The notes below the pieces were generated by a model that did no database searches, had not been told where the DNA came from, and saw only the letters and a list, made by a program, of their open reading frames with translations. From positions 6,564 through 70,563 of the forward strand of contig JAZNBS010000050.1 in the NCBI GenBank assembly GCA_045587185.1: a stretch of 64,000 nt of DNA. Direction: 5' to 3'. Below are positions 1 to 64,000 of the stretch, piece after piece (position 1 is the stretch's first letter; every line of letters begins with the position of its first letter). Source of the stretch: Acutalibacteraceae bacterium (lineage in GTDB: Bacteria > Bacillota > Clostridia > Oscillospirales > Acutalibacteraceae). The position numbers and the translations under genes were made by a program.

Positions 1-1101
1 GTCGATTATTTCAAAAACACCTTGCTTGTGAGTGATAAAAAGACCAAACTTTGTCTTGAATGTTACCACTCTGAGCGTAAGATAGTTGCTAAATCCAACC
101 CTGATTCTTTTAGTCTCTATGTTTCGGTGCCGTTTTGTCCGAGCCGTTGCAATTATTGTTCTTTTGTTTCGCATTCGGTTGAGCAGGCTCAAAAACTTAT
201 ACCACAGTATGTTGAAATGCTTTGTCGAGAAATTAAACAAACTGCAGAAATCGCCAATGATATAGGTTTAAAGTTGCAGACAGTGTATATTGGCGGAGGT
301 ACTCCCACCACGCTTTCGGCTGAACAGTTGACCGGAGTGATGAGCACGATAAACTCTTCGTTTTATATGTCAAATGTTATGGAATATACCGTTGAAGCCG
401 GACGGCCCGATACCGTTACGCGTGATAAACTTCTTGCAATAAAGCAAGGCGGCGCAACGCGTATCAGTATAAATCCGCAGACTATGAATGATGATGTGCT
501 TAAAAACATCGGACGCAGGCATACCGTTGCCGAGATGATTGATGCTTTCAAAATGGCAAGAGAGGTTGGATTTCAAAATATCAATACTGACCTTATTGCC
601 GGTCTTTCAGGTGATACTTATGAGAGTTTCTGCCGTTCGGTTGATGAACTTATAAAACTTGACCCCGAAAATGTTACTGTACATACGCTTTCAATGAAAC
701 GTGCGTCAAACCTCACTAAGAGCAGAACGGTTTTTGAGGCAGAGCAGGGCAAACTGTCAGACGCTATGGTGGATTATGCTTACAACCGTTTGAGTGAGTC
801 CAAAATTTTTCCGTATTATATGTACCGACAGAGCAAGACTGCCGGAAATCTTGAAAACGTTGGATATGCAAAAAAAGGTTATGAGGGTCTTTACAATGTT
901 TATATTATGGATGAAACCCACACTATTCTTGCTTGCGGCGCTTCGGCCGTCACCAAATTACGTCAGCCTAACGGTCCTTATATTGAACGCATTTTTAACT
1001 ACAAATATCCGTATGAATATATTGAACGGTTTGATACTTTAGCGGAGCGTAAAAAGGGAATTACCGAATTTTACGCAAGATATAACGGCTTTAAGGTCTG
1101 A
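1..1101 (+). CDS. Radical-SAM coproporphyrinogen-III-oxidase-like protein (HemN/HemZ family); 5' end probably outside window
   Basis: The frame of ORF 22..1101 stays open back to base 1. CPSRCNYCSF is a CxxxCxxC radical-SAM motif, and YIGGGTPT is typical of HemN-like proteins. Confidence 0.8.
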   Translation, partial: VDYFKNTLLVSDKKTKLCLECYHSERKIVAKSNPDSFSLYVSVPFCPSRCNYCSFVSHSVEQAQKLIPQYVEMLCREIKQTAEIANDIGLKLQTVYIGGGTPTTLSAEQLTGVMSTINSSFYMSNVMEYTVEAGRPDTVTRDKLLAIKQGGATRISINPQTMNDDVLKNIGRRHTVAEMIDAFKMAREVGFQNINTDLIAGLSGDTYESFCRSVDELIKLDPENVTVHTLSMKRASNLTKSRTVFEAEQGKLSDAMVDYAYNRLSESKIFPYYMYRQSKTAGNLENVGYAKKGYEGLYNVYIMDETHTILACGASAVTKLRQPNGPYIERIFNYKYPYEYIERFDTLAERKKGITEFYARYNGFKV

Positions 1102-1176
1102 ACGGTTGCATATTTGAAAAGAATATGGTAAAATAACATAAAACTATTGATAATTATTCTTGAAAGGAAGATATAT

Positions 1177-1494
1177 ATGGAAATTTTTGAAAAAGCCAAG
1201 GCTATCTTTAACACTGCAAGTGAAAAAACTGAGGATTTTGTTTACACTCAGAAGTGCAATATAAAAATTGCCCGTGTATGTGCAGAACTGAAAAAGGAGT
1301 ATGAGCGCCTTGGTCGTCTGACCTACCGTAAAATTAAGGGTATGCAGGTTGACGAGGAGTTTGATATTACCGTTGAAAAAATTGAGGTTCTTAAAATGGA
1401 ACTTGCCGCACTGCGTGAGGGTAAAATGCAGGAACCTGAGTTTGACAGCATTGTTTTTGAAGACGGCGAACCCGTAGAACGCGAAGAAAACTAA
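1177..1494 (+). CDS. Hypothetical small acidic coiled-coil protein
   Basis: ORF with a GAAAGGAAG RBS before ATG 1177. No recognisable motif. Confidence 0.45.
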   Translation: MEIFEKAKAIFNTASEKTEDFVYTQKCNIKIARVCAELKKEYERLGRLTYRKIKGMQVDEEFDITVEKIEVLKMELAALREGKMQEPEFDSIVFEDGEPVEREEN

Positions 1495-1503
1495 GGTGTT
1501 GCA

Positions 1504-2202
1504 ATGGAAAACCAACTTTTTACTGTCGGTATTGTTATTGCCGACAAGGATGAGTATGTCCATATTGATAAGTATATAGGCGATAATGCAACAGCATTTG
1601 AAATTCATGGTGTTATCGGTCACGTCGCTGAAATTGATGCAAACGGTCATAAAATCAGGGTAAAGACTGTGTGCAGTGGAATCGGCAAGGTCAATGCGGC
1701 AGTTGCTGCAACCCTTTTGGCCGACGGATGTGATATGCTGATAAATGCGGGTCTTTCAGGTGGTTTCGGTGACGCTAAAAAATATGATATAGTTCTTGGA
1801 ACTGAATTTTTTGAGCACGATTTTGACCTTACTGCAATAGGGTACAAAGTATCTCAGAAACCCGGTGATGCTGAAACTGTTGTTGCGGCACGTGAACTGA
1901 ATGATGATATTTTGAAAAAATTCCCATTCATTAAAAAGGGTGCTTTTGTAACGGGTGACAGTTTTGTGAGTTCAAAAGAAAAGCACGATTTTCTTAAAAA
2001 CACATTTGACCCCATTGCGTGTGATATGGAATCGGCGGCAGTCGGCTATGTTGCTCAGAGGTTTGATATTCCTTTTGTTTCTATCCGTATGGTTTCGGAC
2101 GGCGCTGATGACGATTCTGCGGCAACATATACCGATACTTTGGGTTGCGATGTTGCCGACCGTTGGGTCAAACTGACTTTTGATTGGATTAAATCACTGT
2201 GA
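1504..2202 (+). CDS. mtnN: 5'-methylthioadenosine/S-adenosylhomocysteine nucleosidase
   Basis: PNP/UDP-1 fold signatures: SGIGKVNAA, CDMESAAV and IRMVSD. Confidence 0.85.
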   Translation: MENQLFTVGIVIADKDEYVHIDKYIGDNATAFEIHGVIGHVAEIDANGHKIRVKTVCSGIGKVNAAVAATLLADGCDMLINAGLSGGFGDAKKYDIVLGTEFFEHDFDLTAIGYKVSQKPGDAETVVAARELNDDILKKFPFIKKGAFVTGDSFVSSKEKHDFLKNTFDPIACDMESAAVGYVAQRFDIPFVSIRMVSDGADDDSAATYTDTLGCDVADRWVKLTFDWIKSL

Positions 2203-2210
2203 GGTAAGGT

Positions 2211-3944
2211 ATGGGAAAAACTCTTAATACCGATAAAAGGAAAGAACAAAGTTTTCTGCAAGGTTCGGCCATACTGGTTATTGCAACGGTGCTTGTAAAG
2301 GTTATCGGTGCAATATACCGCATTCCATTAGCACGAATCCTCGGCTCTGCGGGGATGGGTTTTTATTCCACTGCATATGACCTTTATGTGCCGATGTATT
2401 CTATCGCAATGGCAGGTCTTCCGATAGCCATTTCTCGTCTTGTTTCAGAACACGTGGCGGCAGGTCGGTATAAACACGTTAAAAAGACACTCAATGTTGC
2501 CAAGGCTGCATTTTTTGTAACAGGCGGTTTGGGCTTTGTGCTTATGATAGCGCTTGCTTTCTTGCTGACGGGCAATTATGCAGTATTTAACAAGGGTGCC
2601 TTGCCCGGTATCCTGTGTATCGCACCGTGTTTGTTGTTCTGCTGTGTAATGTCGGCCTACCGAGGATATTATGAGGGCCTCAGAAATATGACCCCCACTG
2701 CCGTAAGTCAGGTGCTTGAGGCTCTGGGCAAACTTGTGTTTGGCTTTGGCTTCTCTTATGTCGTTCTTGAGGTAACGGGTAATTATTCATATGCTGCAGC
2801 AGGCGCCTTGATGGGTATAACTCTTGGCACTGCGGCAAGTGCGCTTTATCTTGAGATAAAGTACCGACTGACGGGGAAGTATACCTTTTGTTCTGAACAG
2901 ATTGACAATGCACCGTCACCCAACTCAAATAAAGATACTTTAAAAATACTTGTTACCATTGCTATTCCCATTGTCCTTGGCTCTTTGGTCAATAATGTCA
3001 GCAGTCTTATTGACGTTGCTATGGTTCAGACGCAGTTGAAAAGCGCAATAGAAAAAGCACCTGAGTATTTTGCTTTGAATTACTCTGATTTTATTGCGGG
3101 GGAGACTGCGGCTGCGGTTAAGCACGGTCAGACTTTTAATTGGCAGACAGACCTGCCTAACGCACTTTACGGCGCTCACAGGGGATTTGCTTTTTCCATA
3201 TACAATCTTGTTCCGTCATTAACTTCTGTTCTTGGTGTCAGTGCGATTCCCATTCTTGCCGCTGCCTGGACCAAGCGTGATACCGACGATATTAAGTCCA
3301 ATGTTAATACAATGCTCAGAACTACCGCCGTTGTGGCAGTTCCCGCAGGTTGCGGAATAGTGGCTTTGTCGGGTAATATTCTTAATCTTTTGTATGATGA
3401 TCCCCATATTATTGAAGTTGCAACACCTAATCTGATGGTTTTGGGTGTGTGTGCAATTTTTGCTGGACTTAACGGTCCTTTGACCAATATGCTTCAGGCT
3501 ATAGGTAGACAGGGTGTACCGTTGCGCAATATTGCCGTCGGTGCCGTTTTGAAAATTATAATCAACTTTGTTCTTGTCGGAACACCTGAAATAAACATTT
3601 TCGGCGTGCCGATCGGAACAACGGTTTGTTACACTTATATCTGTGTTTCTAACTTTATTTGTTTTGTCAAGTATTCGGGTGTTATGCCCAATATTTTGCT
3701 TTCAATAGGTAAACCGTTGATATGCGGCGTTGCCTGTGGCGGTTCGGCTTTTGGCGTGAGCCTTTTGTTAGAGAAGTTAGGTGTTAACGGCTCGGTTTCA
3801 ACATTGGTTGCTATAGTTGTTGCGGCGATTGTTTATGTTGTTATGCTATTTTTGATACGTGCAATAACTAAAGATGATATAATTTCTTTGCCAAAAGGCA
3901 AAAAAATCGTAAAAGTACTTGAAAAATTGAAAATAATGAGGTAG
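2211..3944 (+). CDS. MOP-superfamily polysaccharide/lipid-II flippase (YabM/SpoVB/MurJ-like)
   Basis: 577-aa polytopic membrane protein with an N-terminus typical of the polysaccharide biosynthesis protein family. It occupies the yabM position ahead of mazG. Confidence 0.8.
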   Translation: MGKTLNTDKRKEQSFLQGSAILVIATVLVKVIGAIYRIPLARILGSAGMGFYSTAYDLYVPMYSIAMAGLPIAISRLVSEHVAAGRYKHVKKTLNVAKAAFFVTGGLGFVLMIALAFLLTGNYAVFNKGALPGILCIAPCLLFCCVMSAYRGYYEGLRNMTPTAVSQVLEALGKLVFGFGFSYVVLEVTGNYSYAAAGALMGITLGTAASALYLEIKYRLTGKYTFCSEQIDNAPSPNSNKDTLKILVTIAIPIVLGSLVNNVSSLIDVAMVQTQLKSAIEKAPEYFALNYSDFIAGETAAAVKHGQTFNWQTDLPNALYGAHRGFAFSIYNLVPSLTSVLGVSAIPILAAAWTKRDTDDIKSNVNTMLRTTAVVAVPAGCGIVALSGNILNLLYDDPHIIEVATPNLMVLGVCAIFAGLNGPLTNMLQAIGRQGVPLRNIAVGAVLKIIINFVLVGTPEINIFGVPIGTTVCYTYICVSNFICFVKYSGVMPNILLSIGKPLICGVACGGSAFGVSLLLEKLGVNGSVSTLVAIVVAAIVYVVMLFLIRAITKDDIISLPKGKKIVKVLEKLKIMR

Positions 3945-4027
3945 AATGTATATAGGTTTATTGAATGGTTGAGAAAATTTGGTAAACTTGCACAACATTC
4001 TACACGTTGGGTTGTAGAGGGTTACAA

Positions 4028-4831
4028 ATGGTAACAAAAGATTCATTTAAAAAAGATAAATATTCGCTTGAGGATTTGCGAGATATTGTGAGAATTCTGC
4101 GTGAACCCGATGGATGTCCTTGGGATGCTGAGCAATCTCATAAATCCATACGCAGAGATCTTTTGGAAGAGGCATATGAGGTTGCCGACGCTATTGACAC
4201 CGATGATAATGTGGCTTTGTGTGAGGAATTGGGTGACCTTCTTTTGCAGGTGGTTTTCCACTCACAAATTGCAACGGAGGAAAAGAGTTTTACACTTGAT
4301 GAAGTGGCAGACGGTATCTGTAAAAAACTGATACTCCGTCACCCTCACGTTTTTGGTGATGTGATAGCCGAAACTTCTGAGCAAGTCCTCAATAACTGGG
4401 ACGCCATTAAACGTGATGAAAAATCTCAAAAAACCTTTACCGATACTTTGAAAAGTGTCCCGCGGGCATTTCCTGCTTTGATGCGTGCCGCAAAGGTTCA
4501 GAAAAGGGCCGCAAAGGCAGGCTTTGATTGGTATAATGCTGAGGATGCTTTCAAAAAACTCCCCGAGGAGACTGAGGAATTCAGCGATGCTGTTAAACTG
4601 GGTGACCGAGAGAAGATGGAAGAGGAGTTTGGCGATTTGCTTTTTGCGGCTGTTAATGTTTCAAGATTTTATAATATTGATGCCGAGTCGGCACTAGCCT
4701 TGGCTACAGATAAATTTATGAAACGCTTTGAATCGGTTGAGCAAGAGGTTTTAAAAAGAGGTCATCAGATGACAGAACTTTCTTTGACAGAACTTGATTC
4801 TATTTGGGATGAGGTTAAGCACAGAAAGTAA
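4028..4831 (+). CDS. mazG: Nucleoside triphosphate pyrophosphohydrolase MazG
   Basis: Two MazG EExxE-type motifs (LLEEAYEVADAI and MEEEFGDLLFA). RHPHVFG motif. Confidence 0.85.
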   Translation: MVTKDSFKKDKYSLEDLRDIVRILREPDGCPWDAEQSHKSIRRDLLEEAYEVADAIDTDDNVALCEELGDLLLQVVFHSQIATEEKSFTLDEVADGICKKLILRHPHVFGDVIAETSEQVLNNWDAIKRDEKSQKTFTDTLKSVPRAFPALMRAAKVQKRAAKAGFDWYNAEDAFKKLPEETEEFSDAVKLGDREKMEEEFGDLLFAAVNVSRFYNIDAESALALATDKFMKRFESVEQEVLKRGHQMTELSLTELDSIWDEVKHRK

Positions 4832-4894
4832 ATTTGTTTCAAAGTCAGGATTTAACAACCTGTTTGAATAATAATTTTTAGGAGGATGTTCAAT

Positions 4895-5167
4895 ATGAAC
4901 AAAACAGAATTAGTAGCAGCTATTGCCGAGAAGGCACAAATCAGCAAAAAGGATGCCGATAAGGCAGTTGCAGCCCTCATCGAGACTGTTACCGAGACTC
5001 TTAAGTCCGGTGATAAGATTCAGCTTGTCGGTTTTGGTACTTTTGAGGTTCGTGAGCGCCCTGAGAGAACCGGTCGCAACCCCCAGACCAAGGAAACCAT
5101 CACCATTCCTGCTTCTAAGGTTCCTGCATTCAAGGCAGGCGCAGCTCTTAAGAACGCTGTTAAGTAA
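4895..5167 (+). CDS. hup: DNA-binding protein HU
   Basis: MNKTELV..., [20 protein letters not shown] and the HU beta-arm signature. AGGAGG RBS. Confidence 0.95.
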
Positions 5168-5187
5168 TTTTTCACTAAGAAGTTTAA

Positions 5188-5216
5188 GCCGCTCGAGAAT
5201 CTTGAGCGGCTTTTCT
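5188..5216 (+). terminator. Rho-independent terminator after hup
   Basis: gccgctcgag-aat-cttgagcggc stem followed by a T-run. Confidence 0.7.
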
Positions 5217-5245
5217 TATGAGTTTAATCTGAGTTTGGAGTTATT

Positions 5246-5488
5246 ATGAGACTAGATAAATATTTAAAGGTTTCGCGTATTATCAAACGCAGGACTGTTG
5301 CCAACGAAGCGTGTGACGCAGGCCGAGTATCCATTAACGGAAAGGTTGCCCGTGCATCCTATGATGTTAAGGTGGGCGATATTATGGAGATTGCCTTTGG
5401 TGAGCGCACCGTTAAGGCCGAAATACTTGATGTGAGCGAGGTTGTCCGAAAGGAAAACGCCGCTATGATGTACCGTATAATTGAGTAA
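5246..5488 (+). CDS. S4-domain RNA-binding protein (YabO/Hsp15-like)
   Basis: MRLDKYLKVSRIIKRRT is an S4 motif. Conserved position before yabP. Confidence 0.8.
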   Translation: MRLDKYLKVSRIIKRRTVANEACDAGRVSINGKVARASYDVKVGDIMEIAFGERTVKAEILDVSEVVRKENAAMMYRIIE

Positions 5489-5557
5489 TCATTGAGAGTT
5501 TTTGCACATATAATTCTCTTGATAGGGTAAAGTTATTTAATTTTGTTACCTTAAACT

Positions 5558-5842
5558 GTGGGGATGATATGTGTGAATCAAAATATTAATAATGCTGAAC
5601 AGTCTATTGTACTTTTCAACCGCTCAAAACTTGATGTTTCAGGAGTAAGTGATGTTATTGGCTTTGATAACGAGACCGTGGTCGCAGAGACCTTGTTGGG
5701 AAGACTTACTGTAAAGGGTCAGGACCTTAAGGTGATGGGTTTTACTGTTGAAACGGGTGATTTGAAGGTTGAGGGCAATATTGCCGCCATAGTTTTTACT
5801 GAACCGACGAAAAAGAGTGTATTTTCGAGGCTCTTCGGCTAA
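5558..5842 (+). CDS. yabP: Sporulation protein YabP
   Basis: About 90 aa, resembling the YabP family (L..R..L.V.GV..V..FD). Synteny with yabO and yabQ. Confidence 0.7.
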   Translation: MGMICVNQNINNAEQSIVLFNRSKLDVSGVSDVIGFDNETVVAETLLGRLTVKGQDLKVMGFTVETGDLKVEGNIAAIVFTEPTKKSVFSRLFG

Positions 5843-6306
5843 TGGGGTATATTGACGTATCGTATCAGGCCGTTACTTTTGCGTTATCATTGCTGTTGGG
5901 CGCGGTTTTGTGTATGCTTTATGATGTTGTCAGAGCGTTGCACAAAACATATATACAAGGCTTTTTTGAGGTGCTTGTGTGTGACCTTTTGTATTTTGGT
6001 GTGTCAGCAGTAATAACATTTTGTTTCCTTGTGATAAGATGTCAGGGAAGTGTACGTTTCTTTGTACTTGTCGGTCAACTTATTGGATTTATGGCAGTGC
6101 GACTTACTCTATCACGGTGGTTTTTAGTAGTAGCGGTACGTATTTTGAAAATTTTTTCATATATTTTTGGTTTTTTCGGTTCTATTACGGTCAGTATTAT
6201 GCGAAAGTTGAAAAAATTTTTAGAAAAAATGCTTTTTTGTGCAAAAAAAGTCTTGCAACCTAAATGCAAGCTGTTGTATAATGACCACAATACATTAAAA
6301 CAATAG
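5842..6306 (+). CDS. yabQ: Spore cortex biosynthesis membrane protein YabQ
   Basis: Multi-TM protein that overlaps the yabP stop codon. Called on synteny. Confidence 0.6.
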   Translation: MGYIDVSYQAVTFALSLLLGAVLCMLYDVVRALHKTYIQGFFEVLVCDLLYFGVSAVITFCFLVIRCQGSVRFFVLVGQLIGFMAVRLTLSRWFLVVAVRILKIFSYIFGFFGSITVSIMRKLKKFLEKMLFCAKKVLQPKCKLLYNDHNTLKQ

Positions 6307-6361
6307 AATTAATTTTAAAAATAAAGTGCGGATAATTTTTAAGTAAAAAACAAAAGGAGAT

Positions 6362-6658
6362 ATGAAAGTGGCAACAGAGACCAAAAGACAAGGCAGTATA
6401 ATCCTTCGTGTTGTACTCTTACTTTTTGCCGTCTGGATGATCTACTATCTTGGTTCTCTTATTAAGGACTATACTTCCGTGCAAAAACAGTATGATGCTG
6501 TTTCGGCTAAACGCGACGAACTGAAACTTGAGGTTGAACAAAAGGCAAATATGCTTGAAAACGGTAACGATGCCGATTTTATTGAGCGGGCAGCCCGTGA
6601 ACGTTTGGGTTATGTTTATGCCGACGAACACGTGTATATCGATATTTCCGGTGACTGA
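6362..6658 (+). CDS. divIC: Septum formation initiator (DivIC/FtsB family)
   Basis: Single TM followed by a coiled coil, with a C-terminal ERAARERLGYV motif. Confidence 0.75.
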   Translation: MKVATETKRQGSIILRVVLLLFAVWMIYYLGSLIKDYTSVQKQYDAVSAKRDELKLEVEQKANMLENGNDADFIERAARERLGYVYADEHVYIDISGD

Positions 6659-6713
6659 CGGAAATTCTTTATAAAATAATTATATCTGGTTCTTTGGAGG
6701 ATTGGGCTTTTTT

Positions 6714-7193
6714 ATGCAGATCGAGGTAGGACAAATCGTAGAGGGAAAGGTTACCGGTATCACCAATTTCGGCGTTTTTGTTGATTTGGGTGAGGGAAAA
6801 TCGGGTCTTGTCCACATTTCGGAAATCGCACAGACTTATGTAAGTGATGTCCGTGAATTTGTTAAGGAAAATGACACAGTTAAAATGAAGGTATTGAGCA
6901 TTTCCGATGACGGAAAAATCAGCCTTTCAATAAAGAAGGCGCAATCGCAGGCTGATGCACCTCAGCGTCCTAAAAACTTTGGTCCTAAAAATAACGGTCC
7001 GAGAGCACCCCGTCCACCGAGACAGGAGCCGGACTATACCTCTCCTGCCGCCGTATGGACTCCCAAGAAGAGCGAGTCGGCTTCTTTTGAGGATATGATG
7101 GCAAAATTCAAGCAGACGAGTGATGAAAAATTTTCGGATCTTAAACGTAAAAACCCTGATACTCGCCGTCCAAAACGTGCTGCTATCAAATAA
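6714..7193 (+). CDS. S1-domain RNA-binding protein (YabR-like)
   Basis: S1 motif VGQIVEGKVTGITNFGVFVDLGEGKSGLVHISE, then a basic low-complexity tail. Confidence 0.85.
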   Translation: MQIEVGQIVEGKVTGITNFGVFVDLGEGKSGLVHISEIAQTYVSDVREFVKENDTVKMKVLSISDDGKISLSIKKAQSQADAPQRPKNFGPKNNGPRAPRPPRQEPDYTSPAAVWTPKKSESASFEDMMAKFKQTSDEKFSDLKRKNPDTRRPKRAAIK

Positions 7194-7313
7194 TAATCTG
7201 TAGTACGTGACAATATACTATTGTTTTTGAGCATAATAAATCATTAAAACTGCAGACCGACCGCCTTTTTTACATAATACAGGTGTTAGGTCTGCTTTTT
7301 GTTTGGAGTAAAG

Positions 7314-8162
7314 ATGATAAACGAAATTGACGTAAAATATATTGAGGACTCGGTTGCGAGACTTTGTGTTGAGGCCAATAAAATACTGCCTGAAAGTGTA
7401 TGCAACAGTATCTGCAGTGCTCATAGCACCGAAACCAACGGACTTGGCAAGGAAATAATGTGCGATCTGATGAGAAACATTGAGGCCGCAAAGGAACTGG
7501 ATATACCTATCTGTCAGGACACGGGTATGGCTGTTGTGTTTCTTGAAATCGGTCAGGATGTGCATTTTGTGGGAGGTTTATTGCGTGATGCGGTTGACCG
7601 CGGTGTGGCAAGAGGGTATACCGAGGGTCTTTTAAGAAAATCCGTTGTTATTGACCCGCTCAACCGTTTAAATACCAACGATAATACCCCCGCGATACTT
7701 CATATAGATATGGTTGAAGGTGACAGCGTTAAGGTGACGGTTGCACCAAAAGGATTTGGCAGTGAGAATATGAGTAAGGTCGCAATGCTTACACCGTCCG
7801 AGGGCAGAGAGGGCGTTGTTAACGCTGTTTTGAATATCGTAAAACAGGCAGGCAGTAACCCTTGTCCGCCGATGGTTGTCGGTGTCGGTATCGGCGGTGA
7901 TTTTGAGCAGGTGGCTCTGCTCTCAAAAAAAGCACTTTGCCGTGAACTTGGGACATACAATGCCAATCCTTTTTATGCTGAACTTGAAAATGAACTGCTT
8001 GACAAGATAAATAAACTCAATATCGGTCCACAGGGTTTTGGCGGTGATACCACCGCTTTAGGTGTGAATGTTGAGTATGCTCCCACACATATTGCGGGTC
8101 TTCCTGTGGCTGTTAATATTGGTTGCAATGTCACCCGCCACAAATCTGAAATAATAAAATAA
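7314..8162 (+). CDS. Class I Fe-S hydro-lyase alpha subunit (fumarate hydratase / L-tartrate dehydratase alpha)
   Basis: PICQDTGMAVVFLEIG and GPQGFGG motifs of the FumA N-terminal domain. Confidence 0.8.
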   Translation: MINEIDVKYIEDSVARLCVEANKILPESVCNSICSAHSTETNGLGKEIMCDLMRNIEAAKELDIPICQDTGMAVVFLEIGQDVHFVGGLLRDAVDRGVARGYTEGLLRKSVVIDPLNRLNTNDNTPAILHIDMVEGDSVKVTVAPKGFGSENMSKVAMLTPSEGREGVVNAVLNIVKQAGSNPCPPMVVGVGIGGDFEQVALLSKKALCRELGTYNANPFYAELENELLDKINKLNIGPQGFGGDTTALGVNVEYAPTHIAGLPVAVNIGCNVTRHKSEIIK

Positions 8163-8172
8163 CGGTGAGAAA

Positions 8173-9291
8173 ATGACAAAGTATAATATGATTGCTCCGT
8201 GTATTTTCGGAGTTGAGGGAATATTGGCCGACGAATTACGCCGTTTGGGCGCCGACGATGTCAACGCTGAAAATGGCCGTGTGCTTTTTTCAGGCGATGC
8301 TTCAATGATAGCCGCCGCCAATATCAATTCGCGTTTTGCAGAGCGTATAATGCTAAATCTGGGCACTTTTAAGGCAATGACGTTTACCGATCTTTTTGAC
8401 GGTGTTAAGGCATTGCCGCTTGAAAAATATATTTCGGTTAAGGATGCGTTTCCGGTAAAAGGATGGAGTATCAATTCTCAACTTCACAGTATTCCGGACT
8501 GCCAATCTATAGTCAAAAAGGCTTGTGTTGAACGTTTAAAATCGGTTTATAAGACTAATTGGTTTGAGGAAACAGGTCCCGTTCATCAGTTGCAGTTTTC
8601 AATTATGAAAGATCAGGTAACATTAATGATGGATACTTCGGGTCACGGTCTGCACAAGAGGGGATACCGTGCCAATTCCAATGCCGCACCGATTAAGGAA
8701 ACCCTTGCCGCGGCAATGTGCGATTTGGCAAGAATTTATCCTGATACCAAGATTTTTGACCCGTTCTGCGGAAGTGGAACAATACTTGTTGAGGCCGCAT
8801 TGCTGGCTAAAAAGCAAGCACCCGGTCTTCGCCAACACTTTGCCGCCGAGCGTTTTTCGTTTATTGAAGAAAAGGTTTGGCGTGAGCAACGTGCCGCGGC
8901 AATGGACAGAATTCTGCCTAATATTGAGTTTGAAGCAGTGGGTTATGATATTGACCCCGAGTGTGTGAAACTGACACTTGAAAATGCTAAGAAAGCAGGC
9001 GTTGAAAAATATGTACGTGCTGAGGTACGTGATGTGCGCGATTTTAAACTGCCGGAGGGCAGAACGCTTGTAATAACTAATCCGCCGTACGGTGAGCGTT
9101 TGCTTGATATCCGCGCTGCAGAAGAACTTTATAAGGTTATGGGTAATGTTTTTCCAAAAGAACAGGGTAGAAAGTATTATGTTATAAGTCCCCATGATGA
9201 GTTTGAAAAGTATTTCGGTCGCACGCCGGATAAAAAGCGCAAACTTTACAACGGTATGATAAAATGTGATCTTAATATGTATTTCAAATAG
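8173..9291 (+). CDS. THUMP-domain class I SAM-dependent RNA methyltransferase (YpsC/RlmL-like)
   Basis: N-terminal THUMP-like region, DPFCGSGT SAM motif and ITNPPYGERL catalytic motif. Confidence 0.8.
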   Translation: MTKYNMIAPCIFGVEGILADELRRLGADDVNAENGRVLFSGDASMIAAANINSRFAERIMLNLGTFKAMTFTDLFDGVKALPLEKYISVKDAFPVKGWSINSQLHSIPDCQSIVKKACVERLKSVYKTNWFEETGPVHQLQFSIMKDQVTLMMDTSGHGLHKRGYRANSNAAPIKETLAAAMCDLARIYPDTKIFDPFCGSGTILVEAALLAKKQAPGLRQHFAAERFSFIEEKVWREQRAAAMDRILPNIEFEAVGYDIDPECVKLTLENAKKAGVEKYVRAEVRDVRDFKLPEGRTLVITNPPYGERLLDIRAAEELYKVMGNVFPKEQGRKYYVISPHDEFEKYFGRTPDKKRKLYNGMIKCDLNMYFK

Positions 9292-9323
9292 GCGTTATAA
9301 TTTAAATATGATGTATATATAAA

Positions 9324-9356
9324 ATAGCCTACCTGAATTTTCAGGTAGGCTATTTA
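9324..9356 (+). terminator. Rho-independent terminator
   Basis: atagcctacctga-attt-tcaggtaggctat stem followed by T residues. Confidence 0.75.
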
Positions 9357-9560
9357 TAATTAACTGTTGTTCACTTCTGACTTTTTGACGTGTTCTTTAG
9401 CACAACGATGTCAATAAACACAGTATTTGATTCTAAAATAATTCTCATAACATCAATGCGAAAAAATATGCGATTGTATTAAAATAATAGTGGAAATTCT
9501 GAATATTTATGTTATAATATTTATATTATTGACGAACTTTTAAATATTTGGAGGTAAAAA

Positions 9561-10694
9561 ATGAAGAGAATCTTTTCTGTTTTACTTATTTTTATTTTAA
9601 CACTTTCGCTGACAGTTTCGGTATCAGCACTCGGTAATGCCTTGTCTTGCAAGGTCACGAATGATACACTTAAAGCAGGTCAGAATGTTACTGTTACCGT
9701 GTCGATTGACGGAAACGAGGCTTTTGCTTCGATTGGTCTGACATTTGATTTCAACAGAGATGTTTTTGAAGTTGAGTCGGGAAAATGGGTTATGTCGGGT
9801 TTAGTGCTGACCGATTTCAACAAATCGGAAAATCGTGCTGTTGGCGCACTTTCAAATGCTGTTGTCAAAACAGGTGACATCTTTGAACTTGTTCTTAGGG
9901 TTAAAGACGGTGCACCTGCTGGTACATATTATGTAAAAACTGAACCTAGAATGAAAAACGGAACGCTTGACGTTACTGTTTCAAAAACCGAAATTGCGTT
10001 GAAGGTCGATGCGGGTACTTCCAACACCCCCTCTGACACACAGTCTTCAAATCAGCCCGGCGGTAATGCAAGTGAACCTTTGAACCACGTTCACAGTTAC
10101 GGTGATTTTGTGGTTGATGTTAAAGCTTCTTGTTATGAACCCGGTGTTAAGTCACGTCACTGCGAAGCATGTGGTCACAGAAAAGATATTACAATAATTG
10201 ATGCAACCGGACATAATTGGTCTGATTGGACCGTTGAGGTTGAAGCCACCGTTGACACCGTCGGTAAAAAGGTAAGAACCTGTACAAATGAAGGATGCTC
10301 TGAAAAACAGTATTCCGAAATTGCAAAGTTGAGCGCAGACGGTCACACTCATTTATTTAGCGATTGGTTTTTCACCAAACAGCCTACCTGTACCGAAAAG
10401 GGTGAGGCAACAAGAGTTTGTTCGATTTGCAGTGAACAGGAAAAAACCGAGGCGGCAAGTCTAGGTCATAAGTACGGTCAATGGGTTGTAAAAACCCAAC
10501 CAACTGTTGATAAGGAGGGTCTTATCGAGTGTGTTTGTGAGACCTGCTCAAATGTAAAAACATTCCCTCTTGAAAAATTGAAAGACACCGGCTCGGGTGT
10601 ATTTAGTATGCCGATAATCATTTTGATTTGCATTGTGTTTATTGCAGGTGTTATTGTTGTTTTGGTTATCTTGAATAAAAAGAGAAATATGTAA
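9561..10694 (+). CDS. Secreted, C-terminally membrane-anchored surface protein: cohesin-like N-domain plus four Cys-rich repeats
   Basis: Signal peptide, a beta-rich domain resembling cohesin-type folds, four GH-x-aromatic...CxxC units and a terminal TM followed by KKRNM. Confidence 0.6.
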   Translation: MKRIFSVLLIFILTLSLTVSVSALGNALSCKVTNDTLKAGQNVTVTVSIDGNEAFASIGLTFDFNRDVFEVESGKWVMSGLVLTDFNKSENRAVGALSNAVVKTGDIFELVLRVKDGAPAGTYYVKTEPRMKNGTLDVTVSKTEIALKVDAGTSNTPSDTQSSNQPGGNASEPLNHVHSYGDFVVDVKASCYEPGVKSRHCEACGHRKDITIIDATGHNWSDWTVEVEATVDTVGKKVRTCTNEGCSEKQYSEIAKLSADGHTHLFSDWFFTKQPTCTEKGEATRVCSICSEQEKTEAASLGHKYGQWVVKTQPTVDKEGLIECVCETCSNVKTFPLEKLKDTGSGVFSMPIIILICIVFIAGVIVVLVILNKKRNM

Positions 10695-10699
10695 TTTTA

Positions 10700-10756
10700 A
10701 GGCTGAACTAACGAGGTTTTCAACAAGTGAAAACTCTAAAAGTTCAGCCTTTTTTA
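10700..10756 (+). terminator. Rho-independent terminator (long stem)
   Basis: aggctgaact ... agttcagcct followed by a T-run. Confidence 0.6.
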
Positions 10757-10812
10757 TCGGTTTTTGATTATATCCTCTTTTAAAGGCATATATTTTGTTT
10801 GGAGGGGATATT

Positions 10813-11295
10813 ATGAACCGAGTAATACAATTTATAAAAAATAACCATATTAAGTTTGTGTGGATTGCGGTTACGTTGGCCGCAGGAATTATTGGTGCAC
10901 TGCTTTCGGGTAGTTTTGATGTCTACAGTCAGTACGATAAACCGCCGTTGTCACCGCCTGGAATTGTTTTTCCAATAGTGTGGACTTTGCTCTATATCTT
11001 AATGGGACTTGCGGCGGGTGTCATCGCTGAGTCTTATGACCTTGATAAGAGTAGGGCACTGAAACTTTATATTATTCAGTTGATTATAAACATTTTATGG
11101 CCCTTGATATTTTTCAGATTTAATGCACCAAAACTTGCTCTTTTTTGGTTAGTAATTTTGGTTGTTGCGGTTGTTTTGACAATACGCTCATTTTATTCAA
11201 TCAACTGCCGTGCTGCACTGCTTATGTTACCGTATTTAGCATGGTGTTTGTTTGCAACATACCTCAATTTTGGTATTGTTGTGTTAAATTCTTAA
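10813..11295 (+). CDS. tspO: Tryptophan-rich sensory protein TspO/MBR
   Basis: Five TM segments. PPGIVFPIVWTLLYILMG and LLMLPYLAWCLFATYLN motifs. Confidence 0.8.
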   Translation: MNRVIQFIKNNHIKFVWIAVTLAAGIIGALLSGSFDVYSQYDKPPLSPPGIVFPIVWTLLYILMGLAAGVIAESYDLDKSRALKLYIIQLIINILWPLIFFRFNAPKLALFWLVILVVAVVLTIRSFYSINCRAALLMLPYLAWCLFATYLNFGIVVLNS

Positions 11296-11307
11296 AAAAA
11301 TTGGTAA

Positions 11308-11703
<396 letters not shown>

Positions 11704-11714
11704 TTTGGAGGTAA

Positions 11715-13358
<1,644 letters not shown>

Positions 13359-13373
13359 TTGTGTTTTTTCAGA

Positions 13374-13406
13374 CGACCTTGCCCGTATGCGGCAAGGTCG
13401 TTTTTG
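13374..13406 (+). terminator. Rho-independent terminator after groEL
   Basis: acgaccttgcc ... ggcaaggtcgt followed by TTTT. Confidence 0.8.
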
Positions 13407-13461
13407 TGTTGACAACAATACCTAATTGATGTAGAATTATATAACAGAGGAAGTGACAGTA

Positions 13462-14313
13462 ATGCACGTCAATATTGTGGGTTTGGGTCTTATCGGTGGC
13501 TCGATTGCTAAAACCTTAAAAAAGAACTCCGATTGGTTTATTTCGGGATTTGATATATCTGAGGAAACATTGTCCGAAGCTAAAAGGAACTGTGCAATAG
13601 ATTGTGTTTGGGATGGTGTTACACCAAATTGTGCTGACCTTACGATACTTTGTTTGCAACCAAAAACTGCAAAGTATTTCCTTGAATCTCACGCTCATCT
13701 TTTTAAAAAAGGCTCGGTCGTGACTGATGTCTGCGGTGTCAAGGAATGGGTGGTCAATAGTTTAAGTAAAATATGTATAGAAAACGGTCTTTTGTTTATA
13801 GGCGGACACCCGATGGCAGGCAAGGAGCGAAGTGGTTTTAAAAATTCAGATGAAAACCTTTTTAACCGCGCATGCTATATTCTGACACCTGTTTCTGAGA
13901 CCGACCCTAAGTCATTCGATACCGCTAAACGTTATGTTGAGACACTGAAATGTGCTAAAATTACCGTAACTGACCCCAAAACTCACGACCGATTGATTGC
14001 TTTTACCTCACAGCTACCGCACGTTATTGCGGGCGCTTATGTAAAATCGCCGTCTTGCATTGATCGTAAAGGCTTTTCGGCTGGTTCATTTAAGGATGTG
14101 TCACGTGTTGCCACCGTTGATGAAAATTTGTGGACTGAGTTGTTTTTGAAAAATAGAGAGATGCTTTTGCCCGAAATAGACGGTCTTATTCAGCATCTAT
14201 TAACCTACCGCAACGCCATTGCTGATGGTGACGAACAACTTTTGAGTGAAGCTATACGTATGGGTAGAATAATTAAAGAAAACGACCTTCACAACACCGA
14301 TGAAAGGAAATGA
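13462..14313 (+). CDS. tyrA: Prephenate dehydrogenase
   Basis: NIVGLGLIGGSIA Rossmann motif, GGHPMAGKE and TSQLPHV motifs. Confidence 0.8.
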   Translation: MHVNIVGLGLIGGSIAKTLKKNSDWFISGFDISEETLSEAKRNCAIDCVWDGVTPNCADLTILCLQPKTAKYFLESHAHLFKKGSVVTDVCGVKEWVVNSLSKICIENGLLFIGGHPMAGKERSGFKNSDENLFNRACYILTPVSETDPKSFDTAKRYVETLKCAKITVTDPKTHDRLIAFTSQLPHVIAGAYVKSPSCIDRKGFSAGSFKDVSRVATVDENLWTELFLKNREMLLPEIDGLIQHLLTYRNAIADGDEQLLSEAIRMGRIIKENDLHNTDERK

Positions 14314-14317
14314 TATT

Positions 14318-15754
14318 ATGGTCAATCACGCAATGCTGATGGATTTTTATGAGTCTACGATGGCTAACGGTGCTATTCTGCAGGGTCATGAGGATACTGT
14401 TGCTTATTTTGATATGTTTTTCCGCCGAGTACCTGATAATGGCGGTTTTGCCATCATGGCAGGTCTTGAGCAGTTGATAAATGACCTTAAAAACTTTAAA
14501 TTTTCAAAAGAGGATATCGACTATATGCGTAGTCAGAAACTTTTTGATGAAAAGTTTCTTGATTATCTTGAAAATTTTAAATTTTCCTGCGATATATGGG
14601 CTATCCCTGAGGGTACACCGATTTTTCCGCGTGAACCGATTGTAACTGTACGAGGTCCTATTATTCAGTTATTTTTGATTGAGACTCTGGTGTTACTCAA
14701 TATTAACCACCAGTCACTTATTGCAACCAAGGCTAACCGTATCGTGCGTGCCGCACAGGGTAGGGCGGTTATGGAATTTGGCGCACGCCGCGCTCACGGT
14801 GCTGACGCTTCAATTTGCGGCGCCAGAGCTGCATATATCGGCGGTTGTGTTGGAACTTCCTGTGTTAAGGCCGGCAAAGATTTCAACATTCCTGTTTTGG
14901 GCACAATGGCTCACAGTTGGATACAACTTTTTGACACAGAGTATGACGCTTTTAAGGCTTATGCTGAAGTATATCGCGAAAAATCGCTGTTTTTAGTTGA
15001 TACCTACGATACGCTTAAATCGGGTATACCTAATGTCATTAAGGTTGCCGATGAAGTATTAAAGCCTATGGGTTGCCGTCCGTTAGGTATCAGAATTGAT
15101 AGCGGTGATATAACCTATCTATCGAAAAGAGCAAGGAAAATGCTTGACGAGGCAGGTTATCCCGACTGTGCAATTTGCGTTTCCAACGCGTTGGACGAGT
15201 ACCTTATCCGTGATATGCTTATGCAAGGTGCAAAGGTTGATACCTTCGGCGTTGGAGAACGTCTTATCACGGCATCCAGTGAGGCAGTATTCGGCGGTGT
15301 TTATAAACTAAGTGCCGTAGAGGATAAAAATGGCAGTATTACCCCTAAAATTAAACTTTCGGAGAACACCTCGAAAATTACTTTGCCCGGTTTCAAGCAA
15401 TCGTGGAGACTTTTTGACCGAGAAAGCGGCAAAGCCATTGCAGATGTTATAACCCTTCACGACGAGGTGATTGATGATACCAAAGAGTATGAGATTTTTG
15501 ACCCCGAGTTTACTTGGAAACGAAAGAAGGTACACGATTTTATTGCAAGACCCTTGCAGGTGCAGATATTCAAAAACGGCGAACTGAAATATAAATGTCC
15601 TAGTGCAACTGAAATTCGCGATTACCGTGAGCAACAGGTCGAGTCGCTTTGGGAAGAAGTTCAGCGTTTTGAAAAACCGCATAAATATTACGTTGACCTT
15701 TCGCAAAAACTGTGGGATCTGCATCAGCAGATGATAAGCAAAGTATCTAAATAA
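14318..15754 (+). CDS. pncB: Nicotinate phosphoribosyltransferase
   Basis: MDFYESTMANG, EFGARRAHG and GTMAHSWIQ motifs. Confidence 0.85.
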   Translation: MVNHAMLMDFYESTMANGAILQGHEDTVAYFDMFFRRVPDNGGFAIMAGLEQLINDLKNFKFSKEDIDYMRSQKLFDEKFLDYLENFKFSCDIWAIPEGTPIFPREPIVTVRGPIIQLFLIETLVLLNINHQSLIATKANRIVRAAQGRAVMEFGARRAHGADASICGARAAYIGGCVGTSCVKAGKDFNIPVLGTMAHSWIQLFDTEYDAFKAYAEVYREKSLFLVDTYDTLKSGIPNVIKVADEVLKPMGCRPLGIRIDSGDITYLSKRARKMLDEAGYPDCAICVSNALDEYLIRDMLMQGAKVDTFGVGERLITASSEAVFGGVYKLSAVEDKNGSITPKIKLSENTSKITLPGFKQSWRLFDRESGKAIADVITLHDEVIDDTKEYEIFDPEFTWKRKKVHDFIARPLQVQIFKNGELKYKCPSATEIRDYREQQVESLWEEVQRFEKPHKYYVDLSQKLWDLHQQMISKVSK

Positions 15755-15927
15755 CAACGCACAAGCCTTCCTTAAAATAATGGGGAGGCTTATGTTATAA
15801 ATAAATATTTCCAAATGCAATAATTTATATATTTTCGGTTGAAAAAATACTTTATGTGTAGTATAATCACATAGATACTACCGTTAGGAAGTATATAGTT
15901 TTTATTATCAAAAAGGATGAACAGTTA

Positions 15928-18330
15928 ATGTCTCAGAATGATACAGTTTTCACTATGCCGGCGATGGCTATGCGCGGTATCGTTGTGTACCCTAAAACCG
16001 TGGTGCATTTTGATGTTGTTCGCAAAAAATCCATAGAGGCTTTGAATATTGCAATGGCGGGTAACCGCCGTATTTTCCTTGTTACCCAACGTGATATTTC
16101 GGTTGAGGAACCTAACGAGAAGGATCTTTATTCCGTTGGATGTGTTGCTAAAATTCGTCAGATAGCACGTGTTCAGGGTGATGTTGTACGTGTGTTGGTT
16201 GAAGGTTGCTACCGCGCTGAAATGCTTTCGCTTACTTCAACTGAACCCACTCTTTATGCTGATGTCATCAGAATAATCGACCAACCTGTAAAGTGCCGTC
16301 CCGTTTATAAAGAGGCTTTGCTCAGAAGCGCTAAAACTGCGTTTGATGAGTATGCCCGTGTTGCACCCAAGGTTTCACCCGACGTTATTATGTCGGTTGT
16401 TGCGGCCGATGATATGGGCTTCCTTGCCGATTTTATCACCCATAATATGCCTGTCGATTATGATGACAAGCAATATATTCTTGAGCAGTCTGATACAAAA
16501 AAGCGTTTGCAACTTGTTGTTTCCTTGCTTAAACGTGAGAGGGAAATTATGGGTATTGATGCCAAAATTAATGAAAAGGTTAAAGCCAATATCGACGAAA
16601 ATCAGAGGGAGTACTATCTCCGTGAACAGATAAAGGTTATAAACGAAGAACTTTACGGAAACTCAGGACCCGAGGATGAATGCGATAAATATTACAAGCG
16701 CATTGACGAAATGAGCGCTTCGGATGATGTTAAAAAGCGCCTTCGTGAAGAGGTTGACCGTTATCAGAAGATGCCCTCGGGCTCGCATGAGGCTACCGTT
16801 GTGCTCAACTACCTTGACACTTGCCTTAATCTCCCTTGGGGAGTTTACACAGAATCTAAAATTGACCTTGCGAAATCAAAAAGGATACTTGATAAGGCAC
16901 ATTACGGCCTTGAAAAGGTTAAAGAGAGAATTATTGAACTTCTTGCCGTCCACACTCTTGTGCCTGATGCTAAGGGACAGATTATTTGTCTCGTCGGCCC
17001 TCCAGGTGTGGGTAAGACCTCTATCGTAAAATCTGTTGCCGAATGTATGGGCAGAAAATATGCACGTGTGGCTTTGGGCGGTGTCGGTGACGAGTCTGAA
17101 ATCAGAGGACACCGTAAGACCTACATAGGTGCAATGCCAGGCCGAATTATCAACGCAATAAAGACTGCGGGAAGTTCCAATGCCGTAATTTTGCTTGATG
17201 AGATAGACAAACTGGGTTCATCATATAAGGGTGACCCTGCATCGGCTATGCTCGAGATTTTGGACAGTGAGCAGAACTCCACTTTCTTCGATCACTACAT
17301 TGACATGCCGTTTGATTTGAGCCGTGTTCTATTTATTACAACGGCTAATGACGCAAGCAATATTCCTGCACCGTTGCTTGACAGAATGGAACTCATTGAA
17401 CTTGGAAGTTATACCCGTGAGGAAAAGTTTCAGATTGCCAAGCGTCACCTTGTCAAAAAGCAGATGTCTGCTGTTGGACTTACCGCTAAAGAATTGAAGT
17501 TCACCGATGAGGCTATCTATAAACTTATTGATTCTTACACCCGTGAAGCAGGTGTTCGCCGTCTTGACCGCAATTTTGGTTCAATCTGCAGAAAATCTGC
17601 GGCAAGGATTGTTTCTGGTGAGAAGAGTGTGAAGATTACCCCTGTAATTTTGCACGAAATGTTAGGTACTGAGAAATATAAACCAGATGTTTTGCAGAAA
17701 AAGGACGAAATCGGTCTTGTTAACGGACTTGCGTGGACAAGTGTTGGCGGTGAGTTGTTACAACTTGAGGTCGTGTGCGTTCCCGGTACCGGAAAACTTG
17801 AACTGACAGGCTCATTGGGTGACGTTATGAAGGAATCGGCACACGCTGCCATCACCTGTGTGCGTAGCCGTGCCGAGGTTTTGGGTATTGATAAAGAGTT
17901 TTACAAAAATCTTGATATACACATCCACGCACCCGAAGCCGCCGTTCCTAAGGACGGTCCGTCGGCAGGTGTCACAATGGTTACTGCCATTGTTTCTGCT
18001 TTGACAGGAACACCCGTCCGCCGTGATGTTGCTATGACGGGCGAGGTCACTTTGAGGGGTAGGGTAATGCCTATCGGCGGACTTAAAGAGAAGTCGATGG
18101 CGGCATACCGCAACGGCATTAAAAAGGTGTTCATACCTATTGAAAACTTGCCTAATCTTGATGAAGTTGACCAAATAGTCAAGGATAATGTTGAGTTCAA
18201 AGCGGTTGAAAGTATTGATGACATACTGTCTGATGCTTTGGTCTCAATGCCATCGTCAGCCACCAAGGAAAACGAGTTTTATAATATCACAAAAACCGTA
18301 AAATCCAACAATGCTGCAGTTCATAACTAA
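15928..18330 (+). CDS. lon: ATP-dependent Lon protease (LonA)
   Basis: N-terminal LON domain, Walker A GPPGVGKTS and protease motif PKDGPSAGVTM. Confidence 0.95.
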   Translation: MSQNDTVFTMPAMAMRGIVVYPKTVVHFDVVRKKSIEALNIAMAGNRRIFLVTQRDISVEEPNEKDLYSVGCVAKIRQIARVQGDVVRVLVEGCYRAEMLSLTSTEPTLYADVIRIIDQPVKCRPVYKEALLRSAKTAFDEYARVAPKVSPDVIMSVVAADDMGFLADFITHNMPVDYDDKQYILEQSDTKKRLQLVVSLLKREREIMGIDAKINEKVKANIDENQREYYLREQIKVINEELYGNSGPEDECDKYYKRIDEMSASDDVKKRLREEVDRYQKMPSGSHEATVVLNYLDTCLNLPWGVYTESKIDLAKSKRILDKAHYGLEKVKERIIELLAVHTLVPDAKGQIICLVGPPGVGKTSIVKSVAECMGRKYARVALGGVGDESEIRGHRKTYIGAMPGRIINAIKTAGSSNAVILLDEIDKLGSSYKGDPASAMLEILDSEQNSTFFDHYIDMPFDLSRVLFITTANDASNIPAPLLDRMELIELGSYTREEKFQIAKRHLVKKQMSAVGLTAKELKFTDEAIYKLIDSYTREAGVRRLDRNFGSICRKSAARIVSGEKSVKITPVILHEMLGTEKYKPDVLQKKDEIGLVNGLAWTSVGGELLQLEVVCVPGTGKLELTGSLGDVMKESAHAAITCVRSRAEVLGIDKEFYKNLDIHIHAPEAAVPKDGPSAGVTMVTAIVSALTGTPVRRDVAMTGEVTLRGRVMPIGGLKEKSMAAYRNGIKKVFIPIENLPNLDEVDQIVKDNVEFKAVESIDDILSDALVSMPSSATKENEFYNITKTVKSNNAAVHN

Positions 18331-18353
18331 TTATCGGTTTGAGGAGAAGAGAT

Positions 18354-18950
18354 ATGAATTACAATAAGGCTGAGTTTGAGACCTCGGCAGGAACTAGTAA
18401 GGGACTTTTGCCTTCTGATAGACCTGAGGTTTGCTTTTCGGGTCACTCAAATGTTGGTAAATCGTCTCTGATAAACAAGGTGTTTAACCGAAAATCTTTT
18501 GCAAGAACAAGTAATAAACCCGGTAAAACGGCGACGGTTAATTTTTTTAGATGTGAAAATATCCGTCTTGCAGACCTGCCAGGTTACGGTTTTGCAAAGG
18601 TCTCATTTGACGAGCGTCAGCGTTGGGCCGAACTTATGGAAGGCTATTTCTCACAAGGACGTGATATCCGCCTTGTTTTTCAACTTATCGATGCGCGCCA
18701 CAAGCCCACAAAGGATGATATTGATATGTTGCACTACCTTTGTGACAACCAGTTTCCGTTTGTTGTGGTTCTGACCAAGATCGATAAATTAAAAAAAACC
18801 GAGCGTGAGAATAATCTAATAATGCTCAAAGAAGAAATGAGTTTTATCGGTGATGTGCCTATGATACCGTTTTCTGCCGAAAACGGAGAGGGTTGCGATT
18901 ATTTACGCGCCATATTGGATGAGATAAACGAAAAGGGGAAATTTGAGTGA
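18354..18950 (+). CDS. engB: Ribosome-biogenesis GTPase EngB/YsxC
   Basis: GHSNVGKSSLIN (G1), DLPGYG (G3) and TKIDK (G4). Conserved position after lon. Confidence 0.9.
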   Translation: MNYNKAEFETSAGTSKGLLPSDRPEVCFSGHSNVGKSSLINKVFNRKSFARTSNKPGKTATVNFFRCENIRLADLPGYGFAKVSFDERQRWAELMEGYFSQGRDIRLVFQLIDARHKPTKDDIDMLHYLCDNQFPFVVVLTKIDKLKKTERENNLIMLKEEMSFIGDVPMIPFSAENGEGCDYLRAILDEINEKGKFE

Positions 18951-20242
18951 TTAGCGAGAGTGTCGGTGTTAATAATTGCGGCAATCTTACAGTCGGAGGG
19001 GCCGACTGTGTTGAATTGGCACAAAATTTTGGAACACCGCTTTATGTCTTTGACGAAAATTTAATCAGAAAGACTTGCCGTGAGTTTAAGGCATCTATTG
19101 ATGAGTTTTATGATGGTAACGGTCTTGTTCTGTATGCAAGTAAAGCCTTTTCATGCAAGGAAATGTACCGTATCGTGCAGTCTGAAGGCTTGGGATGTGA
19201 CGTTGTATCGGGCGGCGAACTTTTTACCGCTTTATCTGCAGGTTTTAAGGCAGAAAATATATTTTTTCACGGTAACAACAAAACCTTGGACGAGATAGAA
19301 TATGCCTTGAAATCGGGTGTGGGACGACTTGTTGTTGATAATGAGACAGAACTGGAAAATATTCAGAGAATTGCTGGGAATTTAGGAGTTCGCGCTAATA
19401 TTGTTTTAAGAATCAAACCCGGTATTGATGCCCATACGCATGACTATATCCGTACGGGTCAGATTGATTCCAAATTCGGTTTTGCTTTGGAAAACGGAGA
19501 GGCATTTGAGTGTACGGAAAAGGCATTGAAATATAAAAATATTGCTCTGTATGGTTTCCATTGTCATATCGCATCACAGGTCTGTGAGACCAAGCCATTT
19601 CAAGAGGCCGCAGAGGTTATGCTGACCTTTATGAGCCAAGTGCGCGAGCGGTTTGGTGTAACATTGACCGAACTCAACCTCGGCGGCGGATTCGGTGTAA
19701 AATACATTGAGTCTGACGGTCAGATTCCGTTTTGTGAGTATATGAAAAACACTGCTGTTGCTTTGAAAACCAAAGCAGATGAATTGAATTTTCCTGTGCC
19801 AAAGATTTTTATTGAGCCTGGTCGTTCTGTTATTGCACCTGCGGGACTCACGCTTTATACTGTTGGCAATGTCAAGACTATCAAGGATGTAAGAACATAT
19901 GTTGCTATAGATGGTGGAATGGGGGATAATCCCCGATATGCTTTGTATCAGGCCGATTATACTGTAGAAATTGCCAATAAGGTATTGCAGCCCAAAGATT
20001 TTATTGCCACAGTTGCAGGCAAGTGTTGTGAAAGCGGTGACCTTATTCAGGAACACGCACCGATGCAGAAACCCGAAGTCGGTGATATTATGGCGGTGCT
20101 CAATACAGGTGCTTACTGCTACTCAATGGCTAGCAACTACAACCGCATAAGAAGACCAATGGTTGTAATGGTGAAAGACGGTAAGGCTCGGGTTATAGTA
20201 AAGCGAGAAACATATGAGGATATTATCAAAAATGATATTTGA
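18947..20242 (+). CDS. lysA: Diaminopimelate decarboxylase
   Basis: PLP fold-III decarboxylase motifs: YASKAF, LNLGGGFG, EPGRS and CESGD. Confidence 0.9.
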   Translation: MISESVGVNNCGNLTVGGADCVELAQNFGTPLYVFDENLIRKTCREFKASIDEFYDGNGLVLYASKAFSCKEMYRIVQSEGLGCDVVSGGELFTALSAGFKAENIFFHGNNKTLDEIEYALKSGVGRLVVDNETELENIQRIAGNLGVRANIVLRIKPGIDAHTHDYIRTGQIDSKFGFALENGEAFECTEKALKYKNIALYGFHCHIASQVCETKPFQEAAEVMLTFMSQVRERFGVTLTELNLGGGFGVKYIESDGQIPFCEYMKNTAVALKTKADELNFPVPKIFIEPGRSVIAPAGLTLYTVGNVKTIKDVRTYVAIDGGMGDNPRYALYQADYTVEIANKVLQPKDFIATVAGKCCESGDLIQEHAPMQKPEVGDIMAVLNTGAYCYSMASNYNRIRRPMVVMVKDGKARVIVKRETYEDIIKNDI

Positions 20243-20248
20243 CGGTAG

Positions 20249-20929
20249 GTGAACTTGATGCGTGACGATATCACAAGTATTCCTATAAGTGAGGTCTTTG
20301 AGCCTAAGGACGGTTGTCCAGTTTGCCGACTGCGTGATATGTTGGAAGAGCGTTCAGTAACCTATATCACGGGAGCCGCTATGATGGAGCCTGATGTGAG
20401 AATTGAGACCAATAAGAAAGGTTTTTGCCATCTTCATTACAAGCAGATGCTTGAAAACAGCAAACAGTTGACCATTGCTTTGATTTTGCAAAGCCATCTT
20501 GCCCAGATTGCAAACGACGGTGTTACAAAGTCGCCTAACGGCCGTTTCGGTAAAAAAGAACCCGTTAAAAAGACCTGTTTTGTTTGTGAAAAACTTGAAC
20601 GTAATATGGAGCATATTATCAATAACATCTGTGTTTTGTGGGAGAAGGAAAAGGAATTCAGAAACCTTTATTCCGAGCAACCTTTTATATGCCTTGAGCA
20701 CAGTAAGATGCTGACCGCGTCCTCAGGTGTGATTTCGGGTAAAAACCGCCGTGAGTTTCAAAAGGTAACCGAGAAGTTATCACTTGAATATCTTGTTGCG
20801 CTTGCGGGCGATTTAAAGCATTTCAGTGATATGTTTGATTACCGCAGTAATGGGGAAGAGGACTGGGGAAATTCCAAAGATTCGGTTGAACGCACCATAA
20901 AATATCTTACAACAAGAGATGTTGACTAA
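20249..20929 (+). CDS. Conserved hypothetical protein with two CxxC...CxxH zinc-ribbon-like motifs
   Basis: CPVCR...CHLH and CFVCE...CLEH pairs. The exact start codon is uncertain. Confidence 0.5.
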   Translation: MNLMRDDITSIPISEVFEPKDGCPVCRLRDMLEERSVTYITGAAMMEPDVRIETNKKGFCHLHYKQMLENSKQLTIALILQSHLAQIANDGVTKSPNGRFGKKEPVKKTCFVCEKLERNMEHIINNICVLWEKEKEFRNLYSEQPFICLEHSKMLTASSGVISGKNRREFQKVTEKLSLEYLVALAGDLKHFSDMFDYRSNGEEDWGNSKDSVERTIKYLTTRDVD

Positions 20930-20933
20930 ATAG

Positions 20934-20972
20934 AAAGACAGAGAACATTTTATTTGTTCTCTGTCTTTTTTT
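20934..20972. terminator. Bidirectional terminator between convergent genes
   Basis: aaagacagagaaca-loop-tgttctctgtcttt with an A-run before and a T-run after. Confidence 0.8.
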
Positions 20973-21810
20973 AAGTTTTCTGATTTCTGATATAGTTAAA
21001 AAGATACTGTTGGGCGATACCTGCGTATTGCTCGGCACACTCTGGGAATTTGCCATTGAAATATTCATCAATAGCGCGTTTTATCCATACATCTTTGGGT
21101 AAAGCGTCTATACGTTGAAAACCGAAAAGCAAAGTGCAGTCAGCCACTTTTACGCCAACACCTGTTATTTTCATAAGTTCCGCACGTGCCGTATCGGTGT
21201 CAGCCGTTGCAATCAGTTCAAGGTCAATGTCACCGTTTATATATTTTTTTGCACCGTCAATTATGTATCTTGCCCTGAATCCTGCGCGGATGGGTGATAG
21301 GTCTGCGACGGTCAGCGATGCAATTTTTTCAGCAGTTGGAAAGTTAAAACCGCCGTTTTTAAGCGGTTGGCCAAAGTTTTCGCAAAGACGGCTTATTATA
21401 CCTTTTATTCTCGGTATATTGTTATTTTGAGAAATAATAAATGAACATAACGCTTCCCATGTGTCCTGTTTTAAAATCCTGATACCTTTGTTTTGTGCGG
21501 CGGCACTTTTTAATATTGTGTCGTTTGATATTGTGTCGATTATCTTCCCGTAATCGCGGTCAATATCAAGATATTTGCGCCATTTTTCCTCATACTCCGA
21601 AAGAGAGCAATCATAAAGCGTAATTGTGCCGTCATTATGGCCAACACGCAGTTTTCTGCCCAGCGCTATGCCAACCCATGAGGTTTCGTCAAACGGTTCC
21701 CAGCGAAATGCCTGACCGCAATCAAATGTTTCACTTAGACCAAAGTGCTCAACGCCCGTTATTATAACATTCCCATTCTTTTCAATGGCTGTTGGATTGT
21801 ATTTGTTCAT
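20971..21810 (-). CDS. ogg: 8-oxoguanine DNA glycosylase / HhH-GPD family glycosylase
   Basis: The OGG N-domain motif FDCGQAFRW and the HhH-GPD region ITGVGVKVADC...LPKDVW. Confidence 0.8.
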   Translation of the reverse strand: MNKYNPTAIEKNGNVIITGVEHFGLSETFDCGQAFRWEPFDETSWVGIALGRKLRVGHNDGTITLYDCSLSEYEEKWRKYLDIDRDYGKIIDTISNDTILKSAAAQNKGIRILKQDTWEALCSFIISQNNNIPRIKGIISRLCENFGQPLKNGGFNFPTAEKIASLTVADLSPIRAGFRARYIIDGAKKYINGDIDLELIATADTDTARAELMKITGVGVKVADCTLLFGFQRIDALPKDVWIKRAIDEYFNGKFPECAEQYAGIAQQYLFNYIRNQKT

Positions 21811-22124
21811 TTTTTCACCCCAATTCGTCAATTAAATTATACTTTATTTTCGAGAACAATGCAATCGTAAAAGTCAAGCAAATTTTTGAAAGAATTACAA
21901 TTTGTAGGGTTACATAAATCCTAAAATTATGTAAATATAGGTCGAAATGAGCAGTAAATATAACAGTTTTTAGACTTTTCCACAAAGTTATGCACAAGTA
22001 TTATGTAAACCGATAATTACAAACTGTATTATTTTCAAAAAAATGAAGAAATTTCCTTGACAAAGTATGAACGGCAATTTATATGTCAAAAATACCGTAA
22101 AGAGAGTGCGAAAGGAGAATATTT

Positions 22125-22421
22125 TTGCTTAGGGGAGTAAATAAATATATTATTGAAATAAACGATGTAGGCAGTGAGTTTTTTGAGAAGGCTTTGTTTT
22201 TTGTAAAGGCGAACAATACAACAGCCAACTCAAAACTTGAAAAAGAGGCACAAAAAATAATGGAAAGTTTTTTTGATGTGAAAGCGGGCGAGGGTCATAC
22301 AGGGTATCTGCGGTACACTGAACAGAAAAAACAGAACAGGAAGAAGAATCTTGTGTTTTCAATCTGTATCACAATAGTTGCAACCGCGGTTGCAACGGCC
22401 ATATTTTTTGCATTTAATTAA
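22125..22421 (+). CDS. Hypothetical small protein with a C-terminal TM, upstream of spoIIGA
   Basis: TTG-start ORF preceded by AAAGGAG. No family recognised. Confidence 0.35.
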   Translation: MLRGVNKYIIEINDVGSEFFEKALFFVKANNTTANSKLEKEAQKIMESFFDVKAGEGHTGYLRYTEQKKQNRKKNLVFSICITIVATAVATAIFFAFN

Positions 22422-22492
22422 ATTGTTTTCAGTGACACGCTTTGACAAATTCTGCTATATCAAGGGATGTATAATAATCAAGTAATTAAGCC

Positions 22493-23371
22493 TTGATAAA
22501 AGCGGTGGTATGCGTGGTAATTTATGTTGATGTTCTGATTTTCTTAAACACTGTGGTGGATTTTCTGATATTGAGTGCCGTTGCGTGTATATTTAAAACC
22601 GTTACGGTCACATGGCGAAAAACGGTTGCCGCTTTTGTTTCGGCACTATTTTCGCTTTACATATTTTTACCGCCGTTACCGTTTTTTACGGAACTTCTTA
22701 TGCGGCTGATTTCATCCGCTTTGGCAGTGGTTATCTGTTTCGGTTTTCGAACTTTAAGAAGATATATACGCTTTTTATTTATGTTTTACGCAGTTTCTTT
22801 TATCTATGCCGGTGCAATGCTTGGGATATATATAATGTTAAAACCGTCATCAATGTCGGTCAACAATGGCATTGTATATTTTGATATTTCACCGCTTATG
22901 CTTATTACTTTTTCTTTTGTGATATACCTTGTCACCGTAATTTTCAAAAAGTTGTTTTTTAAACAAGCATCATTTGCAAAACGTTGTGAGGTTAAACTGA
23001 AAGTTGGTTTAAAAGATATTGAATGTGTTGCTATGGTGGATACGGGACATACATTGAGCGATGCTTTTTCGAACAGTGCCATTATAATAATTGACCGTAA
23101 AACCGCAGTTGCTTTATTTGGTGAATATGATACCGAGAAAATGCTGTGTCTTTTACCGCCATTTGACGAATTTCTGAAACCAAGATTTAATGTTGAACTT
23201 ACCAGAACAGTTTCTGGTGAATCTGTATTGCCTGCCGTAAGGCTGGACAGTGCAAAAATCACTGTAGATAAAAGAATGTTCATCAGTCATAAACCGATAG
23301 CAGTAATCAGCGGTGACGTGCTAGGGGATGATTATTCAGTGATAATTCCGCCTGAGGCACTGACCGTTTGA
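22493..23371 (+). CDS. spoIIGA: Sigma-E processing aspartic protease SpoIIGA
   Basis: Five N-terminal TM segments and an AMVDTGHTL aspartic-protease motif. Lies immediately upstream of sigE. Start codon uncertain (TTG or GTG within the first 8 codons). Confidence 0.85.
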   Translation: MIKAVVCVVIYVDVLIFLNTVVDFLILSAVACIFKTVTVTWRKTVAAFVSALFSLYIFLPPLPFFTELLMRLISSALAVVICFGFRTLRRYIRFLFMFYAVSFIYAGAMLGIYIMLKPSSMSVNNGIVYFDISPLMLITFSFVIYLVTVIFKKLFFKQASFAKRCEVKLKVGLKDIECVAMVDTGHTLSDAFSNSAIIIIDRKTAVALFGEYDTEKMLCLLPPFDEFLKPRFNVELTRTVSGESVLPAVRLDSAKITVDKRMFISHKPIAVISGDVLGDDYSVIIPPEALTV

Positions 23372-23387
23372 ATGATAGGAGATAGTT

Positions 23388-24110
23388 ATGAAAATAATTG
23401 CAACAAAACTAAGTGTGATAATCAAAAATATTTTAAAAAAATTGGGTCTTGTCAACTCCAGTTTTTACATAAACGGTCCTGAAACCTTGCCGCCACCGTT
23501 GTCTGCTGAAGAAGAAAATGAATTGTTAATATTGTTGCAAACCGAAAAAGGGACATATGCACGTGAAAAACTTATTGTTCATAATTTAAGGCTCGTTGTT
23601 TATATTGCCCGAAAGTTTGACGCGGTTGGCGCATCGGTTGAGGACCTTATTTCAATAGGCACAATCGGGCTAATTAAGGCGGTAAACACATTCAGACCCG
23701 AGAGGAATATAAAACTTGCTACATATGCTTCAAGATGCATTGAAAACGAAATTCTGATGTATATGCGCAAGACAACCGTTCTTAAAACCGAAATTTCTAT
23801 TGATGAACCGTTAAATGTTGATTGGGACGGCAATGAACTTCTGCTTTCGGATATATTGGGCAGTGACGGAAACGAGGTTGGCGGAAGGGTTGAGCAGGAG
23901 GATGAAAAGCGTCTTCTGAATCTACATATAGCAAAACTTTCTGAACGTGAAAGGGAGATTATGAGTATGAGATTCGGTCTTTCGGGTCAAAAGGAGCATA
24001 CTCAAAAAGAGGTTGCGGATATTCTCGGTATATCACAATCTTATATATCACGTCTTGAAAAACGTATAATTGCAAGACTAAAGAAAGAAATGGAAAAATC
24101 ATATACATAA
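23388..24110 (+). CDS. sigE: Sporulation sigma factor SigE (pro-sigma-E)
   Basis: N-terminal pro-sequence, [16 protein letters not shown] (region 2) and an HTH in region 4. Confidence 0.9.
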
Positions 24111-24111
24111 A

Positions 24112-24153
24112 AAAATCCCATCAAAACCACAGTGGCGTTTTGATGGGATTTTT
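24112..24153. terminator. Bidirectional terminator
   Basis: atcccatcaaaac-loop-gttttgatgggat flanked by A- and T-runs. Confidence 0.8.
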
Positions 24154-24155
24154 AG

Positions 24156-27100
24156 TTAATCGGTGATTTGGGATGACGGTTGTTCCGATGGCTGAACAGT
24201 AGACGAGGGGGGTGTTGCAGGCTTTGGTATTGTCAACTGCACCGAAACAAAGTAGTCAACAATACCTTGCGTCAATGCCTTGGCACATTCACTGTTAAAG
24301 TCGTCACGAATCATATCAGAGTATTCGTCAGCGTTTGTTATAAAACCGTTTTCGGTTAGAACAACGGGACAGTCGGTCTGACGGGCGGTGTAGAAATAAT
24401 GCCATTTAACGCCGCTCCACTTTGTTTTTTTATAAAGTTTTCCGTCACCGTGGAAAGGTTTCGAACTGTTATAAATTTCATTGAGTTCTTCCGATGTGTA
24501 ACTGTATATTGCATCGTTGACACGCTTTGCGGCGTTGGCCGAGAACGAATTAAAATGATAGGAGTTAAATGCTCTGGGACTAGATGAATCACTAGCGTTT
24601 CGGTGAATTGCAATACAGTAATCAGCCTTGACATCACGCAACAGTTTCATACGTTGCTCGGATGTGGGATTGGTTTTGTTATCGTAACGGGTCATATAAA
24701 CCTTGGCACCGATGGATTCAAGTTGTGCTTTGAGTTTCTGTGCCAGAATAAGATTCAGTTTCGATTCATTGAATTCAGGGTTACTGCCAGAAGCACCCTC
24801 GAATTCAGGGTTACTGCCAGAAGCACCCCCGTCATCTCCGCCGTGACCGACATCAATGGCAACCACAACACCGTCAAGGCGGTAGCCGTAAAGGTTGGAA
24901 TTGTCAACCGTTATGACCGCGGGGTTAAGGAATGAGAACACAAGTTGACCTTTATCGTTATATTCAGCACTCCAACCAAAGAACATTCCCGTCTTTCTTA
25001 AGTGTAAACGCAGGGTATAGTCTCCCTCGTTTTTTATCCATTCCGCTTTTTTGAAAACAGGGTCACTTTCGGGAATAATAACACTTCCATCAACCAACGT
25101 TGTGTAACAGAATGTGATATCAATATGGTCAAAGGTTGCGCTGGCAATGGTGTAATCACGGTTGTTAGCCTTTTCACTCGTATATTTCTGAGGTTTAATA
25201 TCAACCCTGAACGGTGCTTTAAACAAAGTGTCAAGTGTAATAAGGGTATGTCGTCCTGTGTTGGAAACATTTGATACACCTATTGTGTTGTGGTCGGGCA
25301 ATGTTCCTTGATAAACATTCAAAACCTGAACACCTTTTGATGATTTGGTGTAAAGCATATTGCCGTAGCGCATTATCTTCATACTTCCACCGCTTGATGC
25401 AACAACACCTGATGAACAGTAGTCCACGGTACCTTTTGGCAGATAGTTATTGGTGGGTCTTGAATAGTCGCTGTTATCGGTTGAACTGAAAGTTTCGGCT
25501 TGCCAGTTTACAACCTCTGCAATATATTTGTTGCCTACATTGACATACATTCCGCCTGACGGCATTTTCCAAGCTTCACCTCCGGTGGGCGCATTTGAAG
25601 CAGTGCCCGAGGAAGATGTTTCGGACGAAGAGGGTGGCAGCGGTCTTTCTTCTTTAATTACAACAATATTTCCGCCTGTCTTTGTTGCGTTACCGTATTT
25701 TGATTTTGCGGTAAATGTAACCTTTCCAAGTGAAAGGTCCTCATCATAAACTAACGGTAGTGAAATTCTTCCTGTGTAATTGCTGTAATCACCTTTCTTG
25801 TTACCACTCTCATCGATAATGGGTTCTTCGGAAAGGGTGACTGTTGTGTTTCCTAACTTGGCGGTTACGGTACCGCCTGAAATGGCAACGCAACTGACAA
25901 GCAGAATTGACTGACTTGGAAGTGTCTGCTTTTTGGTGGGTGAGATTTCGGTTATAACGGTGCGTTTGTAGGTGATTTTATAGGTTTCACTGACACCTTT
26001 ATGCTCAATTACAAATGTATTAAGACCGTCTTTTAGCTCAAGGTCGGTTGAAAAATAACCCAGAACAGTTCGCTTTAAAACTTCTCCGTTAAGGGTCAAT
26101 TTGAATTCGGGGTCAGATGCTCCGGAAAGGAGAACGGTGCTTTCAGACGTTGTAAAGGTCTTCTTTGTGGGTTTAGAAACGGAAAGTTCACGAAGTATGT
26201 AACTGTCGGTCAACAGATGCGAGAAATATTTTTTTATTACATCACGGCTTTCGGTCTTGTCGTTTAAAAAATCGTGCCAACCGTCAAGCGTAAAGCCTTT
26301 GACATCAAGCGTATCCAACGCTTTAAGTTGTCGCAATATTTGGTCGGTCTGTTTCCAACCGTCTTCATTGCTTCCTATTTTGTCATAGGCAAGTTTACAG
26401 AAAATATCACCCTCAAGACCGAGTAAAGTGCGCCACTCTTCAAAATAAGTCATAAAACTTATTTCGTCACTCTCGGTGGAATAGGGGTCGTAAACGCAGA
26501 CAAAATCACAGAAACCGCCGTTAAACCACTGCTGAATATTATAAATTGCCCTTTTAGGCATTTCGGTCTCATTAACCTCAACGCCGACATAAAGAGTGGG
26601 ATTGGCTTTGGCAACAGCAAAATAAATGTCTCTCATTGCCATAGACATAACACTCTTTAGTTTTAACTCAGGTGTGTCTTCGGGCATGTCCTCAGGCAGA
26701 ATGTAGACATTTTTCAACAAAAGTGCATCCGAGAAGTTTGCAAAACTGTTGTCGGACAAAACTGTGCAGATATTTTTCAAGTCCTGTTCATTGGCAAGAC
26801 TTGATTTTATCAATGGGTGAATATCCAACACAGTGATGACCGACAAACTTTGAGATTTTGCGTAGGTATAGAACTCTTTTAACAGTTCACCCAAGGGTGC
26901 CGAATAATTGTCTGTGGTGAAAAGAAGCCCGTCCTTGAAATTTAAGGTCAGTTCAATGGTGTCAAAACCGTCTGTCTTAATGCTGTCAATCAAGATTTTT
27001 GAAAGGTCGACGGCATCAGACGGTGTTGCATCGTCAATTAAAAAATCTTCACCCGGTATGACTGAAACCGACTTGAATTCGGTAAGAGCCGCCTTTTCAA

Positions 27101-27278
27101 CTATTTCCGGCTCAGGTTGGGGTGTTGAAACAAACGAGTCTGAGTTGTTTTGCGGGTTATTAACGGGTTTATCCTGTGTTAATGTAAAAATACCCACCCA
27201 AGCCGAGGATATTATGATTGTGATGACCAGAAGAATAGGTATTACATCTCTTATTGTTGCTTTAAATCCCTGTTTCAT
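24156..27278 (-). CDS. Large membrane-anchored cell-wall protein with a C-terminal N-acetylmuramoyl-L-alanine amidase (Amidase_3) domain
   Basis: N-terminal TM. The C-terminus has VAIDVGHGGDDGGA...NESKLNL...YCIAIHRN, the Amidase_3 Zn ligands H/E/H. The central region is beta-rich and Ig-like. Confidence 0.8.
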   Translation of the reverse strand: MKQGFKATIRDVIPILLVITIIISSAWVGIFTLTQDKPVNNPQNNSDSFVSTPQPEPEIVEKAALTEFKSVSVIPGEDFLIDDATPSDAVDLSKILIDSIKTDGFDTIELTLNFKDGLLFTTDNYSAPLGELLKEFYTYAKSQSLSVITVLDIHPLIKSSLANEQDLKNICTVLSDNSFANFSDALLLKNVYILPEDMPEDTPELKLKSVMSMAMRDIYFAVAKANPTLYVGVEVNETEMPKRAIYNIQQWFNGGFCDFVCVYDPYSTESDEISFMTYFEEWRTLLGLEGDIFCKLAYDKIGSNEDGWKQTDQILRQLKALDTLDVKGFTLDGWHDFLNDKTESRDVIKKYFSHLLTDSYILRELSVSKPTKKTFTTSESTVLLSGASDPEFKLTLNGEVLKRTVLGYFSTDLELKDGLNTFVIEHKGVSETYKITYKRTVITEISPTKKQTLPSQSILLVSCVAISGGTVTAKLGNTTVTLSEEPIIDESGNKKGDYSNYTGRISLPLVYDEDLSLGKVTFTAKSKYGNATKTGGNIVVIKEERPLPPSSSETSSSGTASNAPTGGEAWKMPSGGMYVNVGNKYIAEVVNWQAETFSSTDNSDYSRPTNNYLPKGTVDYCSSGVVASSGGSMKIMRYGNMLYTKSSKGVQVLNVYQGTLPDHNTIGVSNVSNTGRHTLITLDTLFKAPFRVDIKPQKYTSEKANNRDYTIASATFDHIDITFCYTTLVDGSVIIPESDPVFKKAEWIKNEGDYTLRLHLRKTGMFFGWSAEYNDKGQLVFSFLNPAVITVDNSNLYGYRLDGVVVAIDVGHGGDDGGASGSNPEFEGASGSNPEFNESKLNLILAQKLKAQLESIGAKVYMTRYDNKTNPTSEQRMKLLRDVKADYCIAIHRNASDSSSPRAFNSYHFNSFSANAAKRVNDAIYSYTSEELNEIYNSSKPFHGDGKLYKKTKWSGVKWHYFYTARQTDCPVVLTENGFITNADEYSDMIRDDFNSECAKALTQGIVDYFVSVQLTIPKPATPPSSTVQPSEQPSSQITD
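24771..24830 (-). repeat. Tandem 30-bp direct duplication (29/30 identical) inside the amidase catalytic domain
   Basis: gaattcagggttactgccagaagcaccc[t/c]c occurs twice. It encodes GASGSNPEF-E-GASGSNPEF. Confidence 0.95.
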
Positions 27279-27280
27279 TG

Positions 27281-28786
27281 TTACTCCTGTTTTGCAGAAA
27301 TTAGTGCCTGTTTAAAGTTATTTCTCTGAGCAGTGTTAAGCGCATCATCAGACATAAAGGATGAATACGCAAAAACAAAGACACCGTTGCATTTTGCTTT
27401 TTTTGAGTCTTTAGTTTGTCTTGCAATGATATCGTCAACTGTTGACCATTCACCGCTAGAAAGGTCGGCAGAGGCATCGCCAATCTTATAAGCACCCAAA
27501 CCAATGTATATTTTAACGTTTTTTGAGCGGTTAATTGACATCCAAAGGTTTAAGAGATTGTTGAATTTGATGTTATCTCTCGGATAATTATAACCAAAAT
27601 AAAGTTGGGGGACTATGTAATCAATATATCCGTCGGTCTGCATCCATTTTTTTAAATCAGCGTACTTAATTCTATAATTATCATCACTTCCGTCTTGCGA
27701 AATGTGGTAAGACGGACTTACACCAAAAAGTACATTGTTATTAGCCGATTTAACGGTACGGTACATCCCCGAAACCAAACTGCTGACATTGCTTCGACGC
27801 CAATCGTCAAGGGCTAATTGGCCACCTCTGAGTTTGTATTCATCATACTCGTTTTTGTCAAAACCGTCGCCCACTGGGGTATCTGACGGATAAAAATAAT
27901 CGTCAATATGTATGCCGTCAACATCATATTTTTCCACAATCTCGCGAACACCGTTAAGAATGAGTTTTTGAACCTCTAAAACTGCGGGGTTAAAGTAAAG
28001 ACGGCCGTCCCAGCTTAAAACATATCGGTCGTTTTTGGCGTCATTGTCACTAAGCCAGATACGCGCAGGGTGATTTTCTGCCAAGGTCATAACATTGGTG
28101 GAACCGAGTGTAACTCGATAAGGGTTAAGCCACGCGTGAATTTCAAGATTTCGGCTATGTGCGGCTTTTACCATATAGTCAAGTGCGTCATAACCCGGGT
28201 CCTTGCCTTGAGTACCGCTGAGGACAGAACTTATTGGAAAATAATCAGAATAATAAAGTGCATCGGCAAACGGACGAACTTGACATATAACGGTGTCAAA
28301 ACCGTTTTCCACGGCTTTGTCAAACATTGTGTCAATTTTTGATTTAAATGATTGTGGACTGTCGTTTTTAAAATCAAGGTCCTGATATGAAAGCCATATT
28401 GCGGCGGAAAATCCGTCTTTTTGCGGTTGGGGATTGGGTTTTGTTTGAGAAGAAGTTGTACTGCCTGAATTTTGAGAACTAGAATTTTCGGAAGTTATTG
28501 ATGATATAATTTCTGAAGAACTCAAAGTTTCAGAAGAAAAATTTGAATTAAAACTTTCGGTTGAAGTATTGGTTGAAATATTGGACGAATTGCTTTCAAA
28601 TCCGTTAACCGAAGATGTGTTACTGCTTGAATCTGTGCTGTGTGTAACCGAAGAATTGTTGACTGTCAGGTTATCTTGTGAACCAACGATAAGTATACAG
28701 GCAACTGCGGTAAGAGTATATATAACGGCAACGGTTACTGCAATCAAAAGAACTGTGGCACGTTTAAATCCGTTGGTATTAACCAA
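27281..28786 (-). CDS. Glycoside-hydrolase-like family 10 (GHL10/DUF187, YngK-like) membrane-anchored protein with a Ser-rich linker
   Basis: TM, then an S/T/N-rich linker, then a TIM-barrel-like domain resembling the YngK/UPF0748 family. The probable TTG start is 7 nt after AGGAGGG, although the ORF is open up to 28855. Confidence 0.7.
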   Translation of the reverse strand: MVNTNGFKRATVLLIAVTVAVIYTLTAVACILIVGSQDNLTVNNSSVTHSTDSSSNTSSVNGFESNSSNISTNTSTESFNSNFSSETLSSSEIISSITSENSSSQNSGSTTSSQTKPNPQPQKDGFSAAIWLSYQDLDFKNDSPQSFKSKIDTMFDKAVENGFDTVICQVRPFADALYYSDYFPISSVLSGTQGKDPGYDALDYMVKAAHSRNLEIHAWLNPYRVTLGSTNVMTLAENHPARIWLSDNDAKNDRYVLSWDGRLYFNPAVLEVQKLILNGVREIVEKYDVDGIHIDDYFYPSDTPVGDGFDKNEYDEYKLRGGQLALDDWRRSNVSSLVSGMYRTVKSANNNVLFGVSPSYHISQDGSDDNYRIKYADLKKWMQTDGYIDYIVPQLYFGYNYPRDNIKFNNLLNLWMSINRSKNVKIYIGLGAYKIGDASADLSSGEWSTVDDIIARQTKDSKKAKCNGVFVFAYSSFMSDDALNTAQRNNFKQALISAKQE

Positions 28787-28883
28787 AACCGTTCCCTCCT
28801 GAAAAAGATATTGAAACTTATATATAATTATATTATAATGTTGATGAAATAACAATACTTAATTTACACAAAAGAGTGTTTAT

Positions 28884-29159
28884 ATGACAATAATCGACTA
28901 TAATTTTTTGGTTTACATAGCAATTATATCCTTAATTTCCATAATTTTGACGGTTAGTGATAAATCAAAGGCGAAAAAACATCGATACCGTATCCCAGAG
29001 ACGGTCCTGTTTTTGTTTGCCGCATTAGGTGGAAGCGCCGCAATGTACCTTACAATGTGTCTTATACGTCACAAAACGCAGAAAAACCGCTTTGTGTTCG
29101 GAATACCTTTGATTTTCTTTTTGCAGTGCTTTTGCGTTTATATTATTTATACACATTAA
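28884..29159 (+). CDS. DUF1294-family small membrane protein
   Basis: DK.KAKK..YRIPE..L...A..GGS.....M...RHKT.K..F pattern. Confidence 0.7.
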   Translation: MTIIDYNFLVYIAIISLISIILTVSDKSKAKKHRYRIPETVLFLFAALGGSAAMYLTMCLIRHKTQKNRFVFGIPLIFFLQCFCVYIIYTH

Positions 29160-29171
29160 CGCAAATGTCTA

Positions 29172-29200
29172 TTGACAAATTTGTCTTTTGGGAATATAAT
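29172..29200 (+). promoter_or_regulatory. Sigma-A type promoter for the FMN riboswitch/ribU
   Basis: TTGACA, 17 bp, TATAAT (perfect consensus). Confidence 0.7.
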
Positions 29201-29217
29201 TTACCGAGTAAATTAAA

Positions 29218-29346
29218 TACTGTCTTCAGGGCGGGGTGAAATTCCCCACCGGCGGTGAAAGGCTCAGCCTCAAGCCCGCGAGCACTTAAGTGTTGATTTG
29301 GTGAAATTCCAAGGCCGACGGTAAAGTCCGGATGAAAGAAGATACA
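29218..29346 (+). promoter_or_regulatory. FMN riboswitch (RFN element)
   Basis: AGGGCGGGGTGAAATTCCCCACCGGCGGT...AGCCCGCGAGC...GATTTGGTGAAATTCCAA.GCCGACGGT...GTCCGGATGAAAGAAGA matches the RFN conserved core. Confidence 0.9.
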
Positions 29347-29373
29347 TAAAAACACTTATGGTGTTGTTTTGTT

Positions 29374-29400
29374 CCGCCTTGTATTTCCAAGGCGGTTTTT
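29374..29400 (+). terminator. Riboswitch-controlled intrinsic terminator
   Basis: ccgccttg-tatttc-caaggcgg followed by TTTTT. Confidence 0.8.
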
Positions 29401-29434
29401 ATTTATTTATAATTAAATGCTAAGGAGAAATTTT

Positions 29435-30100
29435 ATGGCAACCAAATCAAATAACATTAAAAAAATGTCGGTAATTGCTGTGCTTTGCGCCATTGCATAC
29501 TTGGTATCACTCGTATTTCCTTTTAAAGTGCAGTTTCTGACGTTTGATTTAAAAGATGCGATTATTGCTATTTCGGCATTGATGTATGGCCCAATAGCAG
29601 GTCTTATAAGTTCGGTTATTGTTCCGTCCATAGAGTTTTTAACGACTTCATCAACGGGTGTTTACGGTCTTATAATGAATTTTTTGTCAAGCGCAGCGTT
29701 TTCTGTAACGGCGGGTTTAATATATAAATACCGTAAATCGTTTTCGGGTGCAATCATCTCAATGTGCGCTTCGGTTTTTGCGGTTACCGCAGTTATGTTG
29801 GTTGCCAACCTTTTTATAACTCCATATTATATGGGCGTTGAAAGGGGAGTTGTAGTTGAACTTATTCCAAGTCTTTTGTTACCTTTCAATCTGATAAAGT
29901 CTGTTGTCAATGCATCTCTCACGTTACTTATATATAAACCTATAACAGCGGCATTCGGACGGATGAGGTTGACCGAAAGAAAGGTTTATGATAAGTCTCA
30001 AGGTCTTCGTTCAATAATTCTTACGTTGTGCTCGTTGGCGGTTGCGACGGTTGCTATAGTAATATTTGTACTTTATCTCGGCGGCACTGTCGAAATTTGA
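29435..30100 (+). CDS. ribU: Riboflavin ECF-transporter S component RibU/FmnP
   Basis: Six-TM protein directly downstream of the FMN riboswitch. The N-terminus is typical of RibU. Confidence 0.8.
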   Translation: MATKSNNIKKMSVIAVLCAIAYLVSLVFPFKVQFLTFDLKDAIIAISALMYGPIAGLISSVIVPSIEFLTTSSTGVYGLIMNFLSSAAFSVTAGLIYKYRKSFSGAIISMCASVFAVTAVMLVANLFITPYYMGVERGVVVELIPSLLLPFNLIKSVVNASLTLLIYKPITAAFGRMRLTERKVYDKSQGLRSIILTLCSLAVATVAIVIFVLYLGGTVEI

Positions 30101-30111
30101 AAATTTTTCTA

Positions 30112-30139
30112 TTGACAAATATAAAATTGGTGATATAAT
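30112..30139 (+). promoter_or_regulatory. Sigma-A promoter with extended -10 for the SAM riboswitch/metK
   Basis: TTGACA, 16 bp, TATAAT, with TGa immediately upstream of the -10 (TGaTATAAT). Confidence 0.65.
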
Positions 30140-30159
30140 ACTATCCGTAAATTGAATAT

Positions 30160-30262
30160 TGCCTTATCAAGAGTGGTGGAGGGAATCGGCCCGATGATAC
30201 CCGGCAACCTGTTGTTAAACAAGGTGCTAAATCCGACGGTTTTTTGCCGAAAGATGAGTTTT
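30160..30262 (+). promoter_or_regulatory. SAM-I riboswitch (S-box)
   Basis: CTTATCAAGAGTGGTGGAGGGA..GGCCCGATGA.ACCCGGCAACC...AAGGTGCTAAATCC...AGATGAG conserved core. Confidence 0.9.
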
Positions 30263-30266
30263 TTAA

Positions 30267-30295
30267 GACCTGCCTCTTTCGGGGTGGGTCTTTTT
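30267..30295 (+). terminator. S-box terminator
   Basis: 10-bp stem gacctgcctc/ggggtgggtc (3 G-U pairs), loop tttc, then TTTTT. Confidence 0.7.
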
Positions 30296-30333
30296 GTGTG
30301 TTTAAAATGTATTAAAAATAAAGGGAGAAAATT

Positions 30334-31515
30334 ATGGGTAAGTTTTTGTTTACATCCGAATCGGTTACTGCAGGTCACCCCGATAAAGTATCGGACAGTG
30401 TGTCTGATGCAATACTTGATGCAATTATTGCACAAGACCCTTATGCACGTGTCGCCTGTGAGACATTCTGTACAACAGGTGTTGTCACCGTTATGGGTGA
30501 AATCACCACCACTGCCAAGGTTGATATTCCCAAAATTGTCCGAAAGACGGTTTGTGATATAGGTTATAATGCACCGTCACAAGGTTTTGATGGTAACACC
30601 TGTGCTGTTATGGTATCTTTGGACGAGCAGTCGCCCGATATTGCAATGGGTGTTGACAGGTCCTTGGAACTTAAAAACGGTGAGCACGATGAATATAATC
30701 TCCACGGTGCTGGCGATCAGGGAATGATGTTCGGTTTCGCTTGTGATGAGACCGATGAATTGATGCCTATGCCGATTTCTTTGGCACATAAACTTGCAAG
30801 AAGACTGACCGATGTCAGAAAAGACGGTACTTTGGGTTATCTTTGCCCTGACGGTAAAACCCAGGTTACTGTTGAATATGTTGACGGAAAACCCGCAAGA
30901 GTTGAGGCTGTCGTTGTATCAAGTCAGCACAGTCCCGATGTTTCCTTGGAAACTTTGCGTGCAGATATTCTTGAAAAGGTCATTAAACCTGTTATTCCCG
31001 AAGGCTTTATGGATAACGAAACCAAGGTTTACATAAACCCCACTGGTCGTTTCGTTATCGGCGGTCCTCAGGGTGATACAGGTCTTACCGGACGTAAAAT
31101 TATTGTTGATACTTACGGTGGATATGCACGTCACGGTGGCGGTGCATTCAGCGGTAAAGACCCCACAAAGGTTGACCGCTCTGCTGCGTATGCCGCACGT
31201 TATGTTGCCAAGAATATCGTTAAAGCAAGCATTGCTTCCAAGTGTGAAGTTGAATTGGCATACGCTATCGGTGTTGCAAAACCTGTTTCGGTAATGGTTG
31301 ATACTTTTGGCACAGGAAAATACTCTGATGATAAAATTGCCGATGCGGTAAATAAGGTGTTTGACCTTCGTCCCGCCGCTATCATTGATACCTTTGATAT
31401 GCGTACCCCAATTTATTCAAACCTTTCGGCGTTGGGTCATATGGGTCGCGAAGAACTCGGTGTCAAGTGGGAATTGACCGATAAGGTTGACGCTTTGCTT
31501 GATGCTTTGAAGTAA
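30334..31515 (+). CDS. metK: S-adenosylmethionine synthase
   Basis: [23 protein letters not shown] and [16 protein letters not shown] signatures. Confidence 0.98.
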
Positions 31516-31530
31516 TATTTTATAAAGTAG

Positions 31531-31565
31531 TGCCTGCCGTAAAATTTCAAACGGCAGGCATTTTG
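31531..31565 (+). terminator. Rho-independent terminator after metK
   Basis: tgcctgccgt-loop-acggcaggca followed by TTTT. Confidence 0.85.
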
Positions 31566-31628
31566 TTGTTGCAATAAGTTGTAATTTGGGGTAAAATATG
31601 TAAAGTTGAACTGAATTTGGAGGAAGAA

Positions 31629-33053
31629 ATGATTATTTCTGAAAACTTTACTTACACAGACGAATTTTTTAAAATTTTTGAACAACTCACAAAAATACCT
31701 CACGGCTCGGGCAATACTGCGGAAATTGCAAAGTTTTGTTATAATTTTGCAATTAACAACGGTTGTGAAGCACTGATTGATGAAATCGGTAATGTTATAA
31801 TCAAGAAAAAAGCAGGAAAAGGTTTTGAGAATGCCGAGCCTATTATCGTACAAGGTCATCTTGATATGGTTTGTGAAAAAACACCCGACTCTGACCACGA
31901 TTTCACCCGTGACCCTCTCAAACTTCGGTTTGACGGGAAATATATAACCGCTGAAAATACTACTTTGGGCGGTGATGACGGTATTGCAGTGGCTTATGCG
32001 TTGGCATTGATTAAGGATAAGAAACTGCAGTTGCCTCCGCTTGAAATATTGCTTACAACTGATGAAGAAACAGGTCTTTTCGGCGCGGCAGGGCTAGACG
32101 GTTTAATGCTTTCGGGCAAAAAACTTATAAACCTTGATTCTGAGGAAGAAGGAATACTTCTTTGCGGTTGCGCAGGCGGTCTTACCGCAACAGTTAAAGA
32201 AGATTTTAAAGTCATTAAGGCCGAGGGTAATGTTGTCAATATTACGCTTCACGGTCTTTTGGGCGGTCATTCAGGTTGCGAAATCCACCGCCGCCGACTT
32301 AATGCTGCTTTGTGTATGGCCCAAATGCTGAAAAACTGCGGTTGTGAGTTTAAACTTGTTTCTTATGTAAGCGGTACCAAGTTTAATGCCATTCCTTGTG
32401 TATGCACCGCTGAAGTTTTGGTTGCGGATGCCGATGAATTTATAAATAACATAAATATTCAACTTGAAAATATAAAGTTAAAATCGCAAAATTGTGAGGA
32501 TACCCCAGCAATTTCATTCGAAATCAAGCAAAATACTGCCGAAACCTTGTGCGTTGATGACACAAATCGTATTATTAACTACCTTTGCAATGTCCCCGAC
32601 GGTGTTATTTCAGAGGGGGAGACAGGTGTAATTACTTCACTCAATACAGGCGTCAGCACACTTAAAGACGGCAAGTGGCATTCTGAGGCACTTATACGCA
32701 GTATGGTTAACGGTGACCTTGACGTAATTGCTGAAATGGTGGTGCATACTGCTTTTGAGGTTGGATTTAAGGTCGATTTCTCTGACAGGTATTCGGCATG
32801 GGAATATAACGAAGTTTCACCATTGCGTGACAGGATGATTGATGTATTTGAGAGGATGTACGGTAAGAAACCGACTGTCAGTACCATACACGCAGGTCTT
32901 GAATGCGGTGTTATTTCGGACAAGATAGAGGGAATGGATGCAGTTTCTATGGGACCAAACATTTTGGATGTTCACACTGTCAACGAGCGTCTTGACGTTG
33001 AAAGTGCCATTCGTTGCTATAAATATCTTGTTGAAATTTTAAAGAGTTTCTAA
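31629..33053 (+). CDS. pepD: Aminoacyl-histidine dipeptidase PepD (M20 family)
   Basis: IPHGSGN, VQGHLDMV, LGGDDGI and TTDEETG metal-site motifs. Confidence 0.85.
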   Translation: MIISENFTYTDEFFKIFEQLTKIPHGSGNTAEIAKFCYNFAINNGCEALIDEIGNVIIKKKAGKGFENAEPIIVQGHLDMVCEKTPDSDHDFTRDPLKLRFDGKYITAENTTLGGDDGIAVAYALALIKDKKLQLPPLEILLTTDEETGLFGAAGLDGLMLSGKKLINLDSEEEGILLCGCAGGLTATVKEDFKVIKAEGNVVNITLHGLLGGHSGCEIHRRRLNAALCMAQMLKNCGCEFKLVSYVSGTKFNAIPCVCTAEVLVADADEFINNINIQLENIKLKSQNCEDTPAISFEIKQNTAETLCVDDTNRIINYLCNVPDGVISEGETGVITSLNTGVSTLKDGKWHSEALIRSMVNGDLDVIAEMVVHTAFEVGFKVDFSDRYSAWEYNEVSPLRDRMIDVFERMYGKKPTVSTIHAGLECGVISDKIEGMDAVSMGPNILDVHTVNERLDVESAIRCYKYLVEILKSF

Positions 33054-33055
33054 AC

Positions 33056-33087
33056 AAAAACCAAGCATCAAGAGATGCTTGGTTTTT
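33056..33087. terminator. Bidirectional terminator
   Basis: aaaaaccaagcatc-aaga-gatgcttggttttt. Confidence 0.85.
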
Positions 33088-33089
33088 GT

Positions 33090-34826
33090 TTAGGCAAATT
33101 GACTGTTATATAACTCGTAATAAAAGCCTTTTTTCTTCAAAAGTTCCTTGTGATTGCCGTGTTCGATTATATTACCGTCTTTCATAACAAGTATAACGTC
33201 TGAATGTTTGATAGTTGACAGTCTGTGAGCAACAATAAAACTTGTACGGCCCTGCATAAGTCTTGAAAAAGCGTGCTGAATGTGCATTTCGGTCTTGACG
33301 TCGATTGAGGACGTAGCCTCGTCAAGAATCAGCATCGGCGGTATACTAAGCATAACACGTGTGATGCACAGTAACTGTTTCTGACCTTCCGAAAGATTTC
33401 CGCCGTCCTCACCTAAATCAGTATCATAACCGTTGGGCAAACGCTTGATAAAACTGTGTGCATGGGTTGATTTCGCGGCGGCGATTATATCCTCATCGGT
33501 GGCATTTGGGTTACCCATAGTGATGTTTTCACGTATAGTGCCCGATTTAAGCCAAGTTTCTTGCAATACCATTCCGTAATTCTCACGCAGACTGTGGCGG
33601 GTTACATTGCGGATATCGTTTCCGTCAACCGTGATACTGCCGTCTGTAACATCATAAAACCGCATAAGCAGATTAATAAGCGTTGTTTTTCCGCATCCCG
33701 TTGGGCCGACAATGGCAATCTGCTGACCGCTTTGAAAATTCAAGGTAATACCGTTAATCAGCGGTTTTTTCGGTGTGTATGAGAACGAAATATCGTTCAT
33801 TGAAACATTGCCTTGGGCATTTGGCATTTCAAAATTATCTTGGTCGGAAATTTCCTGTGGTTGCTCTAAAAAATCGAAAACGCGGTCCGCTGATGCTTTG
33901 GCAGCGGCAAGTTCCGTTATAACTCCCGAAATTTCGTTAAACGGTTTGGCATATTGGCTTGCGTAACTCAACAGAATTGAAAGTGCGCCAACCGTGAATG
34001 TTGGATTTGAAATAACGGTTAATGCACCAACAAGACAGACTAAAGCGTAAATAATTGCGTTAATCATGCGCGTTGAGGGGTTAACCATTGATGAGAAGAA
34101 AGTTGCTTTAAGCGAATATTTTCTCAGTCGTTCGTTAATTTCCTCAAACTTTTCTGTAGCCTCATCACTGTGGCAGAACGCCTTAATAACCTTTTGGTTT
34201 CCAACCGTTTCGTCAATATAAGCGGTCTGTTCACCACGTGTTTCAGACTGTTTTTGGAACATAGAATAGGTTCTGTCTGATATAAATTTTGCAACCAGCA
34301 GTGAAACAGGGGTCAAAACTACAACAATAAGTGCAATTACCCAATTTATCTTGAGCATTAACACAACTGTGCCTAAAACTGTTGCAATTCCCGCGAAAAG
34401 TTGTATAAAGCCCATCAAAAGACCGTCAGAAAGTGTATCAACATCTGATATAACGCGGCTTACAACATCACCGTAAGGGTGAGTGTCAATGTAAGATAGA
34501 GGAAGTCTCTGTATTTTTTTAAAAGATTTGCTTCTGAGGTCGTGAACAAGTGAAAAGGTCATTTTATTGTTGCAGACACTCATAAACCATTGACTGATTG
34601 CGGCAAGACCTATTGAAAAAGAGGCCTTTATAATAATATCTAAAATCTTGGAAAAATTAACATTGCCTTTGTCCACAATGCAATCTATAGCATCGCCGAT
34701 AAGCACAGGAATATAAAGAGTGAGTGCAACATTAAGTGTGGCAAGCAAAATTGATAAAATAAACACTATCTTTTGTTTGCCCAAAATTTTAAAAAGTTTA
34801 GAAAAAGTGCCTTTTTGTGTTCTCAT
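33090..34826 (-). CDS. ABC exporter, fused permease/ATPase (type I, heterodimer partner B)
   Basis: Six TM segments, Walker A GPTGCGKTT, signature LSEGQKQ and Walker B ILILDEATS. Start at MRTQKG, 1 nt after the upstream stop codon. Confidence 0.9.
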   Translation of the reverse strand: MRTQKGTFSKLFKILGKQKIVFILSILLATLNVALTLYIPVLIGDAIDCIVDKGNVNFSKILDIIIKASFSIGLAAISQWFMSVCNNKMTFSLVHDLRSKSFKKIQRLPLSYIDTHPYGDVVSRVISDVDTLSDGLLMGFIQLFAGIATVLGTVVLMLKINWVIALIVVVLTPVSLLVAKFISDRTYSMFQKQSETRGEQTAYIDETVGNQKVIKAFCHSDEATEKFEEINERLRKYSLKATFFSSMVNPSTRMINAIIYALVCLVGALTVISNPTFTVGALSILLSYASQYAKPFNEISGVITELAAAKASADRVFDFLEQPQEISDQDNFEMPNAQGNVSMNDISFSYTPKKPLINGITLNFQSGQQIAIVGPTGCGKTTLINLLMRFYDVTDGSITVDGNDIRNVTRHSLRENYGMVLQETWLKSGTIRENITMGNPNATDEDIIAAAKSTHAHSFIKRLPNGYDTDLGEDGGNLSEGQKQLLCITRVMLSIPPMLILDEATSSIDVKTEMHIQHAFSRLMQGRTSFIVAHRLSTIKHSDVILVMKDGNIIEHGNHKELLKKKGFYYELYNSQFA

Positions 34827-34827
34827 A

Positions 34828-36549
34828 TCACATCTCCTCCTTTTCCAACTGACTACGGCATATCTCGGCGTATACATCTGAAGTTTCAAGTAATTCTGAA
34901 TGTGTACCGATACCGACAGCCTCACCGTCATCAAGCACTATGATTTTATCGGCATTCATAACCGATGAAACACGTTGCGAAACGGTTATAACGGTGGGGT
35001 TCTGAGGCAAGTGGGATATTGCGTGACGCAGGTCGGCCTCGGTCTTGAAATCAAGTGCAGACGCGCTATCGTCAAGAATCAGAATTTGTGGGTTTGAGAC
35101 CAAAGCACGGGCAATGCAAAGACGCTGACGCTGACCGCCCGAAAGATTTCGGCCGTTTTGTTCGATTTCGGCGTCAAGACCGCCTTTATTCTCAACTATC
35201 TCTTTGGCTTGTGCATCTTTTAACGCCTGCCAAAGTTGCTCATCAGAGGCGGTTTTTCCGCCAAGCAAAAGATTTTCTCTGACGGTGCCTTTGAATAGCA
35301 CCGATTTCTGCAAAACAATTCCGATTAAACCCCTTAACTCCTCATCGGGATAGTTTTTGACATCCCTGCCGTTTATCGCAACCAGACCGCTTGTTGCGCC
35401 GTAAAGATGGGGGATGAGATTAACCAGAGTTGATTTTCCGCTACCAGTAGCACCGATAATTCCAATGTGTTGACCGTGCTTTGCAGTAAAACTGATGTTT
35501 GTTAATGAAGCTTCGCCTGCACCGCAATAGGTAAATCCAACATTTTTAAATTGCAAGGCAAATCCAACGTCGGGAACAATTTTGCCATCGGTAGTTCTTT
35601 CAACAAAGTTTTCGGTTGAAAGTACGTTTTGTATCCGTGAGCCTGATGCTAATGCCTTGTTTACCGTCATTATCATATTGGCCAACTTTACAAGTTCAAC
35701 AAGTATCTGAGTCATATAGTTATAAAGCGCAACAATCTGACCTTGGGTCATGTTGCCGTCATATACCCTGTGACCGCCAATCCAAATAATAAGAATTACC
35801 GCGGCGTTAACCACAACATAGGTCAACGGATTCATTAAAGCAGATATTCTGCCGACAAACTTTTGCAATGCAGTCAGTTCCGAGTTGTTCTGCTCAAAAA
35901 TGTCAACGGTATCCTGCTCTTGCCGGTAGGCGCGTATAACACGGACACCTTTTAGTGATTCACGTGTGTTGAGTGTAACACGGTCAAGTTTTTGCTGTAT
36001 TTTTTTATAAAGAGGTACCGTAATTGCCATTATCACAACGACAATGACTGTGAGAATAGGAATAGAAGCAAGAAAAATGAGGGCCGATTTGGTATCGACA
36101 GTGAAGGCCATAATCATTGCGCCAAAAACAATAAAAGGTGAGCGTAAAAGTAAACGCAAACCAAGATTTACACCCGTCTGCACTGTGTTGACATCACCGG
36201 TCATTCGGGTGATGAGGGAAGAGGTGCCAACCTTATCAAGGTCAGTAAAGTTGAACGAATTTATTTTTTTGAATAAAGCGGAACGAAGATTTGCGGCAAA
36301 ACCAACCGAGGCATTGGCGGCAAAATACTGCGCAATTAAAGCGCAGGTGAAACCGATTATTCCTAAAATTGCCATCAGAATTCCGCGAGTGATTATAAAC
36401 GATTTATCGCCGTTGCCGATACCACGGTCGATAATATCGGCAACTACAAGCGGCACGAACAGTTCAAACAAAGCCTCGGTCAGTTTGGAAAACGGACCCA
36501 AAACTGCTTGTATGCGGTATTGCTTCATATATTTTAAAAGATTTTTCAT
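34828..36549 (-). CDS. ABC exporter, fused permease/ATPase (heterodimer partner A)
   Basis: Walker A GATGSGKST, signature LSGGQRQ and Walker B ILILDDSAS. Confidence 0.9.
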   Translation of the reverse strand: MKNLLKYMKQYRIQAVLGPFSKLTEALFELFVPLVVADIIDRGIGNGDKSFIITRGILMAILGIIGFTCALIAQYFAANASVGFAANLRSALFKKINSFNFTDLDKVGTSSLITRMTGDVNTVQTGVNLGLRLLLRSPFIVFGAMIMAFTVDTKSALIFLASIPILTVIVVVIMAITVPLYKKIQQKLDRVTLNTRESLKGVRVIRAYRQEQDTVDIFEQNNSELTALQKFVGRISALMNPLTYVVVNAAVILIIWIGGHRVYDGNMTQGQIVALYNYMTQILVELVKLANMIMTVNKALASGSRIQNVLSTENFVERTTDGKIVPDVGFALQFKNVGFTYCGAGEASLTNISFTAKHGQHIGIIGATGSGKSTLVNLIPHLYGATSGLVAINGRDVKNYPDEELRGLIGIVLQKSVLFKGTVRENLLLGGKTASDEQLWQALKDAQAKEIVENKGGLDAEIEQNGRNLSGGQRQRLCIARALVSNPQILILDDSASALDFKTEADLRHAISHLPQNPTVITVSQRVSSVMNADKIIVLDDGEAVGIGTHSELLETSDVYAEICRSQLEKEEM

Positions 36550-36681
36550 AACTTCTCCCAAATCTTGTATAATAAACCTGTAATGTATAAATTATACCAA
36601 AATCCCATTTAAAATCAAGCACAACAAAAATATATCTTCACTTTTTTGAAAAAATATGGTAATATATCATCGGTGATATAA

Positions 36682-36885
36682 ATGGAACAAAAGAAAATAG
36701 ATAGAATTTCTGAACTCACACGAATTTCCCGTGAAAGGGAACTGACCGAAGACGAACAAAAAGAACGCGCCGCATTGCGACGCGAGTATATTGATTCTTA
36801 CAAAGCATCTCTTACAGGGATTTTGGATAACACTTATATCCAAAATCCCGACGGAAGCAAGCAAAAACTTAAACCCAAAAAGTAG
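36682..36885 (+). CDS. DUF896/UPF0291 (YnzC-like) small protein
   Basis: RISELTRISRERELTEDEQKERAALRREYI pattern. Confidence 0.7.
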   Translation: MEQKKIDRISELTRISRERELTEDEQKERAALRREYIDSYKASLTGILDNTYIQNPDGSKQKLKPKK

Positions 36886-36920
36886 GGGTTATATTTTGTG
36901 AGGATTGGGTTTGACGGCTC

Positions 36921-37613
36921 TTATTTCAAACGTTTATTGTACTTTTTTATAAGTTCGGGTATCTCGGCAACGGTTTCAACCTGCAGTTCGCATTGCGGAA
37001 TATCGGGTCTCGGCCAACTGCCGACTGTGTTGACATATACAGGCACATAACCTGCATTGCGTGATGCTTCAATATCGTTTATAGGATTGTCGCCCACATA
37101 CATCATTTCAGATGGGTCAAGCATCAACCATTCGGCCATCATATTGAAAGCAGTCAACTGCGGTTTTGGGCAGTTATATTGACCGCATACGATGACTCGG
37201 TCAAAAATGTTTTCCAATCCCAGCATTTCAAGTTTTTTCTCCTGAAGTCCTGGCAAACCGTTGGTGATAAGTCCTAATTTGTAACCGTTCGACTTTAGGG
37301 TTTCTAACACAGGTTTTGTAAACGGGAAGGGAACAGCAACATTCATAAACTCGGAAAACACAAAGTCAGAATATGCTTTGCCGTCAATTTTTTTGGTGAA
37401 CAGGGGTGTTTCGTTGACTATGTATTCTCGTATCTTGTCCCAACCGTAGTAAACACAACTTTTGTCGGTATTTATCATTATTTCAGCAATCTTACTGTCG
37501 GAAAGTTTTGGATTAACAGGAAGTTTTTTGCGTATTTTTTTTGCAACCTCACTCAAGGTTGCATAGCGGTCAAAAAGGGTATGGTCAAGGTCAAATATAA
37601 CGGCTTTTATCAT
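36921..37613 (-). CDS. HAD-superfamily hydrolase
   Basis: Motif I FDLDHTL, motif II ITNG and motif IV VGDNPINDI. Confidence 0.8.
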   Translation of the reverse strand: MIKAVIFDLDHTLFDRYATLSEVAKKIRKKLPVNPKLSDSKIAEIMINTDKSCVYYGWDKIREYIVNETPLFTKKIDGKAYSDFVFSEFMNVAVPFPFTKPVLETLKSNGYKLGLITNGLPGLQEKKLEMLGLENIFDRVIVCGQYNCPKPQLTAFNMMAEWLMLDPSEMMYVGDNPINDIEASRNAGYVPVYVNTVGSWPRPDIPQCELQVETVAEIPELIKKYNKRLK

Positions 37614-37683
37614 AAGATAACACCCCCCAAAGTATGTATTTTATCTTAATTTATTTGAAAGAATTTGTCAAGGAAGTTGTGCT

Positions 37684-38265
37684 ATGAAAATAATTCTCGC
37701 GAGCAAATCTCCCAGAAGAAAAGAGATTCTTGAAAATTTGGGATTTGAGTTTGATATAATCACTGCCGATACTGATGAGTCGTCGGATATAACCGAACCT
37801 GAGTCACTAGTGCAGGTTTTGGCAGTCAGAAAAGGCAAAGCGGTACAAAATATGCGCGGTGAACGAGATACGCTCATCATTTCTTGCGATACCGTTGTGA
37901 GTTGTGACGGCAAAATTTTAGGCAAACCTCATACACCTGAGGAAGCCAAATCAATGCTCCGTTCTCTTTCTGGCAGAAGCCACACCGTTTTAAGCGGACT
38001 TGCGTTGTTTTACAACGGAAAGACTATCTCGGGTGTTGAGAGTACCGAGGTGTATTTTGCCAATATGCCCAGTGATTTTATTGAGACTTATGTTGCGAGC
38101 GGTGACCCAATGGACAAGGCAGGCTCATATGCAGTTCAGGGCAAAACAAGTTTGTATATTGATAAGATTGACGGATGTTATTTTAATGTTGTCGGTCTGC
38201 CTGTCAGACTGCTTGCAAAACTTATGAACAACCTTGGTATAGAACTGAATGATTTAATATCTTAA
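37684..38265 (+). CDS. maf: Maf-like nucleoside triphosphate pyrophosphatase
   Basis: ILASKSPRRKEIL and GSYAVQG motifs. Confidence 0.9.
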   Translation: MKIILASKSPRRKEILENLGFEFDIITADTDESSDITEPESLVQVLAVRKGKAVQNMRGERDTLIISCDTVVSCDGKILGKPHTPEEAKSMLRSLSGRSHTVLSGLALFYNGKTISGVESTEVYFANMPSDFIETYVASGDPMDKAGSYAVQGKTSLYIDKIDGCYFNVVGLPVRLLAKLMNNLGIELNDLIS

Positions 38266-38275
38266 TGATTATGTT

Positions 38276-38304
38276 AAAAGGAGCCAAATTCGGCTCCTTT
38301 TTTT
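38276..38304. terminator. Bidirectional terminator
   Basis: aaaaggagcc-aaatt-cggctcctttt. Confidence 0.8.
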
Positions 38305-38482
38305 AAATAATTGGCGGTTCGGGTGTTCTTCTGATTCTCGGCAACGGTGACTGGTAGGGAAAAACATCCTCACGGCTCATTATATTGTCATATTCAACGC
38401 TGTTTTCCGAGCAGTAAACAGTATCAACGGTATCGTCGGGTTCTTTTCTAATTGGGTCAAATTTCTTCTTTTTATCTGGCAT
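38303..38482 (-). CDS. Hypothetical small protein
   Basis: ORF with a GAAAGGAG RBS. No motif recognised. Confidence 0.3.
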   Translation of the reverse strand: MPDKKKKFDPIRKEPDDTVDTVYCSENSVEYDNIMSREDVFPYQSPLPRIRRTPEPPII

Positions 38483-38533
38483 AACAAACGCTCCTTTCAA
38501 ACATATTGTTTGAGAGAAGCGTTTGTTTATACT

Positions 38534-40135
38534 TCAATTTTTCTTGTAAATTATTGAAAAATCAACCGTGCCGTCAACCTCTGAAAAAGCAACATTATTG
38601 TAGTTTCCGCTAAAAATATAAGCAGTCGGAAATGAAACTATCGGAATAACCGTTGATTCGTTCGATAAAATTTCAACACATTTGCCGATAGATTTTTCGG
38701 CTTCTCTGCGGGTGGTGGATGTGTTAAGAGATTTTATAGCATTATCATAGTCATTGTTGTTAATATAAAGTCCCGAATCATAAAGTGAAAATTGTGACAG
38801 AATTTCTGCGATATCACCGCTTAAAGGTACGAGTGCTACGGTGAAGTTTTTGGAATTCACCCTATCGAGCAACGCTTGCTCTGATGCAACTGTAGTAATA
38901 TTGATGTAAGCACCCAATGTGCTTTGCCATTGAGCCACAATTTCGTTAAGAACTGTTTTTGTTCCTGCGTTTTCAACTGTCAACACGCTGATATTAGGTA
39001 ATTTTTTGTCCTTAAGTTGAGTTATTGCGGTCAAAAAATCTTGCCTTGCTTTTTGTGGGTCATACTCATACGAGTATTGTTTAAAATTTACACTATCAAG
39101 ACGTTGGTTAGAAAATGTTGCATCAAAAGGTATAACATTGTCAGCCAACTGAATGTTCTTGCCCATTTTCAGTTTATACAGTTCACGGTGTATTGACATG
39201 GCAAATGAGTCGGTCAGAAGTTTGTTGCCGCCGACTTGGGTGCTTTTGTTAAAAACAATGACATAATTTTTTTGGTATTTTACATTGACGGTATATTCGT
39301 TTTCGTTTATACCATTGAAATCGTCAACGCTATCAACTGCCATACTTATTTCCTTGGCTTTGATACGTTGGATTGTGTTTTTGCCCGTTGTACTGACTGA
39401 AAGGAAAATGTGTTGCGCAACCGCTCTGTTTTCATCAGGCTCTTGGCTTAATGAAAGTTTTAGGTGGCGGTTTTCGGTCCACTGTGAGGGGAAGTAGTAG
39501 CCGTTTGTGAGAATATTTTTGCGGTCAAGACCGTATTTACCCTTGCAGTTTTCAAAAAACTCACGGTTGCAAGGCATAAAAACTGCCGAGGTCAGCAAAG
39601 TCAAAAAAGTCTCATCAGGTTTTATAAGCGTTATTTCAATCGTGCGGTTATCAACTGCTTTTACACCGATTTTTGCATTCTTGTCACCGTTCAATCTTTG
39701 GGCAACGCCTGCAATATTAAGTAGTTTTTGCTGTGACGGGGAAGCGGTCATAGGGTCGGCCGCACGCGTGATGCCAAACTCAAAATCGTGGGCAGTGACA
39801 GGTGTTTCGTTATCCCATTGGGCATTTTTCAAAATAAAGGTATATGTGAGTTTGTCATCGCTGATTTTATAATTTTCGCACAGGTCAGGCACGGTGTTTC
39901 CGTCAACATCCTGCTTGAAAAGACCCCTAAAGCAGTTTCTGACAGCCAAAAGTTCGGCTTGTGACTGTGCTTTTTGCGGGTCGATGTTTTTTGGCATCTC
40001 ACTAATGCCAAAATAAATATTGAAATTCTCGTCACCGCAACCTCCTAAAGCCAAAAGAGAGGCCACAAATGTCAAGCATATCAGAAAACATATAAACTTT
40101 TTGAAACATATTTTGTATGAAAACATAATCAACAT
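38534..40135 (-). CDS. ABC-transporter family-5 (OppA/peptide-nickel type) substrate-binding lipoprotein, orphan
   Basis: Lipobox LALGGC. Size and composition fit SBP family 5. No permease or ATPase gene is adjacent. Confidence 0.7.
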   Translation of the reverse strand: MLIMFSYKICFKKFICFLICLTFVASLLALGGCGDENFNIYFGISEMPKNIDPQKAQSQAELLAVRNCFRGLFKQDVDGNTVPDLCENYKISDDKLTYTFILKNAQWDNETPVTAHDFEFGITRAADPMTASPSQQKLLNIAGVAQRLNGDKNAKIGVKAVDNRTIEITLIKPDETFLTLLTSAVFMPCNREFFENCKGKYGLDRKNILTNGYYFPSQWTENRHLKLSLSQEPDENRAVAQHIFLSVSTTGKNTIQRIKAKEISMAVDSVDDFNGINENEYTVNVKYQKNYVIVFNKSTQVGGNKLLTDSFAMSIHRELYKLKMGKNIQLADNVIPFDATFSNQRLDSVNFKQYSYEYDPQKARQDFLTAITQLKDKKLPNISVLTVENAGTKTVLNEIVAQWQSTLGAYINITTVASEQALLDRVNSKNFTVALVPLSGDIAEILSQFSLYDSGLYINNNDYDNAIKSLNTSTTRREAEKSIGKCVEILSNESTVIPIVSFPTAYIFSGNYNNVAFSEVDGTVDFSIIYKKN

Positions 40136-40352
40136 CCTTTAAATTAAAGTATAATGTTTATCTCATCAACCGTCAAGAGGATTGTTATATTATTTTATCT
40201 GAACTAATTGCAATGAATATAAATTTTAATACAAGACGTGGAGTTTATATAATAATAAAAATTTTTAAATGTAAAGAAAAACACTTGACAGATAGGTGGG
40301 CAATGTGTATAATAGTCGGTGTAATGAATTTTACTTTACAGAGGTGAATGTC

Positions 40353-40664
40353 TTGCCTAAGGATTTATCTGTGGTATTACTGCTTGATTATTATGGCGGA
40401 CTTTTGCCTGAGAAACAACGTCGGCTTGTCGAGTATTATTACTGCGATGACCTGTCTTTAGCCGAAATTTCGGAGACTGAGCGCATCACAAGGCAAGGCG
40501 CAAGAGATGCTATCGTCCGTGCTGTTAAAAAACTTCACGGTTTTGAGGAAACGGTTGGTTTTGCAAAAAAAATAGATTCTGTCAAGCGCAGATTTTCTGA
40601 TTTTGAAAATGAGCCTACCGATAAAAATAAGGCTGATTTAAAACGTGCTATTGATGAAATGTGA
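40353..40664 (+). CDS. ylxM: YlxM (UPF0122) putative HTH protein of the SRP operon
   Basis: LLLDYYGGLLPEKQRRLVEYYYCDDLSLAEISE pattern, directly upstream of ffh. TTG start inferred from a GAGGTG RBS; the ORF is open from 40296. Confidence 0.7.
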   Translation: MPKDLSVVLLLDYYGGLLPEKQRRLVEYYYCDDLSLAEISETERITRQGARDAIVRAVKKLHGFEETVGFAKKIDSVKRRFSDFENEPTDKNKADLKRAIDEM

Positions 40665-40694
40665 TAAATATAAAAGTGTGAAAGGGTGAGATTT

Positions 40695-42050
40695 TTGGCA
40701 TTTGAAGGTTTGTCCGATAAACTTGCTGCGGCTTTTAAAAAACTCCGCTCAAGAGGTAAATTGACCGAGAGTGATCTTAAAGACGCTATGCGAGAAGTGC
40801 GTTTGGCTTTGCTTGAAGCCGATGTAAACTATAAGGTTGCCAAGGATTTTACCAACACTGTTGTTGAAAAAAGTATCGGTCAAAAGGTTATGGAAAGCCT
40901 TACTCCTGCACAGATGGTCATTAAGATTGTCCGTGATGAATTGACCGAACTTATGGGCGGCGAGGGTGCAAGACTGCAATTTGCATCAAAGATACCCACT
41001 GTTATTCTTATGTGCGGTTTGCAAGGTTCAGGTAAAACCACCCACAGTGCCAAGTTGGCCAAACGTTTGAAATCTCAAGGGCACCGACCTATGTTAGTCG
41101 GATGTGATATATACCGTCCTGCCGCAATCGAGCAGTTAAAGGTACTTGGTGAAAAGATAGGTGTTCCCGTTTTTGAAAAGGGTACTCAAAAACCGGAAAA
41201 AACTGCCGAACAAGCAGTAAAACACGCAAGAGATTACGGCAATGATTTTGTTATTCTTGACACCGCGGGACGTTTGCATATAGATACCGAACTTATGGAT
41301 GAACTTAAGCGTATCTGCAAAGCAGTTGAGGTCAATGAGATTTTGCTTGTTGTAGACTCTATGGTTGGTCAGGATGCCGTAAATATTGCCAAGACCTTTA
41401 ACGAAACACTTGAAATTTCCGGTGTTATTCTTACCAAACTTGACGGTGATACCCGTGGCGGTGCCGCTTTGTCGGTTAAAGCCGTTACAGGTAAGCCTAT
41501 TAAGTTTATCGGTACGGGCGAAAAGATTGACGACCTTGAGGAGTTTCATCCCGACCGTATGGCATCCCGTATACTTGGTATGGGTGACGTGCTGTCTCTG
41601 ATTGAGCGTGTTGAAACTCAGATTGATGAAAAGGCCGCTCTTGAGGCCGCTAAAAAACTTGAAGAAAACAAGTTTGACCTGAATGATTTGCTTGCACAGT
41701 TCCAACAAATCAAGAAAATGGGCAGTTTGAAGCAGATATTGTCTATGATGCCTGGTGTAGGCAACAAGGTGAAAGACCTTGATATCGACGACAGACAAAT
41801 GCAAAGAATTGAAGCTATCATTACCTCAATGACTGCTAAAGAACGTGCTAAACCTGAAATTCTGAATGCTTCAAGACGCAGGAGAATAGCCGCTGGTTGC
41901 GGACAAAGAGTTGAGGATGTCAACCGTCTTATGCATCAGTATGAGCAGATGAAAAAAATGTTTAAGCAAATGAATTCCAAAGGTTCAAAAAGGCGTTTTA
42001 TGAAAGGAATGCCACAGGGAATGAACCTTCCCGATGACTTTAAATTTTGA
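40695..42050 (+). CDS. ffh: Signal recognition particle protein Ffh
   Basis: (M)AFEGLSDKL, GLQGSGKTT, DTAGR, TKLDGD and a Met-rich M domain. Confidence 0.97.
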   Translation: MAFEGLSDKLAAAFKKLRSRGKLTESDLKDAMREVRLALLEADVNYKVAKDFTNTVVEKSIGQKVMESLTPAQMVIKIVRDELTELMGGEGARLQFASKIPTVILMCGLQGSGKTTHSAKLAKRLKSQGHRPMLVGCDIYRPAAIEQLKVLGEKIGVPVFEKGTQKPEKTAEQAVKHARDYGNDFVILDTAGRLHIDTELMDELKRICKAVEVNEILLVVDSMVGQDAVNIAKTFNETLEISGVILTKLDGDTRGGAALSVKAVTGKPIKFIGTGEKIDDLEEFHPDRMASRILGMGDVLSLIERVETQIDEKAALEAAKKLEENKFDLNDLLAQFQQIKKMGSLKQILSMMPGVGNKVKDLDIDDRQMQRIEAIITSMTAKERAKPEILNASRRRRIAAGCGQRVEDVNRLMHQYEQMKKMFKQMNSKGSKRRFMKGMPQGMNLPDDFKF

Positions 42051-42102
42051 TATTTGATGGAGTATCCATTAAAATATATTCTATTTACAGGAGGTGCAGA
42101 TA

Positions 42103-42342
42103 ATGGTTAAGATCAGACTTTGCCGTATGGGTGCTAAGAAGGCTCCTTTTTATCGTGTAGTTGTTGCTGACTCCAGATATCCCAGAGACGGTCGCTTTAT
42201 CGAGTCCATCGGTTACTATAACCCTATGACCGATCCCGCTACCGTTCAGATCGATGCTGACGCAGCTAAGAAGTGGATTGCAAACGGTGCACAGCTTACC
42301 GATACCGTTAAGGATCTTCTCAAGAAGAACAATGTTCTTTAA
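42103..42342 (+). CDS. rpsP: 30S ribosomal protein S16
   Basis: [25 protein letters not shown]. Confidence 0.97.
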
Positions 42343-42363
42343 TCTTTAGCAGGAGAAATTATT

Positions 42364-42597
42364 ATGACTGAATTGCTTGTTACCATCGTTTCAGGGTTAG
42401 TTTCAGATCCCGAAAGTGTAACTGTTACCGTGGACGAGCCTAATGAAGAGGGTGTTGTTGTATACCATCTTCATGTTGCCGAAGGCGATATGGGTCGTGT
42501 TATCGGAAAGCAGGGAAGGATCGCAAAGGCTATACGTGTTGTAATGCGTGCCGCTGCGAACCGTAACAACGAAAAGATTGCCGTTGAGATTGATTGA
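42364..42597 (+). CDS. KH-domain RNA-binding protein (YlqC-like)
   Basis: GRVIGKQGRIAKAIR is a GxxG KH motif. Conserved position between rpsP and rimM. Confidence 0.85.
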   Translation: MTELLVTIVSGLVSDPESVTVTVDEPNEEGVVVYHLHVAEGDMGRVIGKQGRIAKAIRVVMRAAANRNNEKIAVEID

Positions 42598-42680
42598 TCT
42601 TAGCGGCCTCTTTGGTGAAATCTACCCCTCAAGTTTTTGAGGGGTATTCTGATATATATGATTTAATTAGGGGGGATTTT

Positions 42681-43193
42681 ATGCCTCAGAAATTTTTGCG
42701 GGCCGGAAAGGTTGTCGGAACACATGGGATACGCGGTGAAATGCGTGTTGAGGTGTGGTGTGACAGTCCTGAATTTCTTGCAAAGTTCAAAAAACTTTAT
42801 ATGGATAAAGACGGTAACGGTGAGTTTTGTGTAAAGTCACGTGCCCATGGTAATATTTGCCTTGTTAAGGCTGACGGAATTGATTCCATTGAATTGGCTG
42901 AAAAGTATCGCGGAAAGGTGCTTTATATTAACCGTGATGACTGCAAATTGCCTAAAGGCAGTTACTTTATTACCGATATTATTGGCTGTAATGCGTTTGA
43001 TTTTGAAACGGATGAGGAGTACGGTGTTGTCGTTGATGTATCGCAGACAGGCGCTAACGACGTATGGCACATAAAACGTAATGGCAATGAGTTTCTTATC
43101 CCCAATGTGCCTGAGTTTGTCAAAAAAGTTGATATTGATGGCAGCAAGGTTTACATAACACCTATAAAAGGAACGTTTGATGATGAAGATTGA
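42681..43193 (+). CDS. rimM: 16S rRNA processing protein RimM
   Basis: GKVVGTHGIRGEMRV and a PRC barrel C-terminus. GGGGGA RBS before ATG 42681. Confidence 0.9.
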   Translation: MPQKFLRAGKVVGTHGIRGEMRVEVWCDSPEFLAKFKKLYMDKDGNGEFCVKSRAHGNICLVKADGIDSIELAEKYRGKVLYINRDDCKLPKGSYFITDIIGCNAFDFETDEEYGVVVDVSQTGANDVWHIKRNGNEFLIPNVPEFVKKVDIDGSKVYITPIKGTFDDED

Positions 43194-43869
43194 TATTTTA
43201 ACGCTTTTTCCCGATATGTGTAATGCGGTACTGGAGGAAAGCATCATCGGGCGCGCAATAAAAGCAGGTCACGTTGAGGTGGAAACACACAACATACGTG
43301 ATTTTGCAGGTAATAAGCATAACCGTGTGGACGATGCACCATACGGCGGGGGTAAAGGTATGGTAATGCAGGCCGAACCTATCTATCAGTGTTTTAAAAG
43401 TTTGTATGCTGATGACGACATTAAACCCCACTTGATTTATATGTCGCCAAAAGGCAAGACTTTTACTCAAAGTGACGCTATCCGTCTTTCGGAATATGAT
43501 AGAATAGTCCTTTTGTGCGGTCATTATGAGGGTGTTGACCAGCGCGTTTTGGACGAAATTGTTGATGAGGAGATTTCGGCTGGGGATTATGTATTAACCG
43601 GCGGCGAACTTCCTGCACTCACTGTAACCGATGCGGTTTGCCGTATGATTCCGGGTGTCTTACCTGAGGAGATTTGTTTTCAGGAAGAAAGTCATTTTGA
43701 CGGTCTTTTGGAGTATCCTCAATACACCAGACCAGAGGTGTGGCACGGTGTTTCTGTACCCGAGGTGCTATTGTCAGGTCATCATCTAAATATCCAAAAA
43801 TGGCGCAAAGAAAAATCTGTTGAGATTACTCAAAAAGCACGTCCTGATATGATTAAAAACCGCAAATAA
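43177..43869 (+). CDS. trmD: tRNA (guanine37-N1)-methyltransferase TrmD (canonical copy)
   Basis: ILTLFPDM, DDAPYGGGKGMVM, LLCGHYEGVDQRV and GDYVLTGGELPA. Lies in the rpsP-rimM operon. Confidence 0.95.
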   Translation: MMMKIDILTLFPDMCNAVLEESIIGRAIKAGHVEVETHNIRDFAGNKHNRVDDAPYGGGKGMVMQAEPIYQCFKSLYADDDIKPHLIYMSPKGKTFTQSDAIRLSEYDRIVLLCGHYEGVDQRVLDEIVDEEISAGDYVLTGGELPALTVTDAVCRMIPGVLPEEICFQEESHFDGLLEYPQYTRPEVWHGVSVPEVLLSGHHLNIQKWRKEKSVEITQKARPDMIKNRK

Positions 43870-43991
43870 CAATTTTTTTATTAGTCATAAAAGTTATTAC
43901 CTTTTATGTAAAAAATAAACAAACAACCTTTTAGAATAAAGGGTTAATTTGTCGCAATACTAAAACTTTGTCAAGATAAAAAAAGTAATTG

Positions 43992-44019
43992 TTGACTATT
44001 GCGAAGTTTGTGGTATAAT
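43992..44019 (+). promoter_or_regulatory. Candidate sigma-A promoter for ptsH
   Basis: TTGACT, 16 bp, TATAAT, with TGg immediately upstream of the -10 (TGgTATAAT, extended -10). Confidence 0.5.
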
Positions 44020-44133
44020 GTTAATAAACAAAAACCATATATTGTGATTTTGTAAATTAAATCAACAAAATGAAGTGCATTCACCGTCAGGATGTGCAAT
44101 CCGCGGTATTAATGACATTAAGGAGTAATTATT

Positions 44134-44397
44134 ATGTTCGTAAAAGATGTTGTTGTTCAGAATCAGGTTGGTCTCCACGCACGTCCTGCAACTTTCTTTA
44201 TCCAGAAGGCTAACGAATTCAAGTCATCCATCTGGGTTGAGAAGGAAGAGCGTCGTGTAAACGCAAAGAGCCTTCTCGGTGTTCTGTCTCTCGGTATCGT
44301 TGGCGGCACCTCTATCCGCATCATTGCTGACGGTAGTGATGAGCAACAGGCTGTTGAAGGTCTTGTAGCACTTGTTGAGTCCGGCTTTGCTGAGTAA
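44134..44397 (+). CDS. ptsH: Phosphocarrier protein HPr
   Basis: GLHARPA (His15) and NAKSLLGVLSLG (Ser46). Confidence 0.95.
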   Translation: MFVKDVVVQNQVGLHARPATFFIQKANEFKSSIWVEKEERRVNAKSLLGVLSLGIVGGTSIRIIADGSDEQQAVEGLVALVESGFAE

Positions 44398-44415
44398 TTT
44401 TTGCTTATAATTTTC

Positions 44416-44455
44416 AAAGCAGTAGGAAGTAAAAAACTTCTTACTGCTTTTTTTG
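44416..44455. terminator. Bidirectional terminator
   Basis: aaagcagtaggaagt-aaaaa-acttcttactgcttt followed by a T-run. Confidence 0.8.
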
Positions 44456-44462
44456 TTTGCTT

Positions 44463-45695
44463 TTAAATTTTCTTTTTAGATTTGTGTAAAATTGAATAGA
44501 TAATAATACCGATAAGAGGGAAGAGCATGCCGCAAAGCATCCCGAGTTTCATTCCCATCTGATCAGGTGTAAGTCCCAGCGTCTTGGAAAGGTTAAGAAG
44601 TGATGGCATAGTCAGTGCAGAATCGGTAACAACGCCGACCAACTGTGGTCCTATTGAGGCTCCAAGGTCCCCGCCTGCCGCCATAAGCGCGAATATAAAC
44701 ACACCGCCGTGGGGAAATTTGTCAGATGCTACTATCAGTGACCCCGGCCACATCATTGAGGTGCAGAAACCTGTAAAAGCACAGGCAAAAAGGCCAATAA
44801 CAGCCACGTCAGATACGGCAGCAACAAAGTAACAAAACGTTGCGCCGATGGCACCGAACAACAAGACCCGCGTAATCTTTTTGCCGATTTTGGAGTAAAG
44901 TGTACGTCCTAACCCAAGGGTAACAGCAAACATTGCTACACCCAAGATGTCACCCCAGAGTTTTGAGATGCCAAGTGACCTTTCAAGATAACTCGACGCC
45001 CACTGTGCCATTGTCAGTTCGCTTGCACCGCCAAGGAAAACTGCAATAAAACAAAGCCATAGCGATCCGTTTTTTAACTGGCTAAACGCGCCCAATGCCT
45101 TTTCAGACGTCTCCATTTTGGGCATTTCTGTGGTTGAAAACAGTATTGCGGAAATCAGGGGGATAACGCTTAGTCCGATAACTAACCATTGCCAGTAATC
45201 CCGTCCAAGAAGTTTTATGAACAGTGTAAAAACGATAACAAAGAAAACAACGCCCCAAGCATAAATTGAGTGCAGTTTGCTCATCTCACGGTCGGGGTCT
45301 TTTGAGGGCAGGGCGGCTATGGTTGGGCTTATTAACACCTCAGCAAGTCCTGATCCAAATGAAAATATGACGGTGCCGATTACAAGACCGGTATATTCAT
45401 TTCCGTGGAAAACCCAAGGTGCACATGCAAAAAGTATAATTCCTAAAACTGTAATACAAGGCATTAGTTTCACGGTCAGCGGTATATTGAATTTATGTGA
45501 AAAAAACGAGAATATAAGGTCTATTCCTAATTGAGTGATAAAATTTATAAGTACCAATGTACCTAAAAGTGAGTAAGAGATTCCGTATAACTCACGAAAT
45601 GTTAAAAATAAAAGCGGTGACATATTTGTTACCACAGACATAGCCACACTTGACATATAGCAGGCTGTTTTTAAACGTTTGATATTAAGTTCCAT
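44463..45695 (-). CDS. MFS transporter
   Basis: About 12 TM segments in a 6+6 arrangement. Confidence 0.75.
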   Translation of the reverse strand: MELNIKRLKTACYMSSVAMSVVTNMSPLLFLTFRELYGISYSLLGTLVLINFITQLGIDLIFSFFSHKFNIPLTVKLMPCITVLGIILFACAPWVFHGNEYTGLVIGTVIFSFGSGLAEVLISPTIAALPSKDPDREMSKLHSIYAWGVVFFVIVFTLFIKLLGRDYWQWLVIGLSVIPLISAILFSTTEMPKMETSEKALGAFSQLKNGSLWLCFIAVFLGGASELTMAQWASSYLERSLGISKLWGDILGVAMFAVTLGLGRTLYSKIGKKITRVLLFGAIGATFCYFVAAVSDVAVIGLFACAFTGFCTSMMWPGSLIVASDKFPHGGVFIFALMAAGGDLGASIGPQLVGVVTDSALTMPSLLNLSKTLGLTPDQMGMKLGMLCGMLFPLIGIIIYSILHKSKKKI

Positions 45696-45831
45696 TAAAA
45701 CATCTCCCAACCCCTAAATACTAACACAGTGCGGTTTATTATTCAACCCCGAAATCGTTTAATTTCGGTCACTTGACAAATATAAAACTTAAGTACATAA
45801 TTAATGTATAATACTATGGCTTGGTGACTTT

Positions 45832-46545
45832 ATGAAAATTTCTATTCTGACTATTACACCCGAATTTTTTTCATCTTTTCTAAACACTACCATTATCAAA
45901 CGCGGTATTGACAAAAAGGTTTGTGAAATTGAGATAGTTGATATCAAAAATTTTGCACACGGCAGTTTCAGACATATTGATGATTCGCCGTTTGGTGGCG
46001 GAAACGGTATGATTATGCGTTGTCAACCAATATATGATGCATTAAATTCTGTGTGTCTAAACAATTCACATAAAATTTTACTTTCGCCTAAAGGAAAGAC
46101 CTATAATCAGTCAAAGGCTCGCGAACTGTCAAAGCAAGAGCACATTGTTCTTATCTGCGGACATTATGAGGGTATTGATGCTCGCGTTGAGGAATGGGTT
46201 GACGAACAGGTATCTATTGGTGATTACGTATTGACGGGCGGAGAATTGGCCGCACAGGTCATAACCGATTCAGTAGTCCGTTTGCTCAAGGGTGTGTTAA
46301 GGGACGGGTCTACGAACGAAGAATCACACGAGAACGGACTTTTGGAATACCCGCAATACACTCAGCCGCGTGAGTTTCAAGGTCTAACGGTTCCCGATAT
46401 ACTGCTTTCGGGCCACAAGGCAAAGATTGATGATTGGCGTTTGACACAATCGTTAAATTTAACACGAAAACACCGTCCTGATATGTTTGAACGTTATGTT
46501 TTAAATGAAAAGGAGAAGAAATTATTGAAAACGGCAGATGAATAG
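45832..46545 (+). CDS. Second TrmD-family tRNA (guanine-N1)-methyltransferase paralogue
   Basis: ILTITPEFF, DDSPFGGGNGMIM, LICGHYEGIDARV, GDYVLTGGELAA and LLEYPQYTQP are all retained. By eye it is roughly half identical to the copy at 43177. Confidence 0.9.
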   Translation: MKISILTITPEFFSSFLNTTIIKRGIDKKVCEIEIVDIKNFAHGSFRHIDDSPFGGGNGMIMRCQPIYDALNSVCLNNSHKILLSPKGKTYNQSKARELSKQEHIVLICGHYEGIDARVEEWVDEQVSIGDYVLTGGELAAQVITDSVVRLLKGVLRDGSTNEESHENGLLEYPQYTQPREFQGLTVPDILLSGHKAKIDDWRLTQSLNLTRKHRPDMFERYVLNEKEKKLLKTADE

Positions 46546-46547
46546 CA

Positions 46548-46587
46548 AAAAAAGTTCCCGTAACCATTTGGCTACGGGAACTTTTAT
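46548..46587. terminator. Bidirectional terminator
   Basis: agttcccgta-loop-tacgggaact flanked by A- and T-runs. Confidence 0.8.
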
Positions 46588-46588
46588 T

Positions 46589-48505
46589 TTAATGCAGTTG
46601 TACTTCAGCCTTCGGCTCAGTATATACCAACTTCATTTCGGATGATTCAGATGCCTTCTTATTTACTGATTCAGGATTTTTGTACGTAGGTACTAATTCC
46701 ATCAGCATATTTCTCACATCATCATTAGAGCCTTCAATAACATCAGAGAGTTTTGAAAGCATTTGATCAATCTCCTCACGTGTATGAGGGTTGTCCATTT
46801 CGATGAAAATGAGATCGTTTTCGGTTTTTGTGAGGTCTTCGGATTTTATAAGAAGTTCCTCATACAGTTTTTCACCTGGTCTTAAGCCTGTTTCAATTAT
46901 GTCAATTTCCTCATATGGCTTGAATCCCGCTAATTTTATCATATTTTCAGCAAGTTCAAGGATTTTGACAGGTTTACCCATATCAAGCACAAACAACTCT
47001 CCGTTGGTTGCCATTGCTCCTGCCTGTAAAACTAATTGAGAGGCTTCAGGAATTGTCATAAAATATCGAATGATGCGTTTGTCGGTTATAGTGATAGGGC
47101 CGCCGTTTTGAATCTGATGCTTAAACAAGGGGATGACCGAGCCGTTTGAACCGAGAACATTTCCAAAACGTACGGCAACAAATTCAGTTATTTTACTGTC
47201 ATGACGGCTTTGGACAATCATTTCGCATATACGTTTGCTCGCGCCCATAACATTTGTGGGGTTGACCGCTTTGTCGGTAGAAATCATAATAAAACGTCTT
47301 ACGCCGTATTTTTCAGCACAGTTCACAGTGTTAAGTGTGCCGAATACATTGTTCTTTATTGCTTCACTGCAATTGTTTTCCATTAAGGGTACGTGCTTGT
47401 GTGCCGCAGCATGGAAAACAACATCGGGGCGATATTTGTCAAATACTTTCTCTAGCCTTGAGATATCTCTTACCGAACCAATTTCGGCATAAAATTCAAA
47501 TGAGTTACCGAAGGTGCGTAAAAGTTCTTGCTGAATTTCATATGCGTTGTTCTCATATATATCGAAAACAATAAGTTTTGACGGACCGGACTTGGCAATC
47601 TGACGGCATATTTCACTTCCTATGGAACCGCCGCCACCTGTTACAAGCACGGTCTTGTTTTTATAATATTTAAAGGTATCGGTATCGTTAATATCGTGGC
47701 AATCTCTAAATAAAAGATCCTCAATCTTAAATTCACGCAAACGGGGTTTGCCAGAAATATCATGGTTGTTTTCACCCATAGCAAAGTCGTATAATTTAAT
47801 TTTACAACCTGTTTTTGAGTAAAAATCGTATATCCTTTTGGCATCTGCAGAGGATAGACTGGGAAGTGCAATGAATATTTCCTTGATTAGTAATCTTTTT
47901 ATAGATTCAAAAACATCCTCATTTTCCTCAATAATTTTAATTCCGCTGATATAACCGCCGACACGTTCTTTCTTAATATCAACGAAGCAAATCGGACGGT
48001 ATTTTGAATTAGAGTTGTATAGAAGTTCTTCAACAAGCAAGGAACCGGTTTTACCCGCACCAACGATAGCAACATTTGTTTTACCGGTACCGCTGTTTCC
48101 GTACAGCATGCCGTTTGCAGAATATTGATAAACAAAACGTGACATAAGTGTTATGAGGGTGAAAAGGCAGACGTTTACAAGTGAATTCCACACACTGATA
48201 TAAATAGTTGGCATTATAAATCTTGAAACAAAAAAAGCAACGGAAGCACCGATAAAGTCTGAAACTATCACAAGAAGATAGGCTCTTGTGTTGGCATATC
48301 TCCAGACATTAGAATATATTTTAAAACCGAAACGCGAAGCGAAAATACAAAAACCGAACAAAATAAAATTCGATATGTAATCCTTGAAACCTAGGTTTAT
48401 GCTAATAACGGTTGAATATTGTGAAACTGTAAAAGAAGCAGAGAAAGCGATGATAAGAAAGAAAATATCAATAATAAAAATTACTATTCTTCGAATGCTT
48501 ATCAA
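46589..48505 (-). CDS. Membrane-bound nucleotide-sugar 4,6-dehydratase/epimerase (CapD/WbpM/PglF family)
   Basis: Four N-terminal TM segments, Rossmann motifs VGAGKTG and VTGGGGSIG, and the SDR motif AAAHKHVP. TTG start 7 nt after GGGAGG; the ORF is open to 48571. Confidence 0.85.
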   Translation of the reverse strand: MISIRRIVIFIIDIFFLIIAFSASFTVSQYSTVISINLGFKDYISNFILFGFCIFASRFGFKIYSNVWRYANTRAYLLVIVSDFIGASVAFFVSRFIMPTIYISVWNSLVNVCLFTLITLMSRFVYQYSANGMLYGNSGTGKTNVAIVGAGKTGSLLVEELLYNSNSKYRPICFVDIKKERVGGYISGIKIIEENEDVFESIKRLLIKEIFIALPSLSSADAKRIYDFYSKTGCKIKLYDFAMGENNHDISGKPRLREFKIEDLLFRDCHDINDTDTFKYYKNKTVLVTGGGGSIGSEICRQIAKSGPSKLIVFDIYENNAYEIQQELLRTFGNSFEFYAEIGSVRDISRLEKVFDKYRPDVVFHAAAHKHVPLMENNCSEAIKNNVFGTLNTVNCAEKYGVRRFIMISTDKAVNPTNVMGASKRICEMIVQSRHDSKITEFVAVRFGNVLGSNGSVIPLFKHQIQNGGPITITDKRIIRYFMTIPEASQLVLQAGAMATNGELFVLDMGKPVKILELAENMIKLAGFKPYEEIDIIETGLRPGEKLYEELLIKSEDLTKTENDLIFIEMDNPHTREEIDQMLSKLSDVIEGSNDDVRNMLMELVPTYKNPESVNKKASESSEMKLVYTEPKAEVQLH

Positions 48506-48654
48506 ACGTCTGCACCTCCCAACGATAATATATAAAACATTATACCAATTTAATTTGTATATGTCAAACAAAAATATTTTAAAATTGGTAGTAATTTATA
48601 GTAAATTTATAACCCTAACCGTTGTTTTGGGTTAGGGTTATAGCGGAGAAAATG

Positions 48655-49071
48655 TTACTTGTCAAAAGACGGGTTGATTTCGTAGAAATTCTTTTCGTTG
48701 AGTTTATCGGTAAGGTTGCGTAAGCCTTCACCAAAGCGTTGATAGTGAACAACTTCGCGTTGACGTAAGAACCTTATGACATCTCTGACGTCGGGGTCGT
48801 CTGCACAGTAGCGGAGAATATTGTCATAGGTTGTTCTTGCCTTTTGCTCGGCTGCCAATGATTCATGCAAATCGGTTATAGGATCTCCCTTTGATGCAAG
48901 TGCCATTGTACTGTATGGTACGCCTGAAGCCGCTTGGGGATAAATTCCGTTGGTGTGATCAACAAAATATGCGTCAAAACCTGACTTGTTAATGTCATCT
49001 TCCGAGAGGTTGCGGGTTAATTGATAAACGATTGTACCTACCATTTCAAGGTGAGCAAGTTCCTCAGTACC
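48655..49071 (-). pseudogene. cotJC: cotJC 3' portion (Mn-catalase-family spore coat protein), separated from its 5' portion by the inserted element
   Basis: The reading frame upstream of Met 49044 continues as GTEELAHLEM back to 49071. This matches the central E-x-x-H metal motif and C-terminal half of CotJC. Confidence 0.85.
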
Positions 49072-49128
49072 TATTGAAGAATAAAATTGTTTATGTTATA
49101 ATACCACCATCAAGGAGGTAAAAAAGTT

Positions 49129-49452
49129 ATGAGGAAAAACTATTTAATTGACTATTACCGCAACAATATGACACAGGAACAACTGGAAAATGCCCACACC
49201 TTACTTTATGATGATAACAGGTTATTATCTTATATCTGTTATTCATATAATTGCTATGAACTATTACATAGCAAGGGGCATTTATCATTGATAACCAATC
49301 CAGATGCTTTGTTTTCTACACCACAAGCAGAGCAACAATTCATTATGGAATTAAAAAACTACATAAGAGATGTTATTGGTATCAAGAGAGAGGATGTTCA
49401 AGATGGCAACACTAAAAGTAATAGAGCCGACCAAAACAACACTAAAAACTAA
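49129..49452 (+). CDS. Hypothetical 107-aa protein overlapping the recombinase start
   Basis: AAGGAGG RBS, 9 nt before the ATG. No motif recognised. Confidence 0.45.
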   Translation: MRKNYLIDYYRNNMTQEQLENAHTLLYDDNRLLSYICYSYNCYELLHSKGHLSLITNPDALFSTPQAEQQFIMELKNYIRDVIGIKREDVQDGNTKSNRADQNNTKN

Positions 49453-51190
49453 TGATAATAAACCGCACAGAGTTTGTGCGTACTGTCGTGTATCTACTGA
49501 TGAAACCGACCAAAGAAATTCTTTAATAGCACAAAAACAGTTTTTTCAAAGATATTTTGATTTACACCCAAACTGGACTAATGTAGGCATATATGCCGAT
49601 GAAGGACTTTCCGGCACATCCCTTGAAAAAAGAGATGCTTTCAATCGTATGTTGTTTGAGGCCAGACGTGGAAACATTGACATTATTCTCACGAAAGAGG
49701 TTTCCAGATTTTCAAGAAATGTTCACGATATAATGAGCATTGTTGTAGAACTGCAAAACAAAGGTGTTTATGTGTGGTTTTTGTCGGATGAAATTAACAC
49801 CGAGAGCATCAAAGACCGTGAGCGACTAACCCAGATAGCCACAAATGCCGAGCAAGAGAGTTTAAGAACATCAAACCGTGTTAGGTGGGGACACCAACAA
49901 CAAATGCAACTGGGTGTTGTTTTCGGCAGAAAAGAAATGTACGGTTATAATATCGTAAAGGATGATAACGGCATCCAACACTTTGAAATTATACCAGAAG
50001 AAGCCGAGGTCATCAAGAACATTTTTGAATGGTTCGCATCTGGTGAGGGTACACACCGAATTGCACGCAGATTAGAACAACAAGGAATTGAAACCAAGCG
50101 ATATAAAAACGGATGGAGTACAACCGTTATACTCCGCATTTTGCGAAATGAGAAATATGTGGGCGATTTAGCACAAGGCAAAACCTACACACCCAACCCA
50201 CTCTCTCATAAGAAAAAATACAATACAGGCGAATCCACCCGCTATTACATTACAGACCACCACCCAGAAAGTGCAATCATTGACCGTGAACTCTGGAACA
50301 AGGTACAAGCGATACTGGAAGAAAAAGCACCCAGCGAAGAAATAAAAGCGAAACACTCCAACCGCTACTGGACGAGCGGAAAGGTGTTTTGTGGGTTATG
50401 CGGTCAAAGGTATGTCAGTTACGTAAAAAAGCAAAAGAACACACCTTATCGTGCTTGGGTATGCTTTGAGAACCACCAGAGAGGTCGCTACAAGCAGATA
50501 ACACTTGATACAGGCGAAACTGCTACTGTCGGTTGTAATGCTTTGAGAGTGAATGACAGAGTGCTTAAAACCGCCGTTCACGATATTGTTACCGAGTACA
50601 TCATACCGCATAAAGAAAATATCCTTGCAGAGATGCGAAAAGAGATAGAACAACTATCAAAACCGCAAGACCACACAAAGAAAATCGCATCTATACAAAA
50701 GGAAATAGAACAAGCACAACAAAAGATAAACAAACTCACACAGGGTTGGATGGATGGCATCGTTCCAGAAAATGCCTATACAATGAATATCGGACCTGCT
50801 AATGCACGATATGAGCAATTACAGGCAGAACTCCAAAAACTGCAAATACAGAACAATTCAGTAAGTGCAGAGGTGCAAATCTATGAGGAATACATAGAGC
50901 AACTGCAAAGCATCCTATCACTCACCGATGATGAGCTTAACGATGCTTTTTATGAGAGAGTTACAAAACAGATTTATGTTTATCCATCAAACCTTTTAGA
51001 GTTTCGCCTGTCATTTATTCCTATGCCTATTTATTTACAATATAAGGCATCTGGTAGAGCAGATTTTTACAAGGTGGAACTTACCATCCTAACCGCCGAG
51101 CAATTCGCTGAAATGCTCAAAAATGCCCCTAAAAACGATTTTACGGAACAAACAGATACAGACACCACTGGCAACACAAACAACTCTTAA
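49403..51190 (+). CDS. Large serine recombinase (resolvase domain, recombinase domain, zinc ribbon and coiled coil)
   Basis: AYCRVSTDETDQ contains the catalytic Ser. Also ILTKEVSRFSRN, a CGLCG...C zinc ribbon and a long coiled coil (KEIEQAQQKINKL). Confidence 0.95.
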   Translation: MATLKVIEPTKTTLKTNDNKPHRVCAYCRVSTDETDQRNSLIAQKQFFQRYFDLHPNWTNVGIYADEGLSGTSLEKRDAFNRMLFEARRGNIDIILTKEVSRFSRNVHDIMSIVVELQNKGVYVWFLSDEINTESIKDRERLTQIATNAEQESLRTSNRVRWGHQQQMQLGVVFGRKEMYGYNIVKDDNGIQHFEIIPEEAEVIKNIFEWFASGEGTHRIARRLEQQGIETKRYKNGWSTTVILRILRNEKYVGDLAQGKTYTPNPLSHKKKYNTGESTRYYITDHHPESAIIDRELWNKVQAILEEKAPSEEIKAKHSNRYWTSGKVFCGLCGQRYVSYVKKQKNTPYRAWVCFENHQRGRYKQITLDTGETATVGCNALRVNDRVLKTAVHDIVTEYIIPHKENILAEMRKEIEQLSKPQDHTKKIASIQKEIEQAQQKINKLTQGWMDGIVPENAYTMNIGPANARYEQLQAELQKLQIQNNSVSAEVQIYEEYIEQLQSILSLTDDELNDAFYERVTKQIYVYPSNLLEFRLSFIPMPIYLQYKASGRADFYKVELTILTAEQFAEMLKNAPKNDFTEQTDTDTTGNTNNS

Positions 51191-51208
51191 AACGAGCCAC
51201 AATGAATT

Positions 51209-51235
51209 AAAGCAGGGTTTTCGCCCTGCTTTTTC
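51209..51235 (+). terminator. Rho-independent terminator after the recombinase gene
   Basis: agcaggg-ttttcg-ccctgct followed by TTTT. Confidence 0.75.
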
Positions 51236-51333
51236 AATATTCAGTTTTCTGTCATATCTTTTTTGAAAAAAGGTATGGCTATTTTGACAGAATTATGCTA
51301 TAATCATTGTTAATGTGTTTGGAGGTGAAAATA

Positions 51334-52383
51334 ATGCAAGAGTTACTAATGTCTTTGTTACAATTAGTTTTACTATTGCTTAACCCAGTTTTTTTAATTC
51401 CTGCAATAATAATTATTGTTGTGCTTGTAAAGAAAGACAAGGAATATAAAAACGGTGCATATTATCAAATCACCAAACACCCCTATTTTTCAGTAAAACA
51501 CAATACTGGTAGATATGGCGAATATCTCACATACAAATATCTCAAACAGTTTGAAACCAACGGAGCGAAATTTCTTTTTAATATCTACATACCCAAAGAG
51601 AACGGCGAAACCACCGAAATTGATGTGTTAATGATATGTAAAAAAGGTTTATTTGTTTTTGAGAGCAAAAATTATAGTGGTTGGATTTTCGGTAGTGAAA
51701 ATCAAAAGAATTGGTATCAAACATTACCTGCTGGTAGAGGTCGGAGCCATAAAGAGCATTTTTACAATCCAATAATGCAAAACCGCTCACACATAAAACA
51801 CCTTAAAGCATTTTTAGGCGAACAAGTACCTATGCGGTCAATCATTGTTTTTTCCGATAGATGCACATTAAAAAGTGTTCAAATCCGTAGCAATGATATA
51901 AGCGTTATAAATCGTTATAGCGTTGCACCAGTTGTATCTGGTATCTGTAACCAAATTCCCAATGATTTACTTACTGATAACGATATTACAGAGATTTATA
52001 ACAAATTATATCCCTACACACAAGTTGATGAACTTGCCAAAATGCAACACATAGCAAATATCCATAACAATTTGAAACCGCAAACTGCTCAACCAGTTAA
52101 TGAAACACCTGCTCAAGTTATTCCACAAAACAAGACCGAAATAGTTACAGAGCAACCAGATGCGGTTGCTATTGATACAACAATCGCAACAGAAGAAACA
52201 CCGATTATTGAAACTACCGAACCAGCAACAACAGAAACAAGAGAGCAACAAACATTAAAATGTCCTAAGTGTAACGGTGATTTAATTTTAAGAACTGCAA
52301 CCAGAGGAGCAAATGCAGGTAATCAATTTTATGGTTGCTCAAATTATCCTAAATGTAAATACATACAAAACATAACAAATTAA
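51334..52383 (+). CDS. NERD-domain protein with an N-terminal TM and a C-terminal topoisomerase-type C4 zinc finger
   Basis: EIDVLMICKKGLFVFESKNYSG is the NERD core. CPKCNGDLILR...FYGCSNYPKCKY is a zf-C4-Topoisom-like finger. Confidence 0.75.
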   Translation: MQELLMSLLQLVLLLLNPVFLIPAIIIIVVLVKKDKEYKNGAYYQITKHPYFSVKHNTGRYGEYLTYKYLKQFETNGAKFLFNIYIPKENGETTEIDVLMICKKGLFVFESKNYSGWIFGSENQKNWYQTLPAGRGRSHKEHFYNPIMQNRSHIKHLKAFLGEQVPMRSIIVFSDRCTLKSVQIRSNDISVINRYSVAPVVSGICNQIPNDLLTDNDITEIYNKLYPYTQVDELAKMQHIANIHNNLKPQTAQPVNETPAQVIPQNKTEIVTEQPDAVAIDTTIATEETPIIETTEPATTETREQQTLKCPKCNGDLILRTATRGANAGNQFYGCSNYPKCKYIQNITN

Positions 52384-52420
52384 AAAATCCTGTGAGCAAA
52401 TTTGCTCATAGGATTTTTTT
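52383..52420. terminator. Bidirectional terminator between the NERD gene and mob
   Basis: aatcctgtgagcaaa/tttgctcataggatt flanked by A- and T-runs. Confidence 0.75.
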
Positions 52421-53471
52421 AATGGTCCAAAATATCATCAATCGTTCGGTGTTGCTCTTGGATGCTCTCTTGTAAATCCGTGAGATATTTTAAGAGTGTG
52501 ATGTTTTTGCCTTCGTGTTGAATTACAACATTGCCGGCTAATTTAAGTAAACTCTCATATGTATTACATTTATCAATGAGTTCAAGATAACGTTCTGGAA
52601 CGAGTTCGCCGTGTTCTTTAACCATTGCTTTAATGTCAGCGAGATTTTGTTCAGCAGTTTTAAGCTCATCCAGTTTTAGAGAATATTCAGCGTCAACCTG
52701 TGCTTTCCATTCTCTAATAGATTGATGTTTACGAAATTTAGGTATCTTTTCGCCGTACTTTTCACAGTATGCCTTTACCTGCTCATAGGTAATTGAACCA
52801 TCCTTATTGCCAAAACCTTTTCTTTTTGCACGTTGACACAAAGCAAGATAATCGTTATATCTGGAATGACCTCGTTTCAAATCAAACTCTTTCATTGCCT
52901 CGGCATACCTATCTTGTAGTTTACTCAAATCGCCACGGCCACCTAAAATATCTTTTGCCATAAACAATAAATTTCTGCCGATTGTTGCATACACAAAATG
53001 GATATGTGGAGTGTCCTCATCCATATGCAGTTCAAGTCTTACGGGCACACAACCCTTTGAATTAAATTCCTTTTCAAGAAATTTCATATTTGCTCGGACC
53101 CAGTTATCAACATCAACCTTTCCTGCCATATCTGGCGAAAAGGTTAGTACACCCTCAAATGCTTGTGCTGCTCTTTTCTGCATATGTCTTTTTGCTTTTT
53201 CATCACCTGTCCGTGTTGCATTGAATTTGTCAATTTCGGAATTATAAAATTCTCTTGCCTTATCTATTTTGGAAGCAATTTTTTTGAAGGGCCAAGGGTT
53301 GTGTAGTATGCTCCGATTTTCACTAGATAATTCTGGATGTGAAATATCAGCGGCTTGTTCGTGCTTATCCAAATGTCGTAAAGATTGCGACAGAGTTTTT
53401 GCACCACGACCGTGTGTTTGTAATTTCACTATTCTAAAAATGCAAAACTCTTTTGACTTCTCTTTTGCCAT
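52419..53471 (-). CDS. MobV-family (Pre/Mob) plasmid mobilization relaxase
   Basis: LELHMDEDTPHIHFV is the HxDE..PHxH motif III of MobV relaxases. The N-terminal region is relaxase-like and the C-terminus is a coiled coil. Confidence 0.85.
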   Translation of the reverse strand: MAKEKSKEFCIFRIVKLQTHGRGAKTLSQSLRHLDKHEQAADISHPELSSENRSILHNPWPFKKIASKIDKAREFYNSEIDKFNATRTGDEKAKRHMQKRAAQAFEGVLTFSPDMAGKVDVDNWVRANMKFLEKEFNSKGCVPVRLELHMDEDTPHIHFVYATIGRNLLFMAKDILGGRGDLSKLQDRYAEAMKEFDLKRGHSRYNDYLALCQRAKRKGFGNKDGSITYEQVKAYCEKYGEKIPKFRKHQSIREWKAQVDAEYSLKLDELKTAEQNLADIKAMVKEHGELVPERYLELIDKCNTYESLLKLAGNVVIQHEGKNITLLKYLTDLQESIQEQHRTIDDILDH

Positions 53472-53679
53472 AAAAAATTTTTACACATCCTTTCCTCAAT
53501 TTTTTACATCCAAAACAAAAAACTTTGTGAAGTTTTTGTTTTGTCTTTGCCTTGCTAAAAATCTTTTTTCGTTGATACGAAAAAACCTTTTCATCAAGCC
53601 GTATCATTCACACTCATTGCTGATGCAATAAGTATGAAAGATACTGCAAAAAAATAGCGGAAATTCTATGTACCCACTA

Positions 53680-53850
53680 CAAACAAGCAAACTTGTTTGA
53701 TGGGCCAAGGTGCTACCTTGGAACCGTTTAAGGATTGCATCCTTAAAAATCCTGCCACCGAAAAAAGCGTATACGCTTTTTTATACGGCAAAAAATACCG
53801 TATGCGGTAAGGTGAAAAATACCTTACCCACCGCCTTAATTTTTGCCGTA
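53680..53850. other. Hairpin-dense non-coding region upstream of mob: candidate oriT (or single-strand origin)
   Basis: Inverted repeats at 53680-53699, 53705-53721, 53729-53745, 53761-53782, 53796-53809 and 53806-53828. Distal inverted pair tacggcaaaaa/tttttgccgta. Confidence 0.4.
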
Positions 53851-53973
53851 TTGTATGAACTATATTTTTGTGTTTGAGAACAAAAAATATAATTCATACT
53901 TTGTGTAAGACAATAACGGCTGATGCCTTATATTTTGCCTTACACATACGGATGAAAGGAGTTGTTTTTTATT

Positions 53974-54498
53974 ATGGATAAAAAAGATATACGTGTTTAT
54001 CTGGATGCTGACTTTTGCGACCACTTAAAAAGCATTGCAAAAGATAAAGGTATTTCTGTAAATTCGCTTGTTAGCGAATTAGTGAAAAAGAAATATCCTA
54101 TGCAGAGCAAAGATATTTCCATCAAACTGAATGATGATAAAATTGTTTTACTTAAAAAGGCGGCACAAAAGAGAAATACAACAATTAGTGAATTGTTGAT
54201 TTCTCTTGTTGATGATTTCTTGTTGTCGGTGAAACAACCCGCACTTGATGAAATTCCGCTTGATGCCGAAACTGGTGAAACTGCATCAACCATTGCCTGT
54301 GAAAGTGAGAATGTGCAACCTGTTGATGTTGTAAAACCAACCGCAACGGATGATGACCGCAAACAGAAAGAACGCCGACTTGCTGATGTTAATTACAAAC
54401 TCAAAAGAGCATACAATGGTGATAAACTACCAAAAGATGAATTTCAGCAGTTAAGAGATGAACAAGCATCTTTACGTGCTGAACTCGGTCATAACTAA
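53974..54498 (+). CDS. Hypothetical protein with two ribbon-helix-helix (CopG-like) modules
   Basis: IRVYLDADFCDHLKSIAKDKGISVNSLVSELV and ISIKLNDDKIVLLKKAAQKRNTTISELLISLV resemble tandem RHH units. Confidence 0.5.
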   Translation: MDKKDIRVYLDADFCDHLKSIAKDKGISVNSLVSELVKKKYPMQSKDISIKLNDDKIVLLKKAAQKRNTTISELLISLVDDFLLSVKQPALDEIPLDAETGETASTIACESENVQPVDVVKPTATDDDRKQKERRLADVNYKLKRAYNGDKLPKDEFQQLRDEQASLRAELGHN

Positions 54499-54796
54499 AA
54501 ATCATCACAAAATCGCTCCACCGAGCGATTTTCACAGTACCAACAAAGTGATACTAAAATCACACATCACCGTAGGTGATACCAAAAGCGACAGTTTAAC
54601 ACCATCTAACTGATACTCATTCAACACTTTCAAAGGTTCGCCGCCTGTCCGTGCAATTTATCGCACGGGATAACATATCAAATCACAAAACCACCTGCAC
54701 AGGAAAGCAGGTGGTTTTTTCATAAAGTGCAACAACCTATTCAACGCCAAGAAATAAAATCACAAGAACATCAAAAAATCCGTATGCCAACTTTAA

Positions 54797-55001
54797 GAGT
54801 TTGCAATCACCGATTTTTCACATCGCATCAGCGATGCCAAAAAATATATACAACTCTTAAAGGTTAAGTTTGCAAACCCTTAAAATAACCAAAAAGAAAA
54901 AGCGAACATTCTCAAATGTTCGCCACCAGTAAAACCGCATTAAGTTAATCAGACCATTAAAAACACGAGCATCTGGAATTTATAAGCTCAAGTTTGCAAT
55001 C
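54797..55001 (+). repeat. Three dispersed copies of the (a/g)AGTTTGCAA(t/a)C motif with flanking CTTAAA: iteron-like repeats
   Basis: gagtttgcaatc at 54797-54808, aagtttgcaaac at 54866-54877 and aagtttgcaatc at 54990-55001. Copies 2 and 3 are followed by c(c/t)cttaaaata. Confidence 0.45.
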
Positions 55002-55357
55002 TCTTAAAATACACACATCCAGAATAACACACTTTAACTCATATCTTTTTTATCCGCAAAGTACGGCCACCGTAACACCTACTTTGCGGAATCCGTTATA
55101 GAAAACCTAACGGTTCCAACGTATGTTAAATTAACACTATTGAATATAAGAAGAGAGATACAAAAACGAAAAAATGCCGTAAACCCTTATAAATACAAGA
55201 GAAAACGGCATTTTCAATGGTGACAAATATGTCTTATAATAGTGACAGATTTGTCAGGGTTTAGTGCAAAAAAATGCACCAAATTAAAAACAAATCTATC
55301 ATATTTACCTTACAAATAAAAAAGACCATCAAACGATGGTCGGAAAGGGGTAATAAT

Positions 55358-55819
55358 ATGACAACTAAAATTGAAAAAGGAATTTCAATAAACACCATAA
55401 CAGGCGAAGTTTGTGATGTTTATATTGAGAAAGAGGTTAGCAGCCAAAACTTTTGGAAAATCTGGTTAGGTGATATTTTAACAGTTTTGGGTATCATTTC
55501 AAATAGTAAACAGTTAGATGTTATAATTTACATTATGGAAAATATAAGACCAAGCGACAATCTTTTTATTGGTAGTTATGAAAAAATCGCCAATGGTTCT
55601 GGTGTGTCTAAAAGAACTGTTATAAGAATAATGCAAAAACTATTTGAAACAGAATTTTTAAAAAAGGTTCAAAATGGTGTTTACGCAGTAAATGCCAAAT
55701 ATTTAGTTAAAGGCAATGAGAATAAGCGTAGAATGATTATTGACTACCAAAGCACACTTGAACCTTACAATAAGAATGATGCATCCGCAAACCTAAACGA
55801 TGATACGGATGCAGAATAA
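55358..55819 (+). CDS. RepL-like / winged-helix plasmid replication protein
   Basis: SKQLDVIIYIMENI...IANGSGVSKRTVIRIMQKL resembles the HTH core of Firmicute RepL-type initiators. AAAGGGG RBS. Confidence 0.55.
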   Translation: MTTKIEKGISINTITGEVCDVYIEKEVSSQNFWKIWLGDILTVLGIISNSKQLDVIIYIMENIRPSDNLFIGSYEKIANGSGVSKRTVIRIMQKLFETEFLKKVQNGVYAVNAKYLVKGNENKRRMIIDYQSTLEPYNKNDASANLNDDTDAE

Positions 55820-55930
55820 AAAACGATATGCAGAATTTTTCGTTTTTCAAACACATCAATCATAATTATATTTGAGTGAAGTAGAGAGCACTCAAATCCA
55901 TTCAGATTGTTCTTACATAGAGCATATCGG

Positions 55931-55961
55931 GGAGCAAGGTTATCCGCCTTGCTCCTTTTTT
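55931..55961 (+). terminator. Rho-independent terminator after the RepL-like gene
   Basis: ggagcaagg-ttatccg-ccttgctcc followed by TTTTTT. Confidence 0.75.
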
Positions 55962-56031
55962 ATTTTTGCTCATAGGCAAAAAGGAAAGCACACCCGAAAA
56001 GGTGTGCTTAAAATTTTACTTAATTACTCAA

Positions 56032-56268
56032 TTAAGAAACAGTGCTATAAACGATGTCAGTAGCATCTGCAATAGTTACAGCGCCGCCAGAAGCCTGTGA
56101 AAGACCAACATTCATTGCTTCCTTAGAAACATTGAAAAGTGACTGAGTGGTGTTCTTTACAGCCTCAGCAATGTACTTACCGAAAGGTGTAGCAAGTGCA
56201 ATCATAACAACGAGTACGAGTACACAGATAACAACCCAACCGTAATTAGAAAGTGTTTCCTTATCCAT
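56032..56268 (-). CDS. Hypothetical 78-aa protein with one N-terminal TM
   Basis: GAAAGGAG RBS. MDKETLSNYGWVVICVLVLVVMIALATPFG followed by a polar tail. Confidence 0.5.
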   Translation of the reverse strand: MDKETLSNYGWVVICVLVLVVMIALATPFGKYIAEAVKNTTQSLFNVSKEAMNVGLSQASGGAVTIADATDIVYSTVS

Positions 56269-56461
56269 TTAGATTTTCTCCTTTCAAAAATTCAATTTTA
56301 TTTGCAAATAAACCTTTTTGTATGTCATTCCAGATAATGCAAACGATTGAGATATTCGTGCTTAAACAGATATTTGATACATTGTTTTTATTTGCTTGAT
56401 TTAATTATGTTAAATACTTTTTGAAAACGAAGAAAACTTTTTATTGATATAGGAAACAGAC

Positions 56462-56498
56462 AAAAAAGATATGCAGAAAATATCTACATATCTTTTTT
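56462..56498. terminator. Hairpin with an A-run and a T-run just inside the right end of the element
   Basis: [28 protein letters not shown], about 70 nt downstream of the truncated cotJC stub on the minus strand. Confidence 0.5.
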
Positions 56499-56570
56499 AC
56501 TGCAGACCCAGCCGAAAACTGCTTGAACGCTGATTTTGTTGCAAAAAACCGACATTTCCTATAACTTTTT

Positions 56571-56783
56571 TCAAAATGCACAATATTTTTCCTCTATACC
56601 AACATCAGTCAGAAGACCTTTGAGTTCGGCTGTTGGCATTGCATAACGTTGACTGAGGTATCTCAAACTTGCGCCTATCTCTCCATCGGGACCGCCGTAT
56701 TGCGAAATGATAAGGCTTGCAAGTTTAGGGTTTGTCTGCTTTATCTTAATGGGATATTGAAGTTTTTTCTGATATTGCCACAT
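56571..56783 (-). pseudogene. cotJC: cotJC 5' portion. CotJC-matching sequence runs to the break region 56589-56600, then a short element-encoded tail and a stop codon
   Basis: MWQYQKKLQYPIKIKQTNPKLASLIISQYGGPDGEIGASLRYLSQRY...LLTDVG matches the CotJC N-terminus. The ORF ends ...IEEKYCAF*. Confidence 0.85.
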
Positions 56784-57035
56784 TTAGTTTGCCTCCTTTT
56801 CCCAGGGCCATGGTGCTTTTATCCAGTCAAATCCGTCAGAGCCGAAATCGGAACTGAGTGTAAGTGGACCGTATTCTTCTTCGTATTCCTTGACAAGTTC
56901 CTTATATCTCAGGCGGTAAATTTCAAACTTTTTGAGTGCCTCTTTGTCACAGGGATGAGTGTCAAGAAAAAGTCCTGTTTCAAGCATAGCAAATTGCGCC
57001 GCGCGTACGGCATCAAGAAGTCTCTGCTTTTCCAT
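56784..57035 (-). CDS. cotJB: Spore coat protein CotJB
   Basis: FAMLETGLFLDTHPCDKEAL...Y...YGPLT and the C-terminal W.W...PWPWE motif. Confidence 0.9.
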   Translation of the reverse strand: MEKQRLLDAVRAAQFAMLETGLFLDTHPCDKEALKKFEIYRLRYKELVKEYEEEYGPLTLSSDFGSDGFDWIKAPWPWEKEAN

Positions 57036-57256
57036 TATTTTCTCGCCCCCGTAAATTTGCCGTAAAACGGCTTGTCAAGGTCAGGGAAAAGTGTGCCGCG
57101 TTCCAGAGCGTCATTCTCGGAATAGACTTCTCCCCATTTTTGCATTGGCACATAAGCCATGGTTAAAGGCAGGTTTTTCAGTTGTGTGTCACTGAATTTC
57201 ATCTGTTTGTCATGTCGCTCAGGCATAACAAAGCCTTTAAATTTCAAATCTGACAT
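57035..57256 (-). CDS. cotJA: Spore coat-associated protein CotJA
   Basis: LAMAYVPMQKW...Y....AL..GT.FP.L..PF pattern. Overlaps the cotJB start. Confidence 0.85.
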   Translation of the reverse strand: MSDLKFKGFVMPERHDKQMKFSDTQLKNLPLTMAYVPMQKWGEVYSENDALERGTLFPDLDKPFYGKFTGARK

Positions 57257-57422
57257 TGCAAACTCCTTTTATATTAAATTATTTGACAAGCGTCAAATAA
57301 GGGGGGAATACCCCCTCATACCATCCTATGACAGGCCCAAAAACACGTTAAATAAATTTTTCAAAAATTTTGAAAATAATGCTTGCATTTTGGCAGTAAG
57401 TGTGGTAATATATTTGCGTTGC

Positions 57423-57499
57423 CCGGGTGTAGCCCAGTTTGGTAGAGCGCTTGAATGGGGTTCAAGAGGCCGCAGGTTCGACTCCTGTCACTCGGACCA
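57423..57499 (+). tRNA. tRNA-Pro (anticodon GGG)
   Basis: Hand-folded cloverleaf. Acceptor stem CCGGGTG/CACTCGG (one G-U pair), anticodon stem CTTGA/TCAAG, loop AT-GGG-GT, T-loop TTCGACT and an encoded CCA. There is one C-A mismatch in the D stem. Confidence 0.85.
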
Positions 57500-57536
57500 A
57501 AACCGAATTCATCCTTTTGGATGGGTTCGGTTTTTA
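57500..57536 (+). terminator. Rho-independent terminator after the tRNA
   Basis: aaccgaattcatcc-tttt-ggatgggttcggtt followed by TTT. Confidence 0.7.
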
Positions 57537-57634
57537 CTTTTTGATATTATCTGAACTGCGGCCGATTGAAATTTTTGTTGTTGTCATTGGTAAAAAAGTA
57601 GAGTTCACAGTAAATTGTCTGTGAACTCTTTTGT

Positions 57635-58303
57635 CTATTCTTTCTTTACAATATTGCATTCTCCGTTTTCAAAAACAGTCATTATAAAGATATCCTTGAG
57701 TTGAAGATTTTTTTTCTTAAGTTTTTTATCAATATCCTCTTTTTTGAGTTTTAAACTTTCCATTGCTTTTTTCATCAGTTTACCGTCGCTGACAACGAGA
57801 CAGGGCATACCTGTCGGTGTTTCTATGCCGTTCAGGTCATTTACGCTTGCGGTTTGGAATTCAGGTTTTAATAAAACACTCATCTGACCGTTGGTTTCCA
57901 AAATAGCATATGCAACCTGATTTAGATCAAAAACCTCTTGGTTTCGCAAAACTTCAAGCAGATCGGGCACTGTGACTCTGAGTTTCCTCAACATCCGTTG
58001 GTCGATTTTTCCGTCTTTAATTATTATGCATGAACTGCCGTAAAACAATTTTCTCAGCCACAACGATTTCATTGCGAAAAAGGATATGATAATCTCCAAC
58101 ACGACAAGCGTCATTGTTGCTATGATGCCTGTTAATATTGGCATATCTAGGTCCTGTATCGGCATTGCCGCAATTTCTGATATCAGAATAGTTATAACCA
58201 ACTCTGACGGTTGCATATCACCGATCTGCCGTTTCCCCATAAGTCGAATTGCAAAAATAACAACAAAGTATAATACGCTGGTACGCAAAAATGTCTGAAG
58301 CAT
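57635..58303 (-). CDS. DUF421 (YetF/YdfS-like) membrane protein
   Basis: IRLMGKRQIGDMQPSELVITILISEIAA motif with a C-terminal DUF421-like domain. Start uncertain; the ORF is open to 58348. Confidence 0.75.
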   Translation of the reverse strand: MLQTFLRTSVLYFVVIFAIRLMGKRQIGDMQPSELVITILISEIAAMPIQDLDMPILTGIIATMTLVVLEIIISFFAMKSLWLRKLFYGSSCIIIKDGKIDQRMLRKLRVTVPDLLEVLRNQEVFDLNQVAYAILETNGQMSVLLKPEFQTASVNDLNGIETPTGMPCLVVSDGKLMKKAMESLKLKKEDIDKKLKKKNLQLKDIFIMTVFENGECNIVKKE

Positions 58304-58385
58304 AAACTCACCAAATGTTTTTAAGGTTATTATACCCTTAAAAAACAAAAAAGAGTGTTAAAACACTCTTTTTTGTTGCACAAAT

Positions 58386-59018
58386 CTATTTGTTAAGGTT
58401 ATAGCAAAGGGTCATAAGGCTATCACTCAAGTGGACGTTTTCAACACAAATATCTGGGAATTCAACCGAAAGGTCATAATGAGTGAAATTCCAAATACCT
58501 TTTATGCCTAAATTCACCAATGTTTCAGCAACATTGTGAGCCTCACTTCTTGGGATGCAAAGTATTGCCATGTCGGGTTTGTTTTCACGACAAAACTCGT
58601 CAAGTCGGTCCATATTATGAATTGGGAGATTCTGCACAGTCTGACCGGAAAGGGAAGGCTTTTTATCAAAAATACCGATAAGGCTAAAACCTTTGGTGGT
58701 CATATCAAAGTGCATTGCCAAGGCTTTGCCCATATGACCCGCACCGATTAGAATGGCTTTTTTGAGATGAGTTAATCCCAAAATCATACCGATTTCTTTC
58801 TGCAAAAGTTCGATATTATATCCATAGCCTTGCTGACCGAACTCACCAAAGCAGTTAAGATCCTGTCTTATTTGGCTTGCGGTAAGCCCCATAAGATTAG
58901 ATAATTCCTTGGAAGAAATTCTGTCAAGACCTTTTGAGCGAAGATCACCAAGAAATCTGTGGTATCTCGGAAGTCTCTTAATAACCGAGCTTGACACTGT
59001 TCGACCTTTATTGTTCAT
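58386..59018 (-). CDS. rex: Redox-sensing transcriptional repressor Rex
   Basis: VIKRLPRYHRFL winged helix and the Rossmann motif ILIGAGHMGKAL. Confidence 0.9.
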   Translation of the reverse strand: MNNKGRTVSSSVIKRLPRYHRFLGDLRSKGLDRISSKELSNLMGLTASQIRQDLNCFGEFGQQGYGYNIELLQKEIGMILGLTHLKKAILIGAGHMGKALAMHFDMTTKGFSLIGIFDKKPSLSGQTVQNLPIHNMDRLDEFCRENKPDMAILCIPRSEAHNVAETLVNLGIKGIWNFTHYDLSVEFPDICVENVHLSDSLMTLCYNLNK

Positions 59019-59055
59019 AATTCGGCACCTCCTCACAAAAATTCATATTAGGCAT

Positions 59056-60225
59056 TTATTCAGCCAACTTTTTAACTGTTTCCATTACGTAGTCGCCAAA
59101 CTCAGTACAGGTGCAACCGGTGTCACGGCCTGTGATTGACAGTTTCTTCTCAGAGTACATACAAATGTCAAGTGCCTTCTCCAAAAGATCGGCCTCGGCT
59201 TGTTTACCGATGTGTGAAAGCAACATAACAGCGGCACGAAGCATTGAGCAAGGATCGGCATACTTGTCGCGTCCTTCGAGCACCATTCTTGGAGCAGAGC
59301 CGTGGATAGCCTCAAACATGGCATACTTCTTACCGATGTTCGCACTACCTGCGGTGCCAACACCACCTTGGAACTCGGCGGCTTCGTCAGTTATGATGTC
59401 ACCGTAAAGGTTGGGGAGAACGAACACCTTAAAGTCTCTGCGACGCTTTTCGTCAATAAGTTTTGCGGTGGTGATATCAATATACCAGTCATCGGTGGTG
59501 ATTTCGGGATATTCCTCACCGATTTTCTGACAGGTCTTTAGGAATTTACCGTCGGTTGTTTTAATAACATTGGCCTTGGTAATGATGGAAACTCTTTCTT
59601 TCTTGTTCTTTCTTGCATACTCATAAGCAAGACGTGCTATTCTCTCGCAACCTTCGGATGTGGTAACAACAAAGTCAACCGCAAGATCATCAGTTACATT
59701 AATGCCCTGAGAACCAACGGCATAACCGCCCTCGGTGTTTTCGCGGAAGAATGTCCAGTCGATGCCCTGCTCGGGGACGCGAACGGGACGCAAGTTTGCA
59801 AAAAGGTCAAGTTCCTTACGCATTGCAACGTTAGCGCTCTCAATGTTAGGCCAAGGGTCACCTGCTCTGGGTGTGGTGGTGGGTCCTTTCAGAATAACGT
59901 GGCATTTTTTCAGTTCGGCCAAAACATCATCAGGGATAGCCTTACCGACAGCGGCACGGTTTTCAATGGTGAGTCCGTCAATTTCATTAAATACGATTTT
60001 ACCTGCTGCAACATCGTCGGCCAAAAGGAAACGGAGAACACGCTCGGCTTCGTGCGTGATAACAGGACCTATACCGTCACCGCCGCAAACACCGATGATG
60101 AGTTGATCTAAAGAATCGTAATCTACAAATTCTTTCTCAAGTTTAATTCTTTCGGCCCTTTCCTGTTGAGCAATAAGGAGTTTTTCAAATGAAGCAACGG
60201 CTTCGTTAATTTTATTTATATCCAT
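59056..60225 (-). CDS. icd: Isocitrate/isopropylmalate dehydrogenase family enzyme, probably isocitrate dehydrogenase
   Basis: GDGIGPV, ENTEG, NLYGDIITDEAA and GSAPRM motifs. Adjacent to aconitase. Confidence 0.8.
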   Translation of the reverse strand: MDINKINEAVASFEKLLIAQQERAERIKLEKEFVDYDSLDQLIIGVCGGDGIGPVITHEAERVLRFLLADDVAAGKIVFNEIDGLTIENRAAVGKAIPDDVLAELKKCHVILKGPTTTPRAGDPWPNIESANVAMRKELDLFANLRPVRVPEQGIDWTFFRENTEGGYAVGSQGINVTDDLAVDFVVTTSEGCERIARLAYEYARKNKKERVSIITKANVIKTTDGKFLKTCQKIGEEYPEITTDDWYIDITTAKLIDEKRRRDFKVFVLPNLYGDIITDEAAEFQGGVGTAGSANIGKKYAMFEAIHGSAPRMVLEGRDKYADPCSMLRAAVMLLSHIGKQAEADLLEKALDICMYSEKKLSITGRDTGCTCTEFGDYVMETVKKLAE

Positions 60226-60246
60226 TTTAATTTACCTCTCTTAAAT

Positions 60247-62193
60247 TTACTTTGAGCATTCCTTGGTATAGCCCAAGAGACCGCCTGCAAGGATAATATC
60301 TCTTGAACGTCCTGAAAGTTGAGGAATAACCTCAAACTCATCGCCGGTTGTCTTGTTCTTCAAGATAACAGTTTTTGAATTTTTAATGCAGTCTCTGATG
60401 TCGGGAAGTTCAAGGTCATCAAACTGCGAAATTTTATCATAATCCTCAGCATTTTTGAAGGTCAAAGGAAGAATTCCCGCATTGATAAGGTTTGCAGCGT
60501 GGATACGTGCAAATGACTTGGAGACAACGGCTTTGATGCCGAGGTAAAGCGGAACCAACGCAGCGTGCTCGCGAGAAGAACCCTGACCGTAGTTATCACC
60601 GCCGATAATGATGCCCTTGCCGTATTTTTTACAATTTTCAGGGAACTGCTCATCACAACGGGTGAAACAGAAGTTTGCGAGATAAGGAATGTTGGAACGG
60701 TAGGGGAGAATCTTTGCACCTGCAGGCATAATGTGGTCGGTTGTAATGTTATCACCGACTTTGAGAACCGCCTTGGCCTCAATGGAATCCCATAACGGTT
60801 CTGTTTTTGGGAAAGGTTTGATGTTCGGTCCGCGAAGAATTTCAACATTCTTTGCATCCTCAACAGAAGCGGGAGCGTCAACCATATTGTCATTTATAAG
60901 GAACTTATCGGGCAGACGGATGCTTTCAATGTCTGCGTCAAGTGTCCTTGGGTCGGTAAGATAACCTGTTAAAGCGGCTGCGGCAGCAGTCTCGGGGCTA
61001 ACGAGGTAAACTCCTGCGTCTGCAGTACCTGAACGACCTTCGAAATTACGGTTGAATGTTCTTAAAGAGATACCCTTGGAGTTAGGTGACTGACCCATTC
61101 CGATACAAGGTCCGCAAGCACATTCAAGAATACGGGCACCTGCAGCAATCAATTTTGACAATGCACCGCAATCGGCTAACATATTAAACACCTGTTTTGA
61201 GCCGGGCGCGATACCGACCGAAACCGAGGGGTCAACGGTTTTACCGTCCAAAATTGCGGCAACTTTAAGCATATCGTAAAGTGAGGAGTTGGTGCAACTG
61301 CCGATAAGCACCTGGTCAACCTTCATTCGACCGATATCATTGATTGATTTTACATTATCAGGCATATGAGGCATTGCGGCCAGTGGCTCCAATTTGGATA
61401 AATCAATGGAGATTTCTTTATCGTAAACTGCGTCGGCGTCACTAGATAGTTCTGTAAAATCTTCCTCACGGTTCTGTGCTTTCAAGAAAGCCTTGGTGAT
61501 TTCGTCTGAGGGGAAGATAGAGGTGGTAGCACCAAGTTCGGCACCCATATTGGTGATGGTAGCACGCTCGGGAACCGAAAGAGTCTTAACACCATCTCCC
61601 GCATACTCAACTATGTAACCGACACCGCCCTTAACGGTAAGTATTCTTAAAACCTCAAGAATAACGTCTTTTGCCGAAACAAAGGGTGAAAGTTTGCCAG
61701 AAAGATTTACTTTTATCATTTTGGGCATGGGTATGTAGTAAGCTCCGCCACCCATAGCAACAGCAACGTCCATACCGCCGGCACCGATGGCCAACATTCC
61801 GATACCGCCGCCTGTGGGGGTATGTGAATCAGAACCGATAAGAGTTTTACCGGGTTTGCCAAAACGTTCAAGATGAACCTGATGGCAGATACCGTTACCG
61901 GGACGGGAATAATAAATTCCGTGCTTTTTGGCGATAGATTGAATAAATCTGTGGTCGTCGGCATTTTCAAAGCCGGTCTGCAGAGTGTTATGGTCGATAT
62001 ATGCGACCGAACGCTCGGTTTTTACGCGGTCAACACCCATGGCTTCAAATTCAAGATAGGCCATTGTACCGGTGGCGTCCTGAGTCAGGGTCTGGTCAAT
62101 CTTAAGACCGACATCTTGTCCTGCTACCATCTCACCGTCAACAAGGTGAGCTTTAATGATTTTTTGTGCAATAGTAAGTCCCAAATTTTTCAT
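60247..62193 (-). CDS. Aconitate hydratase (about 650-aa aconitase-family enzyme)
   Basis: GSDSHT, IGSCTNS, CGPCIGMG and a swivel domain with GGDNYGQGSSREHAA. Confidence 0.9.
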   Translation of the reverse strand: MKNLGLTIAQKIIKAHLVDGEMVAGQDVGLKIDQTLTQDATGTMAYLEFEAMGVDRVKTERSVAYIDHNTLQTGFENADDHRFIQSIAKKHGIYYSRPGNGICHQVHLERFGKPGKTLIGSDSHTPTGGGIGMLAIGAGGMDVAVAMGGGAYYIPMPKMIKVNLSGKLSPFVSAKDVILEVLRILTVKGGVGYIVEYAGDGVKTLSVPERATITNMGAELGATTSIFPSDEITKAFLKAQNREEDFTELSSDADAVYDKEISIDLSKLEPLAAMPHMPDNVKSINDIGRMKVDQVLIGSCTNSSLYDMLKVAAILDGKTVDPSVSVGIAPGSKQVFNMLADCGALSKLIAAGARILECACGPCIGMGQSPNSKGISLRTFNRNFEGRSGTADAGVYLVSPETAAAAALTGYLTDPRTLDADIESIRLPDKFLINDNMVDAPASVEDAKNVEILRGPNIKPFPKTEPLWDSIEAKAVLKVGDNITTDHIMPAGAKILPYRSNIPYLANFCFTRCDEQFPENCKKYGKGIIIGGDNYGQGSSREHAALVPLYLGIKAVVSKSFARIHAANLINAGILPLTFKNAEDYDKISQFDDLELPDIRDCIKNSKTVILKNKTTGDEFEVIPQLSGRSRDIILAGGLLGYTKECSK

Positions 62194-62378
62194 CTCCTAA
62201 AAAAGATATTGTTTATTATCCTACAAAAATTGCAGTTTGTCAATATTTTAACACAACAAAAATGCAAAACTTATTAAATTTTTTAACAATCTTTCATTAC
62301 TTTGGTCTTTAAATTAAATTTGCCTTGTTTTTATGCACAAATTGTTGTATTATATCAATATATTAGGGAGTGAGACAT

Positions 62379-63287
62379 ATGATATTATCTTCTACTAACT
62401 GTGTACTTAACACAATTTTTGATAACGAAAAATCGGTAAAAATTTTGGCTAATGCGGGTTTTGATGCTGTTGATGTCTCATTGTGCAGTTGCAAACCTGA
62501 GGATAATTTTTATACTTGGGAGGATTATAGAGAAAAGGCTAAGGATATGCTGAGGGTTGCCAATGAGTACGGCATTTTCTTTAATCAGGCTCACGCATTT
62601 TTCCCGACTTCCTATCAAGACGATGAAAGAACCAAAATTGCGTATAACAATATTATAAAGGATTTTGAGATTGCTTCAATTCTTGGTGTTAAGATTATGG
62701 TGGTTCATCCGAAACATCATATTTATTATCCTGACGGCAATAATGCTGAAATTTTAAAACAACAAAATCTTGAGTTCTATAAATCACTCATTCCTTACTG
62801 TGAGAAGTACGGTATAACCGTTGCTACAGAAAATATGTGGCAACGAGGTAAATTAAACGGTGTTATAATTGACAGTACTTGCTCAAAAGGACCAGAGTTC
62901 TGTGAGTATATAGATATGCTTAACTCCAAGTGGATAACAGCCTGTCTTGATTTAGGTCATTGCGGTCTTGTGGGTCAAATTCCTCAGAATATGATACGTC
63001 AGTTAGGTCATAACCGCCTTGGCGCACTGCACGTTCACGATAATGACGGTAAAAACGATAACCATATTCAACCGATGGCTCCGTTTGTTTCATCTATAGA
63101 TTGGGAAGATGTTTGTAAAGCGTTGGCCGAGATTGATTATAAAGGTGATTTTACGTTTGAGGCTGAAAATATCTTTAAAAACTGCAATGAATATACAGTT
63201 GATGCTGTTGCCAAACACCTGCACGATATAGGCCGTTATCTGATTAGCAGAATAGAGTATTATAAGAGTGAAATAAAAGAACAGTAA
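62379..63287 (+). CDS. Sugar phosphate isomerase/epimerase (xylose-isomerase-like TIM barrel)
   Basis: An AP-endonuclease-2/TIM pattern with metal ligands in VATENM, CLDLGH and HVHDN. Confidence 0.7.
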   Translation: MILSSTNCVLNTIFDNEKSVKILANAGFDAVDVSLCSCKPEDNFYTWEDYREKAKDMLRVANEYGIFFNQAHAFFPTSYQDDERTKIAYNNIIKDFEIASILGVKIMVVHPKHHIYYPDGNNAEILKQQNLEFYKSLIPYCEKYGITVATENMWQRGKLNGVIIDSTCSKGPEFCEYIDMLNSKWITACLDLGHCGLVGQIPQNMIRQLGHNRLGALHVHDNDGKNDNHIQPMAPFVSSIDWEDVCKALAEIDYKGDFTFEAENIFKNCNEYTVDAVAKHLHDIGRYLISRIEYYKSEIKEQ

Positions 63288-63323
63288 ATCATTAACTATA
63301 ACATATTACCGTTATAAAATAGC

Positions 63324-63356
63324 AAGCACTTCAACCGTATGGCTGAAGTGCTTTTG
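63324..63356 (+). terminator. Rho-independent terminator
   Basis: aagcacttca-loop-tgaagtgctt followed by TT. Confidence 0.7.
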
Positions 63357-63419
63357 TCATATATTAACATCTAAGGTCAAAGAAAGTCAAACAATTTTTA
63401 GGAAAATTAAAAAAATCTA

Positions 63420-63447
63420 TTGACAATCAGGGAAAATGTGTTAATAT
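63420..63447 (+). promoter_or_regulatory. Candidate sigma-A promoter of the hrcA operon
   Basis: TTGACA, 16 bp, TAATAT. Confidence 0.6.
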
Positions 63448-63454
63448 ATAATTG

Positions 63455-63481
63455 TTAGCACTCAAGATAAGAGAGTGCTAA
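63455..63481 (+). promoter_or_regulatory. CIRCE operator upstream of hrcA
   Basis: Perfect TTAGCACTC-N9-GAGTGCTAA. Confidence 0.95.
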
Positions 63482-63500
63482 ATAGGAAGAGGGTGAAGGG

Positions 63501-64000
63501 ATGGAACTCAGCGACCGTAAAAAAATAATACTTGGTTCACTTATTAAGTATTACATCAAAACGGGTGAGCCGGTCGGTTCAAAGTCTTTGCTTGAACTTA
63601 CAGGTCTCGGTGTTTCTCCTGCGACACTCCGAAATGAAATGAGCGAACTGTGTGAACTTGGGCTACTTTGCCAACCTTATACATCTGCAGGCCGCCAGCC
63701 CACAAGTACGGGTTACAGTTTCTATTTTGAGAAACTGATGAAACGCAGGGAAGTTCCTTATGACCTGCAGTTGATTATTGACAAGATGTTGTCAGATGCC
63801 GCTAAGGACCCCGAAAACCTTGCTTCCATTGCGGGTCAGGTTTTGTCTGAACTTACCGGTTTGCCAACCTTGATGGCTACCGTCACTAAAGAAGAGACGT
63901 TTGTCAAACGCGTCGATATACTGCCAATGGGTCGCAGAACGGTTTTGCTTTTGCTTATCACTTCAGACGGTCAGGCCAAAAGCCGTATTTGCCGAAGTGC
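63501..64000 (+). CDS. hrcA: Heat-inducible transcription repressor HrcA (N-terminal part; runs off the window)
   Basis: MELSDRKKIILGSLIKYYIKTGEPVGSKSL...ATLRNEMSELCELGLL. No stop codon before base 64000. Confidence 0.9.
   Translation, partial: MELSDRKKIILGSLIKYYIKTGEPVGSKSLLELTGLGVSPATLRNEMSELCELGLLCQPYTSAGRQPTSTGYSFYFEKLMKRREVPYDLQLIIDKMLSDAAKDPENLASIAGQVLSELTGLPTLMATVTKEETFVKRVDILPMGRRTVLLLLITSDGQAKSRICRS

Follow-up and report, generated by a model that had tools for sequence, protein, structure and literature searches.

A second, stand-alone trmD gene of Erysipelotrichaceae-type ancestry in an Acutalibacteraceae genome probably encodes an m1G37 methyltransferase isozyme

TrmD is a textbook single-copy essential enzyme of bacteria and an antibiotic target, and its activity maintains the reading frame when CCN and CUN codons are translated. 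The additional gene described here, trmD2, matters because TrmD is treated in this way, as a single-copy essential gene and a drug target. For another class of enzymes, the aminoacyl-tRNA synthetases, second, horizontally acquired genes (IleRS2/MupA-type, second MetRS/TrpRS) confer antibiotic resistance. Two TrmDs were found in Syntrophobacter fumaroxidans MPOB, the sole exception among 555 proteomes (Zhang et al., 2017, PMC5217690); this organism resembles the present one in having two trmD genes, but it is a deltaproteobacterium and its case was mentioned, not analysed, in that paper. Another non-standard TrmD architecture is that of TrmD-Tm1570 from Calditerrivibrio nitroreducens (PDB 8B1N/8BYH; bioRxiv 10.1101/2023.03.13.532328), a double-knotted fusion with a second SPOUT domain.

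The original prediction, made on a 64,000-nucleotide stretch of an Acutalibacteraceae genome (the window), was that a second intact trmD lies about 2 kb from the trmD of the rpsP-rimM-trmD operon, and both genes were confirmed. The canonical copy, trmD1 (43177..43869, + strand), was assigned from its ORF, Pfam, a score of 313 bits and the tree described below, and is the last gene of ylxM-ffh-rpsP-KH-rimM-trmD, an order that is the same in all members of the genus. Upstream of it are rpsP, the KH-domain gene and rimM (42094..43193, +; ORFs and conserved synteny), the end of rimM being overlapped by the trmD1 ORF. In the position where rplS would be, trmD1 is followed by ptsH (HPr; 44134..44397, +; PF00381) and its terminator (44416-44450). 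We considered and rejected a link between the absent rplS and trmD2, since ptsH follows trmD throughout the family, regardless of whether a relative carries trmD2, and rplS is on another contig. The second gene, trmD2 (45832..46545, +), encodes 237 residues with no internal stop and is on the same strand as trmD1, ~2 kb away (1.3 kb in two relatives, G003 and G015). These are the only two trmD genes in the whole genome. The host has a small genome of the gut or rumen Clostridia.

Several features define trmD2 as a predicted independent transcription unit with its own conserved promoter and terminator. A sigma-A-type promoter (TTGACA, 17 nt, CATAAT; 11 of 12 consensus matches) lies at 45773..45801 (+), and CTTGACAA-N17-CATAAT is kept upstream of trmD2 in eight of nine orthologous regions, while the remaining spacer is not conserved. 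A Shine-Dalgarno-like GGTGA (45823..45827, +) was read from the sequence 4 nt ahead of the ATG, and a purine-rich GG(T/A)G element occupies this site in most orthologues. Downstream, as anticipated, there is a terminator, a hairpin at 46550..46585 with a 16-bp stem (seven G-C pairs) flanked by T-runs on both strands, so that it would serve both trmD2 and the convergent gene beyond it. Pfam matches bore out the expected neighbors, that convergent gene being CapD-like (Polysacc_synt_2; 46589..48571, - strand; PF02719, 408 bits) and the divergent one on the other side an MFS transporter gene (44463..45710, -; PF07690). The MFS gene adjoins trmD2 in seven of nine genomes; G014 has the MFS gene but no trmD2, and G003 and G015 have no MFS gene here; the MFS gene is thus an ancestral neighbor of trmD2, not a functional partner. 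The CapD-like gene is beside trmD2 in the present genome only, and in G009, G003 and G004 trmD2 is followed directly by cotJC.

The trmD2 product contains all four hallmark motifs that the original prediction had listed (IDDSPFGGGNGMIM, CGHYEGID, GDYVLTGGELAA and LEYPQYT), and the estimate by eye that the two copies are about half identical was right, because BLASTP gave 49% identity over 225 residues (E 4e-78). A full-length comparison of TrmD2 with S. aureus TrmD (3KY7) gave 46% identity. Both TrmD1 and TrmD2 match PF01746 (190.8 bits for TrmD2) and both exceed the cut-offs of two NCBIfam equivalogs, TrmD2 matching them over its full length at 287.2 bits (NF000648, cut-off 220) and 278.4 bits (TIGR00088, cut-off 195). 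An AlphaFold2 model of TrmD2 (pLDDT 89.6, pTM 0.85) predicted a SPOUT trefoil-knot N-terminal domain and a helical C-terminal domain, and Foldseek matched the model to many TrmD crystal structures at TM 0.85-0.89 over ~240 columns. The best structural match was the TrmD domain of TrmD-Tm1570; TrmD2, however, is a plain TrmD, and it is some other members of its family (see below) that have a fusion partner, a YazA-type GIY-YIG domain. TrmD2 shares its length and two-domain architecture with canonical TrmD (S. aureus 3KY7, H. influenzae 1UAK/4YVI, E. coli 1P9P; TIGR00088/NF000648), but differs in being a second copy, outside the rpsP-rimM-trmD operon, with a promoter of its own. TrmD is usually encoded once per genome, by the gene that comes immediately after rimM in the rpsP operon. 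This setting does not apply to trmD2, but it is a habit of the family and the enzyme class does not require it.

The roles of the catalytic, AdoMet-binding and tRNA-reading residues of TrmD have been described (PMC6795141, PMC9508554), and alignment indicated that TrmD2 retains D50, D51, G55-57, P89, G113, Y115, E116, S132, G134 and G140-141, along with R154, L160, S165, E169, E177, S198 and G199. The AdoMet-binding loops (P89/G91, G113-x-Y115-E116-G117, S132-x-G134 and G140-G141-E142, E. coli numbering) are present in TrmD2 and their residues are invariant in 49 of 49 sequences of its family, while Asp50, Arg154, Leu160, Ser165 and Asp/Glu169, which catalyze methylation and read G36/G37, correspond to D50, R150, L156, S160 and E164 of TrmD2. 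The AdoMet-knot motifs and the catalytic Asp50, Arg154 and Asp/Glu169 are the same as in canonical TrmD. TrmD is obligately dimeric, its subunits share the active sites and only one site is used at a time (PMC9508554), and positions 46 and 130 co-vary among TrmD families (H-E, Y-L, F-Q), a pattern for which a literature text search returned no account of a structural role. These properties would suit a catalytically idle or regulatory subunit that forms heterodimers with TrmD1, or that binds tRNA or AdoMet without turnover. Such a role is unexpected, because the ~50 family members have kept all of the catalytic and cofactor-binding residues, and the 46/130 switch could equally block heterodimers; we consider it very improbable.

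Differences from canonical TrmD are found in elements that face the tRNA. The loop before the G36-binding Asp50 has the family-specific changes K45S, H46F and V49I, accompanied by E130Q; in full, the residues that set the family apart from canonical TrmDs are G44-S45-F46-R47-x-I49, S52, R63 and Q130. In the C-terminal-domain tRNA-contact motif, Ser198-Gly199-His/Asp/Asn200-His201, TrmD2 has S193, G194, H195 and Lys196. Canonical sequences have His at the His201 position in 71 of 76 and 19 of 19 cases, whereas in the family of TrmD2 this position is not conserved (Gln in 15, His in 13, Lys in 11). Because Lys replaces His201 and the loop beside Asp50 is remodelled, the substrate range or affinity of TrmD2 may differ from that of canonical TrmD. 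A more far-reaching proposal is that TrmD2 is a specialised or neofunctionalised AdoMet methyltransferase for another subset of tRNAs or another RNA, with substrates split between it and TrmD1. The replacement of K45-H46 by S45-F46, the freedom of His201 to vary, the GIY-YIG fusions and a non-synonymous rate ~1.7 times that of TrmD1 are all in keeping with this, but TrmD2 retains every residue that reads G36/G37 (D50, R154, L160, S165, E169) and still exceeds the equivalog cut-offs. In addition, the G37 tRNA set of the genome is the usual one, its G36-G37 members being Leu GAG/UAG, Pro CGG/GGG and His GUG; tRNA-Arg(CCG) of this genome carries A37. An odd tRNA-Val(GAC) with C36-G37 was rejected as a special substrate, since G37 is present in this tRNA in all relatives; genomes that carry trmD2 and genomes that lack it do not differ in this tRNA apart from a single change, A26C, which is a clade marker. 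On balance, we regard a specialised role as rather unlikely.

A phylogeny of both copies and a comparison of their base composition had been proposed together with the original prediction, which offered horizontal acquisition as one of three options, the others being a specialised enzyme and a resistance-type spare copy. In an IQ-TREE tree of 146 TrmDs (supports are SH-aLRT), TrmD1 fell in the Acutalibacteraceae/Oscillospirales clade, as expected of a vertically inherited gene, and TrmD2 fell inside an Erysipelotrichaceae-type clade (support 96), within a clade of 49 sequences (support 98). A joint TrmD1 and TrmD2 clade was rejected by the AU test (delta lnL 159, p 1.4e-4). Consistent with this placement, the best matches of TrmD2 outside the genus are 58-68% identical to it, versus 49% for its own TrmD1. 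On these results trmD2 was acquired horizontally and descended from an Erysipelotrichaceae-type TrmD; the branches that place the immediate sister of its clade, and with it the exact donor, are less firm, with supports of only 87-93. The earlier label of paralogue must be replaced: the phylogeny groups trmD2 with Erysipelotrichaceae-type TrmDs, which makes it a xenologue and not the product of a duplication on the spot.

The position of trmD2, on the same strand as trmD1 and only 2 kb from it (1.3 kb in G003 and G015), could also suggest that it is a fast-diverged tandem duplicate of the resident trmD and that its placement in the tree is an artefact. Arrival of an incoming gene so close to the resident trmD (within ~2-4 kb) would be unlikely by chance, at roughly 0.3-0.4%, and this counts against the horizontal explanation. 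Against a duplicate are the outcome of the AU test, relatives of up to 68% identity outside the genus in unrelated contexts, the many derived residues that TrmD2 has in common with Erysipelotrichaceae-type TrmDs (F16, C64, L71, S79, L83, Y91, E167 and F219) and a C-terminal tail that TrmD2 has kept and all TrmD1s of the genus are missing. We therefore give a duplication in place almost no credence. A phage or plasmid vector for trmD2 was likewise rejected: the tblastn matches in PLSDB and INPHARED did not exceed 48% identity and were mostly chromosomal trmD genes in mislabelled records, and an IMG/VR search gave no close match.

Within the genus, the history of trmD2 on a five-gene tree requires one gain and one loss. 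The pattern indicates that trmD2 entered the genus once, in the ancestor of a single subclade, at a site ~2 kb from that ancestor's own trmD, and was inherited vertically thereafter. The gene is syntenic in one subclade of the genus only, where it has no known separate function, unlike the refuting case raised with the original prediction. Its GC3 tracks that of the host, from 0.37 to 0.56, so that its composition matches each host genome. The dN/dS of trmD2 is ~0.04-0.10, indicating strong purifying selection, and with all catalytic residues retained the gene is not the decaying pseudogene that would have refuted the original prediction. No specific relaxation of constraint on TrmD1 was seen where trmD2 is present, and decay of TrmD1 after the arrival of trmD2 was rejected, as the distance ratio of TrmD1 to Ffh increases no more than that of RimM to Ffh.

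Beyond the genus, trmD2 belongs to a family of stand-alone extra TrmDs that has apparently not been described before, which we refer to as orphan TrmDs. What sets them apart is the motif G-S-F-R-x-I-D-D-S-P together with a Gln at the position of Glu130, and all motif-bearing TrmDs fall in one clade (SH-aLRT 97); six members in addition to TrmD2 were also above the TrmD equivalog cut-offs. A metagenome scan for the motif returned 114 stretches, and 77 of the 80 that were fetched encode a TrmD, representing ~60 lineages. Linkage to rimM was absent from 43 of the 44 metagenome loci with enough upstream sequence and from all ten of the members checked outside the genus, each of which had a different context, whereas the TrmDs of the sister group are rimM-linked. 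The hosts are labelled Erysipelotrichaceae, Lachnospiraceae, Oscillospiraceae and Acutalibacteraceae, and together with the tree this distribution identifies the orphan TrmDs as a clade of single origin that moves from one family, and even one class, to another.

That TrmD is normally single-copy was borne out by the published proteome survey (PMC5217690) and by our survey of 400 genomes of the same order, in which two TrmD matches were found in only three, all low-quality assemblies. The orphan gene co-exists with a canonical trmD in every whole genome that could be checked, including three others (G437, G438 and the isolate assembly GCA_000701725.1); some of these are MAGs, in which binning errors are possible, a concern that does not affect the window or the isolate assembly. 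It is retained beside the native gene even in genomes of 1.2-2.5 Mb. Clustering of the neighbors at 87 loci from ~60 lineages gave no recurrent neighbor, with no family in more than five lineages (PGA_cap, upstream of the orphan gene, is in only five). A conserved partner gene was accordingly rejected, the MFS and CapD-like genes being inconstant even within the genus.

The second aminoacyl-tRNA synthetase genes noted above resemble trmD2, by analogy only, in being divergent, patchy in distribution, co-resident with the native gene and under purifying selection. By the same token, the orphan TrmDs could be inhibitor-insensitive spare copies, spreading horizontally because they withstand some natural product or metabolite to which the resident TrmD succumbs; candidates would be a nucleotide or a compound that competes with AdoMet. 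This would account for a divergent, horizontally moved copy of an essential enzyme maintained beside the native one under purifying selection, and the conserved changes of the family at positions 44-52, 63 and 130 are near the active-site region shared between subunits. In contrast to the resistance genes, however, the orphan TrmDs have no recurrent neighbor (at most five of ~60 lineages) and no biosynthetic-cluster, plasmid or phage link that we could find, and no natural inhibitor of TrmD made by gut bacteria is known to us. Tyr86 of E. coli TrmD decides discrimination between AdoMet and 3',5'-cAMP (PMC5217690), and this position is Tyr in TrmD1 and Leu in TrmD2, which at first favors a difference in ligand sensitivity. 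But Leu86 is the state reported to bind cAMP, and TrmD2 should therefore be more, not less, sensitive. We rejected the cAMP idea, since Leu86 is also found in the canonical TrmDs of Erysipelotrichaceae and no class III adenylate cyclase (PF00211), the class that our search covered, was found in the genome. A spare copy of this kind is thus unlikely. It is more doubtful still that the orphan TrmDs are a horizontally circulating immunity isozyme which keeps up m1G37 when a natural inhibitor or metabolite of the gut or rumen community blocks the resident TrmD; part of that scenario is that the 46/130 switch, in the shared active-site region, would alter ligand sensitivity and prevent mixed dimers of TrmD1 and TrmD2.

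We judge the trmD2 product to be, in all likelihood, a working m1G37 isozyme whose expression is separate from that of the ribosomal-protein operon. Our preferred explanation, to which we assign a probability of about 0.7, is that trmD2 is a horizontally acquired, stand-alone m1G37 methyltransferase isozyme by which the supply of m1G37 is uncoupled from ribosome synthesis. The orphan TrmDs have left the rpsP-rimM-trmD operon, and trmD2 would be transcribed from its own promoter rather than as the last gene of a ribosomal-protein operon controlled by growth rate. Based on residue conservation and fold, the TrmD2 homodimer is expected to bind AdoMet in the trefoil knot, flip out G37 of G36-G37 tRNAs and methylate its N1, like canonical TrmD, possibly with altered tRNA-binding or ligand-binding properties. 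The promoter architecture, from which we infer it, suggests that the benefit would be expression uncoupled from the ribosomal-protein operon, and TrmD2 may supply m1G37 in, for example, slow growth, sporulation or germination. The gene could be retained as a backup, for its separate regulation or for insensitivity to an inhibitor.

The motif G-S-F-R-x-I-D-D-S-P together with Gln130 provides a simple marker by which extra TrmDs can be separated from housekeeping TrmDs in annotation. The locus also raises the question of whether alternative TrmDs could blunt TrmD-directed drugs. If the orphan TrmDs were indeed an immunity isozyme, commensal Firmicutes would be a reservoir of alternative TrmDs of relevance to TrmD-targeted antibiotics, and their existence would hint that a natural product directed at TrmD awaits discovery. 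TrmD1 and TrmD2 offer a pair of enzymes in one cell for questions about the coupling of m1G37 to the ribosome, specificity and ligand sensitivity. Gut and rumen Firmicutes hold a distinct family of extra TrmDs of single origin, kept for a long time beside the native gene.

The window carries two trmD genes on the forward strand: trmD1 (43177-43869; 230 aa), which overlaps rimM and is the last gene of ylxM-ffh-rpsP-KH-rimM-trmD, and trmD2 (45832-46545; 237 aa), 2 kb past it. After trmD1 come ptsH (+), an MFS gene (-), trmD2 (+) and then a convergent CapD-like gene. The original prediction of a second intact trmD beside the canonical copy was borne out by the ORF itself, by its scores of 287 and 278 bits against two NCBIfam equivalog models for TrmD (TrmD1 scores 313 and 293 bits; all four values are above the cut-offs) and by the presence of exactly two trmD genes in the assembly (1.55 Mb, 55 contigs, 97.7% complete). 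All four hallmark motifs quoted for the second copy are found in TrmD2, and the two proteins, described beforehand as about half identical, share 49% identity. Whereas the canonical TrmD is single-copy and rimM-linked, TrmD2 is neither. A full-text literature search for published trmD paralogues, second copies or transfers returned none beyond a remark, in a survey of 555 proteomes, on two TrmDs in Syntrophobacter fumaroxidans (PMC5217690). The trmD1 ORF is listed from a TTG (43177-43185), reading MMMKIDIL; its real start is probably one of the two following ATG codons, with the end of rimM (43193) still overlapped.

Outside the genus, the best matches to TrmD2 share 58-68% identity with it, clearly more than the 49% between TrmD2 and TrmD1 of its own genome; proteins labelled Erysipelotrichaceae and Oscillospiraceae are among them. 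The best 120 matches to TrmD1 are all 76-92% identical, the few named ones being Clostridia or Ruminococcaceae. Maximum-likelihood analysis of 146 TrmDs (LG+C20, quick search, SH-aLRT support only) grouped TrmD1 with operon copies of Acutalibacteraceae/Oscillospirales and placed TrmD2 within an Erysipelotrichaceae-type clade (SH-aLRT 96), inside a 49-row clade (98). An AU test rejected the TrmD1s and TrmD2s of the genus as one clade (delta lnL 159, p 1.4e-4), TrmD2 shares derived residues with Erysipelotrichaceae-type TrmD, and the C-terminal tail L-x-x-x-E-K-x-L-L of S. aureus TrmD is kept in TrmD2 and missing from all TrmD1s of the genus. Based on the tree, the AU test, the derived residues and the tail, a local or tandem duplication of trmD1 is rejected, and these data show that trmD2 is a xenologue, in agreement with the horizontal acquisition proposed originally. 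A foreign trmD would be expected to land only a few kb from the resident copy by chance with a probability of roughly 0.3-0.4%.

Members of the 49-row clade that could be placed on a contig all lie outside the rimM operon, each in a different context, and members of its sister group are rimM-linked. These orphan trmDs are found downstream of a CmpB-type gene and DEAD helicase, of ThiF (4-nt overlap), of a cation-efflux gene, of a NUDIX gene, of a gene for an HD-domain protein close to sigH, rlmB and cysS, and of glycosyltransferases in a MAG labelled Blautia. In two Erysipelotrichaceae genomes a PGA_cap (CapA-like) capsule-synthesis gene lies just 3-4 nt 5' of the extra trmD (L143:7487-9436 and L147:6406-8124), and at both loci the surrounding syntenic block includes a PRD/Mga-type regulator and azlC. 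Five clusters (P0053, P0055, P0060, P0071 and P0094; L148:5149-6090) are full TrmDs with a YazA/UPF0213-type GIY-YIG domain (about 85 aa) fused at the C terminus, for a total length of 313-327 aa, and their genes stand alone, adjoining feoAB and a PNPOx-like gene. Canonical and orphan trmDs occur together in three more genomes (MAG RUG10685, "Blautia" MAG RGIG5147 and isolate assembly GCA_000701725.1); several of the orphan-TrmD hosts are MAGs. The extra copy is rare in the family of GCA_000701725.1, as just one, perhaps two, of 100 species sampled around it had two full trmD genes.

The orphan clade has a signature of G44, S45, F46, R47, I49 and S52 (E. coli TrmD numbering), corresponding to the motif G-S-F-R-x-I-D-D-S-P, plus R63 and Q130. 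Scanning metagenome contigs with this motif gave 114 stretches, of which 80 were fetched and 77 encode TrmD, representing about 60 lineages at 80% identity. All motif-bearing TrmDs formed one clade (SH-aLRT 97). Of the 44 metagenome loci whose upstream sequence extended for 1.5 kb or more, 43 had no rimM, rpsP or KH; the sole exception was a genus-type locus with trmD1 upstream. No neighbor gene recurred in more than five lineages, and searches of plasmids, phages and IMG/VR contigs gave no close relative. Collectively, these data place TrmD2 in a distinct stand-alone TrmD family.

Within the genus, trmD2 orthologs (69-84% identity) are present in 9 of 24 species genomes; an initial sample of 37 other genera of the family and order had none. 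Among 400 genomes drawn from the order, there was a single trmD per genome, except in three low-quality assemblies, and no protein more than 52% identical to TrmD2. In a tree of five genes (Ffh, S16, KH, RimM and TrmD1; 1016 columns) every trmD2 carrier fell in one clade (support 100/99), requiring just one gain and one loss (G019 plus G021), and the branching of TrmD2 matches this tree. The ancestral gene order is rimM-trmD1-ptsH-(0 to 5 genes)-MFS(-)-trmD2(+); the MFS gene is absent from G003 and G015, and G014 has it without trmD2. The CapD-like (Polysacc_synt_2) gene (46589-48571, -) separates trmD2 from cotJC in the window genome only and looks like a later insertion, since an intact 199-aa cotJC directly follows trmD2 in G009, G003 and G004. 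In the window, cotJC (Mn-catalase family; 48655-51190 region) is cut down to its C-terminal 129 aa, and a large serine recombinase gene (49370-51190) adjoins it. Following trmD1 is ptsH (44134-44397; the interval from the end of trmD1 is 43869-44397) and not rplS, which is on another contig (C45:20029-20367). Since many genomes of Acutalibacteraceae and Oscillospiraceae have the trmD-ptsH order whether or not they carry trmD2, the operon break predates the gain of trmD2 and has no connection with it.

The gene has a candidate promoter (45773-45801; near-consensus TTGACA, 17 nt, CATAAT), a ribosome-binding site, GGTGA, 4 nt 5' of the ATG, and a 16-bp terminator hairpin with T-runs on both strands (46550-46585) that parts it from the convergent CapD gene. 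The pattern CTTGACAA-N17-CATAAT is kept in 8 of 9 aligned orthologous upstream regions despite a poorly conserved spacer, which argues for a functional promoter. The hairpin and gene order agree with the stand-alone gene originally described, with its own terminator and MFS and CapD-like neighbors, and the promoter and hairpin strongly suggest an independently promoted transcription unit. Usable pairs gave dN/dS values of 0.04-0.10 for trmD2 and about 0.05 for trmD1, with synonymous sites near or past saturation between species (dN 0.03-0.28); trmD2 has a dN about 1.7 times as high as trmD1, and no specific relaxation of constraint on TrmD1 was seen in trmD2-carrying genomes. With all catalytic residues kept, these values indicate that the gene is intact, as predicted, and under selection rather than decaying. 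The GC and GC3 of both copies track each host genome (GC3 0.37 to 0.56), implying that trmD2 has been resident for a long time.

By sequence, residues and modeled fold, TrmD2 is a TrmD. The AdoMet-binding loops, Asp50, Arg154, Leu160, Ser165 and the catalytic carboxylate (Asp169 in E. coli but Glu in Firmicutes) are all retained by TrmD2 and do not vary within the orphan family; the loops bind AdoMet, Asp50 reads G36, Leu160 stacks and position 169 is catalytic (PMC6795141, PMC9508554). Its AlphaFold2 model (pLDDT 89.6, pTM 0.85) has TM scores of 0.85-0.89 to TrmD crystal structures, the sole weakly predicted stretch being a family-specific loop, residues 41-60. Unlike canonical TrmD, TrmD2 has a remodeled loop preceding Asp50 (K45S, H46F, V49I), Gln for Glu at position 130 and Lys at His201 of the C-terminal tRNA-contact motif, a position variable in the orphan family. 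Among TrmDs, residues 46 and 130 co-vary (H-E, n=63; F-Q, n=44; Y-L, n=10). The residue at position 86, a Tyr that discriminates AdoMet from 3',5'-cAMP in E. coli TrmD (PMC5217690), is Tyr in TrmD1 and Leu in TrmD2; since canonical Erysipelotrichaceae TrmDs also have this Leu and no class III adenylate cyclase was found in the window genome, we give a cAMP link little weight.

The G36-G37 tRNAs of the window genome are Leu GAG/UAG, Pro CGG/GGG and His GUG; tRNA-Pro(GGG), a predicted TrmD substrate, lies at 57423-57499, inside a spurious 131-aa ORF call (57159-57554). A tRNA-Val(GAC) (C48:15431-15506, -) has C36-G37 throughout the sampled order, and its A26C change marks trmD2 carriers (C26 in 6/6 carriers with a match, A26 in 9/9 non-carriers; loci L163-L181). 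We infer that TrmD2 is active and forms m1G37 on the usual G36-G37 tRNAs. Rival readings, at low to moderate odds, are a spare copy insensitive to an inhibitor, substrate specialization, and a heterodimer or regulatory subunit. As an active methyltransferase, TrmD2 might benefit its host through a supply of m1G37 uncoupled from the ribosomal-protein operon, and it may bind tRNA or ligands differently.

Follow-up and report, generated by a model that had tools for sequence, protein, structure and literature searches.

The cotJ operon and the split cotJC gene

In the window (the whole 64-kb stretch of DNA that was analysed), the cotJ operon lies on the minus strand and its cotJC gene is divided into two distant fragments. 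The following features of the operon were located:

57323-57349, minus strand: promoter-like site AAC-N16-CATAGGAT upstream of cotJA, apparently of the mother-cell (sigmaK/sigmaE) type
57302-57315, minus strand: conserved hairpin in the 5'-UTR, after the promoter-like site
57035-57256, minus strand: cotJA, intact (PF11007, CotJA, E=3.2e-19)
56784-57035, minus strand: cotJB, intact (PF12652, CotJB, E=6.9e-28)
56598-56783, minus strand: 5' fragment of cotJC, codons 1-62, the last being the GGT codon of Gly62
48655-49069, minus strand: 3' fragment of cotJC, codons 63-199 and the stop codon, with the metal-binding motif TEELAHLE at its start

The original prediction placed intact cotJA and cotJB beside a cotJC gene split by a 7.5-kb insertion. 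This holds: the coordinates agree, Pfam matches both intact genes, and the 5' ORF of cotJC (56571-56783, minus strand) contains 62 CotJC codons followed by eight element-encoded codons (IEEKYCAF) and a stop at 56571. The 3' portion, counted with the crossover GG, occupies 48655-49071 on the minus strand. Its frame had been described as open back to 49071, which is correct; the frame in fact stays open for about nine codons more, an immaterial difference. In silico, the removal of exactly 7,529 bp (49072-56600) gives a 600-nt ORF of 199 aa, as had been claimed. The fused ORF matches Mn_catalase in Pfam (PF05067, E=8.5e-50, residues 1-184) and regains GTEELAHLE with the E-x-x-H metal-binding motif. 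It aligns with intact 199-aa homologues from end to end (93-94% identity, 100% coverage). A related genome (L038) carries an uninterrupted cotJC at the syntenic locus, and the two flank alignments abut there at the junction.

The window shares the CATAnnAT box, preceded at 16-17 nt by AAC, with L018 and L035-L038. From its match to the sigmaK/sigmaE consensus, AAC-N16-CATAGGAT is probably a site of this type. In B. subtilis, cotJ is reportedly under sigmaE control (Henriques et al. 1995). Judging from the motif and from what is known of B. subtilis, cotJ here looks like a mother-cell operon.

Junctions and crossover site

The insertion and its two ends are as follows:

49072-56600, plus strand: integrated element, 7,529 bp with one copy of the crossover dinucleotide counted
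56570-56625, minus strand: attL junction; in the cotJC sense, host half-site, crossover GG (56599-56600) and LSR-distal element arm TATAGAGGAAAAATATTGTGCATTT
49045-49105, minus strand: attR junction; in the cotJC sense, LSR-proximal arm (plus strand TATTGAAGAATAAAATTGTTTATGTTATAAT), GG (49070-49071) and host half-site TACTGAGGAACTTGC

A 12-bp direct repeat had been noted at the break points. It is present on the minus strand, where GGTAcTGAGGAA (49071-49060) and GGTAtAGAGGAA (56600-56589) are identical at 10 of 12 positions, but it is statistically unremarkable on its own, as dozens of repeats of this size occur by chance. We ruled it out as the recombination core: when the 14 complete elements of the family were compared, the dinucleotide GG was the only sequence common to both junctions. 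What similarity is left between the repeat copies is due to attP half-sites that resemble the attB half-site. The junction in the window aligns to intact attB sequences. We infer that the 2-bp crossover falls on the GG in the codon for Gly62, in the centre of imperfectly symmetric att sites, and that its polarity sets the orientation of insertion. The attP sites of the two orientation classes carry GG or CC, respectively, relative to the LSR gene.

Recombination module and cargo

The element carries a recombination module at its left edge, followed by cargo:

49074-49102, plus strand: sigma-70-type promoter TTGAAG-17-TATAAT with a TG extension (TTGAAG-17-TGnTATAAT), within the LSR-proximal att arm
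49129-49452, plus strand: F1, a conserved 107-aa all-helical ORF with a strong Shine-Dalgarno sequence, overlapping the LSR start
49394-51190, plus strand: large serine recombinase (LSR) with Resolvase, Recombinase and Zn ribbon domains (Pfam) and the catalytic RVST motif
51307-52383, plus strand: NERD nuclease-related protein with a C-terminal topoisomerase-type zinc ribbon, cargo (PF08378, E=4.6e-30; PF01396, E=3.7e-13)
52419-53471, minus strand: MobV-family relaxase (Mob_Pre) with an HMDEDTPHIH motif (PF01076, E=2.7e-13; NF041497 MobV, E=5.9e-24, below the curated cutoff)
53783-53851, no strand: 31-nt inverted repeat (I2), 74% complementary, upstream of the relaxase gene; a candidate oriT by position only
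53962-54498, plus strand: ribbon-helix-helix (Arc/CopG-like) protein (weak matches, E about 1e-4 to 1e-6)
55274-55819, plus strand: RepL-type plasmid replication protein (PF05732, E=2.9e-24)
56032-56268, minus strand: small predicted membrane ORF of 78 aa, cargo, with no significant family match

The LSR gene had been placed just inside the left junction, and it begins about 300 bp from it. Its ORF is open from 49370, and the start used in homologues is MFKMATLK. The domain matches are PF00239 (E=7.9e-27), PF07508 (E=6.3e-25) and PF13408 (E=3.5e-5, slightly below the cutoff), and the protein matches the phrog_95 integrase with E=3e-116. F1 is found in every complete family member, and its alignment contains 19 invariant columns. 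F1 gave no recognisable family or fold match and may be an accessory or directionality factor. The arrangement of promoter, Shine-Dalgarno sequence and F1 is kept in all 32 loci. Consensus matching, which could miss a weak or internal promoter, revealed no CATA-type -10 box in the F1-LSR leader of these loci. Nor is any separately regulated small RDF gene conserved across the family.

Pfam detected no T4SS or coupling-protein domains among the ORFs of the element, and 72,556 plasmid records contained no close relatives of it. With its own integration and excision module, a relaxase without T4SS genes and the signs of horizontal transfer given below, the insert has the features by which an integrative mobilizable element (IME) is recognised.

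A family of elements inserted in cotJC

Related elements were found in more than 30 gut assemblies of Oscillospirales. A cotJC fragment lies beside the LSR in 30 of the 32 genome loci with an LSR relative, and all of these genes are broken at residues ~61-65. LSR homologues at 60-65% identity likewise stand beside a broken cotJC. The elements measure 4.8-10 kb, and what they have in common is limited to the att arm, F1 and the LSR; every locus has retained the proximal att arm. The cargo varies and includes MobV, RepL or Rep_OBD, a tyrosine recombinase and a restriction-modification system. Two insertion orientations occur, the larger class comprising 19 loci and the element of the window belonging to the other. 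When the 14 complete elements were removed in silico, each junction regained an open frame that reads through GTEEL[AG]H. About ten of these excisions yield a full-length cotJC; in L008, L021, L026 and L029 further insertions still break the gene elsewhere.

We compared the divergence of the recombinases with that of their hosts. LSRs that are 96-98% identical occur in hosts whose CotJC proteins are only 43-70% identical (Spearman -0.25). Since the two divergences are uncoupled, the elements have spread horizontally. In L034 the module is 94% identical to that of the window and the cargo is different; near-identical modules in very different hosts, combined with different cargo, indicate that the family is currently mobile.

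The same gene also receives other insertions. The IME family and an unrelated prophage recombinase share a conserved 20-bp stretch of cotJC as their landing pad; other elements are inserted elsewhere in cotJC. In L026, L029 and L039, a single cotJC holds two or three insertions.

An active mobilizable element as the preferred explanation

We consider the insert to be an active, site-specific IME of a previously undescribed family, and put the probability of this reading at about 0.72. The LSR would recombine attP with attB, the conserved cotJC segment encoding D-[IV]-G-T-E-E-L, through a 2-bp staggered crossover at the GG of Gly62. Integration would split cotJC and leave a 62-aa stub, and the reverse reaction would excise exactly 7,529 bp and restore the gene. 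The module of att arm, F1 and LSR would be transcribed from the sigma-70-type promoter, which lies within the predicted LSR binding footprint. It may therefore be autorepressed when the LSR occupies the att arm. The MobV relaxase and the nearby inverted repeat could serve for mobilization by a co-resident conjugative system, and RepL could maintain the excised circle. As to the target, cotJC was probably chosen because its site is near-invariant across many spore-formers and because the gene is silent in growing cells and dispensable for viability. Against this reading count the absence of an excised circular form from IMG/VR and the JGI metagenome contigs, which is weak evidence given how few close relatives these collections contain, and the absence of close relatives from the 72,556 plasmid records.

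Is excision tied to sporulation?

The original prediction went further and described a developmentally excised element. Its structural part stands: this is a discrete intervening element bearing an LSR, its precise removal rebuilds cotJC, and cotJ resembles a mother-cell operon. Programmed excision did not find the same backing, given the sigma-70-type promoter, the antisense LSR and the young, mobile character of the IME. Mother-cell-specific excision is plausible but unsupported. According to this explanation, the insert would be a regulated element of the skin, SPbeta or gin kind, integrated in the germ line and excised in the mother cell to rebuild cotJC, with F1 as the RDF. We regard it as possible but doubtful. 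The mother-cell-type promoter-like site of the operon and the possibility of precise ORF restoration agree with it. Sporulation-specific excision is described in the literature for sigK, spsM, spoVFB, spoVR, gerE and yabG, and cotJC has been named as a further target. That several unrelated elements target cotJC fits regulated excision at least as well as the choice of a "safe harbour". In the 19-locus class, the truncated cotJC is followed immediately, on its own strand and without a terminator in between, by F1 and the LSR, so that the cotJ promoter would co-transcribe them in the mother cell. However, the element of the window has the opposite orientation, which places its LSR antisense to cotJ and out of reach of read-through from the cotJ promoter. 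The only family-wide genes stand behind one sigma-70-type promoter without a CATA-type -10 box, and a conserved, separately regulated small RDF gene is missing. Stable integration would also be difficult to account for with an F1 that acted as RDF and was made together with the LSR. Furthermore, the elements arrived recently by horizontal transfer and have functional-looking Mob and Rep genes, unlike domesticated, skin-like remnants; the intact cotJC halves are therefore no proof of selection for reconstitution. The broadest form of the idea is that the IME family acts as a sporulation-stage switch for the coat catalase CotJC, with F1 as a new directionality or regulatory factor and the major class wired to the cotJ promoter by read-through; this we hold only tentatively, as the less probable outcome.

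It is unlikely that the element is a permanent knock-out, that is, stuck or excised at a negligible rate, with CotJC being dispensable or backed by a paralogue. In its favour, mutants of cotJ or of CotJC homologues in B. subtilis and C. difficile have mild phenotypes, and in L026, L029 and L039 all the insertions would have to excise before cotJC could function. No free attP junction of an excised circle was found in IMG/VR or JGI metagenome contigs, collections with few close relatives of the element. But the LSR ORF is intact, with the catalytic motif and all domains; near-identical modules reside in very different hosts with different cargo; both cotJC fragments of the window are free of stops and frameshifts; and the 64-kb window holds no second cotJC. 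As for a chimeric contig that joins a plasmid-like sequence into cotJC, the same break point, att arm and reciprocal junctions recur in more than 35 assemblies that were made independently in different studies, which effectively refutes such an artefact.

Implications

If the preferred IME also proved to be excised in sporulating cells, the developmental switches built from mobile elements, so far prophage-like islands in cultured Bacilli and C. difficile, would come to include small plasmid-like elements that are mobilizable and reside in uncultured gut Clostridia, and cotJC would join the experimentally tractable targets. It would be the first demonstration of skin- or SPbeta-like behaviour in an IME. 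Flipping the central dinucleotide of the att site would then couple the element to a developmental promoter of the host or uncouple it. Regardless of this, the family offers a compact serine integrase of high site specificity, for which attB, attP and crossover are defined and natural variants integrate in either orientation, as well as the conserved partner protein F1 and a shared 20-bp landing pad within a sporulation gene. For annotation, a split cotJC in these taxa should not be called a pseudogene by default.

Comparison with known elements

The small clostridial IMEs Tn4451/Tn4453 of Clostridium perfringens and C. difficile (~6 kb; TnpX, TnpZ) resemble the cotJC element in combining an LSR with a MobV relaxase, in their 2-bp crossover and in excision as a circle. 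However, Tn4451 uses many sites with a GA core, whereas the cotJC family keeps strictly to one site, with a GG core. TnpX shows weak similarity to our LSR, limited to the N-terminal domain (E=4e-7), and Tn4451 is without an F1 homologue. The tnpX promoter of Tn4451 is reportedly assembled by circularization (Lyras & Rood 2000), whereas both promoter hexamers of the cotJC element lie within one arm. We rejected membership in the Tn4451/Tn4453 family, given the single cotJC site, the GG core and the weak N-terminal match. TnpX needs no RDF (PMC5704250) and is, by analogy, a possible model for the LSR of the cotJC element. IMEs that combine a serine recombinase with a MobV relaxase and a 2-bp crossover form a recognised class (PMC5704250). 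Among the site-specific streptococcal ones, some are inserted in traG or maff2 of ICEs (PMC5704250, Table 1). These share with ours a serine integrase, a relaxase/replication module and an internal site of a conserved gene (PMC5704250), but differ in target gene, host clade and recombinase lineage; none targets a sporulation gene.

The elements known from sporulation genes are skin in sigK (SpoIVCA), SPbeta in spsM (SprA/SprB), vfbin in spoVFB, vrin in spoVR, gin in gerE (GirC/GirX) and yin in yabG. As in the skin, SPbeta and gin type, the cotJC element has a serine recombinase at its edge, interrupts a mother-cell sporulation gene within its coding sequence and, when precisely excised, gives back the ORF. 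It lacks phage genes, as gin does. SprA is distantly related to the LSR, over the catalytic and recombinase domains (E=2e-9). Unlike that type, the cotJC element is plasmid-like, with a MobV relaxase and RepL; its family is now spreading horizontally among genera; and neither a promoter of the sporulation type nor an RDF with regulation of its own was detected in it. The sizes differ as well: 28-134 kb for gin and SPbeta against 4.8-10 kb in the cotJC family. Abe et al. (2013) reportedly list cotJC among the targets of phage- or transposon-related integrations, and Galperin et al. (2022) report a skin-like element in the cotJC of Laceyella sacchari. Such cases likewise have cotJC split by an element with a site-specific recombinase; they are described as prophage-like or skin-like elements of Bacilli, whereas here an IME of Oscillospirales (Clostridia) is involved. 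The literature names cotJC as a target of intervening elements, but we found no description of the present family in it. Interruption of cotJC is already known, and the family reported here is a new and widespread example of it.

Structure of the Split cotJC Gene

In the Acutalibacteraceae bacterium, the cotJ operon has intact cotJA and cotJB, and its cotJC lies in two pieces on the same strand, as the original prediction had stated:

57035-57256, minus strand: cotJA, intact (Pfam CotJA, E = 3e-19)
56784-57035, minus strand: cotJB, intact (Pfam CotJB, E = 7e-28)
56571-56783, minus strand: 5' ORF of cotJC, starting MWQYQKKLQYPIK…LLTDVG; past codon 62 it reads IEEKYCAF and then stops
49069-48655, minus strand: remainder of cotJC, TEELAHLEMVGTIVYQL…PSFDK

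The break points (GGTAcTGAGGAA and GGTAtAGAGGAA) have an identical codon phase. Deletion of 7,529 bp in silico yields the expected fused frame, an ORF of 600 nt encoding 199 aa; residues 1-184 of the product match Pfam Mn_catalase (E = 8.5e-50). When the fused product was aligned with CotJC homologues, it showed 93-94% identity to the intact 199-aa proteins P0001 and P0002 over 100% of the length. It had also been proposed to look for an uninterrupted cotJC at this locus in related genomes. Such a gene is present in the relative L038 (GCA_054293545.1), where cotJA, cotJB and unsplit cotJC are followed by a CapD-like polysaccharide gene as in the window. The L038 DNA is colinear with the window flanks at 74-81% identity, and both alignments abut at the break. 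An exact-protein look-up with the CotJB of the window, made to find empty sites in the same species, returned no record of the protein. The matches of the fused ORF and the abutting L038 flanks confirm that cotJC is split. Dozens of independent assemblies share this architecture, which rules out an assembly artefact; the feature is real and well defined.

The cotJ leader (57302-57349, minus strand) contains a G/C hairpin, GGGGGTATTCCCCC, right after a promoter-like AAC-N16-CATAGGAT motif. The stem-loop GAGGG(G)ACAAA…CCCTC is kept in the related loci L018, L025 and L035-L038, and may act in regulation or as a 5' stabilizer. It has no Rfam match, and an Rfam search of the element and the cotJ leader returned no known RNA. 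Elsewhere in the window, an FMN riboswitch (29218-29347) and a SAM riboswitch (30161-30260) score above the Rfam gathering score upstream of plus-strand genes. The window also encodes two paralogues of the tRNA m1G37 methyltransferase TrmD about 2 kb apart, one (43177-43869) in the usual ffh-rpsP-rimM-trmD context and the other (45832-46545) alone, adjoining an MFS transporter.

Gene Content of the Inserted Element

The 7,529-bp insert carries the following features:

49074-49102: sigma-70-type promoter, TTGAAG-17-TATAAT with a TG extension, nearest the left junction
49129-49452: F1, an ORF of 107 aa with a strong Shine-Dalgarno site and no known domain
49394-51190: large serine recombinase (LSR), its start overlapping the end of F1; catalytic motif RVST, domains Resolvase, Recombinase and Zn ribbon
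51307-52383: NERD-domain protein with a topoisomerase-type zinc ribbon
52419-53471, minus strand: MobV/Mob_Pre relaxase with the motif HMDEDTPHIH
53783-53851: 31-nt inverted repeat upstream of the relaxase, candidate oriT
53962-54498: ribbon-helix-helix protein
55274-55819: RepL plasmid replication protein
56032-56268, minus strand: small membrane ORF

The LSR thus lies just inside the left junction, where the original prediction had placed it. Among the genes of the element, there are neither phage structural genes nor mating-pore genes. Judged by its predicted gene set, the insert is an integrative mobilizable element (IME) on a plasmid-like backbone.

F1 has 41 cluster-level homologues, all of about 106 aa. 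They share the core …YNCYELLH.K..LSLITNPDALF.TP.AEQ.F..E.K.YI.DV.GIKREDV, with 19 invariant columns. Searches of Pfam and NCBIfam returned nothing for F1, and its sole hit, a weak one, was to phrog_17904, a PHROG of unknown function. Its AlphaFold2 model is all-helical and of low confidence (pLDDT 63), and a Foldseek search of this model against PDB and BFVD gave no match with E < 5. We consider F1 a candidate accessory factor, regulator or recombination directionality factor (RDF).

Elements Related to the Insert

Using the LSR as a query against one genome per GTDB species, we found 32 loci, all in Oscillospirales MAGs from animal and human guts; the hosts include Acutalibacteraceae, Faecousia, Vescimonas and Flemingiibacterium. 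A CotJC fragment directly adjoins the LSR in 30 of them, and the break is always at residues ~61-65. The other two are a contig fragment and an outlier of 33% identity. Remoter LSR homologues with 60-65% identity (L039-L042) also split cotJC. Both junctions are present in 14 loci, whose elements measure 4.8-7.7 kb; an element of ~9.8 kb occurs in one further locus. Excision in silico produced an open frame with GTEEL[A/G]H spanning the junction in 14/14 cases. Excision rebuilds a full-length cotJC in about ten of these, whereas the gene of L008, L021, L026 and L029 stays truncated or is interrupted elsewhere by further insertions.

An all-against-all comparison of the 14 complete elements revealed that F1 and the LSR are the only genes they all have, and the DNA match of the window element to the other loci is limited to its first 2.1 kb (att arm, F1 and LSR). 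The cargo differs between elements: MobV relaxases occur in 10/14, and RepL or a Rep_OBD-helicase protein, a tyrosine recombinase and a nucleoside phosphorylase were also seen. In the Logan contig L034 (1-5895), a recombination module 94% identical to that of the window is inserted in cotJC with wholly different cargo, namely a restriction-modification pair (HNH endonuclease and DNA methylase) and a GDSL lipase. This indicates rapid cargo swapping behind a constant integration module. As far as sequence comparison can tell, the window element is part of a widespread, tidy family.

Crossover Site and Orientation

The LSR-proximal arm TATTGAAGAATAAAATTGTTTATGTTATAAT is kept in every locus, and only the GG of the Gly62 codon is common to both junctions throughout the family. 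The empty site of L038 is GTAGGCACTGAGGAA. The predicted empty host site (attB) of the window contains CTGACTGATGTTGGTACTGAGGAACTTGCT, and the predicted site of the circular element (attP) contains CAATTTTATTCTTCAATAGGTATAGAGGAAAAATATTGTGC. The original prediction proposed a 12-bp direct repeat at the break points. Its copies do lie in the same codon phase, but it is statistically unremarkable and, with only GG shared, is not the recombination core; it is accounted for by a 2-bp crossover together with the resemblance of attP and attB half-sites. We first favoured the TA of GGTA as the crossover, since its self-complementarity would account for the two orientations of the element. TA was dropped: in several hosts the 5' junction reads GGT and the 3' junction GGC or GGA, which leaves GG as the sole shared sequence. 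Moreover, the reconstructed attP is symmetric about GG, and it has GG in one orientation class and CC in the other.

In 19 genome loci, the LSR and cotJC point the same way; the LSR is antisense in 11 and in the window. The attP sites of the two classes have GG or CC relative to the LSR gene, plus a diverged distal arm. In serine integrases, the central dinucleotide alone sets polarity. The use of one attB in both orientations appears to track the inverted attP dinucleotide, which fits this rule. In the LSR tree, the same-sense class forms a derived clade, save one outgroup. We searched IMG/VR and JGI metagenome contigs for an excised or plasmid form with a degenerate attP pattern and found no match. 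In PLSDB, there was no megablast match to the element, and the best plasmid LSR had less than 35% identity.

Horizontal Spread and Possible Developmental Excision

The identity of the LSR is uncoupled from that of the host CotJC (Spearman -0.25). LSRs that are 96-98% identical occur in hosts that share only 43-70% identity in CotJC, and CotJC is 93% identical between hosts whose LSRs are only 85% identical. Near the host clade of the window, there are an empty site (L038, ~79% nucleotide identity over the cotJ flank), the antisense element of the window and a same-sense element (L018, ~73%). Ancient vertical inheritance was rejected by this negative co-divergence test in favour of horizontal transfer. 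Together with the mixed site states, it indicates that the elements are moving horizontally now, in contrast to many skin elements, which are old vertical residents. Consequently, intact halves of cotJC cannot be read as selection for reconstitution.

The original prediction was that the element is excised during sporulation, rebuilding cotJC. Elements in sigK, spsM, spoVFB, spoVR, gerE and yabG are documented to excise specifically during sporulation. The AAC-N16-CATAGGAT motif of the cotJ operon keeps the CATAnnAT form in relatives and matches a sigmaK/sigmaE-type consensus. In B. subtilis, cotJ is under sigmaE control. Given this motif and this control, the interrupted cotJC is in all likelihood expressed specifically in the mother cell. 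F1 and the LSR of same-sense elements begin within ~45 nt 3' of the truncated cotJC without a terminator, so the cotJ promoter would co-transcribe them. However, the window LSR is antisense to cotJ, with a terminator-like hairpin (56460-56500) after the truncated cotJC, and in 32/32 loci a sigma-70-type promoter of its own, with no CATA-type -10 box, precedes the recombination module. Nor is a second, separately regulated small gene conserved as a possible RDF in the 14 complete elements, and Tn4451 and similar serine-recombinase IMEs are known to excise and integrate without an RDF. Thus, the sequence does not favour developmental excision for the window copy, and we regard it as plausible but less likely than not.

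Our preferred reading is that the window element is an active site-specific IME. Its recombination module may be autorepressed, since the start of its -35 box is 3 nt from the crossover and so within the footprint expected for the integrase. The element would use cotJC as a target because the sequence hardly varies, the gene is silent during growth, and the mild phenotypes of mutants point to dispensability.

Other Insertions in cotJC and Comparison with Known Systems

Several loci carry further insertions in cotJC. In L026 (4492-9779), the gene is in three pieces, with the family IME at Gly62 and a second element of ~4.7 kb (4765-9458) that splits it at AAE|QKAR (~residue 135); the 517-aa LSR of this second element is unrelated to the IME LSR (26% identity). 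In L039 (7093-8700) and L040 (3302-4940), a prophage-like region (RecT, YqaJ, HTH repressors) with its own unrelated 512-aa LSR (24% identical) abuts the IME downstream of its site, with ~15 nt of cotJC (GTEELA…) in between. It follows that two unrelated integrases use the same conserved stretch of cotJC, forming a tandem array. In L029 (1-2930), the 5' piece of cotJC starts at ~residue 25 after a phage lysis module (amidase, holin-like ORFs), which suggests a prophage inserted near QYGGPDGE; a displaced remnant with the last 26 codons (9255-9332) is found beyond a lipoprotein gene, ~900 bp downstream of cotJC. The restored CotJC of L008 (13129-13476) and L021 (14631-14978) diverges after HYQRFGEA (~residue 177) into a shared unrelated tail, …TKWND.GGAADKTA, which suggests that the 3' end holds a further insertion or was replaced; the contigs end soon after.

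Earlier work already counts cotJC among the targets of intervening elements. Abe et al. (2013) are cited as listing cotJC, gerE, yaaH and yhbH among frequent phage or transposon integration sites, and in Laceyella sacchari a skin-like element was reported to lie in cotJC (Galperin et al. 2022). None of the searchable reviews and primary papers lists an IME in a sporulation gene or mentions this cotJC family. Membership of the Tn4451 family was tested on target specificity and core; the element agreed in neither, and is therefore placed outside that family. In outline, its mode of action resembles that of a Tn4451-type IME, and its relation to the host gene is like that of skin or gin.

Follow-up and report, generated by a model that had tools for sequence, protein, structure and literature searches.

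The joined ends of a mobilizable element in the spore-coat gene cotJC form a predicted serine-integrase attachment site centred on CC

Described intervening elements and the split cotJC locus

The gin element of Bacillus cereus ATCC 10987 lies within gerE and encodes the GirC recombinase together with a directionality factor of 42 aa, GirX (PMC5595907). The element analyzed here resembles gin in being non-phage, in interrupting the coding region of a sporulation gene, in carrying a large serine recombinase whose precise excision of the element restores (gin) or would restore (here) the interrupted gene, and in an att site whose imperfect inverted repeat is centred on a predicted dinucleotide. 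The two differ in that gin targets gerE and its sporulation-timed excision was shown experimentally, whereas the present element targets cotJC and combines a 107-aa partner unrelated to named families with plasmid-like Mob and Rep functions. Other intervening elements of sporulation genes are skin (SpoIVCA, in sigK) and SPbeta (SprA/SprB, in spsM) (PMC4191935, PMC5499854), and the skin element of C. difficile belongs to the same class (PMC5025042). In skin and SPbeta, too, a large serine recombinase excises the element from a gene expressed in the mother cell, restoring that gene. These are, however, prophages or remnants of prophages that span 14-134 kb and whose directionality factors are under sporulation control, whereas the present family is plasmid-like, spans about 5-8 kb, and had no sporulation-type promoter that we could identify. 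The target itself has precedents: cotJC has been reported as a recurrent insertion target (Abe et al. 2013, via bioRxiv 2021.11.22.469490), and a skin-like element occupies cotJC in Laceyella sacchari (bioRxiv 2022.02.25.481979). These earlier reports concern other taxa, and their available texts give neither att sites nor crossover positions.

In gene content, the closest analogues are the clostridial mobilizable transposons Tn4451 and Tn4453 (~6 kb, with TnpX and a MobV relaxase; reviewed in PMC5704250), which likewise pair a large serine recombinase with a relaxase of the MobV family, carry cargo, and recombine via a circular form between att sequences identical over 2 bp. Tn4451 has low target specificity and requires no directionality factor (PMC5704250), whereas the present family is specific to a single cotJC codon and has a Rep gene and an additional conserved ORF. 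With the phage integrases of Bxb1, phiC31 and A118 the element shares an attP-like pseudo-palindrome of ~50 bp, a less symmetric attB and a non-palindromic, polarity-setting dinucleotide (PMC3783163), as well as a recombinase with resolvase, recombinase and zinc-ribbon domains and a coiled coil. It departs from these systems in being non-phage and in lacking a recognisable inward-shifted zinc-ribbon motif in attB. What we describe is a well-supported instance of a known architecture, predicted here for an undescribed element family.

The window, a 64,000-nt stretch of a contig from an Acutalibacteraceae bacterium, contains a cotJA-cotJB-cotJC spore-coat operon on the minus strand, the last gene of which is split at codon 62 by an insert of 7,529 bp sitting between the two halves (Table 1). 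Beyond the insert the gene starts again at TEELAHLEMVG... (48655-49069). Both halves are in frame and undecayed and, when rejoined in silico, encode a 199-aa Mn-catalase/CotJC protein (Pfam Mn_catalase, E = 8.5e-50) that is 92-94% identical to intact homologues, with identical DNA at the junction. These uninterrupted homologues read ...TD[VI]GTEELAHLEM... and have GG at the split position, and the empty sites represented by intact cotJC genes follow the DNA pattern ...GAYRTA-GG-YACWGARGAA..., which is the predicted attB.

Table 1. Positions in the window of the split host operon, the inserted element and its predicted attachment-site parts
Feature	Positions	Strand	Basis or remark
cotJC 3' part	48655-49071	-	Gly62 (GGT, uses CC at 49070-71), Thr63 to end, stop; translation, tblastn
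attB-derived half-site at attL (TEELAH codons)	49051-49069		outward from centre TACTGAGGAACTTGCTCAC
Predicted crossover CC, attL copy	49070-49071		family core comparison
P' arm	49072-49095		TATTGAAGAATAAAATTGTTTATG; occurs once in window
Sigma-70-like promoter, TTGAAG-17-TATAAT, extended TG	49074-49102	+	10/12 matches; putative function
Conserved 107-aa ORF	49129-49452	+	overlaps recombinase gene start; candidate directionality/accessory factor
Large serine recombinase, 595 aa	49403-51190	+	Resolvase, Recombinase and Zn-ribbon domains, coiled coil
NERD nuclease-related domain and topoisomerase-type C4 zinc ribbon (cargo)	51307-52383	+	profile matches
MobV / Mob_Pre relaxase	52419-53471	-	Mob_Pre 2.7e-13; MobV 5.9e-24
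Ribbon-helix-helix (Arc/CopG-like) protein	53962-54498	+	weak matches
RepL-type plasmid replication protein	55274-55819	+	RepL 2.9e-24
Terminator-like hairpin, strong	56460-56500	-	18-pair stem then T run; -28.5 kcal/mol, z = -7.6
cotJC 5' stub ORF	56571-56783	-	host codons 1-61 = 56601-56783; then Gly62 and IEEKYCAF-stop from P arm
P arm	56575-56598		ATGCACAATATTTTTCCTCTATA
Predicted crossover CC, attR copy	56599-56600		shared-core comparison
attB-derived half-site at attR (...LLTDV codons)	56601-56619		sequence comparison
cotJB	56784-57035	-	CotJB Pfam 6.9e-28; directly upstream of cotJC
cotJA	57035-57256	-	CotJA Pfam 3.2e-19

The recombinase gene lies next to the left junction, and its product has the domain order of a large serine recombinase: Resolvase (residues 25-171, 7.6e-27), Recombinase (198-308, 5.3e-25), a Zn_ribbon_recom match at 325-369 that falls just below the cut-off (3.5e-5; 24.5 bits against 25.3), and coiled-coil-type matches at 405-516, with the catalytic motif YCRVSTDE placing R29-V-S31 near the N-terminus. 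It matches the PHROG 95 integrase family at 5.9e-116 and shows weak similarity to CcrB and XisF. The closest solved structure is the N-terminal domain of a C. difficile conjugative-transposon recombinase (PDB 3g13, 3e-28), with weak structural-database matches to SprA (9dxh), a TnpX domain (2mhc) and phiC31 integrase. The genes for the recombinase, the small ORF, the relaxase and RepL are all intact. Pfam and PHROG profiles detected no phage structural, packaging or lysis genes in the element, and its 7.5 kb encode no T4SS or conjugative pore genes, which identifies it as a small integrative mobilizable element (IME) rather than a prophage.

Several non-coding regions of the element have a structure of their own. 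A cluster of inverted repeats (53783-53899) lies between the relaxase gene and the ribbon-helix-helix gene, upstream of the former, and forms a candidate oriT, with arms of 31 nt (53783-53813/53821-53851) and of 17 nt (53853-53869/53883-53899, 94% complementary). Upstream of repL, the non-coding stretch 54860-55011 holds two 28-nt direct repeats, 86% identical and 124 nt apart, in a region of strongly negative GC skew (-0.27), and may be a replication-origin or iteron region. The terminator-like hairpin near the right end is bracketed by a run of A and a run of T, and could terminate transcription in both directions.

Symmetry of the joined ends and the predicted crossover

A sequence-only reading of this locus had proposed that the two ends of the element, joined through a shared CC, form the palindromic attP of a serine integrase. 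On re-reading the sequence, the shared CC was confirmed at 49070-71 and 56599-600, and the end sequences given in that proposal, TATTGAAGAATAAAATTGT on the left (49072-49090) and ACAATATTTTTCCTCTATA on the right (56580-56598), are present exactly as it had written and placed them. The 19-nt arms joined through CC are complementary at 15/19 positions, as had been claimed, and at 17/24 when extended. Joins displaced by 1 to 8 bp reach 4-9/19 only. Random joins of 19-mers drawn from the same AT-rich element gave a mean of 5.1 matches (sd 2.0; P(>=15) = 1.5e-5), at least 15 matches occurred at 6 of 63,960 positions of the native window, and shuffling one arm attained 15 in 2.8e-4 of trials. The joint was set independently by the break in cotJC, and the symmetry was therefore not produced by searching; with the joint so fixed, there were never more than three candidate centres.

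The reciprocal join, the predicted attB, had been described as having little symmetry and scored 4/19. It restores the canonical ...DVG-TEELAHLEM... reading, as had also been predicted (the rejoined DNA encodes ...DVGTEELAHLEM...), and the N-terminal stub indeed carries the IEE variant, reading ...TDVG-IEEKYCAF and then a stop. Two parts of the proposal needed adjustment. The name attP suits the architecture but not in its phage sense, the element being an IME, which is a matter of naming convention only. The 40-bp palindrome stands, but conservation reaches ~24 bp in each arm and suggests a full site nearer 50 than 40 bp.

This conservation was seen across related elements. The P' arm, read outward from the centre as TATTGAAGAAtAAAATTGTttATG, is nearly invariant across 43 distinct junctions; the P arm varies more, with ATGCACAA and TCYTnnnTA kept across the family. 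Both arms of the window match the family consensus, and its P' arm, including the promoter, is identical to it. The half-site contributed by the TEELAH codons resembles the arms as well: its consensus is nACnGARGARCTnGC, in which A2, G5, A6, R7, G8, A9 and R10 (nAnnGARGAR in the inner 10 bp) are common to both arms, and the window copy matches each attP arm at 8/10 inner positions. The ...LTDV half-site resembles them weakly (6/19 in the window). In the A118 model the distal motif of attB, bound by the zinc-ribbon domain, lies ~5 bp further inward than in attP (PMC3783163); looking for an inward-shifted ATTGT motif in the attB half-sites gave no clear instance beyond a match of T..G when shifted by 4.

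The relatives comprise ~45 loci from public assemblies and MAGs of ruminant and other animal guts, with hosts labelled Acutalibacteraceae, Eubacteriales, Faecousia, Vescimonas or 'Clostridia bacterium' (Oscillospirales-type gut MAGs). Thousands of recombinase homologues exist, many of them 60-98% identical, and the recombinases of the ~45 related elements are 49-98% identical. Wherever flanks could be read, all loci but one lie inside cotJC, at the same Gly codon, with the break in ...TD[V/I]G-TEEL[A/G]H... after the glycine; this single codon is targeted in hosts down to 40-50% identity in CotJC. The constancy of the target presumably stems from its coding for the conserved DVGTEELAH motif of Mn-catalases, which includes an invariant Gly codon (GGN). 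The one exception is L053 (2349 nt; junction at ~760, reverse strand), where a GG-type element is joined to the end of an unrelated ORF reading ...VIQGADGDIYDLG-IED-stop, either an off-target integration or an assembly chimera.

Both junctions were readable in 17 elements of 4.8-8.3 kb, the one in the window included. In 8/17, attL and attR share the dinucleotide alone, CC in four of them (L002, L020, L023, L058) and GG in the other four (L013, L019, L021, L029); the remaining elements share TACC, CCTAT, TACCTAT, GGTA, TAGGTA or longer cores. Arm symmetry in the relatives is 12-17/19. In the window, the stretch identical between the junctions is TACC (49068-71 = 56597-600). The intersection of all family cores is the dinucleotide, which narrows the exchange from TACC to CC, and a crossover at CC is thus supported by the comparison of family members.

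A common backbone of recombinase and Mob_Pre relaxase is found throughout the relatives, and the cargo varies, including restriction-modification, beta-lactamase-family and NERD nuclease-related genes. Examples are an HNH endonuclease with a DNA methylase (L001 and L057, 2209-4575), a beta-lactamase-family gene accompanied by LRR proteins (L002, 2519-3502) and a PNP/UDP phosphorylase with a tyrosine recombinase (L012, 13192-14079). In L021, a Rep_OBD-helicase Rep replaces RepL. A further locus, L034 (4462-9656), has a second interruption of cotJC near residues 133-136, where an insert of ~4.7 kb encodes other serine recombinases, a 486-aa protein and a fragment of 194 aa; cotJC seems to be a hot spot that recombinases of more than one lineage have used.

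The orientation rule and competing explanations

The family occurs in cotJC in two orientations. In elements oriented as in the window, the recombinase gene has the 3' part of cotJC as its neighbour, and the sequence of the site is P-arm-CC-TATTGAAGAA...; in inverted elements its neighbour is the 5' part, and the sequence is P-arm-GG-TATTGAAGAA..., the P' arm being unchanged. Elements inserted at the same codon in opposite orientations therefore have the same arms and differ at the centre, CC versus GG. The sister clade with GG at the centre comprises L009-L017, L019, L021, L022, L026, L029, L031, L033, L035, L037, L038, L045, L047, L052 and L054. In a neighbour-joining tree, the elements with GG group as a single clade that is nested among those with CC, with a distant GG member (49% identity) falling outside it, and orientation is perfectly correlated with recombinase clade across insertions.

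Recombinase identity and host identity do not go together (Spearman rho -0.15, 300 pairs): recombinases that are 94-100% identical occur in hosts merely 48-74% identical over CotJC(1-62), opposite types are found in hosts sharing 88-95% identity (the window and L026 are one such pair), and close host relatives with an intact cotJC, i.e. an empty site, also exist. This discordance, together with the empty sites and opposite types in close hosts, argues for independent integrations and against a single ancestral insertion followed by vertical inheritance. These comparisons clearly point to a family that is transferring between hosts. The orientation of each integration obeys the dinucleotide borne by the element, which is the polarity rule shown by experiment for serine integrases, where the dinucleotide sets orientation (Ghosh, Kim and Hatfull 2003, as cited in bioRxiv 2021.11.05.467528; model in PMC3783163).

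We searched for the excised form and for copies elsewhere. A degenerate attP pattern covering the CC and GG types found no excised circle in JGI metagenome contigs, and a P'-arm pattern found 11 further copies, all integrated, plus one chance match. PLSDB gave no DNA match to the element and only recombinases <=35% identical, and IMG/VR gave no DNA match either. An exact-sequence look-up of the window's RepL and recombinase returned no other contig, and the searches yielded no matching empty site of the same strain. Three short Logan contigs were considered as circles and rejected: L001 and L057 start in cotJC at the attL junction, and L060 begins 2 nt inside the P' arm, so that the region upstream of the junction is unreadable.

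Four other accounts of the locus were weighed against a serine-integrase site with exchange at CC. The mildest departure would keep such a site and move the exchange to the AC or TA of the TACC core of the window. Any crossover within TACC gives identical products, so the window alone cannot discriminate; yet the arms are symmetric at only 9/19 and 4/19 positions about AC and TA, as opposed to 15/19 about CC, eight relatives share no more than CC or GG, and TA, being palindromic, could not set polarity, which together make a displaced exchange highly improbable. A transposon with terminal inverted repeats, CC being its 2-bp target-site duplication, would look the same once integrated, with inverted-repeat ends flanked by a 2-bp direct repeat, and the presence of both orientations at one target would suit it. 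It is nevertheless expected to insert in a random orientation at each event, whereas the observed orientation is tied to recombinase clade, and it leaves the single-codon targeting in such divergent hosts to be accounted for. Moreover, no transposase, DDE or otherwise, is encoded by the element, whose sole recombinase is the large serine recombinase. Independent integrations that obey the dinucleotide are hard to reconcile with a symmetric-end transposon or with vertical inheritance, and we regard the transposon as barely tenable.

The conservation and symmetry at the left end might belong not to a recombination site but to the promoter and operator from which the small ORF and the recombinase are expressed, as a near-consensus TTGAAG-17-TATAAT lies inside the P' arm and is invariant in the family. 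This would leave unexplained both the position of the partner arm, precisely at the opposite end of the insert and 7.5 kb distant, and the dinucleotide rule at the junctions, and it is very unlikely as a full account; the promoter and recombination roles are compatible, and the footprint of arm-bound recombinase would overlap the -35 element. Finally, the architecture may be as described while the element no longer excises, a fixed relic that has inactivated cotJC in this host. The searches recovered neither a circle nor a same-strain empty site, and several CotJC-family paralogues are common (bioRxiv 2022.02.25.481979), such that the loss of one may be tolerated. A relic is, on the other hand, at odds with the four intact element genes, with the consensus arms and the consensus-identical P' arm and promoter, with the undecayed, in-frame halves of cotJC, and with a family that is moving between hosts; we consider it unlikely. 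The serine-integrase site with a CC crossover, as first proposed, is backed by the palindrome, the adjacent recombinase, the family cores, the polarity and the empty sites. We assign a probability of about 0.88 to the whole model, in which 49051-90 and 56580-619 are attL and attR of a 7,529-bp IME inserted at Gly62 of cotJC, with a serine recombinase that crosses over at CC. The original call was correct, though the site is of a textbook kind.

Predicted reaction, regulation and significance

According to this model, excision would join the ends of the element into a pseudo-palindrome of ~40-50 bp, ATGCACAATATTTTTCCTCTATA-CC-TATTGAAGAATAAAATTGTTTATG. For integration, a recombinase dimer would bind the ~50-bp site of the circle and a second dimer would bind cotJC, after which the two sites would synapse. 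Staggered cuts of 2 bp would then be made at the CC of the element and, in cotJC, at its complement, the GG within the GGT codon, and the half-complexes would rotate by 180 degrees before religation. CC is non-palindromic and would thus alone set the orientation of insertion. The reverse reaction would regenerate an intact cotJC, with an expected circle junction of ...TTTTTCCTCTATA-CC-TATTGAAGAATAAAATTG... and an expected repaired cotJC junction of ...CTGACTGATGTT-GG-TACTGAGGAACTTGC.... The binding, cleavage and rotation steps are modelled on the known mechanism of the recombinase family, and the copy in the window is probably active, judging from its intact genes and consensus arms. We infer that excision may require a directionality factor, for which the 107-aa ORF is the candidate, and that its timing may be controlled.

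The 107-aa ORF has homologues of 104-113 aa that lie immediately upstream of the recombinase gene and overlap it, in CC and GG elements alike, wherever the upstream region could be read. Aligning 25 homologues revealed 19 invariant residues. Searches of Pfam and NCBIfam returned no family for this ORF, and its sole family match is phrog_17904, of unknown function. An AlphaFold model built with 25 sequences is all-helical and of low confidence (pLDDT 59, pTM 0.29), too low to support a fold comparison. The ORF is an obvious candidate for a directionality or accessory factor.

The sigma-70-like promoter, the only promoter type we recognised, lies inside the P' arm, points toward the small ORF and the recombinase gene, and is kept in every family member (43 junctions). 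Owing to this location, a recombinase bound to the arm should repress its own operon, and the placement suggests recombinase autoregulation. In the orientation found in the window, the recombinase operon is divergent from cotJC, and the hairpin at 56460-56500 should stop cotJ transcripts from entering the element.

The GG relatives are arranged differently: the cotJ operon runs on without a break into the genes for the small ORF and the recombinase, which lie directly downstream of cotJA-cotJB-cotJC' with only ~45 nt between, leaving no room for a terminator. Read-through from cotJ in this type could, speculatively, couple excision to sporulation. We put forward as a tentative possibility, with the balance of our judgement against it, that the family evolved a polarity switch from CC to GG, which reversed the direction of insertion at the same cotJC codon, such that excision in the GG type is driven by a mother-cell sporulation promoter and the CC type is insulated and self-regulated via the promoter in its P' arm.

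For an uncharacterised recombinase of the large serine type, the present analysis predicts a precise pair of att sites together with their crossover dinucleotide. The att variants of the ~45 relatives are a ready-made mutational series that includes a natural CC/GG polarity pair, and the sets of enzymes and sites are raw material for genome-engineering integrases. For the biology of these bacteria, one codon of the metal-binding motif of the cotJC Mn-catalase is a shared landing pad for a widespread family of tiny mobilizable elements in Clostridia of ruminant and other animal guts. By comparison with skin, SPbeta and gin, the cotJC elements raise the question of excision at the time of sporulation and, if the tentative scheme for the GG class is true, its polarity switch would turn a mobilizable plasmid into a developmentally timed gene switch.

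Follow-up and report, generated by a model that had tools for sequence, protein, structure and literature searches.

A cotJC-interrupting element of plasmid-type modules, probably an integrative mobilizable element, in an Acutalibacteraceae bacterium

The spore coat gene cotJC is split by a 7,529-bp insert at positions 49070–56598 of the stretch analysed (64,000 nucleotides of one contig, here called the window). We interpret the insert, with a probability of about 80%, as an integrative mobilizable element (IME) consisting of four exchangeable modules, one member of a family whose elements pass from species to species and are found at this cotJC site in many Oscillospirales of the gut. The modules are a site-specific recombination unit, a mobilization module, a RepL replication initiator and variable cargo (Table 1). 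The initial annotation had proposed plasmid-type cargo within an integrative mobilizable element, and both domain searches and searches for relatives favour this proposal.

Table 1. Features of the element and of the flanking cotJC halves (window positions)
Feature	Position	Strand	Basis or remarks
cotJC 3' half	48655–49069	−	Pfam Mn_catalase; codons T-E-E-L-A-H-L-E to stop
GG crossover dinucleotide, recombinase-proximal junction	49070–49071		Junction comparison, ~30 loci
Recombinase-proximal att arm, begins TATTGAAGAATAAAATTGT	49072–49102	+	Junction sequence kept in nearly all loci
orf107 (107 aa)	49129–49452	+	Strong RBS; overlaps recombinase start; partner ORF
Large serine recombinase, 595 aa from MATLKV	49403–51190	+	ORF opens at 49370; Pfam and PHROGs
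NERD protein with C-terminal Top1-type zinc ribbon	51307–52383	+	Pfam NERD 104.8 bits, Zn_ribbon_Top1 49.5 bits
MobV-family relaxase	52419–53471	−	Pfam Mob_Pre 50.6 bits (cutoff 25.5)
Hairpin-rich divergent mob/RHH control region	53472–53961		DNA fold z-score −13.6
oriT-like core	53671–53735	−	CCAAGG..CCTTGG hairpin, CAAACAAG-loop-CTTGTTTG hairpin, then TAGTGGG/TA
Putative ribbon-helix-helix (RHH) DNA-binding protein	53962–54498	+	Probable start ATG at 53974
Conserved structured non-coding region	54499–55210		712-nt RHH-to-repL spacer; fold z-scores −7.3, −8.3
repL promoter-like site	55211–55257	+	Flanked by 13-nt inverted repeat
RepL plasmid replication initiator, 154 aa	55355–55819	+	Pfam RepL 85.9 bits (cutoff 20.3)
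Single-pass membrane ORF, 78 aa	56032–56268	−	One hydrophobic helix; without family
Distal att arm, cotJC sense TATAGAGGAAAAATATTGTGCATTT	56570–56598		Register matches proximal arm
cotJC 5' half	56599–56783	−	Ends in GG crossover copy 56599–56600; Pfam Mn_catalase profile positions 1–66

The interrupted cotJC gene

The gene lies on the minus strand with cotJB and cotJA upstream, and the insert between its halves is bordered on both sides by the dinucleotide GG (49070–49071 and 56599–56600), which places the boundaries first proposed, 49072–56598, within 2 bp of the junctions. Excision in silico at GG joins the halves in frame to a 600-nt ORF encoding a 199-aa CotJC, 92–94% identical, without gaps, to uninterrupted CotJC proteins of the same length. 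Equally precise reconstitution was obtained in all 14 testable relatives, the joined gene of one of them, L002, being shorter (173 aa). A comparison of about 30 loci showed that the third base of the Gly codon (GGT, GGA or GGC) is host-specific and present at the C-half junction only. No second copy of cotJC was found within the 64-kb window.

Site-specific recombination unit

The recombinase matches the Pfam families Resolvase (94.6 bits), Recombinase (87.8 bits) and Zn_ribbon_recom (24.5 bits, slightly below the cutoff of 25.3) as well as the integrase family phrog_95 of PHROGs (390 bits). Orthologues with 49–84% identity are found at this position of cotJC in about 30 species of Oscillospirales. 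The proximal att arm holds a sigma-70-like promoter (TTGAAG-17-TATAAT with TG), and the two arms are in register, with ATTGT at +15 to +19 from the centre.

Upstream of the recombinase gene lies orf107, which had been overlooked in the initial annotation. It precedes and overlaps the recombinase gene in 29 of 30 cotJC-family loci (32–84% identity), and 41 homologues were found in all. The protein matches phrog_17904, a PHROGs family of unknown function; its AF2 model is all-helical (pLDDT 68.8) and matches nothing in the PDB, and neither a fold nor a family could be recognised for the protein. By its position, orf107 is a candidate recombination directionality factor. Together, the att arms, orf107 and the recombinase form a unit whose target is a single GG where cotJC encodes its conserved G-T-E-E motif. 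The recombinase would catalyse integration, and with orf107 as directionality factor it would excise the element precisely, releasing a 7,529-bp circle and restoring cotJC.

Mobilization module

The MobV and RepL assignments made initially from the sequence were both accepted. The relaxase is recognised by Pfam Mob_Pre and scores 85 bits against NCBIfam MobV, under the cutoff of 100, and its family profile matches the MobM relaxase domain 4LVI (E 4.5e-16). Residues H33, E152, H156 and H158 are conserved, corresponding to the MobV histidine and the HxDE..PHxH motif, and identity to plasmid MobV proteins is only 22–31%. The hairpin-rich region noted upstream of mob proved to be real, as its fold z-score attests. 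Within it, the oriT-like core is kept in nine loci whose Mob proteins are 48–87% identical to that of the window; across them the loop differs, and so does the first stem, mostly with its pairing preserved. The geometry is that of the pMV158 oriT, in which a hairpin is followed about 8 nt downstream by a GpT nick site (PMC5863519).

The divergently placed RHH protein matches RHH_4, CopG_antitoxin and DUF6364 over residues 7–49 and DUF6290 over residues 52–79, all below the Pfam cutoffs, so that the earlier double-RHH call stands only weakly; an Arc-like repressor is matched in PHROGs (E ~1e-6). In this module, the relaxase would nick the excised circle at oriT, with the RHH protein as accessory factor or repressor, and a co-resident conjugative element would transfer the strand. 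No helper conjugative element was identified.

RepL and the region upstream of it

RepL is 52% identical to RepL of 4.7–6-kb plasmids of the Bacillus cereus group and 50% identical to that of a Clostridium baratii plasmid; it would permit plasmid-like replication of the excised circle. The palindrome GTTTGCAAWC occurs three times ahead of repL (at 54798, 54867 and 54991), two of the copies lying within a pair of 28-nt repeats (86% identity, spacing 124 nt). The initial annotation had described iteron-like repeats here; the repeats are confirmed, and they are probably not RepL iterons, since the spacer that bears them travels with the Mob-RHH module and not with RepL. In the related element L001, despite a differing RepL, the spacer is on average 91% identical where aligned, with a drop near position 55210, and the block common to the window and L002 extends as far as 55024. 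The structured region is a candidate single-strand origin or protein-binding array. Beyond it, the 13-nt inverted repeat (55221–55256) encloses TATAAT and is a possible operator.

Cargo

The NERD/zinc-finger protein proposed initially is borne out by the scores in Table 1. Its gene is variable cargo: L002 and a further relative, L125, have Dcm and HNH_2 instead. Over its first ~53 aa the 78-aa membrane ORF shares 66–73% identity with the N-terminal ends of Lipase_GDSL and LRR_5 proteins that related elements encode; it is probably the signal-anchor part left over from a truncated, variable gene for a surface protein. These two genes make up the cargo module.

The element family and evidence for its horizontal spread

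Scanning one genome per species gave 32 family loci, nearly all at cotJC, where two insertion orientations occur. The 15 complete cotJC elements measure 4.8–9 kb; Mob_Pre is present in 11 of them, and capsid, terminase and other phage structural families in none, which speaks against the suggestion that the element might be a fragment of a larger prophage. In the window element itself, PHROGs and Pfam searches agree with the initial reading in finding no capsid, terminase, portal, tail or lysis families.

The modules are exchanged within the family and beyond it. The search for other insertion sites proposed at the outset led to L001, where a Mob-RHH-RepL block 87% identical at the nucleotide level, with an RHH protein 95% identical, is joined to an unrelated serine recombinase (27% identity) away from cotJC; L039–41 repeat this layout, and all of these adjoin a rumA-like methyltransferase gene and lie in no recognised sporulation gene. 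Conversely, the recombination unit of L125 is 94% identical to that of the window and is combined with different cargo. Horizontal mobility, too, had been proposed. The genes of the L002 element are ~84% identical in amino acids while CotJB is 47% identical; L023 has the closest host flank, yet a recombinase of 72% identity in the opposite orientation; and in L125, aligned by eye, 19 of 27 nt of the host flank agree with the window, as compared with 94% identity in the element next to it. Because element and host similarities disagree, these comparisons indicate that the family moves horizontally between species.

The proposed search for a free plasmid led to a free circular 2.94-kb metagenome contig that bears a distantly related Mob and RepL pair; no plasmid (PLSDB) or phage with nucleotide similarity to the element was found. 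A pattern scan of IMG/VR found no attP junction or circular form, and the contigs bearing close orf107 homologues are integrated copies.

Alternative explanations

Two readings of what the insertion does to cotJC each stand a little short of even odds. According to one, the element behaves like skin: the mother cell excises it during sporulation and so regains an intact cotJC, the forespore retains it in integrated form, and horizontal spread by way of the plasmid modules is no more than occasional. An IME could behave in this way, and the reading adds a claim about timing. The gene belongs to a cotJA-cotJB-cotJC operon, and in B. subtilis the cotJ operon is mother-cell specific and sigma-E dependent. 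Although the recombinases have diverged, all 14 testable loci have two intact halves, a finding that recent, repeated insertion would explain equally well. In 19 loci of the opposite orientation, orf107-rec starts ~45–60 nt past the truncated cotJC' stop; this gap leaves no room for a terminator, and therefore orf107-rec should be co-transcribed with cotJ. In the orientation of the window, however, cotJ transcription does not run into orf107-rec, the only conserved promoter ahead of which is sigma-A-like (TTGAAG-17-TATAAT), with no sigma-E or sigma-K motif recognised there; moreover, IME transfer requires vegetative excision. Other elements have also hit cotJC (a prophage in L044, an insertion in L031 and one in Laceyella), and published intervening elements lie almost all in mother-cell genes (PMC6957869); both facts favour this reading.

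The other reading, for which the chances are likewise somewhat under one in two, is that of an ordinary IME whose serine integrase uses a stretch coding for a conserved motif in a gene that can be dispensed with. In carriers cotJC would then be inactivated, and the element would excise rarely and independently of sporulation. Insertion inside conserved genes (rumA, traG, SNF2) is typical of serine-integrase IMEs (PMC5704250), and in C. difficile the genes of the CotJC family are redundant or not essential when the coat is formed (PMC11222575). The sigma-A-type promoter, the sister elements beside the rumA-like gene and the 173-aa joined cotJC of L002, which may indicate decay, point the same way. 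Against this stand the single cotJC copy in the window, the otherwise intact halves everywhere and the repeated use of this mother-cell gene by several unrelated elements.

It is unlikely that the window copy is an inert fossil, once mobile and now unable to excise, replicate or transfer. The small membrane ORF resembles a truncated gene and no circular form was detected in the IMG/VR scan, but the six main ORFs are all full length with catalytic residues conserved, the att arms agree with the family consensus, and copies 94% identical occur elsewhere with other cargo, which argues for recent activity of this element's lineage.

A degraded prophage, a skin-type remnant with few non-structural genes left, was rejected as very improbable. 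The recombinase and orf107 do match phage families, and an IMG/VR ‘viral’ contig contains one of the relatives. However, structural, packaging and lysis families are absent from the window element and the other 14 complete elements, and all of these are small; the functions of Mob, oriT and RepL are those of plasmids, in which homologues are found; and that contig, the sole IMG/VR match, represents a distinct prophage that has a recombinase of its own (21% identical) and stands in tandem with an IME that is intact.

Relation to known systems

Like skin (sigK) and SPbeta (spsM) of Bacillus subtilis, the cotJC element is an attL-rdf-int-attR unit splitting a mother-cell gene, and orf107 overlaps the recombinase gene just as the directionality-factor gene skr overlaps the 5' end of spoIVCA in skin (PMC6957869); those, however, are (pro)phage genomes of 48 and 134 kb, whereas the cotJC element has 7.5 kb and plasmid functions. 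The premise of the initial annotation that all known sporulation intervening elements are phage-derived is wrong, as gin in gerE of Bacillus cereus ATCC10987 is non-phage (PMC5595907). It too interrupts a mother-cell sporulation gene and has a large serine recombinase with a small directionality factor (here the candidate orf107). Sporulation-timed excision is proven for gin, horizontal spread was suspected and no transfer or replication module was identified (PMC5595907), whereas in the cotJC element those modules are explicit and excision may be so timed.

With small mobilizable RepL and MobV plasmids of Firmicutes the cotJC element shares RepL (52% identical to that of plasmids of 4.7–6 kb) and the Mob and RepL pairing, seen also on the 2.94-kb circular contig; those plasmids, however, are free replicons without an integrase, and the element has no nucleotide-level relative among them in PLSDB. 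The mobilizable transposons Tn4451 and Tn4453, from Clostridium perfringens and C. difficile, carry the large resolvase TnpX and the Mob/Pre protein TnpZ. They resemble the cotJC element in size (~6 kb), in a large serine recombinase, which in their case excises a circle, and in a Mob_Pre relaxase, which acts at an adjacent oriT (PMC5704250 and general background). Tn4451 uses many GA target sites and lacks a Rep gene, whereas the cotJC family uses one site in nearly all of ~30 loci and the element has RepL.

Close parallels are the IMEs of Firmicutes with a serine integrase and MOBV1 relaxase, found in streptococci and Faecalibacterium (PMC5357655, PMC5704250, PMC12084326), which are likewise small, insert inside conserved genes by their own recombinase, carry MobV with its own oriT, optional replication genes, variable defence or adaptation cargo and no mating-pore genes, and swap modules. 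The cotJC element differs from them in targeting a sporulation coat gene, in a conserved 107-aa ORF overlapping the integrase gene, in the two insertion orientations of its family and in using RepL, which a search of the review PMC5704250 did not find among the maintenance genes of IMEs. IMEs with a serine integrase and MobV, and a non-phage intervening element, gin, were both known beforehand; the cotJC element combines these features.

Boundaries of the element and in silico repair of cotJC

Both junctions between the insert and cotJC carry GG (49070-49071 and 56599-56600), and fusion of the two cotJC halves at this dinucleotide in silico yields an in-frame ORF of 600 nt encoding 199 aa. Aligned end to end with CotJC proteins from uninterrupted genes, which are also 199 aa long, the product shows 92-94% identity. 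An empty site retrieved from L043 aligned without gaps to the fused gene. The GG at both junctions, the intact fused ORF and the gapless alignment together identify the insert as a discrete element of 7,529 bp, and the interval 49072-56598 proposed in the initial annotation was essentially exact. The insert lies in a cotJ context (see table), and its removal in silico gives an ORF equivalent to intact CotJC, as expected of an intervening element; no further copy of cotJC was found elsewhere in the 64-kb window. A tRNA gene (57423-57496; Rfam, 56.9 bits) is located immediately upstream of cotJA.

Features of the cotJC element and the flanking cotJ operon (window coordinates)
Feature	Position	Strand	Basis or remarks
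cotJC 3' part	49069..48655	minus	starts T ACT GAG GAA CTT GCT CAC
orf107	49129-49452	plus	strong ribosome-binding site; matches only phrog_17904 (function unknown); no Pfam family
Large serine recombinase (rec)	49403-51190	plus	Pfam
NERD and Top1-type Zn-ribbon protein	51307-52383	plus	Pfam
Mob_Pre/MobV relaxase	52419-53471	minus	Pfam and family profile
oriT-like core	53671-53735	mob strand (minus)	two hairpins, conserved in nine loci
178-aa protein	53962-54498	plus	two RHH-like stretches, both sub-threshold
Structured non-coding spacer before repL	54499-55210		712 nt; fold z = -7.3 and -8.3
RepL	55355-55819	plus	Pfam, 85.9 bits
Single-pass membrane ORF, 78 aa	56032-56268	minus
cotJC 5' part	56783..56599	minus	ends ...GAT GTT GG
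cotJB	57035..56784	minus	cotJ operon
cotJA	57256..57035	minus	cotJ operon

When the recombinase was used to scan one genome per species, 32 loci were returned, nearly all from gut or rumen Oscillospirales MAGs (host groups Acutalibacteraceae, Faecousia, Vescimonas and Flemingiibacterium). In almost every locus orf107, the 107-aa ORF that overlaps the start of rec, and rec itself adjoin a split cotJC beside cotJA-cotJB. In all 14 testable loci, fusion of the halves at GG restored an intact ORF, 173-202 aa long. On L002, a metagenome contig, the fused cotJC (16560-16937) is just 173 aa and its C-terminal portion aligns poorly; decay of the split gene is possible there.

The recombination unit and its attachment sites

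The recombinase matches the Resolvase (94.6 bits), Recombinase (87.8 bits) and zinc ribbon (24.5 bits) families of Pfam, and the CRVSTDE motif containing the serine nucleophile can be read straight off its translation. The attachment sites are simple: both junctions share the 2-bp GG, and across approximately 30 loci the arms align in register, with ATTGT at +15 to +19 from the centre in both attP arms. Comparison of the junctions showed that element sequence (TATTGAAG... or TATAGAGG...) always comes directly after GG at the N-half, while at the C-half the base after GG is the third codon position of the host itself, T, A or C. This comparison identifies GG as the crossover dinucleotide. The predicted junctions are ...AATGCACAATATTTTTCCTCTATA-CC-TATTGAAGAATAAAATTG... 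for attP and ...CTGACTGATGTT-GG-TACTGAGGAACTT... for attB. A palindromic TA crossover, the first reading, would have accounted for insertion in two orientations; it was ruled out because the variable third base of Gly is seen at the C-half junction only, and because no centre other than GG brings the arms into register.

Elements with the same att arms are inserted in cotJC in either orientation (window 49070-49102 and 56570-56600; loci L006-L035). With the arms placed in a common frame, elements of the window's class have a CC centre and those of the other class a GG centre, and the recombinase tree shows orientation to be clade-specific. In serine integrases the polarity of insertion is determined by the central dinucleotide, and the observed pattern fits this rule.

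The recombinase-proximal arm holds a conserved, sigma-70-like promoter whose -10 is extended (TTGAAG-17-TGnTATAAT), directly followed by the orf107 ribosome-binding site. Recombinase binding to this arm would therefore overlap the enzyme's own promoter. Excision by serine integrases needs a directionality factor. Orf107, a candidate for this role by its position, is almost always present and overlapping rec in cotJC-family loci, and matches no family or fold; its structure model, of moderate confidence, had no match in the PDB. A pattern scan of IMG/VR with the proximal arm for an excised form gave 0 hits, and contigs with 93-98% identical orf107, considered as excised forms, proved to be integrated copies.

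The relaxase and a putative oriT

The relaxase matches Mob_Pre at 50.6 bits (Pfam cutoff 25.5) and scores 85 bits against the stricter NCBIfam MobV equivalog, below its cutoff of 100. Searching the PDB with the single Mob sequence returned nothing; a family profile was required to reach the relaxase domain of pMV158 MobM (PDB 4LVI, E 4.5e-16). In this alignment H33 of the window protein pairs with the histidine of the MobM HNER motif, and HMDEDTPHIH pairs with HLDESTPHMH. All of 18 homologues, with identities down to 22%, keep H33, H156 and H158, and nearly all keep E152. The protein thus contains the catalytic histidine and the HxDE...PHxH metal-binding motif of MOBV enzymes; the motif-I histidine is the relaxase nucleophile (PMC5863519). 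The window relaxase is a divergent member of the MobV family. An exact-protein look-up returned no record of it, even for the 100%-identical cluster representative.

The 490 nt that separate mob from the RHH gene have a much stronger fold than shuffled sequence (z = -13.6). The core of this region comprises CCAAGG-n5-CCTTGG, then CAAACAAG-loop-CTTGTTTG, then TAGTGGGTA, and is kept in nine loci; identity between their Mob proteins and that of the window is 48-87%. In these loci the loop varies and the first stem changes with pairing mostly retained; TAGTGGG/TA is found 3' of the conserved hairpins. The arrangement is the same as that of the pMV158 oriT, where a hairpin is followed by GpT approximately 7-8 nt downstream (PMC5863519), and the core is taken as the putative cognate oriT of the MOBV relaxase.

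The RHH-like protein, RepL and cargo

The initial annotation described a double-RHH protein; two RHH-like stretches are indeed present in the 178-aa product, but both fall below threshold, and the best match among PDB sequences was a CopG-family chain at E ~0.4. The RepL assignment is supported by homologues on small free replicons, namely 4.7-6 kb plasmids of the Bacillus cereus group (52% identity) and a 6-kb Clostridium baratii plasmid (50%).

The spacer preceding repL contains three GTTTGCAAWC palindromes, and its repeats had been read as iteron-like. It does not co-vary with the initiator as a cognate origin would: it is strongly conserved in L001, which carries a sister element outside cotJC, although RepL there is just 52% identical, and most of it is shared by L002, where RepL is 34% identical. 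Similarity between the window and L001 ends at ~55210, immediately before the repL promoter and operator. Since the spacer is conserved while RepL diverges, the repeats are assigned to the Mob-RHH module instead, where they may be a single-strand origin or candidate binding sites for the RHH protein.

Over its first ~53 residues the membrane ORF resembles the signal anchors at the N-termini of larger, variable proteins (GDSL lipase, BspA-type LRR and DUF285) encoded by related elements. It is probably what is left of a surface-protein gene that has been replaced.

Absence of phage structural and lysis genes

No capsid, terminase, portal, tail or lysis family was detected in the window element with Pfam and PHROGs, bearing out the view that its cargo is not that of a phage. 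Nor was a coupling protein or T4SS found among all seven element ORFs. This gene content (an integration/excision module, a relaxase and an oriT-like core, with no coupling or mating-pore genes) is that of an integrative mobilizable element (IME). Megablast of the whole element against PLSDB plasmids and INPHARED phages gave no match, and Rfam gave nothing credible inside it; a conjugation-gene census of the remaining window returned mostly ABC transporters.

Fifteen elements, including that of the window, are complete on their contigs and measure 4.8-9.1 kb. A domain census of the 91 other ORFs of these elements found Mob_Pre in 11, tyrosine integrase in 4, RepL in 2 and Rep_OBD in 1, along with restriction-modification, acetyltransferase and similar cargo. 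The other 14 contained no phage structural family; the one hit under a phage structural label was an isolated tail-fibre PHROG match. With no structural or lysis genes in the element or the other complete ones, and with relatives of this size whose cotJC halves rejoin intact, the insert can be rejected as a piece of some larger prophage present in relatives.

Four loci (L009, L010, L012 and L026) form one clade of cotJC elements without Mob_Pre, and their ~295-aa ORFs are the likely carriers of the four tyrosine-recombinase (Phage_integrase) proteins. Other insertions also occur in cotJC. On L044, an IMG/VR contig with the same recombinase match as L033, a prophage (1-9700) lies in tandem with the IME. 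It encodes RecT, YqaJ and an HTH repressor, and a serine recombinase of its own, 542 aa long, that has 21% identity to that of the window. Its junction is ~20 bp further into cotJC, past the GTEELA codons, so cotJC has at least two distinct attachment sites. L031 carries, besides its IME, a second insertion (4462-9608) with two serine-recombinase genes in the C-terminal half of cotJC. In C. difficile R20291 the phi027 prophage adjoins the CotJC-like Mn-catalase gene CDR20291_1465 (PMC11222575), a hint that other Clostridia, too, may have phages inserting at genes of the cotJC family.

Module exchange and horizontal spread

Comparison of individual modules revealed a mosaic. L002, in cotJC, shares the recombination unit (85% nt identity) and the Mob-RHH block (83%) with the window and carries a different RepL, with a Dcm/HNH system replacing NERD; the CotJB proteins of the two hosts are only 47% identical. 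The recombination unit of L125 is 94% identical over 2.15 kb, its cargo is Dcm/HNH/lipase, and its host flank matches the window's at only 19 of 27 nt. L023, the closest host by flanking genes, has a recombinase only 72% identical and in the opposite orientation.

The Mob-RHH-RepL block is also found at another insertion site: in L001 it is 87% identical in nucleotide sequence to the window's, and the serine recombinase that accompanies it, 644 aa long, is unrelated (27% identity) and lies beside a rumA-like gene, away from cotJC, a design shared by L039-L041. The regions holding these sister elements, each with a 643/644-aa serine recombinase, cover about 5494-14678 in L001 and 2925-11627 in L039-L041; the neighbouring rumA-like gene encodes TRAM and U5 methyltransferase domains. 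A metagenome scan with the Mob alignment returned mostly distant relaxases (30-48% identity), L045 alone being informative. This 3,079-bp contig is a circle of ~2.94 kb, as judged from its 141-bp terminal overlap, and carries only two distantly related genes, mob and repL, each verified with Pfam; their products are 38% (Mob) and 44.5% (RepL) identical to those of the window.

These comparisons show that modules of plasmid type have been joined to recombination units that can be exchanged, and have moved from species to species, and the incongruence of host and element together with module exchange would be an indirect sign of excision, mobilisation and re-integration. IMEs are known to exchange modules and spread between species in this manner (PMC5704250, PMC12084326).

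Discussion

Tn4451 is a well-known IME that pairs a serine integrase with a MOBV relaxase. This combination has also been described in streptococcal and Faecalibacterium IMEs (PMC5357655, PMC5704250, PMC12084326). Studies of sporulation-gene rearrangement have so far mostly concerned prophages and their remnants; the initial statement that all known sporulation intervening elements are phage-derived was too broad, as gin in gerE is a published non-phage case (PMC5595907). Gin, the one such case described, has no known means of transfer, whereas the cotJC family has MobV, an oriT-like core and RepL. A cotJC-interrupting element has received a single mention in the literature, without description, and our literature search found no work combining an intervening element, sporulation and a relaxase. 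What is new here is an IME with MobV, RepL and an oriT-like core as the intervening element of a sporulation gene, in a family covering ~30 species with natural polarity variants (GG or CC centre).

Whether the element behaves like skin, with excision timed to sporulation and restoring cotJC, is a question to which we assign a probability of about 0.4. By analogy with B. subtilis the target would be a mother-cell coat operon, the cotJC half genes are intact everywhere, and the orf107/rec overlap resembles that of skr/spoIVCA (PMC6957869). The same gene is used by others, namely the L044 prophage, the second L031 insertion and an insertion in Laceyella sacchari. In the opposite-orientation clade orf107-rec lies directly 3' of the truncated cotJC' with no terminator, and only there is read-through from cotJ possible; in the window's orientation, a point against timed excision, orf107-rec is not reached by cotJ transcription. 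Further points against it are that the only promoter seen is sigma-A-like, CotJC-family genes are dispensable in C. difficile (PMC11222575), and the sister elements reside in no recognised sporulation gene. These latter points suit a plain IME lifestyle, with cotJC as a safe harbour and no timed excision, a contender to which we give the same odds as to timed excision.

A cotJC-specific recombination unit is joined to a transfer and replication toolkit across dozens of uncultured gut Clostridia, providing a concrete system for asking if conjugative mobilisation and developmental excision can be combined. Recombination units and plasmid modules have been swapped in nature, in agreement with the prediction from laboratory swaps (PMC6957869). 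The integrases of the family, related serine enzymes that have a defined 2-bp core and occur naturally in both polarities, are possible genome-engineering tools, and split cotJC genes in carrier MAGs should not be labelled pseudogenes. An unlikely extension is that a widespread mobilizable, self-replicating family has taken a mother-cell-only coat gene as its home, such that excision in the terminally differentiating mother cell would repair cotJC and free an oriT-bearing circle amplified by RepL. If true, the circle would be freed in a cell about to lyse, and sporulation would be coupled to horizontal spread with no charge to the germ line.
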